Of a stretch of DNA of 64,000 nucleotides, positions 1-64,000 are shown in pieces. Both the position numbers and the translations under genes were made by a program. How positions within the stretch are numbered: the stretch's first letter is position 1; each line of letters opens with the position of its first letter. The DNA is from Octopus vulgaris (Eukaryota). The notes below the pieces were generated by a model that was given only the letters and a program-made list of their open reading frames with translations, had not been told where the DNA came from and ran no database searches. Where the stretch lies: contig OX597815.1 of assembly GCA_951406725.2 (NCBI GenBank), positions 142,352,001 to 142,416,000 of the forward strand, written 5' to 3'.

Positions 1-11
1 ATATATATATT

Positions 12-46
<35 letters not shown>

Positions 47-72
47 ATGTATGTATGTATGTATGTATATAT
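1..72. repeat. Compound (AT)n/(GT)n/(TATG)n microsatellite, representative of dozens in the window
   Basis: Directly visible. Other large tracts: 2150-2236, 7300-7890, 20080-20570, 31600-31830, 32230-32430, 37260-37660, 48330-48890, 49880-50095, 52965-53150, 55305-55520, 59385-59630. Confidence 0.97.
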
Positions 73-1399
73 GTTTCTCATAATAAAGCACACTTCAATA
101 GTTTAGCAGATAGCTAGAAGGGTCTTTAATAGCAAATATAATTTTATATAACGTCATGTAGACTTCCAAATAAAAACTAAACGTCAGTTTTTCATTGCAA
201 ATTCATTTTGATTAGAAATCTTATTTGACATTCCACTCTCCCGAAAGCGCAAAAAGCTACGTAAAACTGAATTTCTAATATGACAGTCTTCGTTTATGAT
301 GCCTGTATTGTTCTTGTGTGTTATGAATATATGCTGTTTCTAGAAGCACTTTTAATATGTATTTCTGTTAATATATAATATGTTTCTCCTCAGTCATCAT
401 ACATAAGTATTATATCAAATTATAAACCTATATACACTGCAACACTCAATAAAATATTACAGACACATAGGAATAATATTGGTGTAGGCATGTGAGAATG
501 ACAGAAAAAGAGAGAAAGAGAGGAAGCAAAATGTGACACACAGAGAGTGGGAAAGAGAAAAGAGAGAGAAAAGAGAAAGAGAAATAAATCAGACAAAGAG
601 ATTTGCACCTCAATGCAAAGTGAGAAGTTCATTCTTTTATATCATGGACGTGTACCGAGTGGCAATCCCGGCCTTGCCAGACATATCGTCCTCTATCATC
701 GGACAGTCTGATGACAACAGGAAAGCCATATTTTCAAACTCACTTTAAACCTTCCCTCCTGAAAATAAATAGATATTTGCACAAGTGAAATGGCCAATAC
801 ATCAGTTCAATTTAAAATAATTTTTATATATAACTTGACATAAAATTACACATTCGTACACACACATTAGATGTGTGTGTATGTGTGAACGCCTGTTATA
901 TTAGATATTAGCGACTTAATCAGGCTTTGTAACGAATATTAAAGTGCACTTTCAACTTAAATTGGATGTGTTTTAGAACACATTAAACTGTAGCAAACAT
1001 CACGGAAGCTCATCTCGTGTAGATGACAAGCGTTAAAAAGCACCGAATACTATATTGGCTGGGAAAATTCTCGTCAACACCAGCAGATAATACTATCGTA
1101 TTGTGTGATTTCATTGTAAATTGCGGATCAACAATAACAGCAATGCAAGCTTCATTAATGCATGTGGAGTTGCTAAATAATATTCGTAACAAAAATTGAT
1201 TCTGTCACAGCTCATTTATAACAGCCCGCCAGCTTTTCGCGTCATCACTAGCTGTGTGGCCAGTATAATATTATATTATTGTATGGCCACATGTTATCAG
1301 TTCGGCTCGTTTTTGATCTCGTATTCGAGGCTTGTCAGTGTGGAAAGAAATTATGTATAAAATTAATATGTAGCTCCCACACATCTGAAGTCCAAAATA

Positions 1400-1960
1400 A
1401 AAAATATTCTTTAGTTCCTGAAGAAATTTACATTGATAAACATTTTTAATTTTGCAATTTCCGTTGAGAACACAAATTTTATTCGGACCACGATTACAAT
1501 ATTACAATTGATTTCATTATTTAAGAAGTGGTTATCATTATTAATGTTATTATTATTATAGTTATTAAGCGAAACCCTTTTACCGTTAAGAATATAGTTA
1601 TGTGAAGAGATAATTTGTTGGAGATTATTAGCGTTAGAAACAACAATTCTGATACGATGTGAGTTGAGAAAAGAGTGGAAACTCGAACTTTTGGAGATGC
1701 TCCTTTCGATGGCTTTACGAAACATTTAATTTGTTTGCTGTATGGAATAACAAAACTAATAGTTTTACTAGGGTCAGGCAATTTTTCGGGAGATTTCTCA
1801 TGAAAAAACCTGGAATTTTTTATCTATGTTTATAGAAGTGGGGAAGTATAATTACCTTCCTTGGACTGCTTATTTTTAAACTTACCAAGATTATGTTTTT
1901 GCATAATTCCATGTAAGGAATTTGATTTAGGTTAATATATTTATGATGAATGTTTTCTTT
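1400..1960 (-). mobile_element. Penelope-like element fragment (RT thumb/linker to start of the Cys-rich region before the GIY-YIG nuclease), frameshifted
   Basis: Minus frames read IPYSKQIK..FRKAIERSISKSSSFHSFLNSHRIRIVVSNANNLQQIISSHN and CNRGPNKICVLNGNCKIKNVY. This matches the PLE motif FLxLIDKHFPxxHxLHKIFNRNTVKxSYSCxxNxxxIISxHN / CNCRxxxCPLxGxC, also seen at 56780-57030. Confidence 0.7.
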
Positions 1961-2147
1961 GTATAATATTCGATTTTGTATGTTATATGTCTCACAGCAT
2001 AGCTTTTGGACGGGTTCTTCATTGGCTGAGTTGTGAAATGGTGGTTCGTCTCTAAATTAATTATATACATATATTATATATTATATATTACAAAAGTCTG
2101 CATTATACTGAATTTTACCTGTAATGTTGGAATAATAATTTATTCCC

Positions 2148-2236
<89 letters not shown>

Positions 2237-2241
<5 letters not shown>

Positions 2242-2382
2242 AGCGTAGCTGTGTGTTGAGAAGTTGAGAAGATTGATTCATAACCACAAGGTTCCGGGTT
2301 CAGTCCCACTGCGTGGCATCTTCAGCAAAGCTTTGTGAGTGGATTTGGAAGCTGGAAAGTGAAAGAAGCCGTCTTATATATG

Positions 2383-2449
<67 letters not shown>

Positions 2450-2680
2450 GTTTGTGTGTATTGGTGAGTGTGTTATTATCCCCACCACCACCATCGCTTG
2501 ACAAAAGATGTTGGTGTGATTACGTCCCTGTAATTTAGCAAAATTAAATTAACCGATAGAAGAAATATAAGGCTTACAAAGAATAAGTCCTGGGTTCGAT
2601 TTGTTCGACTAAGACATCTTAAGGTAGTGCTCCAGCATGGCCGCAGTAAAATGACCGCAACAATTAAAACAATAAAAGAA
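2237..2680 (+). mobile_element. SINE family A (tRNA-headed octopus-type SINE with internal microsatellite), internally deleted copy
   Basis: Head GTAGCTGTGT..GGTTCCGGGTTCAGTCCCACTGCGTGGCA (A/B-box-like), GTGAGTGGATTTGG, (CA)n middle, tail GTGCTCCAGCATGGCCGCAGT..AATAAAAGAA. More than 10 related copies occur in the window. Confidence 0.9.
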
Positions 2681-2799
2681 TGATGTTCCGTGAAGCAAGG
2701 ATCAACAACAGAAGCACTTCATCTGGTAAAGATGTTTTTAATTGTTAATGCTATTCATTATCTTTCTTATCTTTTTCTTGACAATATAATTAAAATTAC

Positions 2800-3020
2800 T
2801 GGTATTGTTAGTAGATATATGTATTACTTTCTACTACTGATGCTAGTACTACCTAGTGTCTTTGTCTCTATACTACCACCATCACTCTTGCCACCACCAT
2901 CACGATTACAAAACCACTACTGTTGCTGCTGCTGCCGCTACCTCGACTGTTATTTCAGAAATAACAACAACTACTACTACTACTACCACAACAACATCTA
3001 CTGCTGCTACTATTGGTATT
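2800..3020. repeat. Degenerate trinucleotide low-complexity tract (CTA/CAC/GCT/ACA)
   Basis: Visible. Explains the poly-H/T/A/C/N/Y ORFs at 2690-3104. Confidence 0.85.
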
Positions 3021-3274
3021 TCTCAAAATGTCCTGTCCGCAGAATCACTCCTTGAATTCAATCACAAGACTGACATAATTTTTGCGAAAAATGGATCGCA
3101 ATGAAGAATTTATAAAGAGAGGAAGAAAGAAGGAATAAATGAAAGATAGCTGATACCAAACATCGATGATAAGTTTGATGCATCTATGAGCACCAAACAA
3201 CAACGCCAGACTGATGCCAATAATCAAAAACATCGACAAAAGACGCATGCATCCCTAGTGATATATACTTTTCT

Positions 3275-3475
3275 TTTAGTTTTCTTTTTACTTATTTCCG
3301 TCATTAGACTGTAGCAATCCTGGAGCACCACCTTGGAGAACTTTTTATTCGAATGAATCCACACCAACACTTATCTTGTAAGCGTGGTACTTATTTTATC
3401 GGCCTTTGGTCAAACCGCTATGTCATGGTGATGTAAACACACCAGTACCGGTGGGGGGACAAATAGAAACTCAAA
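3275..3475 (-). mobile_element. SINE family A, 3' half
   Basis: Reverse complement of the family A tail (CTGGAGCACCACCTT, GTAAACACACCAG, GGGGGACAAA). Confidence 0.85.
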
Positions 3476-3527
3476 TACACACACACACACACACACATAC
3501 ACACACACACACACAGAGATATATATA

Positions 3528-3736
3528 TTTACCTGTCTCAGTCATTTGACTGCAGTCACGCCGGAGCACCACCTTTAGTGGAACAAATCGATCCCAGAAA
3601 TTAGTATTTGTAAGCCTAGTACTTATTATAAAGGGTTTTTTGCCGAACCACAAAGTTACGGGGACTTGAAGACACCAACATCAGTTGTCAATCGATGGTG
3701 GGGAGGACAAACAGACCGCAAACATATATACGCACG

Positions 3737-3813
<77 letters not shown>

Positions 3814-5075
3814 TCCGTTTACCAAATCTACTCAGCACTTGAACGGCTCGAGGCTATAGTAAAAAAACTCTTGTCCAAGGTGACGTGCGATGGGACTGAA
3901 CCCGGAACCATGTGGTTGGGAAGCAAGCTTCTTTATTTCATGATATTGGCTATTACAGCCTTATATGTAGGGGACAGTACAAGGTGGAGACAAAAAAAAA
4001 ACGAATGGGAAGTATAAATTAAATATAATGAAAGATGAAATGAAACCGTTCGGCCCAATCTCCAAGCGATTTCATTGAACTTTTTAATACAACCTGTTAT
4101 TGTAACTTTTTTTTAAAAAACACTAGTTTATAATACCATTTTTAGCGACAGCTAATTTCCATCCGGCCGAAGGATGTTTATATTGCATTTCTTTAACATA
4201 TCAAAACAGCTTACTCGTTCCAGCATCATACTGGTGTCCATTTTCCTGACCCACCACCCAAAGTTAAAGTTTTCCTCATAGTCCTTCAATCTGAAATGGT
4301 ACAATCTGAAATGGTACACAGCAAACGTTCTCGGCACCCCTTCACTCCTGTTACATCCACCATTATCACTCTGTCCCTCGAATCTATCTCATTCTGAAGT
4401 TCTTCCTTTATTCCATTGTAGAGTATGACATATTTTTCATTTCCGAACGAGAGTGGGGAACTTTGGGGCTCCTGTGTGCTTGTGTTCGTCTTCATGTCAG
4501 GTGGGGTATGGCGAAGGCTAGTTTCTGCAGGTGTAGATTAGGTGTGGGTGGGTTTTGGGTGTGTGTGTGTGGGAGGTCGTCATTTACAACGTGTGACATT
4601 TTCCTCTTTCTTTTTTTTTCCCAGGTGTTTCCCATCCATTATTCACCCCCTCCTCCTCGACGCTGGCACTGGTCGTTGTCTGTGGTGCAGTTTCAATCTC
4701 CTTCCCCCTCTTGTACTTCTCTTCAGCCTCCACGGGTAGCGGAGGATTTCTCTTTTAAGTATTTTCTTGAATTTGCTTAATTCTTCCAGACTCACGTCTT
4801 GACTATTTTCTTTTGCCTCTTCAGCATAATTTATCGTCTCCATGGCCTCGTAAATTCTTTTTAGACTTTTCACCAATTCTTCCTCGGACGATATAAAGTC
4901 TCAAGAAGAACTCAAAACTTCGTAATTCATAACGCTCCTACGGTGCTCTCCAATTAAACAAGAGGGAATACGCCGCACACCACCGCTGCAAGACAGCCAA
5001 AAACACGCATTTCACACAAAGGCAACCGTCCAAACAATCGGAAGCAAGCTTCTTACCACACAGCCACGCCAGCGT
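3528..5075 (-). mobile_element. SINE family A copy split by an insertion in its tRNA head (SINE parts 3528-3933 and 5040-5075)
   Basis: GGAACCATGTGGTTGGGAAGCAAGCTTCTT stops at 3933 and resumes as GGAAGCAAGCTTCTTACCACACAGCCACGCC at 5040. Confidence 0.92.
3934..5039 (-). mobile_element. 1.1-kb RT-less retroelement with decayed ORF1-like coding remnants, inserted in a SINE A head
   Basis: Perfect 15-bp TSD GGAAGCAAGCTTCTT (3919-3933, 5040-5054). Minus ORF pieces 4643-4876, 4286-4495 and 4152-4337. PLSFGNEKYVILYNGIKEELQNEIDSRDRVIMVD resembles the ORF in the 20978-23043 element. Confidence 0.85.
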
Positions 5076-5084
5076 CTACGATAT

Positions 5085-5225
5085 TTTCGGGAATATTCAG
5101 ATGTAGCTGAATTTTTTTGCACTTTTGAGCAACGGTCGGGTTTTCTGTTTTCCTGAATGGCTAACTTATGACTTCCACGCTGCATTCACTTCAGTTTCAG
5201 CACACGATCTCCGATCAAAATACTT
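5085..5225 (+). repeat. Unclassified interspersed repeat, second copy at about 20630-20780
   Basis: Shared CTTCCACGCTGCA..GTTTCAGCACACGATCTC(C/A)GATCAAA in both places. Confidence 0.75.
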
Positions 5226-5699
5226 AATGTGTGTGTATGTGTGTATTTGTGTGCGTGCGTGTGTGTGTGTGTGTCTGTGTGCGCGCGCGATTGCGTGCGT
5301 GTCTGTGTGCGTGTGAACACTTTCATTAGTAGTAGAAGTATGAGAATACAATCGTAGAGAAAAGAAATCTAGTTTATATGACAGCACTCCGTACATTGAA
5401 TAGTAATGCCAGGAATATGTGTAATTCTAGAGGTTTCAGTCAAGAAAGCAGAATAAACTTGTGTGTCTTGCAATATTCATGAACTAGAAGAACAAATATC
5501 TTCCTTGGTGATAAATAGTCATTCGTCATACATTATTTATTGTCATTCTTAATTAGATACTTCCAAATACGCATATGTACACACGCATACACACGTACAT
5601 ACATTCATACATACGTGTGTGTATGTGTCTGTGTATATGTGTGCACGTGTGTGTCTGCGTGAACAAATGTGCATAACGTGTCCGCGCTTTAGATAGTAA

Positions 5700-6172
5700 A
5701 GTCTTACCTTGTATTACCAAAAGTTACTGGGAGTTCAATATAAAACCTTGGATAAATGTCTTCTACTACAACCTCGGGTTGACCGAAGTATTGTGAGTGG
5801 TTTTGGTAGGCGGAAATTGAAAGAAGCCCGTCGGATATGTATAATTCTATTTCTTATGTTACGTCCGTCCGTTAGTCGATATATCTTTTCTTTTTGATAT
5901 TCCCTTGTGTTTGTATATGTACATTCGTTTGCCTTGCTCAAGGGCTAAATGCCTTCAGCTTCAGCCCTTGGCTAAACTGGCGTTGAGTAGTATCGGAGAG
6001 GATTGGGTGAAACTACGTAGATATTCCAAACTCCGACTGAAGAAGCAATTGCCTGCGAATGTTCTGCGTATCTTATTTTGTCCTGTTTGCTGTTGTTCTG
6101 CTATCGATCTTTTCTCTTGTTATGTTTTAAAGATTTCCGTTTGTTGTGTTTTTACCACACACACACACACAC

Positions 6173-6241
<69 letters not shown>

Positions 6242-6475
6242 CAGGCACACAAATATCAAACATCTACGTCTGTATTTGTGTCTGTGTCCGTTCACCCCTA
6301 TCAGTATTGGTGTGTTTACATCCCATAAGATAACGGTTCGGCAAAATCGAACTATAGAATAAGTGCTACGCTTAAGAAATACGTCCTGGGATCAATTTGT
6401 TCGACTAAAACCCTTCACAGCGGTGTTCCAGCATGACCGCAGCCGAATGACTGAAATAACTAAAATAATAAAAAT
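5700..6475 (+). mobile_element. SINE family A copy (head 5700-5845, tail 6265-6475) with about 300 bp of another repeat inside its microsatellite middle
   Basis: TTGTGAGTGGTTTTGGTAGGCGGAAATTGAAAGAAGCCCGTCG, then tail CGGTGTTCCAGCATGACCGCAG. Confidence 0.8.
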
Positions 6476-7020
6476 GTACTAACAATACTAGTAATTATGA
6501 TGTCGTCAACAATATAGGAAAAGTAATATAAATAACATTTAATAAAATGTAGACGTAAGACGTAGTACCTTACAGGTTATATAAAAAGTATCTTAAAAGA
6601 TATGTAAAATATATGGGAACTGTAACAGCCTAGATTGAACTTATTGTCAGACGTTGAAATTATATATCTGGAACATTGTATTGTATTGGTTTACAACAAA
6701 GGACAGAAAATCAAGGAAGAAATGGAAGGTTTAGCATTTACTAAATGGCTTCCTGTATTACACAGAATTAAGAACAAAATCTTACCAAGCGTAGCTGTGT
6801 GGTAAGAAGCTTGATTCCCAACCATATGATTCCGGGTCCACCTTGGCAATTAGTTTCTACTATAGCTTCGGGCCGACCAAATCCTTGAGAGTTGATTTAG
6901 TAGACAGAAACTGAAAGACGCCCTCGAGTGACCCGTCTGTTTTTTTGTGTCGTCTCTTTGTGTGTTTTTGCGTTCTTTGTAATTTATATTTTATATTTAA
7001 TTTCTATACATACGTACACG

Positions 7021-7060
<40 letters not shown>

Positions 7061-7193
7061 AATGAGGTAATCAGCACACATATGTATATATATATATATA
7101 TATATATTAGAAAAAATGAGGTAATCAGATCAGATGGTTCATATTTGTAGATATTTATTTATATATTACATTTTTTACATATATATCATATCA

Positions 7194-7240
7194 TTCGGAT
7201 TAGCGCTTTCTCCCAATCTAGTGGGCTTTTCAAATCAAAT
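7194..7240 (-). ncRNA. Decayed Penelope-type minimal hammerhead ribozyme
   Basis: Minus: GAT-TTGAAAA-GCCCA-CTAGAT-TGGGA-GAAA-GCGC-TA|ATC. Topology and palindromic stem III fit, but the core CUGANGA is mutated. Confidence 0.5.
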
Positions 7241-7339
7241 AGATTGTGGGGAGTTTGAACATTTTATAGTTTCGTAGTAGTGGGTGAGGAGGAAGTGAGA
7301 CAGAGAAAACATGTGTGTATGTGTATGTGTGTGTGTGTG

Positions 7340-7391
<52 letters not shown>

Positions 7392-7394
7392 TTT

Positions 7395-7556
7395 ATATCT
7401 GAGAGTGAAGAAGTGTTATTTCCTTTGGTCAACTGGACCTCCTGTGGTTTTATAAGAACTTTGGCCATCCATTTTGATGTCACTGAGTGTGTTGTGCGTA
7501 GGTTGGCCTGACAAATGTCATTTGGGGTCACAGTTTCTATGATCATTCTGTGGAGG
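7395..7556 (-). mobile_element. Possible Penelope GIY-YIG C-terminal remnant
   Basis: Minus translation HLSGQPTHNTLSDIKMDG..QRK*HFFTLRY loosely resembles the PLE end motif HFNxPGHSLSDI..RKxxExFFI. It lies just upstream of the decayed hammerhead. Confidence 0.3.
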
Positions 7557-7580
7557 TGTGTGTGTGTGTGTCTCTGTGTG

Positions 7581-7624
<44 letters not shown>

Positions 7625-7700
7625 TGTGTGTTTGGAGAAGGGGAGAGAGACAAAAAGAGAAAAGGGAAAATAAAAATAATAATAATAAAAATATATAATA

Positions 7701-7753
<53 letters not shown>

Positions 7754-7799
7754 CATACACATACACATACACATATACATACAAACATAATAAATAATA

Positions 7800-7838
<39 letters not shown>

Positions 7839-8092
7839 CACATACACATACACATATACATACAAACATGTGTGTGTGTGCGTGTGTGTGTGAGTTTTCC
7901 CCACCATCGCTTGATAATCGGTCTGGTGTGTTTACGTCCCCATAACATGGAGGTTCCACAATTCTGTCACCTCGCCGCCTAGTGATAGCAAGATTTATTC
8001 TTATATTCTTTTATTCTTTTACTTGTTTCCGTCATTTGACTGCGGACATGCTGGAACACCGCCTTTAGTCGAAAACATCGACCACAGGACTA

Positions 8093-8181
8093 ATTCTTTG
8101 TAAGCCTTGTACTTATTCTAAAGGAGTTCTTTCGCTGAACTAAAGAACCCCTTTAGAATAAGTACAAGGCTTACAAAGAAT
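8093..8181. repeat. Hairpin, 40-bp arms with 1 mismatch and 9-nt loop, made of SINE A tail
   Basis: ATTCTTTGTAAGCCTTGTACTTATTCTAAAGGAGTTCTTT / AAAGAACCCCTTTAGAATAAGTACAAGGCTTACAAAGAAT. Confidence 0.95.
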
Positions 8182-8188
8182 ATATATG

Positions 8189-8258
<70 letters not shown>

Positions 8259-8333
8259 AATTAAAATGGAAGACAAGAGATGGAACGAACCGATGAATCG
8301 AAAACGAACCCGACGCGAGGCGCTGTCAGACAA

Positions 8334-8754
8334 TAATGTAATAATTAAAATATATGCATACATACAAACATATATGTACGTACCTACATGTATATATACA
8401 TGCATATATAAATAAATATACGTGAGTACAGGACACCACAACAGGACGTAGAAACGGGAAAAACATAAAATTATAACAAGAAAATAAGGAAAAGTCCCCG
8501 GTCATCAGCTGTCGCTAGTTAGACTCAAGCGTGTTTCGAAGAGCCTTCGAAACACGCTTGAGTCTAACTAGCGACAGCTGATGACCGGGGACTTTTCCTT
8601 ATTTTCTTGTTATAATTTTATGTTTTTCCCGTTTCTACGTCCTGTTGTGGTGTCCTGTACTCACGTATATTTATTTATATATGCATGTATATATACATGT
8701 AGATGTAGGTACATATATATATGTTTGTATGTATGCATATGTTTTAATTATTAC

Positions 8755-8758
<4 letters not shown>
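8334..8758. repeat. Long palindrome, arms about 210 bp, 3-nt spacer AGC (8542-8544)
   Basis: 8384-8541 is the exact reverse complement of 8545-8702. The outer about 50 bp is imperfect. Confidence 0.95.
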
Positions 8759-8803
<45 letters not shown>

Positions 8804-8830
8804 CTGTAAGTATGTATATATGTATGTATA

Positions 8831-9048
8831 TGATGGGGGTGCTGAACATTTCTCGCTGTAAGTATACGGCAAAAGACCTGGTTGAAGGCCCAAACTTCCG
8901 AATTCTGTAACAGGGCTTAGGAAAACTGAACGACTGCTGCAATAAGTGTGTGAATCTGAAAGGGGGACTCGTTGAATAAAATCGTAACTAATTGATCGTC
9001 CACATTTTCGTTTACCCACGCCTAATAACTTTTCTGCACTCCCTCATG
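8831..9048 (+). mobile_element. Mariner-derived MITE (internal deletion derivative)
   Basis: Imperfect TIRs GATGGGGGTGCTGAA / TTTCTGCACTCCCTCAT in TA context. The interior encodes a transposase C-terminus, GLGKLNDCCNKCVNLKGGLVE* (compare GIxxLxxRWxKCIxxxGDYVEK). Confidence 0.7.
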
Positions 9049-9059
9049 TATATCTATCA

Positions 9060-9139
<80 letters not shown>

Positions 9140-12100
9140 CTAGATGTGTGTGTGTGTGCACGCGCGCATGTGTGTGTGTGTGCACGCGCGCATGTGTGTG
9201 TGTGTAAGCATACAGTAAGTTACTGCCACTTATGTTGTAGGCTTAATTCAAATATTCTCAGTGCTGTTATAACCACAATTTCTTTGTAAACTTATTGACT
9301 CACTTATTCAGTATCGTTACATTTAAAATGTTATTTTTCTAGCCAAACTTGCATTAATCCACGGACACCAACTAAATCGGTGTAATTTAGAAGAATTATA
9401 TTGACGCAATGATTCTCTCTTCATCGTACACACAGACCAGCATAGAAATAAAATATCCAGTGAAGAAAATATTATCATTGAAAATATCTTTAACATGGAA
9501 TATTTTGCGTCATTTTAATTTCTGAGTGTCTTAGATAGAGAGATCTTCTAGAAAGTTGTTTTACTTTTTAGTAAGTAGCGATATCGGTAAGTATGTGAAT
9601 CAACATCTCGAACTGAGATTTAAAATTGCAATTTGTCTCGTATCTTTCTCATTCCCAAGTTGGTTCCCGTATTCATGATTTGTTATTTCTAAAGATTATT
9701 TTCATTGTATCTCTTGAATAACTGAACCATTATTGTAATATCATTACAATGATCGTGAAGGTTTTGTTTATACATCGTTTCAAATCTCACTGCCAACGCA
9801 AATATTTAAGATAAAATAAACAAATCGATATATTTTAATATCATATCCATTTTTTTCTTTTTTACTTTACAGTAGAATATGTGTACATGATTTACTGTAG
9901 AATGTATTTTTACAAAAAATTACACACACACAGGTATGTGTATTCTTGGTAGTAACTGTGTTAAACTATATTCAATACCACTTTCTATTATAATACTGCT
10001 AGATTGCTGAGCTAGAAATTCCTTCGGAAAAGAATACTTATCTTGCGCTAACAAATATTGGCTTCTAGGTTCTAATTTTACGTGTCAGTATATTCCTTGT
10101 CATTGGTAAAGAATATTTTGTAACGATATTCACTGTTTGTAATATAGTTTCGAAATTAATTTATAAATTTCTTGTAGTTAAAAAATTTAAGTACTTATAA
10201 ATTTCATATACTTTTATAAACTTAAATGTGTTACATGGTAATTAGAAAGATTATAGTATATTTCATGCATTTGTGCATAAATGAAATAACTAACGGTAGA
10301 GCGCTAAGTTGAGCAAACGTTTCTGAATTTAGATTTTGCACAAGCGCAGCTTATAATTTTGATACTCGGTGAGAATAAGTGTACAAAATGGTCGCTGAGT
10401 TTCGAAAATTCTAGGCTACGCCTGCATAATATCTAAATTTAGAAAACATTGCAGCACATCTCAATGACTGCTCGAAGAAAACTTGTTGAGGCAGCTGCCT
10501 TGAAATGTTTTCTAACATTTATAGTTGAATATACTTTTCCAAGTGCTCCCTAGAGCATCCTTCTCTCTCTTTTTATCTCTCCCATTTTCTTCCTCTCCTT
10601 ATCTATGTATGTCGCTTTTCTCTCTCTCTCTCATCTAGCAACTAGATAACGAAGATGATTTCGTTAAAGTGATATATCATATCATGCGAAGAAGCATTCT
10701 TATGGCAGTCTTTCAGTACATATCGAGTAATAGCACTCAAACACTAGATAACAAGTAGTTCTGACTTTTCAAACTTTCTGATCCATTTGTTGCTATTCTG
10801 TGGAGAAACAAAACCTGTGAAGTGTACTCTCCTAATAAATCTTCTTATACATTCATTTCTGCATTACAGTGGTTGGCACCAGCATCCCGTATTTTGCGAC
10901 ATTTACTTATGTGACTCGTGAAACTGTTCCTCAGATTTCTTCAATCTGTATAGATCGTGGATATTAGTGCTGCTTTAAGGCATGTTTATAGAAAGGTGTC
11001 GTCGATGTTAGCTTTGTATCTATTATGCTTATTCATATGTAACTAATTTCAAGAAGATATTTAAAACCTCAAGCTTACCTGATGCCAGTCTATGAGTTAA
11101 ATATTCCTAGGTATGCATTTACTGATATTTTTTTAATTTCTTTGTCTTTCACATAGAGCTGGACCGATTCTCTTCTGTCACTATGTAGACTTTACTTTTC
11201 AGTATGCGGCATTGTTTTCTAAAGATTTTTTTTTTCCGCTTAAAAACAATAAATATTTTTCAGGTTCTTTTGTTTCTCTTTATATATTGGTGTTACCAGC
11301 TGCTATTCGTAGATTCTTTTAGTGCCGTTTCCCATCTATATATATATATATATATTGAATTAATAATTACCTGTGACATATTAATCCTATACTCTCCTAC
11401 ATCACTTTATCACTAAGTGCATCCATACAGGGAGATTTACTTTCTTTCTTTATTTATCATTTCTTTTTCTTTCTTGTATTATTTTTACCACCATAATATG
11501 AAAATCGGAAAATTTCAGGCATTGATTTCTTAAGTATGAATTAAATATGAACGTATGGTTCAAAAAGATTTTAAAAATACGTTTTGATGTTTATGTGTTA
11601 TTGTTGTTATTTTGTTATTCGCATTGCGTGTTTTTTCTCCATGGACTACTTTGAAATATTTGTGACTATTAGGGTCAGGGTTAGGGTTCCTTAAAATTAA
11701 CCTCCTTAAAGTTAACATTTTGTATTTCAACTGGTGTCTTTAGTGGTTTATTTAGGTCTTTGTATTGTTCCACATACATACGATCTTTTTTCATAATTTA
11801 TGCCTTTCCTTATATAATATATCTATTGTTGATGCTTCTCTTATCACTTCCCGTGGAGCTTTCAAACTGACGATGTCTTGGGTATAGCTTACATGAGAGA
11901 ATGTATATTTCACTACGCGTATTGCGCAGAAAAACGAATGATAATTTTGCTGTGAGTGTTTGGTATAATGCGTGTATTATATAAGAGTGAGATGAAACCA
12001 ACTTAAATATAATTGATAATGAAGTAGTAATGAAATACAAGAGAGAAAGGCGACACTAATGTAAAAATCTCAAAGATCGTCATTTAGAAAATATTTTCAC

Positions 12101-12552
12101 ATACGATTTCCTTGGTGTTGCTACAAATGTGTGTTGAGAATCCATATCTTAAGTGAATAATTCCTGTTTACCTGAAACTACCAGGCGAAATAGTTAGGTT
12201 TTACTTATATTTCAAGAAATATACAAGATTGAGTTACCCCTTGAAAGAGCATTTTATTTAAAATTCGAAACTCCCAGTAGTAACACATATTTATATCACT
12301 ATCAAAATATATTTAACCAATTTCTTTCCAGAAAGGTTTGAGAATTATCATGGTAAAGTTGGATCACAATCTTTGCAAAGATGCTCTTCCACTTGTTCGA
12401 TTTGATTCCTGAATTAATGCAGTCTTTGTGCAGCATTCTATATAGACGAATACATTTAATGTTATCATCAGGTGCAATCAATGTGACACAGTGTGTGCCA
12501 ATCCTGGCTATGCCTTTTGGATTACAAGTAAAAATCCATTCAACGAGATTAT

Positions 12553-12696
12553 CTAGAGTTCCCATTCATTCAACTCCACTCGCAAGTCAGTCTGAAGTTC
12601 CGGAAAATGACGTGTGCTGGAAATGATAGGTAGCGAGATCCATCTGTGATCTTTGGGTTCCGATGCAAACTTCTTAAAAATTCGCCCATAATACAC
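12553..12696 (-). other. Candidate exon (possibly terminal), unidentified
   Basis: Acceptor ..ATAATTTATAG|GTG at 12697/12696 and higher GC than the flanks. Phase 0 gives VYYGRIFKKFASEPKDHRWISLPIISSTRHFPELQTDLRVELNEWEL*. No family recognised. Confidence 0.25.
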
Positions 12697-12747
12697 CTAT
12701 AAATTATTGCATAGAAATAATTAATTTTTAATGTGTGGTACATATAT

Positions 12748-12965
12748 GGCGGCGAGCTGTCAGAAACGTTAACACGCCGGGCAAAATGCTTGGAGGTATT
12801 TCGTCTGTCTTTATGTTCGGATTTCAATTTCCGCCGGGGTCGACTTTGCCTTTCATCCTTTCGGGGTCGATAAATTAAGTACCAGTTGCGTACTGGAGTC
12901 GATCTAACCGACTGGCCACTCCCTCAAACATTGCGGGTCTTGTGCCTTGAGTAGAAAAGAATTCA
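12748..12965 (+). mobile_element. SINE family B (tRNA-headed), short-tail variant, with TSD
   Basis: GGCGGCGAGCTGTCAGAAACGTTAACACGCCGGG..GTCGACTTTGCCTTTCATCCTTTCGGGGTCGATAAATTAAGTACCAG. TSD TGGTACATAT at 12736-12745 and 12966-12975. Confidence 0.92.
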
Positions 12966-15900
12966 TGGTACATATGTCCATTGAATTCCATGCTACATGA
13001 TCTAATATTTGTAGAATAATACATATGAGAGCGAAAAACTAATAGCTGACAGAGACTCTTATAATTGTTTCTAATTTGTATTTCACATCGAAATTAGTGT
13101 CATATTTATAATGACACCATTTATTCAAATAAAATCTGCTAATTATTTAACAGACCTATGAGAACTACTAATTTTGTAGATAATAATGTATTATCGAATA
13201 CTTCTACATAAAAAAAAGCATCGACCTGCAATTTTAAAAGGCATAATTCCGTAATATTTTATTCAATGTTGTATATATTTTAGGTTGAACATTTTGCAGC
13301 AACAGCTGAATAGTTACATGTCTATAGAAACCCAAACGAACCAATCAGTTTCACTATCAACCCGATTACTCATCATTACATATTTCAGGCCAGCTGCTGC
13401 AAAATTGCTAGGTATTCCTTCGTTTTAGTTTTCTTCCTTTCAATATATGCTACGTAACCGATTAAGCATAGATTTGATGTCGATCAATGAAGAAATGTCG
13501 GGGGAAAATTTCATATATGCAAGGTATCATTACCTCAAATGAAAACTGGAAGCCAGTAAATTTCAGTCCATTCATACATCGACTTCTGATGGAATGTCTT
13601 TGATATCTTATGTAATTACTTACAATTGTTTGCTACAGTCAGTGCTGATTGTAAATATATAGAAGCCTGTTATTCTACGAGAAAAAGTTGAAGATCAAAA
13701 GGGTAATTTTGACGAAGTGCAGTGCTAAACATTCCAAGCGAGGTGAATCTGTAATGGTTTATAAACAAAAGAATTACTTTTATGATAAATCAGGCGTATA
13801 AAGGCAAGCATGACAAACCTTAAAATATGTTCGCCTTTGTTCCAGTTTTCATTGGTTTACTATATTCTTCTAATATAAAAAGCTTCTGCATTTTACAGCG
13901 AAATGCGTTTCACATAATACACAAAGGAAGATTTACCTTCACATAAGAAGAGAAACCTTCTAGCTGTCGGATCAATATTTAGTGTTAAACAACTGACGAA
14001 ATTCAGATATATTCTATGATTGGTTTTATTCATTTCCTGACTCCCACGAAGTATTTATTTTTGTTTACACCATGACCGTTTTGGGTTCACTTCTCTTTTG
14101 AATCTGATTAACTTGCGTTCTTAAATTTCTCTTCAGAAGGATTAAAACCAACAATTCCTTTATCGCTTACAGCACCAGTTTAAAAACGTATAATGGTAAA
14201 AATGTAATTTATTAGGTTTAACCTGTTATTAGGATATCTAAATTATAACCAATGCGTCCGTCAAGATTTATGCAATAAATGTTAGTATTCGTTATAATAG
14301 CGGTAATCGTATCAGTAGTACTAGTAATTGTAATAGCTGCAGCAGCACCAGTAGCGATAGCCCCAGCAGCTACAGGGAGAGTAAATTTGTTCGAAGCAAT
14401 GTCGTATTTATCGAGATGTAGTCTATTAACAGTGAGCATTCACATATGAGTAGTTCTTTTGCTTAGTCGTAGGTCAGCCCTATTAAAGTAATCTTGCGTT
14501 CATAATAGTGCCACCTTGATCATTTCCACGATTGTCGATGTAAGACTACGCTTTGCAATGAACCCTTTATTGTGTAAGAATGGTAAGTTGTGATTGGAGC
14601 AAATTTATTGCTTTCTAGCATAAAAAGCGACTAGATAGATACACTCTCCTTGGTTTGTAAGATAGGTAGTTTCCTCCTTTATATTGTCGTTTATGATGAT
14701 ATTTAGATTCATATGAATCCTGTTCGATGCATTCCAGAGACAAACATCCCAATTGTTCTCATGCATTATGTAACATGCGTTCTATTAAATGCCATTTCTT
14801 TACTGTGTGAATTGATGGCGATGAAACACGTATTTCTGACAGATACAGCGAGCATATAGAGACTCTCTTTTCTTTAGCTCGTAGTGGTGACAGGAGTATT
14901 TTGAGGACAATTCAGGGAAAGATGTCTAAATATGCAGCATTTAGATTTATAAATTATAGGTATTATCATACCGATAACACTGATGATTTCGTGAACATTC
15001 ATATTGTGCATAACGTTAATGTTATACACAATGTCCACGCACACACGCACATATATACATGAATGCGTACATACATCGTATATATATTGTAGCAGCAACA
15101 CATGATAAGGTTATGATGGAATACAGAAAGCGGGATTATATAACAGAAGGAATGAAACAGAAAAGGAAATCAGAATTAATTTCTTAATCTTTGCAATTAT
15201 ACGTTGCAACATCTATGACATTTATGTAAATAATTACGCCTGCTTAGCGATACTGTTACTTCGGGAACCTCAATTTCATAGCTGAAGTGGCCTTTAATGG
15301 CGAGTAATTAACATTTCAATAATTTAACATCAAGCGTTAATTGATTATAACTGATTGAAAGTCATTACACATTCATAAATTCTTGAATTCATTAATGCAT
15401 CTTTTCATGAAAACTATAATACATTTCCTATTATTAACAAGTATTTCAGTAAAATAAATTGCTAAACATTTCAGGAATTAATCTAACGAATAAGAAATAT
15501 ATTTTCATATTGAATTTCCTTCTTTTGGTTATATGCCTGTGTCTATGTGTGTCTCTGAGTATGTAATACGTGCGTTTGTGTGTTTAATTACATTTAATTC
15601 GTGACGAATATCCTTGATAGAGGTTTCAACTGAAAGTGAGCGCAAACATGCCAATCAATGGTTCACTACACCCTTCCATTTAATTCCATGTATTTCAATA
15701 GTGCCTCGAATAGATTTACAGTCAATACATGCAATTAATGGAGAGCCTTTATAATGTGTAAATTTAGGATGCAGCTACGTTTCATGTCAGCACATAATGA
15801 GATACATTTGTATGTATCAAATCTGTTATTTAATTTAGATTAACTTCCGATGAAACATAGGAAGAAAAATACTGAAATAAAAAAGACATAATAATCATTA

Positions 15901-16789
15901 GCTGAAGCAATAAAACATTCATCTTAAAACGTGACGTGAAATTAATTTTGAGTAAAATATTTAAACGTACTTCTTTTTTGCTAATTTGAAAGCAATATTT
16001 AAAACTAGATTAATATATTTTCATTGACATACGATCGTCGCATTACCTACAGCAATATGGACGTGATATACCCTATACATGTCATATGATATTCTTAATG
16101 ACACAAGCACAACAGCTGTAACTGGCACATATTGCAATAATAATGTATTTGGAGATCGTACAGGCATTTTTGAATTTGGACAGTTCAGTATTAAAGGAAG
16201 ATACGATAAAACGGCTTACAAAATGGAATATACGTTATTTAGTGTCCAAAATTTGCCCGAACACCCCTATAAAGACACCCATGCCTAATTATTGATAATT
16301 ATGCTGATGTCTTTTAGCGTTAGTATATGCAAATTATCACAATATTCCATCAGCAAATTGATTAACGAGTTTTCAATTAAACATATTTATGTGCATTACA
16401 ACGGTAGTTTGTTCTTGTAGATTTATTTGCACATTACTTGTCATGTTAATCGAAATACTAGTCTAGGTTATGTCATGGGCGCCCTCCATATGTTTTGAGA
16501 CCACCTATAGGGAAAGTTCCGCTCATAAATCCAAGCATATGCGGAAAAAAAGAATTGCAGATCATAAATAACTTGCTGTCAATACAATTTCGATAAAATT
16601 TTTTATCGCGAGGGGCATCAATTTTTAACAGGAATTATATTTTTTTTAAATCGCTTTGAAACGGGTACTCAAAATCTGCAGTAAAGAATTCCCTTTGTTA
16701 GTTGACACTGACATTTTTAAAGCCATTTGTACAAAATAAAACTTTGATCAAATTAATGCTATCATATATGAGATTTTTCGGCGCATGTA

Positions 16790-17232
16790 TGCGCAAGCGT
16801 GTCTTCGAGATACTTACTTCGGATTCACACATTTCCGGGTTCAGTCCTACTGCGTAGTACTTTGGTCAAGTATCTTCTAGCTACTAGGATAGCCTTAGGC
16901 TGACCAAACCTTTCACAGTGTATTTTTTCGACAGAATCAGAAAATACTCTGTCGTATATATCTATATGTGTGTGTATGTGAATGCGTGTGTAAGTGCATC
17001 TTTGTGTCTACGTTTGTCCCCCACCGCCTGTTCAAAACAGGTATTGGTTTGTTTACGTCCCAGTAACATAGCGGTTCAGCAAAACCGATCGATAGAATAA
17101 ATACCAAATTTTTTAAAAAATGTGATCGATTCATTCGACTAAATCTTCTTTAAGCCACTAAGCTGCGGCCATGTTGGGACATGGCCGCAGCTTAGTGACT
17201 AAAACGGGTAAAGGAAGGTAAAAGATAAAAAA
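16790..17232 (+). mobile_element. SINE family A, diverged full-length copy
   Basis: TTCCGGGTTCAGTCCTACTGCGT head, GTTTACGTCCCAGTAAC body, CATGGCCGCAG tail. Confidence 0.85.
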
Positions 17233-17319
17233 GTATACCTTCTCAAAAGAAATTCAGCAGGTTTTATGGTTATGATATTCCCAAGATTCTGTGTCTTCCT
17301 AAAATCTGTACTTTTGTAT

Positions 17320-17682
17320 CTCTCTTTCTCTTTCTCTTTTACTTGTTTGTCATTTGACTGCGGCCATGCTGGAGCACCGCCTTTTGTCGAGCAAATCGAC
17401 TCCGGGACTTATTCTTTGTAAGTCCAGTACTTATTCTATCGTACTCTTTTGCCAAACCGCTAAGTGATGGGGACGTAAACACACCAGCGTCAGTTGTCAA
17501 GCAATGCTAGGGGGACAAACACAGACACACAAACATATACACACACATACGTATATATATACATATATACGACAGGCTTCTTTCAGTTTCCGTCTAGCAA
17601 AGACACTTGCCCAAGATGCCACACAGTGGGACTGAACCCAGAACCATGTGGTTGGTAAGCAAGCTACTTACCACACAGCCAA
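17320..17682 (-). mobile_element. SINE family A, young copy with internal deletion and an EMPTY target site
   Basis: Uninterrupted GGTTGGTAAGCAAGCTACTTACCACACAGCC at 17650-17680. Confidence 0.92.
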
Positions 17683-17833
17683 ACCTGGTGGTGGTTTCAA
17701 TACTTTTGTTAATAAAAAAATATATCACTGAATCCTGTGTTCTTGATAACATTCTTTTTTCACACCAAACTCCAAATTGATGAAAATTCCCTTTAGTATT
17801 TAGGACTGCATCTATACGTACTGCTGTGCTTAC

Positions 17834-17952
17834 CTGAAAATATCGACAGCATTTGCTCGACCAGAACACTGACCACATAAGACTTTACAAATGTGAAAGC
17901 GTCTGCAAATGGATATATACTCACCAATACTGTGTCTTGTACTGAATAACGA
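17834..17952 (-). other. Candidate 119-nt internal exon, unidentified
   Basis: Acceptor TTTTTTTGTCTCTGTAATTATTCAG| and consensus donor CAG|GTAAGC. Two frames are open (RYSVQDTVLVSIYPFADAFTFVKSYVVSVLVEQMLSIFS or SLFSTRHSIGEYISICRRFHICKVLCGQCSGRANAVDIF). Confidence 0.35.
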
Positions 17953-18390
17953 CTGAATAATTACAGAGACAAAAAAAATGTAAGACAAGTATCCAAATGA
18001 AAAGAAAACAATTATTAGAACTGTACAACAGCTAAAAAATTCCCACCGCTGTAAAGAATCACATATAACAAAAGATGCCTGCAGACAAGAGAAAACAAAT
18101 TTTATAAAAGAAACAAAAAAATGTACTCGCTAGAAATTAAGAACTAGCGAAGCAATTGTGTTCTTACATGTTTATAGCTACATACACAAGTAATTTGTCG
18201 TATGTTTATACAACCAGTCGTAGCTACACGCACACTGTCGATAGTTTGTTTGAAATTAAGAGAATAAACTGTACGACAGTTGATGCAAATTGACTATGAT
18301 GGTTCTACAACACCTAGTTTAAATGAGATAAAAACATAGTCATTACAATTTACTAAGTGCTAAGTGCAATAACTTCAGGATGTATTTATA

Positions 18391-19648
18391 TTGGGTTGGT
18401 AAGGTAGTAATTTCGTTTTTCGAAAATAGATAGATTTAAGATTTTTTTGAATGACTTTTCTTAATGTTATATATTTTTCCTTTTGACATTTGATAGCCGT
18501 TACTTTTAGCTTACTTTAGAAGCAAATTGCGCGTAATTTTGTGTACAGCTGATAGTTCAGTGTCAGTTTTAACATGGAGTGCAAAAACTAACATTTTCGC
18601 CATATTTTAATTTTTTATATTTCCGTAAATGTAAGAAAGCTGCTGAAGCTCCCAAAGAGATATGTGAGGTTTATGGTGATAATTGCTTAATAGAACGCAC
18701 AAGTAAAAATGTTTTAAAATTCCATTCTGCAAATTGTGCATTCAAAGATGATCAAAGTTCTAGTCAACCTACTGAAGCTGATGATGTCCAAATGAAAGCC
18801 ATAATTGAATCTGATTGTCATATAACTGTGCGAAAGATTGCAGAGAAATTAAATGTTTCACATATAACAATTGAAAATCACTTAAAATGTTATGGTCCCC
18901 TTACGAAGCTCGATATTTGTGTTCCACTTCAATTGAAAGAGTTTCACGTGACACAACGAATCACTATATTGCGATATGCATCGCAAACGCAATGATATCG
19001 ACCATTTTCTGAAAGGAATTACCACTGGTGTTGAAAAATGGATTGTCTACAATAACATCAATAGAAAACCATCATGGTCCAAGCGTAATGAACCAGCACA
19101 AGCTCCAGCGAAAGCTGAATTGCATAAAAAAAAGTTATGCTATAAATTTGGGGAGGGGGGATTACGAAGATGTTTTGTATTTTGAACTGCTTCCAACGGC
19201 CCAAAAGATCTATTCAGATGTTTGCTTCCAACAACTAACGAAATTGAAGGAAGCAATCAAGTAAAAACAGTCAGAATTGGCAAATCGTCAAGGAATCGTG
19301 TTCCACTATGACAACGCAACGCTAGACCACACACGTCTTTGCTTACTCGTGAAAAAATTATTTGAGCTAAGTTGGGAGGTGAGTTACCCGCACCATATAG
19401 CCCTAATCTTGGACCTTCAGATTACCATTTATTTCGAAGTTCTTTGCAAGGTAAAACCTTCAATAATGATAACGACCTGAAATCGCACTTGCTTTAGTTT
19501 TGGGCTGATTAGGATCAGAATCATGAAGTTGCCGGGAAAATGGCAAAAAATCATCGAAGAAAATGGAATATTTATAATTGATTTAAGATCATTCTTTGTA
19601 CGAAAAAATATGACTTATTTCAAACTAATTACTTTCTTGCCAACTCAA
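18391..19648 (+). mobile_element. Full-length mariner (DD34D, Hsmar1/cecropia-like TIR), transposase pseudogene at about 18574-19585
   Basis: TA-flanked TIRs TTGGGTTGGTAAGGTAGTAATT / AATTACTTTCTTGCCAACTCAA. Motifs ITVRKIAEKLNVSH (HTH), ICVPLQL (WVPHEL), ITTGVEKWIVYNN, HYDNA, YSPNLGPSDYHLFRS. Several frameshifts. Confidence 0.95.
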
Positions 19649-19884
19649 TACACTACTGGAGTAAAGTACGTTCGATTGCATACACACATGTATGCATGTG
19701 TCTGTGTGTCTATACACACACACATATGTGTATACATTTGCAGGCATGCATACATACATGTATGTATATTTATACATATGTGTATGTATTTGTGTGCATG
19801 TTTGTGGGGGTGCCTGTTGATCCATTCCCTAAATTACAATATGGAAGCAGAAGACCACTGAGAAAGCACCATTTGGATTTTGTT

Positions 19885-22800
19885 GCTCTTTTACATGTTT
19901 CAGCCATTTGACTGCGACCATGCTGGAGCACCGCCTTTAGTCGAGCAAACCCACCCCAGGACTTATTCTTTGTAAGCCTAGTACTTAGTATATCGGTTTC
20001 TTTTGCCGAACCACTAAGTTACGCGGACGCAAACACACCACCATCGGTTGTCAAGCGATGTTGGGGGGACAACCACGCACACACATGCATACGAGCATGG
20101 ATACATACATACGCACATGCGTACGTATGTACATACACACATACATACACACATACATACATACATACATACATACATACATACATACATACATACATAC
20201 ATACGCACATACATACATACATACGCACAATAGTAAAACAATAGAGATAAAGATCTGATAATAGATTTTAGGGTATAGTTTCGGGAGTAAGCATCGTAAA
20301 TCACTTTCTAGCTTCGGCCGTAGGAAGTTGAAATTTGATAGCTTTGTGATGAGTGGTCACTCTACATCCATCCATCGCTACAGGTTTATAGATTTATGTT
20401 TTATAGAGTGTGTGTGCGTGCATATACACACACATACATATATACATACATACATACATACATACATACATACATACATGCATACACAGGCGTATGTACG
20501 TACATGCATACGTACATACATACACACATGTATGCATACATACACACATACATACGTACATATATATGACGAACTAACTGTTACTTTCTTAGATGCAGCA
20601 CGGACTTTGTCAGTGAACAGGTCGCGGATTTTAGCGACGAAAATATTTTGACAAATTAAACTTAAATGTTGAAGTGAATCGAACGGCTTTTGTGTGTTTC
20701 TTAAATGGCTTATAAACACCTTCCACGCTGCAATTGTTTTCGTTTCAGCACACGATCTCAGATCAAATTACTTGCTATGCGAGTACATCTCCGTAATATA
20801 TATATGTATATATATATATATATATACATATATACGACGGGCGTCTTTCAGTTTTCGACTACCAAATCCACTCACAAGTTTTTGGTCGGCCTGAGGCTAT
20901 AGTAGAAGACACTTGCCCAAGTTTTCACGCAGTGGGAATGAACCCAGGACACCATGTGGTTGGTAAGCAAGCTACTTTATTTCATTTTATTTGCCATAGA
21001 GGCAGTATACAGCGTAGCTGCGGGCTGGACAAGAGATTAATGAGGAAAATGATAATAATACAAGATGATAAAGTTGAGAGAAAGAGCCCGCCAATTTCCT
21101 GCTTCTCTAAAACATTGTTCGTTACAAACAACATATATAGAGGTATTAAACCTCATACAAATATATACAAAAAGTGGGACTAGAAGTCCATCACAAAGGA
21201 AACAAATTTTATACATATGGAGGCGATAATCCTCTTACATTACTCCCACAATTAACTCTTCTGTGGCCTGCAGGTATTCCCGCAACCACCAATCGGAGCC
21301 AAAGTAAAGTAATCTGTATTCCTCCTTTGGGAAGGATGTTGACCTGTAGAAAAATATTTTCTTTCCAGTACCAGTGCTGCCACCTGCGAAGGCCACTCTG
21401 GAATGTCAATAAAAATGGTGTCCATCAGAACCCAACTATCAAGGTTATATTCCACATATTCCTCAATCGCACCTCCCTTGCAATAGAGGAATACAAATTC
21501 CTCATCACTTTCAATGAGAGGGAACTCAACTACCTCGCTCAGTGGCACACATTCCATCGACAAGGTTTCCTTCTTCTCCCCGCTCGGTGCCACACATCCC
21601 ACCGAAGGGAATTCGGGACATGCCGTCGCCGGCAATGTCCCGTTTTCCATTTTCTTCTTTCTTTTCCCCTTTGTGACGGAAGGGTGGAGTTCCTCCGACA
21701 TGTCTGGAGGTCCCTCCTCCCCTCCCGCCATCTCAGGGTCCATCGGTGGGCAATCATTTATGTCCGCCTTCCTTCGCTTAGTACCTTTTCTCGAGGAGGT
21801 TACTTCCTCCTCGACTTTCTCACTCTCTCCCTCAAATGAAGGAGCAAGAGGCTCCGTTGAGGGAACAGTGGGTTAACAGTCATCAATCAACTGTTCCAGG
21901 ACCTTCACCTGGTCTCGGCAACAGTTCTTCTTCATGTGCCCTGATTCCAGGCACAGGTGATACTTGGGGGTAGGGGGTCTCTCAATGATCACCGGGTGCC
22001 TAGAATCGTCAATTGTCAAGAAATCTGGTCAAACCAGATCTTCGGCCGATTGGACCCATGGGGTCAAAATAGCTTTTGACCCTACCCGATCGACCACAGG
22101 CAGTATTTTTACATTCAAGAGCCTGGTGGGGCCTCGACAGATAGAAGCTTCTATCCATTCAGCTACAATAGCGGGTGGCAGCCCACACACCCAGGCTCTT
22201 GTCAATTTACGCACACCATAAGTGGGGAGGAACAAGATCTTCCTCCCCTCTATAGGTTGGCTCGTAAATTTCTGAGCCTCCATAGGGGTGTGCACCCCTA
22301 CGTATGAACCTATAAGTTGGCTCAAATCCTGCCAACTCTTCTTCAATTTCACTCTGAGGGAATACACAGATGGTATCCCGGTCTCTCATCATAGTTTTTC
22401 TCATTATAGTTTTTAGCCACTCCTTGCGGGCCACAATTCACCACTCCAAGGCTTTCATATATTTGGTTGCCATTAATAGAATAAACTATAAAAGTTCACA
22501 ACAAAATAAAAAATGTTCAAATAAAAGTCTCTAATGCAAACACAAAAAAGAGCAGAAAGACAGTCAAGAGAAAAAGAACGAACGCAGGCAGTTCAAATGA
22601 CAACAAAAGTCAACTCAGGGAATCGTTTGTAGCACAGTTAAAAATCCCTTACGGCGCAAAAATAACTGCAAAAAATTCCTGATTATACACCAAATGGTAA
22701 AATACTCCAAATGGTAAAATTCTGGTTGTATTCCAATTGGTAAAAATGTACGAAGTGCACACAGTCACATAAAATCATATATCTTCAGAGGGGATACGCC

Positions 22801-23080
22801 CCCTGAAAAACCAAAATTCTCTCAACACAGTGAGTCTTTTTGCACGATCACAGGCAGGCGAATAACCCAATGGAGACCTTTGCTCGTCAAAAGTTATTAA
22901 TTACGAACCAACGGACTCCACTAAGCTCCTTAAAAGAAAAAATAAACGCCTTACCTGTAGTCGTGCTTCAGTTTTTCAATATTTTTACGTAGAACGACGT
23001 GACTTTGGAGCGTCTAAACACGCGAACTCTTCAGTTGTGAAGAAAGCAAGCTACTTACCACACAGTCACTCCCGCGCCTA
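19885..23080 (-). mobile_element. SINE family A copy (tail 19885-20075, mid/head 20835-20977, 5' end 23044-23080) split by an insertion in its tRNA head
   Basis: ACCATGTGGTTGGTAAGCAAGCTACTT ends at 20977 and resumes as AAGCAAGCTACTTACCACACAGTCACTCCCGCGCC at 23044. Confidence 0.88.
20978..23043 (-). mobile_element. 2.07-kb RT-less retroelement with a disrupted ORF1/gag-like gene (about 22470-21200), inserted in a SINE A head
   Basis: Perfect 13-bp TSD AAGCAAGCTACTT (20965-20977, 23044-23056). RKLTRAWVCGLPPAIVAEWI (RRM-like), PVIIERPPTPKYHLCLESGHMKKNC (degenerate CCHC knuckle, about 21915-21995), basic KGKRKKK, then a C-terminal domain. No RT or endonuclease motifs. Confidence 0.88.
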
Positions 23081-24939
23081 TGTAAATTAATGTCTTTAGA
23101 ACATGTGCTGGACGCCTTAAACACAAATGGAATTTATGTGGCCGCCTTGCCTCTGTAAACTGTAAATTGTAGTCAATATGAAATTATCCACCAAGAAAAT
23201 TTCTCTCAAGATTTTCATTCATTATTTATCGATGAAAATTTTGAAATACATATTTCTGAAAATGGTATTCTGCATTATTTATGCGAGAAAATATTGATAT
23301 GAACATGTTTCTCAGTGTTTTAAATAACTAAAATGACTATTGTCCAATATAGCTATTGTAGTACAAACACTTTTCTACATAAACGTATAAAAACGTTCTG
23401 AATATGTCTTAGTGGTACATACGTTAATTGTTTTATGTCTAAATATCCCTACGGTCTGCGCCGTCGAAGTCCCGCTAATGTTTCTAACGGTTACTATAAC
23501 GGTTAGAGCTATGAAGCTGCAGGCTGTTGTCGGAAGTGTCACAGCGAAGATAATATGGATTTCTGATTTAGACACATCCAGCAGTAACAATGGGAGGGTG
23601 CAACCAATGTCATGGACTCAAATATTTGATTGTTATTTCATATCATGAACCCCGAAAGGAGCAGAAGTAAAAATAACTTAATCATGTCTTGAACTCACAA
23701 CATGTGAGACGTAACTACGAGTGTAAAGCTTCTGCTCCAATGTAAATTATTAATATTAAGTAGAAACAGTAATTAAGACGTGAACGAAACCAGAAACACA
23801 CTTCAGTTGACGGAATTTAAATCGAGAGAGACGTCACACAAAGGAATGCATTGTGTTAGTAATTTTTGTGAATTACATTTGAGTTCCTAATGTATCAAGA
23901 GATGTCATATACTTGTCAACAGTTCCTCAGTTGAGATAGAACAATTTCTAAATAAGTTGCAGCTTCTCTTCTTCTGCCTATAAAACTGTGAACATTACTA
24001 TAACTATCACTTTTGAATTGATTCTGTTGAAATAACTACAAATTTTATTTCATTGATTTATCTTGCTTTAAAATGTATATCAGCAACATAATGTTATACT
24101 TGTAATAATATTATTCGATTCCCTTTGAAACGTAATTATTTATATATCTTATCTGGGCGAGAAAACTATGAGAATAATAGTAAGTTTAGTGTTTGTGAGC
24201 GTTAAAATATTAAAAGATGTTTCTGATCATTGGGTTACATTACACATTGGAAAATATACTAAACCATAATCGATCTTGAGACTAGCAATATAAAGTCGGC
24301 GCTTGTGGGAGTCGATGAATATTTTATGGAAATATATCATAGTGATATATTATATTACAAATATTATTAAGCATTTTATTTATATTTTCTACTTTTTCCT
24401 CAACAAACCAGGGAATAACAACATATAACACCCCGGCATCAATAATTTAATTGCAGCAAGTTTCTAATACTGTAGTTTGACGTCAGCTTCCTCACTGGAA
24501 AGGAGCAACGTATTTGTCTATCGATAGTTGCATAGTTAATATATATATAGTTGAATACATGTAGTTTATTCATGTTTTACATTCATCAATGTCTACAGAC
24601 AATCCAGGAAATTGTCAAAGGAATTATTCAAAAACCAATTTAAATATGATTTCCTATGAATGTGTGCCTTTCATACATGAACTCCGTCCATTTCCATATT
24701 ATTATGAAGCATTCAGCATTACTTACCTAACCCAAATATAATACTCATATATGGGAGTTGTAAAATTTAATCACATTCCCAAGTCTAAAATAACAATAAA
24801 CACTATTAAATTTGAATTCTTTCCATATTTACACATTGAAATGAAAAATACGAATTTATCGACTATACAATTAGAATTCAAATAACATGAACAGAAAACC
24901 ACTTTAAACATGTTTCAGTTCATTGATATGTAGATATGA

Positions 24940-25766
24940 TATTTATTTCTTTATTGCCCACATGAGACTAAGTATAGAGGGGACAAAGTCACATAAAAGG
25001 ATTACGCCGATTACATCGACACCAGTGCATAACTGAAAGGCAAATTCGGCCTCAGGGGAATTTGAACTCAGAACGTAATGGCAAACGAAATACCTAGTTC
25101 TTTACTAGCCATAAGGGGCTAAACACAGAGAGGACAAACAAGAACAGACAAACGGATAAATCGATTATATCGACCCCAGTGCGTAACTGGTACTTATTTA
25201 ATCGACCCCGAAAGGATGAAAGGCAAAGTCGACCTCACGGAATTTGAACTCAAAACGTAACGGCAGACGAAATACCGCTAAGAATTTCAACCGGCGTGCT
25301 AACTATTCTGCCAGCTCGCCGCCTTTAAACGTAAAGACAAACGAAATACCTATTTCTTTGAGCACACAAGGGGCTAAACACAGAGAGGACAAACAAGGAC
25401 AGACAAACGGATTAAGTCGATTATATCGACCCCAGTGCGTAACTGGTACTTATTTAATCGACCCCGAAAAGATGAAGGGGCAAAGTCGACCTCGACTGAA
25501 TTTGAACTCAGAAGGTAGCGGCAGATGAAATACCTATTTCTTTACAACACACAAGGGGCTAAACACAGAGAGGACAAACAGGGACAGACAAACAGATTAA
25601 GACGATTATATCGACCCCAGTGCGTAACTGGTACTTATTTAATCGATTCCGAAAGGATGAAAGACAAAGTTGACTTCGGCGGAATTTGAACTCAGAACGG
25701 AGCGGCAGGCGAAATACTGCTAAGCATTTCGCCCGGCGTGTTAACGTTTCTGCCAGCTCGGCGCCC
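24940..25766 (-). mobile_element. Nested/tandem array of four SINE family B copies
   Basis: Repeated AAGGGGCTAAACACAGAGAGGACAAAC..TCGACCCCAGTGCGTAACTGGTACTTA..GAATTTGAACTCA units, joined at GAAATACCTA near 25095, 25349 and 25533. Confidence 0.93.
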
Positions 25767-26639
25767 GATGTACACGCAATATTGATGCAAAAAAAAAAAA
25801 ATTATTAATCATTTTTAGCGACTGAATATTTAGCTATATGATGAAACACTTAGATTCATTCCCAAATCCCCCGTGTTCGATCCATGGTGCACCATCTTGA
25901 TACCATTTCTTTTTTTACTTTAGCCTTATTTTCCTTTACAACTTTAAGAATTCTGATAAACTGATATTGTAAATAGCAATCAGAGTAATTGCTCCTCTTA
26001 TTTAAGCATACTTTCTCCATCACTAATCCCAAGCTCATTTTTTTCTTTTCACATCTATGCTTATCTCTACAAGCCACTGCATTATCTGCGTAAAATTAAT
26101 TTGACGTACGCTTTTGGCAGGTTGGTCTTACCCTTGTCTTCTTCGCTTCTCTCTATTTCATCTCTACCTGTGCTTTTCACTGTATGTTGTGTTTGCTCTT
26201 CTTCCTCTCATTGTCTCTCATAACAATGCCCTCAACTTCAGATTCCTGAAACACCTGTCGAGTTAAGACATTACATAATGTCTATGTTTTATTCTGTAAT
26301 TATTGTTCTCCATATAGCCATATATATATATGTATGTGTGTGTGTGTGTGTGTATTTATATATGAATACGTGTGCGCGTGTGTGTATGAAATTCTAACAT
26401 TATTTACAAAAAAATTTAATATTTCAGACGAGTCAATAACCGGTATCGTCATCTTTTAATGATTCGAATTGTCATCCATTTAATTATTTTATCCTAAATT
26501 TAATTTTATTCTTCAATAAAAGAAAATTATTTCCATCATACCAAATGAGATATCGATTTTCTTGCTCTCCCAGTTCTTGACTGACTGAAATATTAGCAAA
26601 TATTTTCTGCGTAAATTTCAATATCAGTTTCACCTCATG

Positions 26640-26663
26640 GTTCTTCTTCTTCTTCTTCTTCTT

Positions 26664-26693
<30 letters not shown>
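26640..26693. repeat. (TTC)n microsatellite
   Basis: Visible. Confidence 0.95.
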
Positions 26694-26694
<1 letters not shown>

Positions 26695-27499
26695 TCCTTC
26701 TGCTTTTCCTTCCATTTTTTTCTCCATCGTACTTATTATCTTCTAATTGAAACGGCAACGGACATTATTCCCTCACTTTGTTCTTCCTATCTTGATTAGA
26801 TATTACACCAGGAAAGAAACGGCTACATCCAGAATTATATTCCATACCCAACTTGATATTCCTGATAATTCTTGTAATCTTCTTAGCAATCGTATTCCGT
26901 CTATAAAAACTTCTATTCAACTCAATTAAAGTCCCTTAGCTGCAGCAACCTGATCAGGTCAAATTAATATATTTACGAAGGAACCACTATCATCAAATCG
27001 CTTGCCTTTTATTACGATACTGTTCCGTGCAAGTCTTTAGTCATTCCTAATTATCAAGAAACGAAGCAATTATATTATTTCCTTTCCACAATTTCACCTT
27101 TGTGATCGTGATTAACTATTAATGATCTCATTTCATCTGAAACAATAAACGACCACCTTCGCAGCTAACGTTTGTAATCACTCCATATGCATACACATTC
27201 CAGGAAATCCTTAGATATTCAATATGTACTAAATGAAATTCCATTTCTTTTGTATTCTATTCGACGACGCAAGGTTCCGAAGGTCTTGTGATATGTAAAC
27301 TGATAGAGCCACAACATATCCAGCTTATAAAGGAACCTAATTAATTCATTTTTCTTACTTGGACATAGAACAAACATTAATTAAACATGAAAAGTTAATA
27401 CTATATACTATTAACTTAGATATTAGATAGTCTGCATTGTCAACGTGACCATCCAGATCGTGACTATACAGTAAAGTTGTAGTGAGCATTGCTTTATTG

Positions 27500-27870
27500 T
27501 TTTATTTACTTTTCCTTGTTTTAGTCATTTGACTGTGACCATGCTGGGGCACCGCCTTGAAGGGTTTTATTCGAACAAATAGATCCCGGGACTTACACTT
27601 TAAGCCTAGTAATTATCCTATCGGTTAATTTTGCCGAACCACTGATCGTCAAGTGGTGATGTAAAGTGACAGACATAGACACAAAGAGCCACACGCACAC
27701 AGGTATATATATTCTCACAGGTATATATATTCACAAAGAGACACACACACACACAGGTACATACATTCATATATACGACGGTCCTCTTTCAGTTTCCGCC
27801 TACCAAACCCTCTGATAAACCATTTCCCGTCCCGAGGTTATAGCAGAAGTCACTTGGCTAAGGTGCAACG
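27500..27870 (-). mobile_element. SINE family A, diverged
   Basis: GTCATTTGACTGTGACCATGCTGGGGCACCGCCTTG..TTTCAGTTTCCGCCTACCAAA. Confidence 0.85.
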
Positions 27871-27998
27871 GGAAAAATTGACTGAGAAAAAAGCATCATG
27901 CTTGTGATATGCGATGTATTTGTAACTTCATAAAAAAATCAACAAAGTGGCATTTTAATGCAGTGTAGAATGTGTCTATGTACGTGTGTGCTTGTGTG

Positions 27999-28062
<64 letters not shown>

Positions 28063-29257
28063 AGTAAAACAGCAACACAGTTCCAGGTGCGGGAGTTCTA
28101 ATCCTGTGTATGTCGAATTGTAACGTTTAGAGTGTAAGAATTATTTAAAGGCATGAGTTTTTTCATGATTCTGAACAACAAAGCCTGTTTTGATACATAG
28201 CATAACTTTTTTCAGCTGAGGGTTTCCCGACACTTGTCCTACAGGACAGTGAGCCTAGCATCTGAAACAATCACGTAGTAGGTATTTGCCGACTACCTAA
28301 GTTCAAAGAATTTGCGACCCTATGTTTTCTTTACATGTGTCATGATTGTTTTTCTTTAACCTTCTGCCTTTTACGCCATCCCCACTAGCTTGCTGATTAT
28401 AATATTAAGTATTACAGAACTGTTTCAACCGATTTGACGAATCAGTTTCGTACCCGGGTGTTTCAGAAAAACAATCACAGCTATCATCAGAAGAGCTTGT
28501 ATGAAACTTAAGGTACGGGCTGTTTGCCAATGGAAGTTAGAATGTATCAAATTAGGATGTGAGTATAGGAAAAACTAGAACAAAAATCCCATCTGATAAA
28601 ACACAAAGAGAAAAAATACCGCAACTTTCCTTGGATCGTGTATCTCGGTGCATAAAATAAATGTATATTTCATTGGTGCGTCGCTACCATTGTCGTCATT
28701 ACCCATCCCCACATACATACATACATACATACATACATACATACATACATACATACATACATACATACATACATACACGTTTCCTCATATGATTTTATGA
28801 TTGACCCAGCTCCACCTTCACTTCAGGCAAAGAAAATATTAATGCCCCGCACCGCCCATATGGCGCGATTGCACTGTCTGATCATTAATAAAATAACATA
28901 AGTCAAATGTTTTCTCCCAGATTTTTTCCAACTGCTCTTTTTTCGCTCCGGGTTTTTCCGATACCACGACCGGATGTGATAGATGTTGATCTTCAGTGGA
29001 AAAGATCACGTGCTATACTACTTCTAAAAGCCCCGCTGATGAATAACGCGATCGGTTTCCCAAACTCTCGTGTACCAATAAGATTTGTAAAATCTACAAT
29101 GCTACATTATAAATATTTAATATATAAATACGTGATTGCTTGTTTTTCGTACTCTCGTGTTTCAAAATATACTGCAATAGATCGCTTATAACTTGTGCTC
29201 TATAGCTGGTATCTCTAGAAGTACGCTCTTAGTAGTCACACATGTATACATTATATA

Positions 29258-30590
29258 CAGCGAGCAAGAAAAGAGAGCGATAATTATTATTTCGCAATTG
29301 GTTTTGTAAATACGGTTAACCATTTTGTAAAATCTACTTTTGTGCAATTATCTTAATAAGGATTAATAACACTAATACAAGTCTTGTCCAAATGTCTCAT
29401 GTCAAAAATAAGTAAACGATCAAACTAGAAATTGCTTCAATTAACTCATTACCGTAATAATGATAGGAAGAAATGTAAATATGAACTTAAATCAGTTAGT
29501 ATGATGTTCGTAGAGCTCTGTTGGAGATCACCTCTGCACATTGATTGCCACAGGATATAACAGGTTTCCTGCACATATCAGTTGTTATTTTCTTCTATTC
29601 CTCTTCTAATATCTCCCTAAAAATCACCATAGCAGTTGGTGCCCTTTCTCTTGCTTTGTTTCGAAATATCTTCCAAAGCTTTTCAATCAGATTTGTACTA
29701 GACACATCATTACTTAAAAATGCACGGTTGATTCGGAAGTGCTCGTAATGATGGGGTCACATTTTGTTTCATCAAATTCAAATAAATATTAGCATTAATA
29801 GTCTCTTTAATCTGCACTAGAGGACCAACTCCTTCAGAAGAAATCATTTCCTACAACATGACGCTTCCTTCTCTAAACTTGGCAGATTTCTTCAGGCACT
29901 TGGATTTTACCCAACCCCCTATGAAGCGCCTAACATACTGTCTATCATCTGAACCTACTAAATTGAATTTGATTTCATTGCTAAAATGAACTTTTGACCA
30001 ATTTCCATCCCTCCAGTTCACATGAGCTTCTGCAAATGAAAGTCTTTCCAATTTGTTCTTCTTGCTTATGGAAAGTTTCATTGCCGGGGAACAAATCTTT
30101 AATGCAAATTCCTTCAGACGACGAGACATAGTAAAGCGGCTCATTTCCGTACCATTATTTACTTTAATTTTCTTAGGAATTCTAGCCGCACTCACGAAAG
30201 GATCCATCAATACGTATCGCTTCATGGCTCGATCATTTCGCATGTTGGTTTTGCTTGGTCCTCCAATCGCCTTTTTCGGTTCAAAACCTTTACTTTCTTC
30301 ATAGAGCTTAAGAACACGTGAAACTACAATCTTATAACTCCTTATGTCTCGTGAAATAGCCGACAGAGTCATTCGTGAAACTTTCATCCTAACAATTTCT
30401 TTTCGGAGGTCGGGAGTAGACTTGGCGTGAAGTGTCATGTTCGGAAGTTAGCACAATACTGAGACGGTTGTAACGGTGAGATTGCAAATGTAAACAGCGT
30501 TTGAAATTTCCAGAAATTTCTGAAGGATTCTAATCTTTCTCATCTTTTTCACATGATTTGGACGAAAGTAGCTTTTTTTGTCCGCTACTG
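29258..30590 (-). mobile_element. Tc1-like (DD34E) transposon, degenerate; transposase remnant 30438 to about 29500
   Basis: ORF 29851-30438: paired-type HTH, GGPSKT (GRPRKT), WSKVHFSNEIKFNLVGSDDRQYVRR. Downstream NLIEKLWK (NPIENLW) and QCAEVISNR. TA-flanked TIR CAGTAGCGGACAAAA at 30590. The left end at 29258 is tentative. Confidence 0.9.
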
Positions 30591-30883
30591 TATATATATA
30601 TATATATATATATAGTATGTATTATGTATACACGCGCGAGAACACACATACGCTCATACAAACACACATTCGCGCGCACACACATATATAAGAAGCACAC
30701 ACAAATACATACACACGCACATACATGGAAGAAGGTAAAGAATGGAACAGGCAAAACAGGGACTATGAGCGTTTCATTGCGATTAGCTAATCTTCAGGTT
30801 TTATTACCTGTAAGTTGTGTCCATTGTTACGTGGAGATGAACAAACGAATAATCAAACTCCCAACAGCAATGAATGGCTAGCT

Positions 30884-30916
<33 letters not shown>

Positions 30917-31619
30917 ATGAAGGAAAGAAAAAAGAAAGAAAGAAAGAACAAAACAAAACTAAAATCAAATGGACTATGAAGTATTTGTTAGAGGAGGTTA
31001 TTATAGAAGGAAATAAGATGGGCGTATTTAGAGACGTCATTAAAAGGAAGAAAATGGATGTTTGGTAGAGAAGAAATGGAGCGGGAGGACTAGTAATAAA
31101 TTTACTTTACTCAATGGCGTCAAATAGATATTAAGAAACAACGAAAGATAGAGTAACAATTCTAGACAGTTAACGAGATAAATTATTAGGGGTGTACTAG
31201 CAAAGGAGTAAAAGCCAGCCGCAGAGTAATAAAAGTCCCAAAACAGCGAATACAGGCTACAAATATGTGTGTGTGTGTGTGTAGTGTGTGTGTGTGTGTG
31301 TATCCATATAAGTGTGCATATGTATGTATACATGCAACAATGTAAAAGAAAAAGAGGATGAAAAAGACAAAACTGAAATAGATAATACTAAAAAATATAT
31401 TTTCGCTAACTTCGAATTCAAACATGTACTATATACATGTGTTGTTGTGTGTGCGTACGTGTGTGTGTTTGCGTGTCTGTGTATGTGTGAGTGTGTATGT
31501 ATGTATATGTGTGTGTGTGGTGGGGTCACATACAGAAAAACTGTGGTAAACATTAAAAATAATTGTTTCATGAAAAGTTAATCTGAAAAAAAAAGGCTTA
31601 AAAAGTCTACGCAAACCTA

Positions 31620-31693
<74 letters not shown>

Positions 31694-31750
31694 TGCATAC
31701 ATACATACATACCTACATACATACATACATACATACACGCACGCACACAT

Positions 31751-31805
<55 letters not shown>

Positions 31806-32240
31806 CATATATGTATGTATGTATATATTGTATTGCTTTTCTCTACATTTTCTATTTTATCTTGTCACTATTTTTACATACTCATCATCTTATTTAATGT
31901 AATATACAACTGGAATCGTATTTTCTTCTGCTTGCGTGCAGGCTCTAGTTCTTTATAGAAATAAACATGCTCTCGTATCACCTCATTGAACACAACACAA
32001 ATATGAGTTTGCGCGCGAGCGCGCGTAATGGCTTTACTATCGAGATTTACTCTATATAAGACCAGATTTTTAGCATATATGCAGAGAGAGGGGGAGATAC
32101 AGTGGGGAAAGAGAGGGGCAGATAAAGTGGGTGATTTACATATTGTATTTTTATTCGATGTTAGCGGACATACATTTAGTTTTTCAATATTTTTTATTAT
32201 AACTATCCAATCTCTCTCCATTTCTTTTTCTATATATATG

Positions 32241-32348
<108 letters not shown>

Positions 32349-32369
32349 TATATATATGTATATGTATAT

Positions 32370-32430
<61 letters not shown>

Positions 32431-34424
32431 GTATTACTTATAATCATTGCTAATCGTGCAAAGGGACATATTTATCAAGTTAAGTAAATCGAATTGTTGG
32501 GTGTAAGGTATTTCTATTATGTAGTCAAACTATCTACCTTCTCTTGGTAAAGAGACAAATACTGCAATAACTGCAACTAAATATTTTATGTGTCTTACTT
32601 TATTGAGAAAGACCTATACTTGTTTACTTATTGTAAATACTACAGTTTCGATATATATTCATGGTACTTTCTATCTTTCATTGCAGTCTGAAAATTGTCC
32701 TTCGGAAATATAGTAATTTAGATTATATCTAGATTTGTTAATTTACAAGTTGAGTCCTCGATATTTTCCTTTATTACTTCTTGTATATAATAAATGCTTA
32801 AATACTAATCGAAATCAGAGAAGGACCTTGAAATATGGAAGGTATTAACGCTATTTTGCAGATCATTCGTACTACATATTTAAAGTATCAGTTGCTGAAA
32901 AGGACCACCTAAACACGGACACGCGCATGCAAATACAAGTGATAAAAGAAAAATCATGTTTGTAATCACATATCCATATCACATCAAACTAATAATAAAA
33001 CACACACATCTACAGACATGTAAAGAAATTGAATATATTTTCAACTTCCTTTCTATTCGTCTTTCTGAATATTTTATAGTTGGCTATAAAATATGTCAAA
33101 ATAAACACTGCTTAGAATCTTTTACGTAGTTCGAACGTTCATAAGTAAAAGTGAGTATTTGCATTCAACAAATTAGTTTTTTTTTGTTTTCATTTATATT
33201 TTCCTTTATGTGTCTTTTTTTTCTGACGACTCATAAACAGCAATTTTATTGTCTGGAATTTACTTGTTTCTGTTTTATTTCAAAGAATGGTATATATTGT
33301 AAACACCATGACAAAGAGCAATAAAATCGACAAGAATATGTTTTGAAATGTGAACAAAAAAAAAATAAGTAAATAATAAAAATTGCAGCAACAGATGAGG
33401 ATCAAGAAATAATTATCGTGAGTTATTATTTTAACATGGGAATAGACAAGTAAATCGATTTGTGTTTTATTTCAAAGCAAATGCTGAAACATAAAATAAA
33501 CAGCCATTGAGATTTGAACAATACAGTCCGCTTTGTAAACAAAACTTTTCTTTATGTTACACGAAGGAAATTTATAGACATGTCTATATATATGTATATA
33601 TTAAAAAATGAGTAGAGTAAACACAAAAGCTTGTGGGATTTGGTGTGTAAGAAAATATAGTTAATCATTTACATACGAGAGGAATATATGTACATAATTT
33701 AATAATTAATTTCTGAAGGGAGGAAATTTGTTAATGGATCGTCAGTTTTGTTTCTTCAAACTGACTCTACTTGATAACACACTTACAGTGGAATCCGAGA
33801 TTTTAAAAACACAGATAGGTACACAAATAATATTTGTTTGTAGTTGAACTAATTGATACCATTTGGATATGGATGTCATGGTGGATATAGAAGTATATAC
33901 GTTAGTAATTTTTTTTTGCTTTTAACAGGCTTTTTTATACCCAATAACCTGTTTGTGACATGAAATGCGTATAAGCAGCATTGCTTCAGTTGCTATCACA
34001 CTGGAGTTGCTTTATGTGAGAATAAAATGTTCTGCCCGTGTCCACATTCTAGGTTAATATTTAATCACACTAGGATACTCAAAATATACACAACACCAGC
34101 GACTATACGCAACTACAGCGATTCTCTATTCATTATTTTCCTATATATCGCTGGTGAGAAATATCTTTGGCTGTGATTTCATGGTATTGACAATGCAGAA
34201 CGAGGTAAAATGCATCTAGCATTCTCACTAGCCACTGTTGGATATCATAAATATATAAACTTATGTATACAACAAATCGATCCCTTCATATGCAAAATGA
34301 CATTGTTTTGAGTATAGAACATAATGGTATACGTAGGAAGAATCATTGATAACCAAGCCATCAGAAGATACAGAAAACATCTTTAATCTAGATGCGATAA
34401 CCCCGTGTTTGAGCGAGAACATAT

Positions 34425-34642
34425 TGCTTTCAAATTTTGGTACTAGACCAGCAATCTCGGAGTGGGGGTGCTAAGTCGATTACAGCGACTCCAGTATTTA
34501 AGTCTTACCTATTTTATTGATCCTTAAAGGATGGAAAGCAGAGTCAATCTCGGGGCAATTTAAACTCAGAACTTAAAGACGGTCAAAATGTTGCTAACAA
34601 TTTTGCCCGGCGTGCTAACGATTCTGACTGCTCACCGCCTTA
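34425..34642 (-). mobile_element. SINE family B, diverged short-tail variant
   Basis: TTTGCCCGGCGTGCTAACGATTCTG..CTCACCGCC head and AAAGGATGGAAAGCAGAGTC core. Confidence 0.85.
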
Positions 34643-35397
34643 AATGTACAGAACCTATTTGTTAAAACGATAGTCGGTCACTGATAGTAGGTTTCTGATC
34701 AACGATCTGAAGAATTACGATTCACTTGTGCCTAAATAAAACATGAACCACAACAACAATAACAGATAACACTAATCTGACGCAAGAATTAAGAAAGGCG
34801 GGATTCGAACAGTGGGATCTCTGTTACTAAATAATGCAATATATTTCGCCCGTTACATTGATATTCTGCCAGTCCATCACATTACCAGCTACCGGAGCTA
34901 GTAATGTTCTCTTTCCTATATAGCAGCTACAAATTTCACGGAGATACGACATTTAAATTTATTGAGAACATTTCTAATAAACTACTACTAAAATAATAGG
35001 CTTTTATACAGTGAATATGAATGCTTTTAGCTATAACCGAATTAATGTGTGTAGTAGGCAACGTTACCCACTTTATATTTAGAAACCTCATAATGTAAGT
35101 TTCCCATACAGCAGAATTGAAAAACTGACAAATCATTCTCCACACGGAAACGATGTGATTAACATTGGAGATTTCCAAAAGATTTTAAAGATGTTTATGT
35201 CCAACGGAATGACCCTTATAAAGTATACACGAATTAGACTCCACAAACCCTTTTACTCACAAATGCCCAGTCCATAATTTACTAACTATAGCAACTCTAA
35301 TTAAAGAGATGCTACCGAGCAGCTCCTATTCTAAGAATAAATCGAATATTGCATATATTGGAGACATATAAGTCGCAGTAAACAGTCGGTAACGATA

Positions 35398-35470
<73 letters not shown>

Positions 35471-36300
35471 GTGTGTGTTTATGTGTGTGTGTGTGTGTGT
35501 ATGTATATATATAATGGACAGTGAACTCGTTTGGTAATCATTTATAGCCATTTTGTTGAAGTAGTGATGGTATACATATTTTAATCTGAATATTAGTACA
35601 CATTCTTAAACATGTTTCACTTAAACGATTTCCTCTATTCTACAGCACAAGCTTCAATATCTTGATAACATTTCGGAAACTAACAAATTTGCATGGAGAA
35701 TATTCAATATTAAGACAATTATAACCGATTATAATTCTGAATATTGAAATCGTAATTTTACATGTAGCGAATACTTCTAATTACATAAGCTTGGGATGGA
35801 AAACCATTTAGAGTTTAATGGAAATCCATTTTATATTTAATATGATATAAATATTTAAATCCAATTTATGGCTGCATTTCTACATTTATTAGATATGGAA
35901 ATAATTTCATACCTACAGGACCTTGACTAATGTCGGAGCATTATTTATTAAAACTGTGACATTAAGTAGTAATTAAGTTGCACATGTTATTAGAGAAACA
36001 AATTATTGATGGGCAGTGATTAAACATATAAATACAAGATGAAGTAATGTGTTGAAGTGAATCATATCAGCTACTCATATCCAAACCTAACATAAACAAT
36101 AATTTGCATTATCTCGCTTGGAGAGGAAACACCGAAGTGTGTGTATTGCTGTTTCAAACTAGCTTTGCGCGTAACATATGACAGCATACAGGACTAGGAT
36201 ATGCGTAAGAAAAATGCGAAAAGGCACTTGCACAGAGCCAGTGTATTTGAATGTCAATACAAAATGATATTTACATAATAAACTACTCCAATTGGAATCT

Positions 36301-36537
36301 ATACCTATTTCTTTACTACCCACAAGGGGCTAAACACAGAGAGGTCTAACAAGAACAGACAAACGGATTAAGTCGATTACATCGACCCCAGTGCGTAACT
36401 GGTACTTAATTTATCGACTCCGAAAGCATGAAAGACAAAGTCGACCTCGGCGGAATTTGAACTTAGTAAATAACGGCAGACGAAATACGGCTACGCATTT
36501 CGCCCGGCGTGCTAACGTTTCTACCAGCTCGCCACCT
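36301..36537 (-). mobile_element. SINE family B, full-length long-tail copy with TSD
   Basis: Close match to the 25-kb units. TSD ATTGGAATCTATACC (36291-36305) / ATTCGAAGCTATACC (36538-36552). Confidence 0.92.
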
Positions 36538-37044
36538 ATTCGAAGCTATACCACCCACGTTACAGATTAAATTTGATTCTAAAACATAAACAGCAGAAAT
36601 CCGTACACACCTATGTTAGTAAAACATTAATATGTACTTTTATATTCCGTTACTTGTATCACTAAACCATTTTACGTTGTAAAATTTTCGAATAAATGAG
36701 GAATACTGAAACAACACGCATCAGTCACGTGTAAGCTAGAAGCAAATGTCCTCAATACAATTAGGGGTATAACTGCATTTTCAATATTTTCTATTTGTTA
36801 AATATAACAACTTTTCATTTCGTCACCAGCTGATGGAGGCCGAGAAGAAAAGTACACAAGCTGCGCTTGTAGATCTTCAATGTTATTTTCAACTTACAGG
36901 ATTTTTCGAACTATACAGTCATGTATACTTAACCACTTTTGATTTATTTCTTTTTTAAGTCTGTAAAGTGATCATTTCGAAAACTATTTTCTTTGTTATA
37001 TACAACATTGTTCAGCTATTATAAATTGGTAGGCATCATCCACT

Positions 37045-37803
<759 letters not shown>

Positions 37804-39799
37804 ACGTAACAAGAAAAAGAAAACATATTTTTGAAAGAACAACAAAATTTCTTTATGAGAATAGATTTGTTCACTCCTTTTCACTTTTATGTTATGCTGT
37901 TAGATTTATTGCAGATACTTTGAAGAAATAATATACATAGCAAATACCATCTTCCCTATCGAAGGAAGTTAAAGACATAACCTATCTATTGCCCCAACCC
38001 GTTCTAATGCGAGGATATGAGGAACACTTTAGCAAATCATGATATATAGGATGGCAATATTGAATATGTTCAATTATTTAAATAGCTAAAGTGTGCATTG
38101 TATATGGTGTTGCTACTTTTACTGACTCTATTATTGCAAAGTTGTTGTGCAGTTCCCATCTTATGAGCAAAAATGACACCCCATTTACATCCCCAATACT
38201 CCTTCGAAATGAAACAAATCATACATTATCTAATTCGTAGTTGTAAACAATGTTTTATATTGAATGTATAATTAAATACCTGCGCACTGAACTACTTCAG
38301 CTAATCTGTGCTCCACAAATCTGTGGTCCGCCAAATGTGTTAGGGATAAATATCAAGTTTGTATTAACGTTAATAGACTACATATGCAATAATATACTAC
38401 TTTGAATTATAAGGTACGTGTTATATTCATACCAGAGTGGCACTAGATATATAGATATGTTTATCTATAAATGTTTGAGACATTAAACCTGTTGAAGAAT
38501 ATACTATCTAGTTGTTGCTACTGGTGTTGTTGCTATAGGTGTTATTTCACTTCAGAACTGTTTTTATCGAGTAAACCTTTCGCTGCATGTAACGTAACCA
38601 TGATCTTGCCTCTTGCTTTCTTGATTTATGCGTTTTGCTTGTGAGACAGTAAGCACAATTTTGAGCTGCACCTGCCAATTATTTCAATACATTTCGTATT
38701 ACCACCAAGTAGCTTGCTAAACAATGCAAAATTTTTCAATACGCCACCCCTATAAAAACAAAAGGATTGTGAAGAAATTGTTTACAAAGAGAAATAAATT
38801 TTGAATTCATAAATCTCTCTTCCATTCACATAAACAAAATGCATTCGATAATTATATTCAGAGACGCTGATAATATCCGCTTCACATAATAAAATCATGA
38901 AAATAATAATCTTTCTCAAGCAAATATAATTCAAACACTTGAAATATAACTTTAGAATTCCCAGTATTATCAACTCCGTCAACATCGCATAGGATAACAT
39001 TTGAGCTTTATTTTTGTAGAAAACAGAAATTTTTAGAATCCTGTGGATGTTTTTAATAAGTTTCATGTTGTTGACAAAAGATATCTGCAATTGTTGAAAT
39101 GTTAACTATATTTTCTCGTTGAAATTTCACATTTGATAGAAAGTAGAATCCTATTACGTTTCTTCTACATATGTTTGTTTTCTTCGAAAACGTGCTTGTT
39201 AGATATTAATTTTTATGGATAGATTGTCTTACAAACACTGATTTGAGGAAACCAATGCTGCGTGCGTATAAGGAGGATAACACTAGATATTACATTCAAA
39301 TAGCAGGTGTATGCGCTTTTAGCTAGACATATTTCTTTCTTGGGACAAGACTATTTGAATAGGCATTGGTAAATGGAAATTACACGTGTAATCTAATCTT
39401 ATAAGCATAATAACCTTGTGTGTGTGTGAGGGCGCGAGTGTGTTTGTGCGCGCGCACGCGTGTGTGTGTGTGTGTATGTGGTTATAATAGAATGCTGCAA
39501 CAACGACATTAACAATAATGTTTTCTTCATTAACCTTAAAGAATTCAGGAAATGTTCAGAAAAGGTAGAGGATAATATCAATGTAAGGTTACATATAAGT
39601 GTGCCAGCCCTTAATAGAAACGAAGACAAAATGATTTTCAAATTGAAAATAATTCCTCAAAACAAGGATGCCACAATCACATGTCACATAGAGCAAGAAT
39701 AATTAACGTTGTTTCTTCTTAAAATACAAGTGTACACTTTTGAAATCTGAGAGAACGGGGTGGAGTTACAAGTAGTCTTTGATAGCCAAGTGGCTAAAA

Positions 39800-42710
39800 A
39801 AGTATTAGCAGACGGGCATCCAGTAGCCATGATCTAGATGCGGCGCGGCCCCCTTAGTGTGTAAGATGTTACGGACTGAAACACTTGCCTGCGCAGGATT
39901 TCTTCTCCGAAGACTTTCTGCTACTCAGCACTCTTGATACTTTCTTATCATTGGTACTTGCCTTGACCATTGACTTCTGGTAAGAGGCCCGAGGACGACT
40001 AGGAAAGGCGGGATAACACAAGAAAGATTAGATAAAAGGGCTGTGAGAGTTATCTCCCCACCTTGACATTATTATTATTATATGGCTAAGGAGTTCCAGC
40101 AATGAAAAATATTCTAAGGATTCACCGAAAGGAGAGAATGAAGAATCAATTGGTAAAATATTCCTTACGATCAGGAATCCACATCGGACTATGAATACAA
40201 GAAATGAAATTCCCATGTGTCACCCCTGGCATTAAGATCCGCATCTCGGAAAAGGGATGAGCAAGAACTCTATTAAATTAACAGGAGCACATTGCTCTAG
40301 CATACAATATGTCGGAAAATCAAGGCCAGGAGCCAAACCACAGTGCCAAGGATATCTATGTTGTTAATTTAGACGAGGAATTTGCACAGGCTCTTGATAA
40401 CGGACACTGTAAGCTCAGCTGCCGCCTGCAAGTGAAAACGAAGAATGGGAGTGAGTGGACCAGAAAATAGTCCAAAAACTGAATGTCCTTATAGGGAAGA
40501 GCACGCTGAAACACAAGCTAATCTCATTCGGGAACATTGTTTATATAATCTGCAGAAATGCTTATGGAGGAAGAGAGTCAAAAATGAAATCATCTCCCTA
40601 GAAATCCAGATGCCAGTGAACCATAGATAACATTCGGAAGAAAAAAAGGATTTCAAGAATCGCATGAAAGTTGTCTCAGCATTTGAGAAACAAGTATTAG
40701 AAAAATTCTGAAGAGACCTCAAACGGAGATATAGTGGCCCTCATCAAAGCAAATGCAAAAAAGAATTGAAGAAGCAGAAGGAAAAATATGAGATTTATTT
40801 TTCAGAGACTCGTTCCCATTATGTAGGAACCTACTCGAGCAACCAATCTCTGAGACGCTCACAGTAGATAAAGACGGTCTCGTACAGTATCTTAGAGAAA
40901 CAAATTCTGACTCACAGAGTGAAGTGGCACTCGCAATCTAGGCACCGGTGTGGCCTGCTCTGTTAGGGTAGTTTTTCAATGACAAGTCAGCAACACTGAG
41001 AGAAGTGAGGAAAGTGGCAAAGAAAGCCAGGGCCAAATCAGCACCAAGGTTAAACGAAATTCCCTATCGGTTGTACAGGAAATGTCTGTTTCCTTGAGAC
41101 TTCATAAATTAATAAATTCAGTATGTAAGAACTTGAAAATAAGCGACCAATGGATGAGAGCCGGAGCGTACATTCCGAAAGAGCAGAAATGAAGCGACAT
41201 CAGCCAATCCAGACCAATATCAATTCTGAACGTTGAAGGAAAATCATCTCTTATGGCAGCAAGGCAAATTAAATATCTTACATAAATTGAGTATTTGGAT
41301 ATGTCAGCTCAGAAGGGAGGCATTACTGGAATGCCAGGTTGTGTACAACATGCTTCAATGATTTGGGAACCAGAGTTAAAAAAAGAGAGATCTTTATGTG
41401 CTATGACACCATCTGGCTCATGAATACGGTTGGCTCCACACAAAATGTTCTCTATACAATTTTCTACCAAAGAATATACAAGTGACTGGATCAATTTAGA
41501 AGCGGGCATAGCTATGTACTGTGTAATCTCGCCTGTGGAAGTCATCCTGGAGGCAGCAGTGTGATGGTCTGGTTTGCTCCAAAGAACTTGGAGAGAGATT
41601 TTGGACGCCATCTCTAAGAGCTTTCATGGACAACACTACATCCTTTTCCCAAAGGAGGATGAAATACGGAAGAGGATGAAGCCACTTGGCGAGGCAGGCA
41701 CATCTTTCAGAATGACATTGAAACAAAAGAAACATCTGCGGTAAGTGGAATTAGCGAAAATAGTTGTATTCACTGTAGCCAGCAAAAATATCCCAACAGT
41801 TGCAGAGGAACAAGTCAAATGCTTCAGAATTGGGTATTACGACAGCCTTTAAGATACGAAAAGGGTAAACGAAACCAAGCAAATGGTGGGAAAAGGTTTG
41901 CAGGTCATTGAGAATGTGACTTCTCTCACAAATACAAGGTTTGATGTTTACAGTTCATATCAATCCCCAAGCTCACGATCAGAGAAAGAATGGGACACAC
42001 TCAGATTAATGGGCAGAGACAGAGCCTAACAAAATTTGAATGGTACTCAGAGATCACGGGTAAGATAAAGAGAAATCTGATTCTGCAGATTCTGCAGGAG
42101 GTGAAAAAGGAAGAAGATGCCATAAGAATTCGAGAGGCAACCAGCAGAGGAAATCAAGGTAGTGGGACGGTGCACTCTAGAAGTGTCTCAACCGGAACGA
42201 CTTGCGGCATAAGGCACCTCTTAGAATAATTTTTATTCTGTGATCTGCCTATGATACCCTGCCTTGGAATATGCATCTAGAAAAGTGGAGCAAATGAGAT
42301 ATTTTTGAGTGCCTACTCTGCCGGGGTGGCCAGACAACAGAACACGTTCTGAGCTCCTGCAGAGTTGCACTAGCCCAAGGAAGATTCACGTGGCGGCACA
42401 AACATTTGCTTAAAGAGATAGTACACGTTATAAGTATGTTAAGAGTGAATTGAGAATCTCCAGCATTTTACACTGAAAGAGGCAGAAAAGCAAGGTCAAA
42501 ACCAGCCAGCCATGCCATACGTGGCACTGGAATGAAGTGTTGTGATTGGTGCGGATGACTGGGAGTGGTTAGCACACCTCCCAGAATCACCAGAACAATC
42601 GGAAATCAGACCGAAGATCGTACTCCATCGCAGCAACTGATTTTGATTGAAATCACAGTGATTTTGAGTAGAATAAAATTAAGCACATGGGTTTAAGTCT
42701 GAAATATATG
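39800..42710 (+). mobile_element. Near full-length degenerate RLE-type non-LTR retrotransposon (HERO/NeSL-like, R2 superclade)
   Basis: Frameshifted motifs: KKARAKSAPR..IPYRLYRKC, IPKEQK..RPISILNVEGK, QKGGITGMPGC..MIWE, DWINLEAGIAM, LRAFMDNTT (FMDD), CLLCRGGQTTEHVLSSCRVALAQGRFTWRH (CCHC), RPKIVL..LIEITV (RLE). Clade assigned by recognition. Confidence 0.85.
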
Positions 42711-42719
42711 CTAAGTGTG

Positions 42720-45385
42720 GCCATCATATATCCTTTTATGCGTTTCAACCCAAAGGTTTTGGCGATGCCAGAGTACAGCTAGTATCATCAACTCTACAGT
42801 GGCCATTCTCATATCATTGGCTCTTGTTTCAGTTTCTTGTGCTATAGCTTTATCTGGAATGTTCAACAGCAGAATTTGAAGATATTTCTTGAAAATATCT
42901 ATCTCCACTCCATGTAGGTCTCACGCCTTTTTGAGAAGATATGAAACAGGTGCTGATCTTGGAATCCCAATCTATTTAAGTAATTAGTCCTTTTCATTGG
43001 CCTGATTGTTATTATGTTTGGAACAGTACAGTAGCGTGAGGGCTGGTATAACTATTGACGTCAACGTTTGGTGCCAGCCCCTCAAGGTCTTCCATATACA
43101 TATACATATATATCATTGCATATTTTCTCCTGTTTTCGCTCCTGGTTGTAGAGTCCTACTTTTTTCAGTCTCTCCTAGGATCTCAAATGTTTCTTTGATG
43201 CAAACTTCTTAGTGTGCCAACGTTGAGTTGAACTATTTCGAGTTCCGCTATTAAACTAACACTTTGGAGTGACCATAGTTGAGTGTCATAGTCTAGATGG
43301 CTGAGGAAAAGTGTTCTCTATAGAACTAGTATACTTTTGTGCTCCCTTACTCTGAAAGTTATTAGAATCCATGCAGTCAGTCGCCATCACACAATAACAT
43401 AATCGTGATGATATGCATATGCAACAAAGAATCGTTGCTCAGATTAATCCCTAAGTGACACACTTCGTTTCAATTAGGAACCTATGTTCCTGTTAGCCCA
43501 AAATTTGTTACCGTGTGTTAGCATAATCTAGTTGATAGTGGAAGAACTGAACATGCTGAGCATTAAATTAGATGTTGTTTTCTTCAATGTATAGAACATC
43601 TAGATATTTCTGTAGAAGATTAGCATCGAGATAGCCTCGAAGGAATTCGTAACTGCTTGTGCAACTTTTGCGTGATCTGCATAGCTAGTAAGATTGCCTA
43701 CCTGTATAACTGAAATCATGTCAGTAAAAGCCATCCCCCATCCCCATCCCACCAAAAACAACGGCAGCAGAGAGACAGCTCCTTGGAGAGGGTTCCATTG
43801 GCTACTACAACCTGCTTTCTGTCTTTTAAGAAATGATGTAATCACTATGGCAACTCCTTGTAACTTGTCCGTGAGCAACCATTTCAAATCGAGATATATC
43901 ACATCAACATATGAGCGGTTGATTATTCAGCACACAGTCACATTGATGCAGGCGCTGAACAGCTGATTAAGGCAACTTCTTCCGAAGCGGAAGTTACATT
44001 AGGAGTGAGAGAGTAAGTTATTCTCTTCCCCGAACCTAATTAACTACTCACTGACAATTTGTTCCATGACTTTGCTAATATGTTTGTTTAGAAAGATAGG
44101 CGTATAATTTTTAGCTTTTCTCCTTTATGGGTAATGCATAGTATGCACCCCTATAATCTTCGGAGAGGTTTACCACTCGCGAGAATGTATAGAATGTGGA
44201 TCGGTAATGGCCTTGAAAGTTTTCCACATTCTAACAAGGATTTGGGGGAATCTTATCGGAACCGCTAGCCGAGATTTAAGCTCATGTTATCTATGTCCGA
44301 TATTAAATCAGTTCCAATTTTTCTGATGTAATCGACAATTTGTCTCGTCATGTAGTGCTATAGTGGCAAAGAACTCGCCTGCTAATATTTATTTGCTAGC
44401 GTTCTAACAGTGATGTGAAAACATACGTATTGCATATTTAGTATTTCACTTATCTTTTAGAGGTCCACAGTTAGTGAGCCATTTTCTTCGAAAACTGGCC
44501 CTCGCCTTATGCCATACTAAAGGAAACTCATTTGTGAGCCTATAGAAGGCTTTAGAGCATGTCTTGTCATTCCTACAGACATATCTTCTTTTTCTGTCTT
44601 CTTTTCCTGGGAGATTTGGGTTCATTTTCAGTATCAAAAAGCGCTCGTTTCGGATAGGATTCCTCACTATACGCCCGTTGCTCATTCACACGATTGTTCA
44701 TCATCTCACTTCAATTTTCCAGGCTTTCAGGATTGTGTTCTCTTGATTTTATATTCTCTCTGTGGAGAATTTATTGCATATATCGTGTATGACTGTCATA
44801 ATTTGATGTAGCTTTATGCTACTACTATGTGCAGAGAAATTGTCAGACCAGTTTCTTAATACTATTCCAATTAGTATTATGAATGGTCAAGCTGGGAAAG
44901 AGTTGGTTGCTTTTGGTAGGTTGTGTCTCAGCACTTTCCCTTATACGATATATTGTTAATTCTACAAAGTTATGATCCGAGATCGTTGGTGTCACTTTAA
45001 GATTATAGATCAACACCGTTTCATTAGTGAGACACAGCTCTAGGACATATTTAAGCCTTGGGTGGTGTACAATTTACTTCATGAATAACAAGTTCGTAAG
45101 GTTAATGAGAGACTCTGCCTAGCTATGCTCATGCAGTAACCTAAGAGGAGGAGGCGCTCATACCATTCAGCTTTGATGTGATTACAGGCCCCTAGTGGTG
45201 AAGATTGTTATTTAGGTCGATTTGTAACACTTCCCTGTTTTTGAAGCGATCTTCGAATGAGATCCCATGATTTGAAGCATCTGGTTGGCAATAGGTTGAA
45301 TATCTTACCATTTTCATTCGTATTATGTGTAATATGTATGCCACTGACTGAGTTTGAATGCGATCGCAAGATTATAGGACTATAT
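42720..45385 (-). mobile_element. Degenerate APE-RT LINE (CR1/L2 group)
   Basis: APE end VLELCLTN..VTPTISDHNFVEL (about 44960-45060). RT motifs: KNYTPIFLT (NYRPISLT), NFRFGRSCLNQL, DVIYLDL, LQGAVS (PQGSVL), LTSYADH (YADD). Confidence 0.85.
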
Positions 45386-45427
45386 CGATAAACTGATATT
45401 AGATAAGTAGGTAGGCATGTTGTTAGG

Positions 45428-45461
<34 letters not shown>

Positions 45462-45462
45462 T

Positions 45463-45528
<66 letters not shown>

Positions 45529-48330
45529 GCGCCTGGTTATTTGATTATGCATATGTAACTGCATATAATGCGTCATGACAATAAAACAAGCCGACATTTA
45601 AACTCACACTCGTCGATATATTCCCTCAATGTTGTATTTTCCGATTACAAAGCAATCCAAACAACTATCAGTTTTATCCCTGTCATTGATTGATAAAGTG
45701 TGAGAGTGATGTAGATTATCAGTGAAACCCATTGGTAATGATTCTGCTATTACTCTGATAGTGGTATGTGGAAAAAAGCTAGGGGGAAATATCAGTAGGT
45801 GGTTGGTGGGTTTTTATATGTATATCTGAGTGTTTGTTGTGGGATTGATTACATCGCTTCTGTGGTATATCATGAATAAATGCTTGAAATACCGCTGCAT
45901 AAGTATAAATCATAAAACTATTGTTCTCTAAGCCTTCAGATCTAGTTGTCGGATCGAATTTGCAGTATTCCTTTGTTAATCTGATATTGGTTTGTTTTCA
46001 CTATACATGCTTCAATAGTTTGCAATATTGACTCAAAGATCTTTTCTGTTTATCATTGGTGTTTAGCCTCGTGTTTGAAGAAGAAGAAAAAAAACATACT
46101 ATTTTCCCTCTATAATAGAATTAATGCAATATCAAGGAAAGAAAATGACAAAAACATTGCATCTGGTACTATGTAATCTACTCACAAAGGTCCTGTTTTC
46201 CAAAGTTTATTAAATTCATATCCCGTACAAAAAACATACATTTATTACATGTTCAGACTACGCCATTGTTTTATGGAAATGTTAAAGACTATGCATTATC
46301 CTACTTACACGTAGATTTTTAATCATTATACGTATTCCTAAAAGAGTTGTCACAAATCAGGTTTGCCAGTAAATTAGACAATATTTCAAGGACGTAACTA
46401 TTTTAACCATATAATGTTCAGTTACTGATCAGTCTTCCCGGATTTTGCCACTTATGACTCAAATGAAAATTTTGTAAGCATTGCAACATTTCAATGCCAC
46501 TAATACCATATTACACATGACTAAAAATCTTCAAGTAAATATTTTAATGTGAGTATATTAATATGTCGATACCGATCATGATGAAAGTTTTACTGACAGG
46601 CAAAGGAAAGTATCGTTTGTTGAATACTGTTTTTCTGGTGTATTTAACTCAAAATATTTTCTATACTGAGAACAATAATTAAAATATTAAAATAAATGTT
46701 TTTATAGGGGATGATCAAAACTCCTAATCTTATGTTGATTTGAACTCATGAAAAGAAAATTCTAGACTGTTCGTAAAATTCGTAAAATTCTACTGTTCAA
46801 ATATCTTATTCGGCTTCATTGTGAGAGATAATTTAATTTCATTATAATTTGCTAACTGAAAAATAGCTACACATTAATGTATAGAAAACACTGAAATATA
46901 GGAAGATTACATATTAACATTGAAACGCCAGTCCAGAATACAGAGAAAAAGTATTTATTTGATTAGAAATGCAGCGATGAGTAAAATTTATGACGAAAAC
47001 TTTCTTTGCAATAACTTCAAAGAGCAAATAATTAATAACAAACAGAAATATAAAAGCTCTGATTAAATCTATTTATGCTTTACATTTAATAAATACGATT
47101 AGATTTATGTTCATTGAATACATACGTGTTTCTGCATACTGTGAAATTCGATTTTTGTTCGTAAATCGTATCAAGATATAAGAAGAAAAAAAAAGCATAA
47201 AACTGCACCAAACAAACAATTGTATATGACTTATGATTTACAATTCCTGGCCATATAGATTCTTGGCTGTGAATTGAGTTGTTTTCCCCATTTATAATGA
47301 ACAGAGAAATCCACATTGCACAAAACCAGAATACTTTTCAATTGCTTATGATTATTTTCATTCATTCTCTTACTCTGTAAATTATTTCTAGTTATAGAAA
47401 AATCTATTTGTACTGTATTTTTCTTTATATATGCGATTGTTTAGTTTTCAAAAACGTTTTCCATGAATACAATTGGAAGAATCAACAATGACTTTTTTTT
47501 CTGAAATTTTAGATGTTTTATTCGATATATTTATTAAATTTGGCACAAATCCGTTTAATATTTACTTCTTTCAATAATCATTCGAAAATTTTTATTAGAA
47601 TTTACTATGGAGAAATACAATTCAATATCGATGAATGCTTGTTGTTTTCGATATAAACAATACAGCCTCTTATGTAAGCATGTGTATGTGTGTGTGTGTG
47701 TGTGTGTGCGTGTTCCTTGGTTATGTTTGTACGTGTACGTGTGTAGTGCAAGAATTTGACTGGAGATGTTCAACTGTAAATGCGTATAACAATGCTAGCA
47801 TATGTACCAGCACGTGTTAAGGAATTCAGTGTGTATACATATATAGTTGAATATATATGTATATAAATTTCAAGGAATGGAAATGTGTTAGTGTGCATGT
47901 GTATCGATTATTGACAATATATATAATTATCAATGAAGAGGTGGGTAGCCAGAGAGATGCTTTAGATAATATTGTAAACAATGAGTGAATCTTTCAATGT
48001 TATTCTGTATAGACTGATATCATACTTCAGGTAAAATTCTTTAGAAATATTTCTACAGGATAATAATGGCATTTTTGATCCTTTATCTAGGTTCCCCTTA
48101 TGTTCTCACAGAAAACGGTATTATAAATATTACCCTTATTTTTCATAAGCAATTATAGATGCATAGGTATCTAAGCAAAATGCAAAGCATTCAGGGTACG
48201 TAATGTACGAATCAATGCTCCGACTAACTGTGAACCAGCATTTATTGGTGCTATTTTGTTCGTTTCACATTGTTGTCATTGCATATTCTTAAACTAGAAT
48301 CAAAGCAGTAAGATAAGTATACCTTGAATA

Positions 48331-48390
<60 letters not shown>

Positions 48391-48482
48391 GGAGGGAAGA
48401 AGAGCAGAGAGAGATACATCCACATACGCATGGAGGCACACATGCACACGATGTATATAAATATATATATATATGTATAAAC

Positions 48483-48515
<33 letters not shown>

Positions 48516-48550
48516 TTTATATATATTTATGTATGTATATATATATGTGT

Positions 48551-48596
<46 letters not shown>

Positions 48597-48617
48597 TGTA
48601 CATATACATCATATAAT

Positions 48618-48653
<36 letters not shown>

Positions 48654-48673
48654 GTATATGTATATTATATGTG

Positions 48674-48733
<60 letters not shown>

Positions 48734-48799
48734 TTGTGTGTGCGTCTGTGGATATGTGAATGTATCCCACTCTGTTTTCTCCCTCTCTTTATCTATCTA

Positions 48800-48866
<67 letters not shown>

Positions 48867-48891
48867 GTATATATGTATGTATATATATATA

Positions 48892-49020
48892 GTAATTGCA
48901 GATTTCTTAGTAGTTTAGCATAGGTTTTTTTCTTTTTCACTGATCTTCAGCCTTATGTCAACATTTGCTGGGCAGCTAATTTCCACAACTTTGTACAGGT
49001 CTATTGTGCGTACATTTTAG
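48892..49020 (-). mobile_element. Short RLE-LINE fragment, same family as 55610-56335
   Basis: TGCAGATTTCT..TGATCTTC..AACATTTGCTGGGCAGCTAATT..CACAAC shared with 55795-55940. Confidence 0.8.
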
Positions 49021-49021
49021 T

Positions 49022-49145
49022 GAGGGTGTGTTGATGTCCCCGTAACTTAGCGGTTCGGCAAAAGAAACCGATGCCAAAAGTACAAAGGGTAAGTCCTGCG
49101 GTCGGTTTGTTCGACTAAAGACTGTGCTACAGCATGGCCGAAGTG
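49022..49145 (+). mobile_element. SINE family A, 3' fragment
   Basis: GTCCCCGTAACTTAGCGGTTCGGCAAAAGAAACCGAT..CAGCATGGCCG. Confidence 0.85.
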
Positions 49146-49923
49146 ATATCTGCAACACGTAAAGGAATATGTTAGGTGTTGAATGTGACTTCAGACTTTG
49201 CCTATTTCGAAGTTACATTTATCTGTCTGAACTTAACGTGAGATGTGTAAACCTGGAAATCATATTGAAATAATAAATTCTACTCCCCATCAGGAATGAA
49301 TCCTTTGACAAGTAAAGGCAATAGTTATTAATTATGTAACAACATGAACAGTTATATACTCATATGTATATCTACATATACAAGCCCTCACGCGCGCTTA
49401 CATACACAAACATACATACTTACATCATCACTTAGAGTTATTTATATGAAGGCTTAAGTCTTAGCGATTCATATAGTGGCAATTATTGTTAATCCTATAT
49501 TTTCAATTATTTAACTACATAAATCATACTTCGAACATCATTTCCAATATATTTCCAGCATTTACAACGTGAGTACTGAAATATTTTTCATTTTCGATAT
49601 AACCTAATAACTTGATGACAAACGTTCCATGTAAAATGAATATATATGTACAGAGCTATTTTTATTACGATTGCAGTTGAAGTCTGTCTTATATTAATTT
49701 TTAATAGCAAACATGTATATAATCTGTTCTGATTTCAGGATTTGCTTACACGTATAGCCTTTATTACAGATCGATACATACAGATACATAGAGGTACATA
49801 TATATGTGCGCATACTTCGTCTGTGTGTGTGTGTCTGTCTGTCTGTCTCTCTCTCTCTCACATACTCACTCTCAAATATATATATATATATATATATATA
49901 TCGAGAGAGAGAGAGATAGACAT

Positions 49924-50087
<164 letters not shown>

Positions 50088-52964
50088 ATAAATAGATATG
50101 CACAGACTTACACACATTTGACTGTGTGTGAATGTAGATACGGAATATTCTAGATATTGAAGTGTGCATATGTATTTCCATTTTCATTTATGGCTATATG
50201 AATATATATGCAAATGTTTTACTAGTACATCACGCGGACATTTTGGAAATTCGTCGCATTATATAAAGACGAACCGAAATCTAGTAATTATTTCGAAATT
50301 CCCTGAGTAATTGCTGTACATTCAGTTGCTATAATGGCATACATACACTTTCATTAGAGCAACGAATAAACTTTTAAATATGCTCAATAATGTTTCCAAA
50401 GCCGGTAAAGAATGTGTCATGTTATTACTACATCCCTTGAAATATATATTTACTGTCGGCAATGTAATAACGTAACTTATATATACCAGTAAATGAATTT
50501 TCTGAAATGAAATCAAATCTTATCTCTAAATATGTATGCAAATCAGAAAGAGAGTTTTATTGTTGATCTTCTGCTTACTGGGCATTTGAATACTTTTACT
50601 TTTGCCTGTGCTACTTAGGAGGGAATTTTACAAGTAATCCTTTCGAAAGGTTGTATATAAATATACATGGTTATAAACTTGATAATGTATCATTCAAAGC
50701 GAATTTCGTGGGGGAAAATGTTTTGATTTAGATTATGATCACTATTTTATAGAAGTGGTTTCGGGAAATAATGGGGAAACTGAATAGCGAGAAGTTATAA
50801 GATTGCATGGAAATCAAATAGTTATGTTTTCATTGAACGTTAACTATAAATTAATGTTCAAATAGAATTTCTTCTGAAGTATGTGAATTATAAAATTGTT
50901 ACAAGGAAGCAATTATTCAATCGGATGAACCTACTTGAGATTATGAATACTGGTGTCATTGAATAAAATCGCCAGGAAAATGGGTAATGTTCACTCCAGT
51001 GAGATAGTAACTGAGAATGGAATGGGACATATCTAAGTATCAGAAGACAAAAATCATATTTTTCAACTCAGGTGTAGGCATCAAATACCCACCATGATTC
51101 ATCTGGAGAAAACTAGCACATTCCATTGTACAGTGAGTAAATTTATGAATAGATTTGACGTAACTGATTATATAATGGGACATAATTGATGAAAGACACA
51201 TACATATATGACATTTCACCTATACTATATTCTCAGTGGTTTATGATTGGTTCTGTTTTCGCACTATATGAAAGTGAAATTTTCCCTATATACATCGCTG
51301 AGAGATTCTATCACGAAACTTATACTCCAAGAGAAATGAGAACATCATTGAGAGCTAAAATCAAATATTAAGTATTCAGTTTGGTCCTCATGTAAAACTA
51401 CCAAAATATTTTCTTTTAGACATTTCATCGCAAAGGAGTAAACAAACCTTTATCAATTCTCTCGACTTGTAAAAAATACCAACCAAACCCTTATGGAATC
51501 ATTCTAACCGACTTTAGAAATAAATGATCCAGGGATGTAACAATGGATATACAAATAGGCAGAATGTACAGGAGCAAAATAGCGTTGATGGAAGGTCTGC
51601 TCTATGATGGCAACCCTGAAATTAACAAAAACTAAGTGAGCAACATGCAAAAGTGGACCGTAGATTTACTATACAGATGAGTGAGATGTGCAACAGATAA
51701 TTACTAAAAGTAATTTAGGGGACTCACATATTTTTACCTCCTCAGTTGTCATTGAATTTTGAGCGTGACTACACTCTTCGAAACATAAACCATGGAAATT
51801 ATACCATTCACAGAGAATCTGTGAAGATCCTGGATGCTTATACTGGAGACCAAACTAATAATATAATAATAGTCTCCCATCCCTTCGAAAGAGTAAGTTG
51901 CCACTGAGGTCATGTGTCTCTTTAGAAATTAGTTTATTTTACTGGTTCTCTCTTTGTAATATTTCCAAATTGGAGCATGACTTTGCCTGTGTCGCCGACT
52001 ACATCGACCGCAAAATATGAAATACAAGTGGATAAGAGCATTATTTCAACTGAGAACATATTTCTTTCAATGCATTTTCCAAGCTTTACGTATTGTACAA
52101 ACCGCCAGCCATTTATATATTTTAAAGATTATATTTTTCTATATCTCTGAAGTCAGTTTACATCCACCCACTTAAATATCCATTGAAACCTGTAAAATAA
52201 TTATCATGAACGAAATCTTAGTTTCCGAAATCATATAATCCAGGAGGCATCGGTATTAGATTGGTGTATTTTCCGCAACATATTCAGCTTCAGTACTAAA
52301 GAAGATTCAAATTGCTTATGTATAAAATATTAATTGATTAATATGATGCTCATACATTTAGAATATAGCCATATGTAAGTATCTAACTTTGATATTCAGT
52401 ATGTTGGGAATAAAAGGTAGCCGTGCTGAAAATTATGTTTTGGTTCTGATGCTTTGACGTTTATGCAATTTAGAAAATGAATGAAACCGTTATTTCTATA
52501 TCCACAGGCAATGCTGAATTTTCTTTCGGTTTAAGATCAAAGCAAATAATTCATGCTTAAGTCAACACACAATGAATGTAGATTTCAGATGTTGCACAAT
52601 ATTAAATTAGCTTCATGTTAAAAACTTCTCCTTTCACAATCAGTGTAATATCATATAATGCACATGCTATTACCGAGGGATATATTCTGGCTTGTTCTTC
52701 TTCTAATGAAGGAATCGGCTAAGTTCCTTCCAACTAGACTGTGTTTAACTAATACACTTTAGATAGCCAGACCGAAAATCGATTGATTTCAGCAGGGATT
52801 GCTAAGATCTCTTAACAATGATGCTAATAAAATATCACTTTATCTATTAATGTGACATGCTATTATATTTTATGCAGCAGCTCATACATCTTTTGCACTG
52901 CATATTTTCTACCTCTATTTCTCCATAAACAGAGAGACACACGGACACAGATACAGAGACACAT

Positions 52965-53096
<132 letters not shown>

Positions 53097-53496
53097 TAAT
53101 AGATAGATAGATAGATATAGATATAGATATAGATATTGATATAGATATTGATAATCAAATAGATAAATACATAGATATACACATAATATACACAGGTATT
53201 TGTGTAACATTCTACGTTTTTTTTTTTCCATCTTTATTTTCGTATACATTCGCTGCTTTCTTCAAAGGAATCTAATGTACTTAGCTTAGTTTTTCCTTAA
53301 AGCTAGCCAGATTGGAACAATCTCTAGTAGAACCAGCCGAAATTGCAAATATGATCTGGAACTTGACTGAGGAAAGAAAACTCCGAATGACCCGTCCCTG
53401 TTTTCTTTGTATCGTCTACCCGGATGTTTAGTTGTCCCTTTTTGTGTCATCTAACTCTCTCGATGTTTTGCGTTCTTGCCCCCCATTTTGTATTAG

Positions 53497-53530
<34 letters not shown>

Positions 53531-53620
53531 CTGTGTGTGTGCGTATGTGTGTGTGTGTGTGTGCGTGTGTGTGTGTATGTATGCATGTATTTATATATAT
53601 ATATGTATATATATATGTAC

Positions 53621-53687
<67 letters not shown>

Positions 53688-53739
53688 TATACATGAATAT
53701 TTACATACACACACATATACATATATATGAGCAGACATC

Positions 53740-55300
53740 TTTTACCTTTTACTTGTTACAGTCAACGGAATGCTACAATACTGGGGCACCGTCTTGGAGG
53801 GATTATGGATCTTAGTTCATAGATTTTAAAGGCTGATAATTATAATAACGAATACCTGTATTACAGAGACAGACTGGTTGTCAAGTGGCAGTGGGGAACA
53901 GACGCAAGAGAGACAGACCGACACACACACCACATACACACACACACACAGACACATATGCACTTATATATTGGGTTACCCATAAATAATGCGTTTTTAA
54001 TACTTCTTTTATTTTTCACAATTAAGATAAGCAAATTTGTTTCTGAATCTAAAATATAATTTCCTCCAATGTTTACAATGCTCTTCCACCTATCTGGTAT
54101 AGTTGCAAGGCTCCTTTTCCAAAATTCAATTGTCCGTGATGAAAAGTACTCCTCCAGTACTGTTTTTACCGCGTGTAGAGAGTTCATATTTTCCGTCCAA
54201 ATGATAATCAGATGGGGCAATGTCTGGCGAATATGATGGGTGGGCCATCGTTTCTCGCTCAAACTGATCCAGTCTTTGGAATATCATCCTCGATGAATGT
54301 GGCCGGCCATTTTCCTGATCTAAGAACACAATTTCGTCTTGAAAACAAAGATGGTCGTTTTCCTTCGAACGCCGATTTAAGCCGCTCTAGCTGCTCGTTG
54401 TAGATCTCCTTTGTTATCGTTTGGTTTGTGTTTAAAAATTCAAAGTAGACAAAACCTTTCATATCCCACCCAACAGATAACACCTTACGTGGGTGAAGAA
54501 ATTCTTTAGCCTGCGGTAAAGTTGTCTCACTTTTCAACACCCACTGTCTTTGGCACTGGAAATTTTGTATAGAGGGCCCATCCTCACCACCCACTATTCG
54601 GTGCAAAAAAAGATTCGTTCGTGAGACTGACATGAAAGAAGAGCACAGATTCACTTTCTGTGCGTGATTAGACTCGAAAATAGCGTGAAGAATAATTTGA
54701 TCCACTTCTCCGATGTGACGTAAGTGTCAATGAACGGTTGAAAGACCAAATCCATACTTCTCTGCTAGTCCTGAACAATTACGTTGGGATTTTATTCCAC
54801 TAGGATTTGCAGGACGTCCTCGTCGAACTCTGCAAATGTTCCAGGACGAGGCTCATCCAGGATGTAGTTTCCGGCTTGGAATTTCCGGAATCATCGTTGA
54901 AACTGGTTTACGCGTATTGTGCGATCATCACATACTGCATTAACATTCAACACACTTTCTGTTTCGTTGTAGCCTTTCTTGAATTCATAAAGCAAAATAT
55001 GCCGGATATGCTACAAATATATCATGTAAGTCTACCTCCGGTATAGGAGTACTATTTCCACATTATGTTTCACATTATGTGCTTACTTTTATATATATAT
55101 ATACGTATGTGGGTGTGAATGCCCCACTCCGTGTATGTGTGTGTGCGTGCGTGTAAGATATAATTTCCTCAGTTTTCGTCTAGCAAATTTTCACACATGA
55201 AATTGATCAGCCTGCGACTATAATAGAAAAAGATCAACCCAAAGTGTTGTGCAGCGGTACTGAACCTCAAACCACATGGTTATAAATCGAACTTCTTAAG
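53740..55300 (-). mobile_element. SINE family A (tail 53740-53925, head 55165-55300) hosting a mariner in its microsatellite middle
   Basis: Tail CTGGGGCACCGTCTTG..GGTTGTCAAG. Head CAGTTTTCGTCTAGCAAA..ACTGAACCTCAAACCACATGGTT. Confidence 0.7.
53971..55070 (-). mobile_element. Mariner (DD34D) transposon, degenerate; only the 3' TIR is recognisable
   Basis: TA + TTGGGTTACCCATAAATAATGCGTTTTT. HPRKVLSVGWDMKGFVYFEFL, YNEQLERLK, QENGRPH, HPSYSPDIAPSDYHL, PDRWKSIVNIGGNYILD. Confidence 0.93.
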
Positions 55301-55609
55301 TACCTATATGTATGTAGGTATGTATGCATGTATGTATGTATGTATGTATGTATGTATGCGTGTGTATGTATGTATGTATGTATGTATGCATGTATGTATG
55401 TATGTAAGTATATATGTATGTATGTATGCATGTATGTATACACGCATGGATGTATGTATATATGTAGGTATTTATTGTATGAATGTATATATGTATGTAT
55501 GTATGTATGTATGTGCAGATTTGTATGTTTATGTATGTATTCTCATTGATTCACATGCATATAGTTGCATGTCTAGACATGTACATATATATATAAATGA
55601 TAAACTTCT

Positions 55610-56335
55610 GCAACGTTTTACAGATATTTAGTTTCAGTGGTGAAATTTGTATCTGTAGTCTTCGAATTAGCTTTCTCCCTTCTGCTTTTGAGAAGCCTAA
55701 TTTCTCAAGATTGATATTTAAGCAGTATGTTACCTATCCAAGGGCATCAGTAATTATAGGTATAAACCTGAACTTGTAATCTAGATAGAGTAACTGCAGA
55801 TTTCTCAATAGTTCTGTATGTTTTCTTTTTCATTGATCTTCGGCTTTATGTTAACATTTGCTGGGCAGCTAATTCACAACTGTGCACAATTTCTCTTCTC
55901 TTTCCCAAAGCATTATATCAGGCCTGTTGTGCTTACATTTTATTGTGGTCTTCACTGGTACATTCAATCAGTATTCGTTTTTAATATGAATAGCTATGGC
56001 ATCTACCATATTGTTGGCTCTCATCTCTTTGTACTCAGGATTATCCTTCCGTCGGATTTCATTATAGAGTGTTCTAGCTACAATATCATATCTCATCGGT
56101 AGATGATACCATGAGGATACTATCGGACAACTGCTTTTGATAAGGGTGATATCGTCAGTGTGAATTCCACAAAGTCTGCATCGGTTGTGACATTTTACGG
56201 CTTTTTCGGCATCTCTATTCCTTTTGTGCATAAGGAACTTAGTAATCCGGCTGTTAGTCTATGATAGACCGCTTTGATGATAGATGCTACTATCATCACG
56301 AAGCTTCTACTAACATACCCATGCTTTGACAGATT
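55610..56335 (-). mobile_element. 3' part of an R4/Dong-like RLE LINE (zinc knuckle plus restriction-like endonuclease)
   Basis: CRLCGIHTDDITLIKSSCP..YHLPMRYDIVARTLYN, then KHNRPDIMLWEREEKLCTVV and FIPIITDALG. Confidence 0.85.
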
Positions 56336-56339
56336 TAGG

Positions 56340-57900
56340 ACGCAACTAATTTCCATCTTTAATCAATTATGATTTAAAATTATGGTAGCTACAAATCTCC
56401 CTGTAGTTGATTATTTATATGTTTCCCTAAATTTAAATTCCCTCCCGTATAAACCTTTCCATAACCCTAATAAGAATCATGCATACATATATAAACACTC
56501 TTGTCTCCCTCCTGTAATATTTAAAAATCTGATAGTTAATGTTAATAACAGTGTCTAACCTCTCTTCTTCTAGTGAAATTTTCGAGAAAGCTGCCCCCTA
56601 TTATAACAAGACTCTGACCAATAGGGACCTCACACAGAAATTAATATATAACAATTCTAATAATAATCAAAATATTAATAATAGATCTAGTGGCATCAAC
56701 GGTAAAGTAATACATAACCACTCTAGTATTAATGAGAATAATAAGAAACCTAAAAATCATTTCGTTCGCCTCTCTCTTTTCACTTAATATAAAAAGTAAC
56801 ATTGTTAAAAGATTTCTTTCTCTCCTAGACAAACACTTTCCAGACCCTCACAGACACTGGAAAAATTTAATAGGCGTTCTGTGAAATTATCATATAGCTG
56901 CTGCCCCAATATGAATAGAATCATTACACATGTTCAATACCAAGACCTTGAATCCAGTTACAGCTGTCGCAACCCAATCTCCTGTCCACCTGACCAAAGA
57001 TGTATGACTAAATGTATTAAATATGAGGCAAAAGTTAAAGGTTACTGCAACCCTAAATAATTATGCAACTATATTGGATTATGTGAAGGTGAATTTAAAA
57101 ATCGGTATGCAAATCACAGCCTCCTTCCGGTGTACAAACACAACTAAACCCACTATGTTGGTTAGATAAATACGGACTTTGAAGCATAACGAAACACTGC
57201 ATATGATTAAATGGGAAGTAATTGAGAAATCCATACCTTATGTAAATGGATCGATTAAATGTAGACTTTGTTTGGCAGATCTTGTTGAGATCTACGACCC
57301 CTAGCTCTCTATTGAACTCCAGGTCAGAAATATGTATAAATATGCATATGTATAAATATAGTCTCAAGAACTGGAAAATTCCGCCTATTCTTGACTAACT
57401 TCATATCATTCCAGCCTTATTATTTAATATCTAAGTAGGATAGCTCTATTACCTTTTTACTTTTTACACTTTAGTTTCTGTTGTTCGTTTTCCGTTTTTT
57501 ACTGTTTGAGTTTTATATACGCTTGTCAGTTTTTTTCTGGATAACGTAAATTCTATTTCTTAATACAACGGGCAGAATATTTCTAATTTTGAAAACCAGT
57601 GGATGTATTCCACTGAATTAAGGTAAATAATCTTTCGAACAGCGGTCAGTAGCGACGCCTGCTGGCTTCGGCTGCTCTATATCGATAAGGGGCAAATACC
57701 CCGAACTAGTCTGTAGATGTCAGACTAGCAAGGGGAAGTGGCTGACTTTCCTTGTTCGAAGGTTATAATGGACACAGGTTTGTGTGTCACATAGCTAGCT
57801 AGAGGCAATGGTCCCAAATAAACGGCAACATTCGTTCTATTTTCCTGGACTGCCATGTTAGCTTGGTGATAACTGTTAATATCCAGTTCCGCTGCCGTAG
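56340..57900 (+). mobile_element. 5'-truncated Penelope-like element: RT thumb, GIY-YIG endonuclease and 3' pLTR region
   Basis: YKPFH..SNLSSSSEIFEKAAPYYN, FLSLLDKHFP, VKLSYSCCPNMNRII, CRNPISCP..RC..KYEAKV, YIGLCEGEFKNRYANH, IKWEVIEKSIPYVNGSIKCRLCL, LLNSRSEI. Frameshifted. Confidence 0.92.
57676..57717 (+). ncRNA. Decayed Penelope pLTR minimal hammerhead
   Basis: TCTATA-TCGATAA-GGGG-CAAATA-CCCC-GAA-CTAG-TC|TGTAGA. Stems I and II and the palindromic stem III are present, but the core is mutated. Confidence 0.6.
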
Positions 57901-58062
57901 TCTCCTTTAGAAAGATTTAGAAATAATAATATTTCTATTTATAATGATATATATTTACCAACATAATGTGGATGTCCTGAAAGGAACGACTGTTACTGTT
58001 GTTTAACCCCAGGAAATATTGTTTCCCGCTTGCTATACGACACAATATCTGTGTCCTTATCT

Positions 58063-58289
58063 TTTCAAACAGGGAGTTCTGCACTCTCATCTAGCACAAA
58101 ACAACATCTGTGGACCGATTTCTTGGTTATTATCCTTTATCAAAACAGAGTCGCTGCTTTGCTAGGTGGCGTTGCTGAATTCACCGTTCGAAAATATATA
58201 GTTTTTAAAGTGGCTGAAAGACACTGATCTAATAAAACAGAAACATTTTGTTTTGTGCTGGATGGGAGTGATGAGCTCCCTGTTCGAAA
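58063..58289. repeat. Inverted repeat, 42-bp arms (6 differences), 143-nt spacer
   Basis: 58063-58104 versus the reverse complement of 58248-58289. Confidence 0.85.
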
Positions 58290-58375
58290 CAACTGTTGCT
58301 GAATATCTCTCTTTAAAAGATTTAAAAAGAATAATGTTTCTATTTTATATATATATATATATATACACACATACA

Positions 58376-58442
<67 letters not shown>

Positions 58443-58627
58443 TACAAAATTAGAAAATGGAGAAACATGCTTAAATCAATAAAACATCAGCTAACAGATG
58501 ATACCCAATCAATACTTTATTACACCATTACATATCAGTAAAGGCATTATACAAAATATATAGTAAATATAAATAGACAAGGAAATAGAAATATAAAATA
58601 TAAAATATAATATGTAATTATATCATA

Positions 58628-58737
58628 TCTGACAGCTGTTTCGGCAGTAAGGGCAGTCATACCTCATTTAACCTATAAGCTATAAAGGCAGATATAAATG
58701 AGGCATTAACAAGGATGCCCCACGACCTCTTCAGAGA
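58628..58737 (-). ncRNA. Type I hammerhead ribozyme with intact core, long stem II and palindromic stem III
   Basis: Minus: UCU-CUGAAGA-GG..(GUGGGGCA/UGCCCUUAC; UGCCUCAUUUA/UAAAUGAGGUA)..CC-GAAA-CAGCUG-UC|AGA. Confidence 0.8.
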
Positions 58738-59039
58738 ATTTAATTTGTTATAATTGTGAAAAAATTATTTTTCCATATACATATAAATATAAAAATATAA
58801 AAATGTAAAATATAAAAACTTGTGCATAAACTCCATAATGCTACACATATATAATACTCATTGATACAATAATGCAAGGTAAACAAAACAAAACAAAACA
58901 AAATATATATCAGTGTATATATTAATATTAATAAGCTCAGTTATTTTACATATTTGGCTAATAGTTCTAAAAACTAACACATAGGGAGATGTATGCGCAC
59001 ATCCCATGGTGGGTTGAATTTTTCAACCCCTATCTCATT

Positions 59040-59095
<56 letters not shown>

Positions 59096-59384
59096 AGCGG
59101 AATATGACATCTGTGTGTTTTGAAGGCTGTCTTTTAATCCAACAATGAATTCAGAGCTATAAGCAACTTCATAGTTTAGCAAATACTTACATCAGAGCTT
59201 CCAACTGTCACAGCTACAAAATAGCCAATACCACCCAAGCTATATCGACATGATCTTTGTTAAAAATACACTTGATTCTATGAAGAATGTCATGACTAAC
59301 CAATATGTCCAAAAGCATACAGACAACACCCGATCACGTACACATACAAAAACACTGAAAGTATAAATATATTAGACATTGCAT

Positions 59385-59451
<67 letters not shown>

Positions 59452-59513
59452 TGTATACCCATCCACACGCACACTCACACACATGTATATATATATATAT
59501 ATATGTATATATT

Positions 59514-59601
<88 letters not shown>

Positions 59602-60329
59602 TGTGTGTGTGTTTGTATGTATATATGCATATATAACTGACTAAAAATATAACGTTATCATACTATAATAAACTAGAATATAAATAACTCTAGGGTATAT
59701 CTGGAGCTTGTGAGCCAACAATGAATAAAATTATCCCTGGTCTACAGTAGTGGCCAAAATGAATATGTATAATGTTATGACAAAGTCCAAATACTTTAAA
59801 GGAGTTATGCCCATTTTTTGATTATACACTGGAAAGAATACACCGAAAAGAATACATGTCTTGACATACAATATGGTACATTTTCAGGTGGGTAAACCTA
59901 TTAGAGAAACTTGCCCCCTTATTACTTCCTAAAGACAACCAACTTTAAAAATACTTCTTACCGATCAATCATTTTCCATAGACAACCGTATTTCTGACGG
60001 AAATGCGAAAAATACTGAAATATAGAAGCCTTGTGATACAAATAACGGATCTCCATAATAATAGGTGCACTTTCGAATTATAAAGAGCGACATACACAAA
60101 GACATATAACCAAGACCCGAAAATGTATACATATACACAACACATCAAAATTAACATCACCAGACATTGCATTTACATTTTATAGTATAATTTCAATGCA
60201 ATAATAATAAGCAAAATTATAAAAGATTACACGTATTGAAGGCACACTGATCTGTGGTGGAATGTGCAGTGAAAGCACGTATTATCAGTTAGAATATTGA
60301 ATTAATATTAATAATATCAATCATTTAAT

Positions 60330-60680
60330 GTCTATTCCCACATGATACTTTGGTGAAGTCTGATAGAATTGTTAGTAAAGATATTGCCATCCAGCTTGGT
60401 ATTAACAAGAGTGTTATTGCTGTAATAAAAAGCGAAAAATCGACAGAAGCATGAGGGAATTAGATGAAACAGATATACACACCATAAAGCTATTAACAGT
60501 GAAGAGCGGCGTGCCTCCATAAAGCAGTGTTGATATATATAAAGCAAGAAGTGGGGGTGGACAGAAACTCATTATAAGAGACAGCGTATACTTAGCAATT
60601 AAAAAAAACATGAGAATATTCAAGTATAGCAAATGAAGAGATACATACATACCTCATTCATGAAGGTCAATACAGAGAAC
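60330..60680 (+). mobile_element. Heavily decayed RLE-LINE (R4-like) RT remnant
   Basis: IKAINS..DIYKARSGGGQKL resembles RLYLPRxxGGRGL. More possible LINE debris on the minus strand at about 61000-61620. Confidence 0.4.
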
Positions 60681-62779
60681 AAAAATATTCCGAATTAAAT
60701 ATGAGGTAAATAGATTACAGAGATTGAAGAGGAAGTGTGAGTTAGCTACAATAACAGGCAATTATAACAGCGCTAAACTAAATATATACAGAAGCGCGTA
60801 ATGTATTATATGTGAAAATTCAAATGAGACTAAACTTCATATATATGTGTATATATATATATATATATTATGGATGTATGTAGTAAGATGTTAGAAAAGA
60901 TATTACGGCGAATTCGAGTAGATCAGAATAGAAAATATACTCTAAGGATTGTGGAAAAATTAAAAATAGTAAATTAATTACTCGCGTACCTAGCGATGCT
61001 TATCAAGGTTTTTATGACCATATAAAAAGTTTTGTAGTAGGTTTTGATTAGTCATTCCATGGATTTCGTAGATTTCATTCTGTTAATCCGCATATTGTCT
61101 ATAGACCTTATGAGGTTGTAGATACATAGCAATAAATGCAAAGAATCTGTTCCAAATATGCTGGTCATGAACCAATTTTAAACATTCCATCAGCTTCCTC
61201 TCTGTCCATTATTTGATATCTTTCAATCATTTCCTTTCTTGTGTTCCTATAGTTCCTTTATCAGAAGTGCGTTCAGGTTTCCTCATACCCGCTTTAGGTA
61301 GAGTGACTTGATGTGTTGTGACATGATCAAAATATCTTCATTTATTTCTTGCCTGATGACTATTGAGTGTATCCGAAACGAGTAGTATCCTAACGATTTC
61401 TTTCCTTCGATATCGTTTGTTGGATGCTCTCTGTTTAAATCCAAACCATCATTCTATTAGAATCCATTTCAAAGTAAATTATCACTTCTTCACTTTCGAC
61501 ACGTTTTTGTTTGGATCTCATAATTTGAAATCCCAATTGCTCTTTAAAAGAAAGTTTGTTGTTAATATGATGTATGTTTTCTAAACAAGGCTTAATTTTT
61601 CTAAGGTCTATAGACACTGCAATCTAATCAGATTTCTTTTTTGATATTACATATTTCATCATTAGTCTTCTAAAATAATTAATATTAATCAGTTTGTTTG
61701 AAAGACCGCTCTGTTATTTCAATTTGCGTAGGTTATTTTCCTTTATACTAGATATTTCAAATTCTATAACAAACTTTGACAGTCGTACGATATTGTGTTC
61801 TTAGATTCACAATTTCGTCTACGTTATGTCCTATTTAAGCCAAATCATTGAGAAAATATGCATTTTCATTTCTCTACCTCCTAACTAACATTTGTTTGAA
61901 ATACTGACGTTTCTCTCATTTAGTATTAATGAGCCACGTTAAACATTTTAGGCGAAACCAAAAACTTTTATTAATATCTCTTGTTTTAGTAAGTTTCCTT
62001 GATGAATTTAGAAAACGAAACAATTCACATTCTTATATTGACTTTATATTATTTACTAGTAGTAGACAAGTATTGTATTCTGTTTGAATAAGCAATAATA
62101 CTCTTTGACGAACGTAGAGGATGTATTGTGTAAATGTATGAAGATAAACCATTATGAGAGAAAATCAATACAATGAATGTAATAATATATGTTACCTCAC
62201 AATGTAGTAACTGAGGCAAAAGGGGTAATACGTTTTAAATTACCAAATATGATACAGAAAATGTCTTACATACAACATTGCCACATAAACGAGGAAAAGA
62301 GGTATGCAATATTTTAGCTGATACTGAAATGTAGATAGAGCGTAGCTACTACAATGATGCATTTTGTTGTCGCTCAATCCCAGGTTGATTCAAATAACAC
62401 ACTTAGTGATATATAGCACGTTGATTAGTGATCAGTTGATCATTTGCTGATGGATCTCTTAAGACTCTTCTGATTTCTCTGTTTAATGAATGATTGTTAT
62501 TTAATATTGGAAATCGTCATAAAGACATTTCCTCAGTCGACACTAAATCCTCTAATCTCTGTCACAAACAATGAGGTATTGAACAGCGAAGTGTACCTAG
62601 CAAAATGTAGTCATAATAACAACATTCATAAAAGAAAAAAAAAGTATTGAGGTGTTATGACCAGAATACTTCTCATCACAGTTCGTATTAATCATGGGTT
62701 GCCCAGTATTAAATAACAACTGATGTTATAATAGCTATCATTTAAGTAACTTAAGTATTATAAACACAAAATTGATATT

Positions 62780-62981
62780 GGTTTCAAATTTTGGCACAAG
62801 CCAGCTCGTCCAGAAGTGGAGGTAATTTGATTACATCAATCCAAATACTTATTTCATCGAACCCAAAAAGGATAAAAGGCAAAGTCGACCAAGGCGGAAT
62901 TTGAACTGAGAGCGTAAAGACGGGTGAAATAGCGCTAAGTATTTTGATCGATGTGCTAACGATTCTCCAAGCTCGCTGCCT
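62780..62981 (-). mobile_element. SINE family B, short-tail variant, with TSD
   Basis: AAGGATAAAAGGCAAAGTCGACCAAGGCGGAATTTGAAC..GCTCGCTGCC. TSD TAAACACAAAATTG at 62761-62774 and 62982-62995. Confidence 0.88.
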
Positions 62982-62999
62982 TAAACACAAAATTGTAAG

Positions 63000-63335
63000 T
63001 ATTGTGTTGTTAACTTGCTCTGATTAATATACTGACAATGGAATACTGACGATAACTTACGCATGTTACTGAATATCTGTTAACATTCAGCTTTTAACAC
63101 AATGATTATAACATAATGATGTTAACCTACGGATACAACGTTGTTAATATTCGGATGTTAGCATTCTGATGATGACGTAATACAATTCAGTTAGCTTAAG
63201 AATATTAATTAACTGGCATTAGCATCAGTACTTTAACAATATGACACTAGTGTGTTAACAGCAAGTTGATGATACGCTCTTTAACGTAGTAATGTTAATA
63301 TACTGAAGTTGCGTCTACGTCTTGATGTTAACGAG
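63000..63335. repeat. Degenerate short-period minisatellite (GTTAAC/ACTGA-rich)
   Basis: Recurrent GTTAA(C/T), AATACTGA and TAGCAT words. Confidence 0.5.
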
Positions 63336-63437
63336 GTGATAATCTACTAGCTTTAAAGAAACAATCTTATCCTTCACATGCAAATGTGCGTGTATGCACG
63401 AGTGCTTAAGTGTGTGTATGTGCGGTGGGGTGTTTGT

Positions 63438-63482
<45 letters not shown>

Positions 63483-64000
63483 TGTATGTATGAGTGTGTT
63501 TGTGTGTCCATCCAGTAACAAAAATTGAAACTTATTTTGATCGCTGTATGTAATAATACAACTTGCTTCGTAGCGTTTGCATTTTCATCGTACGCTAAAT
63601 ATCACATGTATATAAGACGTGTGCGTATAAGTATGTATATGTAATTCAAAATATTGAATGAATATATACTTACATACATACGTGTTTGTGTGTGAACGTG
63701 AGTAGATTTTATGTTTGTGAATCATCTAAATTCAAAATATACACATATTAATCATTGTATGTATAGATTCAGAAGAAGTTATACAAAGATATCAATTATG
63801 CCTGAAATAGACAGAAAGTCATAGAAAGAAATGGATATATTAAATCAGTAAACATTCAGCGTTAAACAATCTGCATCTAAAATCTGTCATATGGTTATCT
63901 TACATATCAATGACAATTGTTCGGAATATGTAATATTATATATGTTTTATACTTTATGGCGTGTTGACATGAATGCAGAGAAATGATTGTGTTCTACACA

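Follow-up and report, generated by a model that had tools for sequence, protein, structure and literature searches.

The window, a 64,000-nucleotide stretch of the Octopus vulgaris genome, carries two inserts on the minus strand, each of which splits a different copy of a SINE (SINE A). Insert 1 (3934..5039) separates the head of its host SINE, up to the insertion point (5055..5076, minus), from the remainder comprising the B-box-like part, body and tail (3527..3918, ends approximate, minus). Insert 2 (20978..23041) likewise lies between a SINE head (23057..23078, minus) and a remainder (20817..20962, minus) that is 3'-truncated at a microsatellite. Both split the SINE head at G(G/A)CTGTGTGGT^AAG(A/T)AGCTTGCTT, in SINE-sense orientation and directly after an A-box-like D-arm motif, so the window junctions agree with the preliminary description, which had placed the two inserts at one and the same SINE nucleotide. 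The A- and B-box-like motifs were located by eye and are what we take to be such motifs. All three empty sites reported earlier in the window are present: a third SINE copy (17657..17680, minus), a site of the AAGAAG type (6793..6818, plus) and a diverged site (37770..37796, minus). Octopus SINE families have been published under the names OK, OR1 and OR2.

The DNA of the inserts had been described as not visibly alignable, which holds: BLASTN and TBLASTX between them returned nothing better than E 0.007. At the protein level, their families are distantly homologous. Insert 1 comes from a family designated i1 and has undergone an internal deletion (1.1 kb vs ~1.7 kb for the family); relative to other family copies, it lacks ~600 bp including the zinc knuckle near position 4748. 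Insert 2 is a near full-length copy of a second family, i2, and retains a broken ORF1 with a decayed zinc knuckle (21252..22449, minus) that matches the ORF at locus L094 with 50% identity (E 1e-59). The L094 ORF in turn matches the ORF1 of an autonomous LINE, described below, at 25% (E 3e-16), and i1 family copies match it at 34-41% in TBLASTN; the window copy of insert 1 gave no TBLASTN match to this ORF1. ORF1 matches were found in i1, i2 and third-family elements, and TBLASTN detected no ORF2 within i1 and i2 elements (matches at L005, L007, L037, L055 and L058 lie in flanks or neighbours) or in 14 third-family loci. As judged from their predicted proteins, the two inserts are not unrelated but distant relatives, members of two ORF1-only (HAL1-like) families.

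Genome-wide, copies of these families did not lie mostly at unrelated sites, the outcome that would have spoken against a common target. Among loci with a visible 3' end, the identical SINE nucleotide was occupied by 23 of 27 i1 relatives and 19 of 24 i2 relatives. The third ORF1-only family was at the site in 14/14 5' junctions and 12/12 visible 3' junctions, and the young autonomous family in all 30 copies chosen by ORF2 similarity, one of them stacked in a tandem array. Kojima regards a Tx1 family as target-specific when >20% of its flanks are of one sequence type, a level that the autonomous, i1 and i2 counts all exceed. Older autonomous copies were sampled at 15 loci, seven without an ORF2 match in the stretch and two without a 3' end; all six with a retrievable 3' end were on site. 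AAGTAG begins 96 of the 100 3' ends among the young-family matches listed (a pattern that would miss copies with A at +15), and two of these 100 rows are off-site. Off-site loci numbered 3/24 for i2 and 4/27 for i1, the latter being the most divergent members, two of which (L046 and L048) share the alternative motif AAGCAGTTCACTG. Exact occupied junctions numbered 344 in the genome (0 in the reversed control), and exact empty sites 53,775, of which 3,233 are of the AAGAAG type. The RTs of SINE-site elements form one clade (support 100/99). In a sister lineage sampled at five loci, three of them without a visible 3' end, both copies with a 3' end lie outside the SINE site.

An autonomous site-specific LINE had been predicted to reside elsewhere in the genome, and we found one at the same SINE nucleotide. 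This 5.45 kb element of the L1/Tx1 group encodes a zinc-knuckle ORF1 and an APE+RT+zf-RVT ORF2 (Pfam zf-CCHC, Exo_endo_phos, RVT_1 and zf-RVT). ORF2 has the layout of the L1/Tx1 group, with an N-terminal APE, RT and C-terminal CCHC (zf-RVT), and its best PDB match is human L1 ORF2p (residues 6-870, E 1e-66; R2, 1e-19); a single-sequence fold model of the APE domain had a pLDDT of 40. Across the entire ORF2, 36 copies are 98-99% identical to the query, and ORF1 and ORF2 are both open in L115, L116 and L119. The family displays the TPRT hallmarks of a fixed 3' end, 5' truncation and target-site duplication. ORF1 matched zf-CCHC (E 2e-5) and gave no match to Transposase_22, a combination consistent with Tx1 in non-mammalian animals (PMC5203782). 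The ORF1 type makes the partner LINE a candidate member of the Tx1 clade, and in the HAL1-like inserts, too, a zinc-knuckle ORF1 points to Tx1 instead of the L1 clade proper. The RT trees were built from rows other than named Tx1 or L1 elements, and homologues, cluster members and atlas matches included no named Tx1 reference. Homologues include ones from Argonauta, and relatives a clade at 40% identity. Contigs from four runs span the autonomous element; such contigs show neither transcription nor start points.

The young intact LINE is the likely source of the enzymes that cut the target and copy the ORF1-only elements, which we infer to be mobilised in trans by the lineage's ORF2. Because the i1 and i2 ORF1s are only 25-41% like the young autonomous ORF1, the candidate direct partner is an older subfamily; the youngest ORF1-only family found reaches 93%, against 99% for the autonomous family.

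A common site could also reflect ancestry, with one or a few SINE-insert composites amplified as units by hitch-hiking or segmental duplication. Local duplications do occur (L013/L016/L020/L022 on C13; L050/L054 on C29), 5' repeats are constant within a family, and the three-copy array might stem from recombination. In the young family, however, mean pairwise identity was 0.993 for the last 150 nt of the element vs 0.933 for the adjoining SINE (406 pairs), so that host SINEs are seven to ten times more divergent than the elements they carry, which refutes composite amplification for this family. Furthermore, truncated copies of many lengths (71-1651 nt) are joined to a SINE head, their repeats measuring 0-16 nt, and L173 duplicates letters specific to its host SINE. 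Many families with unalignable bodies have the site in common, and different families are stacked at the regenerated site (L127, L171, L197/L230, L242 and L037). The truncated copies and the divergence of hosts (93%) beyond that of elements (99%) establish the independence of insertions, as had been proposed for the two inserts in the window, and leave amplification of a single composite highly improbable.

The flanking repeats required some revision. Perfect target-site duplications of 15 and 13 bp had been reported; the first is exact (3' repeat 3919..3933, in an AAGAAG-type SINE; 5' repeat 5040..5054; both minus), and the second, although exact over 13 bp (20965-20977/23044-23056), is better read as 15 nt with one mismatch (3' repeat 20963..20977, in an AAGTAG/TACC-type SINE; 5' repeat 23042..23056; both minus). 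The sequence is ...GCTTA-CTTCAC in the family copies L002, L006, L013 and L016 but ...GCTTT-CTTCAC in insert 2 of the window. The difference between 13 and 15 bp is therefore a point change, and we rejected the variable second nick that had been read from the window pair; a variable second nick is nevertheless evident in truncated copies elsewhere in the genome. The 5' repeat in full-length copies is often carried by the element itself. The letters of the 5' repeat of insert 1 start most i1 family copies, and the 5' copy reads (G/T)CTAAC at non-AACC hosts in 6/6 young autonomous and 3/4 third-family cases. The 5' stretches compared comprise one set of 20 except that of L126, and a further 20 young copies, 13 of which reached past the retrieved sequence so that their 5' junctions were not seen.

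At their 3' ends, both inserts terminate in ATGAAATA, and an AATAAA signal straddles the insert/SINE junction, its last letters being supplied by the target; no poly-A tail was seen at element 3' ends. Each insert bears a 3' hairpin, that of insert 1 (3948..3960, minus) with a 4-bp stem, a 5-nt loop and a G-C closing variant, and that of insert 2 (20992..21004, minus) with a T-A closing variant. The covarying hairpin is common to all families of the lineage, and ORF1-only and autonomous elements have in common a 3' end consisting of the hairpin and (G/A)AAATA. In the alignment, 92% of cells were paired with 26 double changes (0/500 shuffles; slid controls at most 60%), values inflated by the relatedness of the rows and drawn from a stem of just 4 bp. 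The SINE itself was tried as a passenger of the autonomous LINE and rejected, its tail not being common to the two (best E 0.02).

Taken together, the comparisons of junctions and predicted proteins make it very probable that both inserts belong, as elements with ORF1 only, to an L1/Tx1-group lineage that inserts at one SINE-head nucleotide, and that they were likely copied by TPRT with ORF2 protein from autonomous members. In the proposed mechanism, ORF2p would recognise the RNAs through the 3' hairpin and terminal GAAATA, and its APE domain would nick the bottom strand at GGT^AAG(T/A)AG, with the second-strand cut falling up to ~16 nt downstream. Full-length RNAs would start inside a copy of the target, so that their 5' end could anneal to the overhang and often overwrite it.

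Here, we infer that the site is set by the endonuclease and not by RNA-DNA pairing. A conceivable but rather doubtful alternative is that pairing dominates, with the target carried by a read-through transcript annealing at a loose nick and the endonuclease not necessarily very specific; for R2, co-transcribed target is described as helping specificity (PMC4494074). The straddling AATAAA and the absent poly-A tail fit such pairing, as do positions +1 to +6, which among the young-family matches listed are almost invariant while +7 to +11 vary, and the off-SINE copy L165 at AAGTAGCTT, without the upstream GGT. The SINE subtype in which a family sits also corresponds to the one that the family itself carries 5', and the young family occupies no AAGAAG site in ~96 where 6% would be expected. 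Conversely, the short copy L162 is inserted the other way round at the pseudo-symmetric GGT^AAGCAAGCT and has a 14-nt repeat, insertions occur in hosts altered at +7 to +14 and leave these alterations in place, and single-nucleotide precision is maintained across lineages with 25% ORF1 identity. A contribution from pairing is compatible with the endonuclease-based explanation; the two are not exclusive.

Each family is paired with one successive SINE subfamily. Host SINE pairwise identity is 0.77 for i1, 0.88 for i2 and 0.93 for the young family, and i1 is at AAGAAG or AAGGAG in 16/17 cases, though AAGAAG is scarce among empty sites. The lineage would have tracked successive SINE waves from the AAGAAG type through AAGTAG-TACC to AAGTAG-AACC, the SINE with its >50,000 empty exact sites serving as a dispersed, self-renewing safe harbour; the matching may reflect timing only. 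Less likely still than RNA-directed targeting is an ancestral target in a tRNA gene or other multicopy RNA gene, with the SINE a bystander that has a similar head. Tx1 families do target RNA genes (PMC4494074), the site directly follows the D-arm motif, and L046 and L048 use a different motif. Yet in the copies inspected the flanking sequence continues as SINE body and tail, ARAGORN called no tRNA gene in the window or three further loci, and the SINE head had no tRNA match in Rfam; in any case, such a target would concern the origin of the system, not its present use. More tentatively, the LINE lineage might have made the SINE head its obligate landing pad and co-evolve with it, each wave tuned to a SINE subfamily via the target copy at its RNA ends and the split between A and B boxes killing the SINE promoter in a parasite-on-parasite race. 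A second SINE (86,000 matches), which stacks into copies of itself, would owe its tail to a sister lineage. If true, no SINE-targeting LINE of such precision would previously be on record, and intact copies make the co-evolution testable.

Targeting of other transposons by Tx1 elements with non-autonomous passengers is already known (Kojima 2015, PMC4494074). A close parallel is Tx1-Mar with SINEU in Mariner-N4_AMi of crocodilians, where, as here, Tx1-type LINEs and their passengers use one target within an abundant transposon, tandem copies sandwich a 16-nt target-site duplication, and hitch-hiking was excluded via truncated copies (PMC4494074). Unlike Tx1-Mar, the octopus system uses one nucleotide of a SINE head in one orientation for ~80-100% of copies, its passengers code for ORF1 instead of being snRNA-headed SINEs, and it includes a family, 99% identical among its copies, that has open ORFs, whereas Tx1-Mar copies are 85-87% from consensus (PMC4494074). 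Further Tx1 targets include Tx1D (Tx1L), U2 (Keno), microsatellites (Kibi/Koshi), Harbinger (Tx1-9_AMi) and LTR elements (Tx1-8_Crp/Tx1-4_AMi) (PMC4494074); like the octopus LINE, these elements are of the APE type, and their choice of multicopy targets is linked to the endonuclease, as is proposed for the octopus LINE. Among these targets there is no tRNA-type SINE, and succession along target subfamilies is not described for them. HAL1 (half-L1), HeT-A and Ag-Sponge are non-autonomous LINE derivatives retaining only ORF1 and the 3' end (PMC5753468, PMC5786205), as do the octopus families, which differ from them in being at least three, of Tx1-like origin and still site-specific. Recently active L1-Tx1 elements are reported in Octopus vulgaris (~5.4 kb mean length, 13 families, 421 insertions; PMC13282606), and L1-Tx1 families appear in octopus repeat annotations (PMC13282606, PMC8967140). 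In a term search, 'target', 'nested', 'TSD' and 'specific' were absent from the main text of PMC13282606. The papers brought up by the literature searches describe neither a SINE-targeting Tx1 nor the octopus system. For an already known class of site-specific retrotransposons, the SINE head is likely a landing pad of a new kind.

The octopus system addresses the open question of how LINE endonuclease target specificity is gained and shifts. Work on such specificity has mostly used rDNA or telomere targets, which hardly change. A fast-evolving SINE target with dated subfamilies, together with specific and non-specific sister branches and open-ORF copies, makes the roles of endonuclease, hairpin and carried target experimentally separable. 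The system also accounts for nested structures liable to misreading in octopus repeat annotation, its filled and empty SINE sites offer markers, and the site-specific APE retrotransposons under study as tools for targeted gene insertion gain a compact member (1,133 aa).

Both window inserts, insert 1 (3934-5039) and insert 2 (20978-23043), lie on the minus strand in SINE-sense orientation, share an identical 3′ junction with the terminal letters ATGAAATA, and are bounded by exact repeats (15 and 13 nt, respectively), with three empty target sites nearby, all in agreement with the preliminary description. Although the exact repeat lengths had been given correctly, comparison with family copies revealed that the 13-nt repeat is a 15-nt repeat carrying one substitution. 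Direct comparison of the inserts found no DNA alignment, as had also been described. Across the 2.8-Gb genome, the occupied-junction pattern was matched exactly 344 times and its reversed control 0 times; the corresponding site in the SINE head was exactly matched in its empty form 53,775 times.

An autonomous site-specific LINE had been predicted, and an upstream walk from 20 junctions revealed two full-length 5.45-kb LINEs at this same site, with a zf-CCHC domain in ORF1 and APE, RT, and zf-RVT domains in ORF2, whose closest solved relative is human L1 ORF2p. A DNA search with ORF2 identified at least 36 further copies among the best 40 scored, 98–99% identical over the whole ORF2 length; all 30 young autonomous copies fetched end at the site, and both reading frames are open at three loci (L115, L116, and L119). 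Occupation of the SINE-head site by this LINE system is real and well supported. Older autonomous copies (76–89% identical in APE) also end there in 6/6 retrieved 3′ ends from 15 fetched stretches, and the RTs of SINE-site copies form one clade (support 100/99). A sister lineage (60–67%) adjoins this clade, and its two visible 3′ ends among five loci both lie elsewhere. Among named homologues, the best match to the LINE protein, from Argonauta hians (60%), falls outside both groups in the RT tree; the sister group of the octopod lineage is a large clade of protein homologues (P0003-P0051, ~40% identity). Named Tx1 rows are absent from both trees. Since a zinc-knuckle ORF1 is consistent with Tx1 (available sections of PMC5203782), we assign the LINE to the L1/Tx1 group, probably Tx1.

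Relatives of the inserts were collected by DNA searches (best 40 candidates scored per search). A majority of copies at unrelated sites had been named beforehand as a refuting result; most 3′ ends of both families instead lie at the SINE site. For the insert 1 family (i1, ~1.7 kb, of which insert 1 lacks ~600 bp), the junction listing gave 28 distinct loci with 27 visible 3′ ends: 21 at the site within a SINE, two stacked on another element's target repeat, and four, the most divergent copies, elsewhere. For the insert 2 family (i2, ~2.05 kb), 3′ ends were visible at 24/30 loci, 19 of them at the site, two joining a SINE with a junction deletion, and three elsewhere. Some of these loci are local duplicates (clusters on contigs C13 and C29). 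Both families possess ORF1 and lack ORF2, with ORF1 identities to the autonomous protein of 34–41% (i1 copies) and ~25% (i2-type copies); inserts 1 and 2, both broken, connect with each other through better-preserved relatives and not directly. The third ORF1-only family is younger (2.2 kb, 88–93% alike) and occupies the site at 14/14 5′ junctions and 12/12 visible 3′ junctions. Two divergent i1 relatives (L046 and L048), one within a tandem array, share another end motif, AAGCAGTTCACTGTG, possibly a further target specificity.

Exact 3′ ends were listed for 100 of 113 cases and tallied by eye: 96 start AAGTAG, of which 94 continue as the target, though the search pattern is blind to copies with A at +15, so that roughly a third of the off-site copies escape the count. 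The listed ends include one AAGAAG-type end (of an i2-like element), one displaced by one base, one reverse-oriented inside a SINE, one with a SINE head upstream and a broken continuation, and two outside SINEs. At L162 (C3:28525692), a 28-nt element remnant lies in reverse orientation at a pseudo-symmetric SINE-head site with a 14-nt repeat; the target of the TACC subtype, GGTAAG-N7-CTTACC, is an inverted repeat.

The insertions were independent events, as had been proposed. Among 29 young copies (406 pairs), identity is 0.993 over the terminal 150 nt of the element but 0.933 in the SINE next to it; 5′-truncated copies of 71, 96, 110, 155, 341, 350, 736, 747, and 1651 nt rejoin the SINE head, flanked by repeats of 0–16 nt, and different families stack at a regenerated site. 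Because the SINEs differ more than the elements, truncated copies rejoin heads, and families stack, hitch-hiking was rejected, while local duplications do contribute some copies. The repeat at L173 duplicates letters private to its own host SINE. One three-copy array was observed, at L114 and L161 (C9:2664540-2680900), where three head-to-tail 5.45-kb copies lie within one SINE, all carrying an identical one-base variant of the 5′ repeat.

All families share a 3′ hairpin (4-bp stem, 5-nt loop) located 10–13 nt before (G/A)AAATA; the element ends carry no poly-A tail, and letters of the target complete the AATAAA signal. Across 49 ends, pairing was seen in 92% of cells, with 26 double changes; 0 of 500 shuffles reached this level, and slid controls gave at most 60%. 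Since the aligned ends are related, this covariation supports, rather than proves, a putative recognition by ORF2p. In full-length copies, the 5′ repeat tracks the family and not the host (6/6 informative young autonomous copies, 3/4 in the third family), and therefore the long apparent target-site duplication is often partly element-carried.

Site, element structure, and independent insertion are established by these observations, and we infer the enzyme's specificity, mobilization in trans, and the transcript ends as parts of the most likely model. ORF2p of the autonomous lineage would perform TPRT in cis and would serve in trans the ORF1-only RNAs sharing the hairpin; the first nick would fall at GGT^AAG(T/A)AG and the second cut up to ~16 nt downstream, the carried target copy may help 5′ joining, and insertion would regenerate the target, making stacking possible. 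The main rival, pairing of read-through RNA, is likewise compatible with the data and might work jointly with the endonuclease.

In junction-selected tallies, i1 hosts are AAGAAG/AAGGAG in 16/17, i2-like hosts AAGTAG in 29/34, and autonomous-type hosts AAGTAG in 52/55. Exact empty sites are 6.0% AAGAAG and 48.9% AAGTAG-AACC, exact-match counts that under-represent the older SINE subtype. Host SINE identities of 0.77 (i1), 0.88 (i2), and 0.93 (young family) fit a succession in time, although much of the agreement between family and subtype may be due simply to timing.

The available sections of Kojima 2015 (PMC4494074) describe piggyBac, Mariner, Harbinger, and LTR elements as targets of Tx1 families, along with U2, U5, 5S, satellites, and microsatellites, and SINEU elements as passengers; the octopus system follows the same logic of multicopy targets and passengers. 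In the sections available, ORF1-only LINE derivatives are already known (PMC5753468, PMC5786205), L1-Tx1 is known in coleoids (PMC8967140), and recently active 5.4-kb L1-Tx1 elements are listed for Octopus vulgaris with targets unmentioned (PMC13282606). The term 'Tx1' is absent from PMC9115989, the available parts of PMC8869645 and PMC4824008 add nothing on a SINE target, and no SINE-targeting Tx1 was found in searches of the openly accessible literature. Tx1 targeting of other transposons is known; the SINE head is a variant without a match in the literature searched.

A second SINE occurs in the window at 36306-36540 (minus strand) and in a tandem array at ~24944-25700 (minus strand). One of its segments resembles the LINE 3′ end (25/30 nt, E 2e-5), and it ends with the hairpin followed by AATAAAGAAATA, like the sister LINE lineage. 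This segment has 86,237 exact matches genome-wide, and one of these is located at the SINE A site (L052). After most matches comes the body of this second SINE, in 184-bp units; after some comes its head, at a point immediately past the A-box-like motif. Two readings are available: a SINE that targets itself and is mobilized by the sister lineage, or a composite that was amplified whole. Broken reading frames in the window at 18573-19861, 29851-30447, and 53861-54726, judged by eye, presumably derive from Tc1/mariner-like transposases.

Follow-up and report, generated by a model that had tools for sequence, protein, structure and literature searches.

Is an octopus retroelement that keeps its 5′ end and an ORF1, with no ORF2 behind it, the ruin of an ordinary two-ORF LINE, or does it belong to a family that spreads in this reduced form? 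The question is raised by an insert in a stretch of 64,000 nucleotides of the Octopus vulgaris genome (hereafter the window), for which the first-pass annotation had proposed a HAL1/HeT-A-like bipartite system, with an ORF1-only element borrowing ORF2 in trans. Three lineages of ORF1-present non-autonomous LINEs - HAL1, HeT-A of the Jockey clade and Ag-Sponge of the CR1 clade - are named in the portion of PMC5786205 that concerns them. We read the insert as a decayed full-length copy of an octopus ORF1-only non-autonomous LINE family, probably derived from a Tx1/L1-type element, and put the probability of this reading at roughly 0.7.

Anatomy of the insert

The insert comprises 2,066 bp of the minus strand (20978-23043) and is flanked in the window sequence by a perfect 13-bp direct repeat, which we take as a target-site duplication (TSD), lying at 23044-23056 on its 5′ side and at 20965-20977 on its 3′ side; from the geometry of target-primed reverse transcription, the last bases of the latter would correspond to a TT/A-type nick site. 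Apparently 5′-complete, the element opens with a leader of 570 nt (22474-23043), which may hold an internal promoter, followed by ORF1 as a single broken frame from an ATG at 22473 to about 21255. The remaining 275 nt or so between the end of the ORF and the TSD form the 3′ UTR (20978-21251), with an AATAAA at 20986-20991, 14 nt from the 3′ end of the element, and an A-rich terminus that has no poly(A) run and thus no true poly(A) tail. The leader of about 570 nt, the one disrupted gag-like frame and the missing APE and RT of the first-pass annotation all hold, as does its 3′ UTR with TSD, given there as about 250 nt. Since no Pfam family matched below E 0.17 in any of the six frames of the element, no remnant of APE or RT was detected. 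Neither terminal direct nor terminal inverted repeats were found, which rules out the LTR-type and DNA-transposon readings of the insert. Within the element Rfam returned no family at its gathering score, and RNA structure was not significant at either end (z -1.0 to +0.9).

One further property of the leader deserves mention. Between 22480 and 22955 on the minus strand it carries a strong splice-donor-like site (22955/22954) and, in a T-rich tract just before the ATG, AG dinucleotides near 22533 and 22489; this stretch could possibly be a 5′-UTR intron retained in the inserted copy, going by sequence signals whose acceptor sites were picked by eye.

A type I ORF1 and its one close relative

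The sole close relative found for the ORF1 protein is P0001, a protein of 281 aa from O. sinensis (LOC115225585), which is an annotated gene with three accessions for one protein. It is 56% identical over 216 columns, and its N-terminus matches the first frame of the window's ORF1. A search with P0001 returned 47 proteins at E<=0.001, P0001 included; an octopod name stands on 11 of the 20 relatives that were looked up, and the named protein relatives come from Octopus and Argonauta.

The structure of P0001, modelled with AlphaFold on a 46-row alignment (mean pLDDT 81), resembles two-RRM proteins (Foldseek E 3.6e-5), with predicted RRMs at about residues 14-102 (VIA-align Z 8.9, rmsd 2.7, 82 residues aligned) and 103-186 (Z 8.0, rmsd 2.7, 75 aligned); both Z values lie near the level that VIA-align rates as common, in a match list dominated by RRMs. 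Transferred to the window, all on the minus strand, the RRM1 region spans 22212-22473 and is damaged by a stop at 22438-22440, a 15-bp tandem duplication at 22384-22413 and a frameshift with deletion near 22300. The RRM2 region (21974-22211), in which 51 of 80 aligned residues are identical to P0001, holds a second stop at 22029-22031. There follow a single degenerate zinc knuckle (21921-21962) and an acidic/basic low-complexity linker (21541-21920) with the third internal stop (21873-21875), within which P0001 ends, near 21654. P0001 has no counterpart of the C-terminal coding part (21252-21540), which is in frame with ORF1 and unassigned; a frameshift near 21341-21350 may have displaced its true end. 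The window's frame stays open for some 130 codons past the end of P0001. The RRM-like region described in the first-pass annotation is thus refined to two tandem RRMs, as predicted on the homologue. Its CCHC knuckle is indeed present in a degenerate form, the first Cys being Tyr in the window copy and Phe in P0001; a zf-CCHC match at E<=0.1 occurs in 15 of the 46 relatives.

Judged on this modelled fold, the window's ORF1 is of type I, with two RRMs and a knuckle, the order of domains by which PMC4120745 defines the type in its treatment of ORF1s. Type I ORF1 has been linked to the Tx1 clade in non-mammalian animals (PMC5203782, in the passage on this clade). Since it also occurs in I, Jockey, R1, Tad1, L2 and CR1 elements (PMC4120745), and since the octopus element, in contrast to Tx1-clade LINEs, has no RT, we infer its placement in Tx1 from ORF1 type, TSD and target behaviour, no autonomous partner having been found. 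Atlas neighbours of P0001 at 0.89-0.93 carry zf-CCHC together with ZCCHC3 RNA-binding families, those at 0.89-0.90 having the ZCCHC3 domains PF23057 and PF23058 with zf-CCHC; in contrast to such proteins, the element has no Pfam sequence match to PF23057 or PF23058, and it is a repeat rather than a single-copy host gene.

Neither APE nor RT was present in any of the 22 ORF1 relatives scanned, one of which is a chimera with an integrase. This is P0015, an O. sinensis gene model with an ORF1-family N-terminus (64% over 45 aa) followed by the integrase, and probably a chimeric prediction spanning nested elements. The protein searches yielded no intact full-length ORF of the element's family, whether among proteins of near length (P0001 alone recovered), in the P0001-based search or among shorter proteins (none). 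Likewise, the 46-row alignment had no match among proteins of 1,403-4,005 aa, in what is a weak search, and no relative was recovered when metagenomes were scanned with P0051 and P0001.

Five distant ORF1s (P0002, P0017, P0020, P0031 and P0042) have in common a C-terminal domain, some 90 aa long, that corresponds to no Pfam family; leave-one-out searches recovered it in all five (E 2e-5 to 6e-10), P0036 was unmatched, and the predicted model of the domain reached a pLDDT of 58. The C-terminal part of the window's ORF1 looks similar to this domain by eye. Such a relationship was rejected as unsupported: the best score, allowing a trial frameshift, was 0.5 bits, whereas 40 random stretches scored as high as 7.7 bits, the hhalign probability was 0.1, and the best Atlas value was 0.77. 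Separately, Logan contigs bearing distant ORF1 relatives (P0005, P0006, P0019 and P0041, with cluster members) have lengths of 1.7-1.9 kb without exception, which hints weakly at additional ORF1-only families.

These data also bear on a quite different origin, in which the inserts would be processed retrocopies of one host gene, itself domesticated from a LINE ORF1 and copied from its mRNA. L1TD1 is a host gene of such descent, and the AATAAA at the end of the insert, its full-length 5′ end and the annotation of P0001 as an O. sinensis gene would suit this origin. However, P0001 is just 56% identical and lacks the C-terminal part, there is no poly(A) run, the protein searches recovered no intact parent protein, and the leader retains splice-donor- and acceptor-like signals that a copy of spliced mRNA should have lost. 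We consider such retrocopies very improbable, and retain the ORF1-only LINE family as our reading.

Diverged copies share the ORF2-less arrangement

Neither the element nor its ORF1 recurs within the window, and evidence for a family comes from public DNA runs, 12 of the 24 listed containing part of the element. RNA runs were absent from the listing of those that contain it, which says nothing about its expression. Four runs, one from each of organisms A-D, were aligned to 20940-23085 at 80% likeness, and all 30 bins were covered in all four. In X1, summed depth within the element is mostly 1,000-10,000 and that of single pieces 28-89, which suggests tens of copies, summed depth not being a copy number. 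Depth is roughly level over the leader, ORF1 and the C-terminal part, and rises about 2-10-fold across the last 180 nt, where a shared tail, 5′-truncated copies or low-complexity matches may contribute.

Contig pieces allow the arrangement itself to be followed. Among the 32 pieces listed, of 36,184 in all, 27 are 10.0-18.0% diverged from the window copy and represent other copies, and the other five, differing by 0.5-3.2%, seem to represent this very locus in organisms B, C and D. Together, the 27 diverged pieces bridge every position from 20982 to 22180 colinearly and free of large insertions, each position being flanked by 31 letters or more to either side; this tiling combines different copies, no listed contig spanning a whole second copy. 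The end of the ORF at 21252 is bridged by six listed pieces, or about three to four distinct copies, whilst a single diverged piece supports each of 21440-21460 and 21612-21680; the stretches 22181-22505 and 22690-22894 are covered in depth, with no bridging piece among the diverged ones listed. With a protein of ORF1p type, no ORF2 and, from these tiled pieces, a multi-copy ORF2-less family, the element has the makeup of an ORF1-present non-autonomous LINE.

The window copy is itself dead. Two of its stops are private: at 22030 another letter makes up 85 of 94 or more of the contig depth in all four runs, and at 22440 it makes up 275 of 332 or more. Of the variable places listed in the ORF, 19 of 25 were classed, the exceptions being five within the duplication, all from a single contig, and one where the frame is uncertain; 14 change a residue whereas five are silent, the neutral decay pattern of a dead copy. 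Other copies have private internal deletions of their own, for instance 21391-21880, and this, with the decay of the window copy, could be taken to favour a single loss of ORF2 after insertion, the case that the first-pass annotation had named as its own refutation. That case fails, because the ORF2-less junction over 20982-22180 is common to the diverged copies (27 of the 32 listed pieces), in four organisms, and we give a one-off deletion practically no weight.

A subtler alternative is that a two-ORF LINE gave rise to an internally deleted derivative, which was briefly amplified with its ORF1 as unselected cargo, or that a majority of two-ORF copies was missed. Indeed, the contrast in identity between P0001 and the window's ORF1 is slight (56-66% in the domains, 51% in the linker), records of the SINE flank fill the loose ends listed (24 of 1,161) and could hide exits into ORF2, and the higher depth of the final 180 nt could reflect a tail in common with an autonomous LINE. 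On the other side stand the even depth across leader, ORF1 and C-terminal part, the frame that remains open well beyond the end of P0001, and the existence of a second, 56%-identical relative; we judge this alternative improbable and continue with an ORF1-only family.

Insertion into the head of a SINE-like repeat

A SINE-like repeat of very high abundance is interrupted in its head by the insert, both flanks being halves of one repeat; this context is absent from the first-pass annotation. Its 5′ part, with an A-box-like motif, lies at 23057-23082 (loose ends at 23079-23083), and its 3′ part, with a B-box-like motif, the body and an (AT)n tail, at 20796-20964, both on the minus strand. An uninterrupted site is present in an intact copy of the repeat at 17651-17677, and related stretches occur elsewhere in the window. 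The box-like motifs, matched by eye to what we take to be the consensus, and the (AT)n tail are the reason that the interrupted repeat is read here, from sequence features, as a putative tRNA-derived SINE; an Rfam search of the intact copy (17450-17760) gave no tRNA match. The element lies between the two box-like motifs, in the same orientation as the SINE, at a TT/A junction.

Several other copies appear to occupy the same site. On the 5′ side, two pieces that are 12-13% diverged cross into the same flank (X1 record 8, to 23069, and X6 record 24, to 23082), and probably represent one paralogue in two organisms; on the 3′ side, a 12% diverged piece does so (X4 record 9, to 20951). Moreover, joints lead from positions 21695, 21120, 21004 and 20986 in the interior of the element to 23044-23046, the start of the TSD. 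Given that 15 of 73 joints and 12 of 64 further rows were listed, there are at least four such truncation joints, as would be expected from 5′-truncated insertions at the same site; the shorter side measures 21-27 letters in three of the four and is not given for the fourth, and repeats can yield joints of this kind. With the 13-bp TSD and the lack of terminal repeats, these short-sided joints are marks of target-primed insertion. Assuming 1e5-1e6 SINEs in 2.7 Gb, chance would place 0.002-0.02 insertions per 100 copies at this nucleotide.

We think it rather probable that the family targets this SINE site, a preference in the style of Tx1. The section of PMC4494074 on target preference applies a criterion of over 20% of copies in one target, and describes a test in which the breakpoints of truncated copies separate hitchhiking from independent insertion. 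Alternatively, the family could be ORF1-only without any target preference, the same-site copies stemming from one duplicated segment of SINE plus insert or from misjoined repeat contigs. The joint sides are short, all three flank-joined pieces are possibly one paralogue, and artefact joints are plausible because the SINE flank is extremely abundant (summed depth of 0.1-7 million in the flank bins). Nevertheless, four distinct internal breakpoints meet at 23044-23046, which duplication of one insert would not produce, and we hold an untargeted family to be unlikely, if the most credible of the alternatives. Among the joints listed, that of 21004 to 23046, which links the last 27 nt of the element to the SINE site, occurs at about six times single-copy depth in X4 and X7 but is absent from the joints listed for the other two runs, and is perhaps a SINE subfamily with a tiny insert.

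Comparison with known systems

By analogy, the targeted ORF1-only family that we favour would work like HAL1, HeT-A and Ag-Sponge. HAL1 (half-L1) of mammals is the nearest in build, being non-autonomous, encoding ORF1p only (PMC5753468 and PMC5786205, where they treat it), retaining both the 5′ and the 3′ end and existing in multiple copies. However, HAL1 stems from the L1 of mammals, the ORF1 of which belongs to type II, built of coiled coil, RRM and CTD (PMC4120745), whereas the octopus element has a type I ORF1 and no poly(A) run, and is apparently targeted. PF02994 (Transposase_22) has no match in the element or in the 46 relatives; in place of a HAL1-type protein there are tandem RRMs and a knuckle.

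HeT-A and Ag-Sponge are similar as ORF1-only LINEs that need an autonomous partner; type I is likewise the ORF1 type of Jockey (PMC4120745, in its survey of ORF1 types), and HeT-A is targeted too. There are differences as well: the targets of HeT-A are the ends of chromosomes, and three knuckles are found in the ORF1s of Jockey elements (PMC4120745), in contrast to the one degenerate knuckle, the TSD and the internal SINE site of the octopus element, a solitary TSD-flanked copy rather than part of a telomeric head-to-tail array. The proposal of a HAL1/HeT-A-like system stands as regards a multi-copy, ORF2-less family, and stops short of membership of either HAL1 or HeT-A.

In its insertion at a single site of an abundant repeat, the octopus element is reminiscent of Tx1-clade LINEs. 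The targets set out in PMC4494074 include Tx1D for Tx1L, Mariner-N4 for Tx1-Mar and U2 for Keno, with Kibi and Koshi as further examples, and comprise DNA transposons, LTR elements, snRNA and 5S genes, satellites and microsatellites; no SINE head is given there as a target. SINEU-3 demonstrates that a non-autonomous element can share the target of its partner (PMC4494074), although SINEU, unlike the octopus element, encodes no protein.

An octopus family with a type I ORF1 would add an independent origin, in a mollusc, to the three lineages named above. Both ingredients, ORF1-only LINEs and the targeting of repeats, are already known separately. In the literature searched we found neither an octopus ORF1-only LINE nor a LINE targeted to a SINE head; Repbase and Dfam lay outside this search, and a library entry may exist. 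The available portions of PMC9115989, PMC11203168 and PMC4758252 do not describe the octopus element.

A possible mechanism and a putative partner

How might such an element spread? Transcription, nicking and priming are general steps of target-primed reverse transcription, and we posit that a master copy is transcribed from its leader to a transcript ending at the AATAAA, and that ORF1p, with its two RRMs and knuckle, would coat its own RNA. An autonomous LINE would then provide endonuclease and RT in trans; the first nick would fall at TT/A within the SINE head, reverse transcription could be primed at the A-rich terminus, and the TSD would result from a second nick at a distance of 13 nt. 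The borrowed endonuclease may prefer one SINE site that is both harmless and present in very many copies, a step for which the joints described above provide part of the evidence. That ORF2 is borrowed in trans follows, presumably, from the ORF1-only anatomy. ORF1 proteins of such elements have been proposed to multimerise with the proteins of their partner (PMC5786205, in its discussion of them).

An autonomous partner was found neither in the 64-kb window, nor in the protein search (1,403-4,005 aa), nor in the metagenome scans. Candidates nonetheless exist, since O. vulgaris has 80 L1-Tx1 consensus families, of which 13 were recently active, by the counts given in the relevant part of PMC13282606. 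If the shared site is real, the target sequence itself would identify the partner, because the autonomous LINE should occupy the same SINE position, and two processes would become testable on assemblies: selection on an ORF1 after the loss of ORF2, and the specialisation of a LINE endonuclease on a SINE head. We could go further and speculate that this half-LINE is a parasite of a Tx1-type LINE, that it takes another non-autonomous retroposon, the most abundant SINE of octopus, as its target, entering it at a single nucleotide between the promoter boxes and thereby breaking its promoter, and that the distant octopod ORF1 relatives may represent an ORF1-only radiation; we offer this fuller picture tentatively, with its chances a little under even.

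Other features of the window

The window is microsatellite-rich animal DNA. Just to the left of the interrupted SINE lie dispersed repeats (20000-20230 and 20590-20790), namely an element with an (ATAC)n tail and a stretch that is matched near 5137-5225. Remnants of Mariner and Tc1-type transposases are found at 18573-18995 on the plus strand and at 54259-54726 and 29851-30447 on the minus strand, with Pfam matches to HTH_48 (E 6e-6), Transposase_1 (E 8e-18) and HTH_Tnp_Tc3_2 (E 7e-14).
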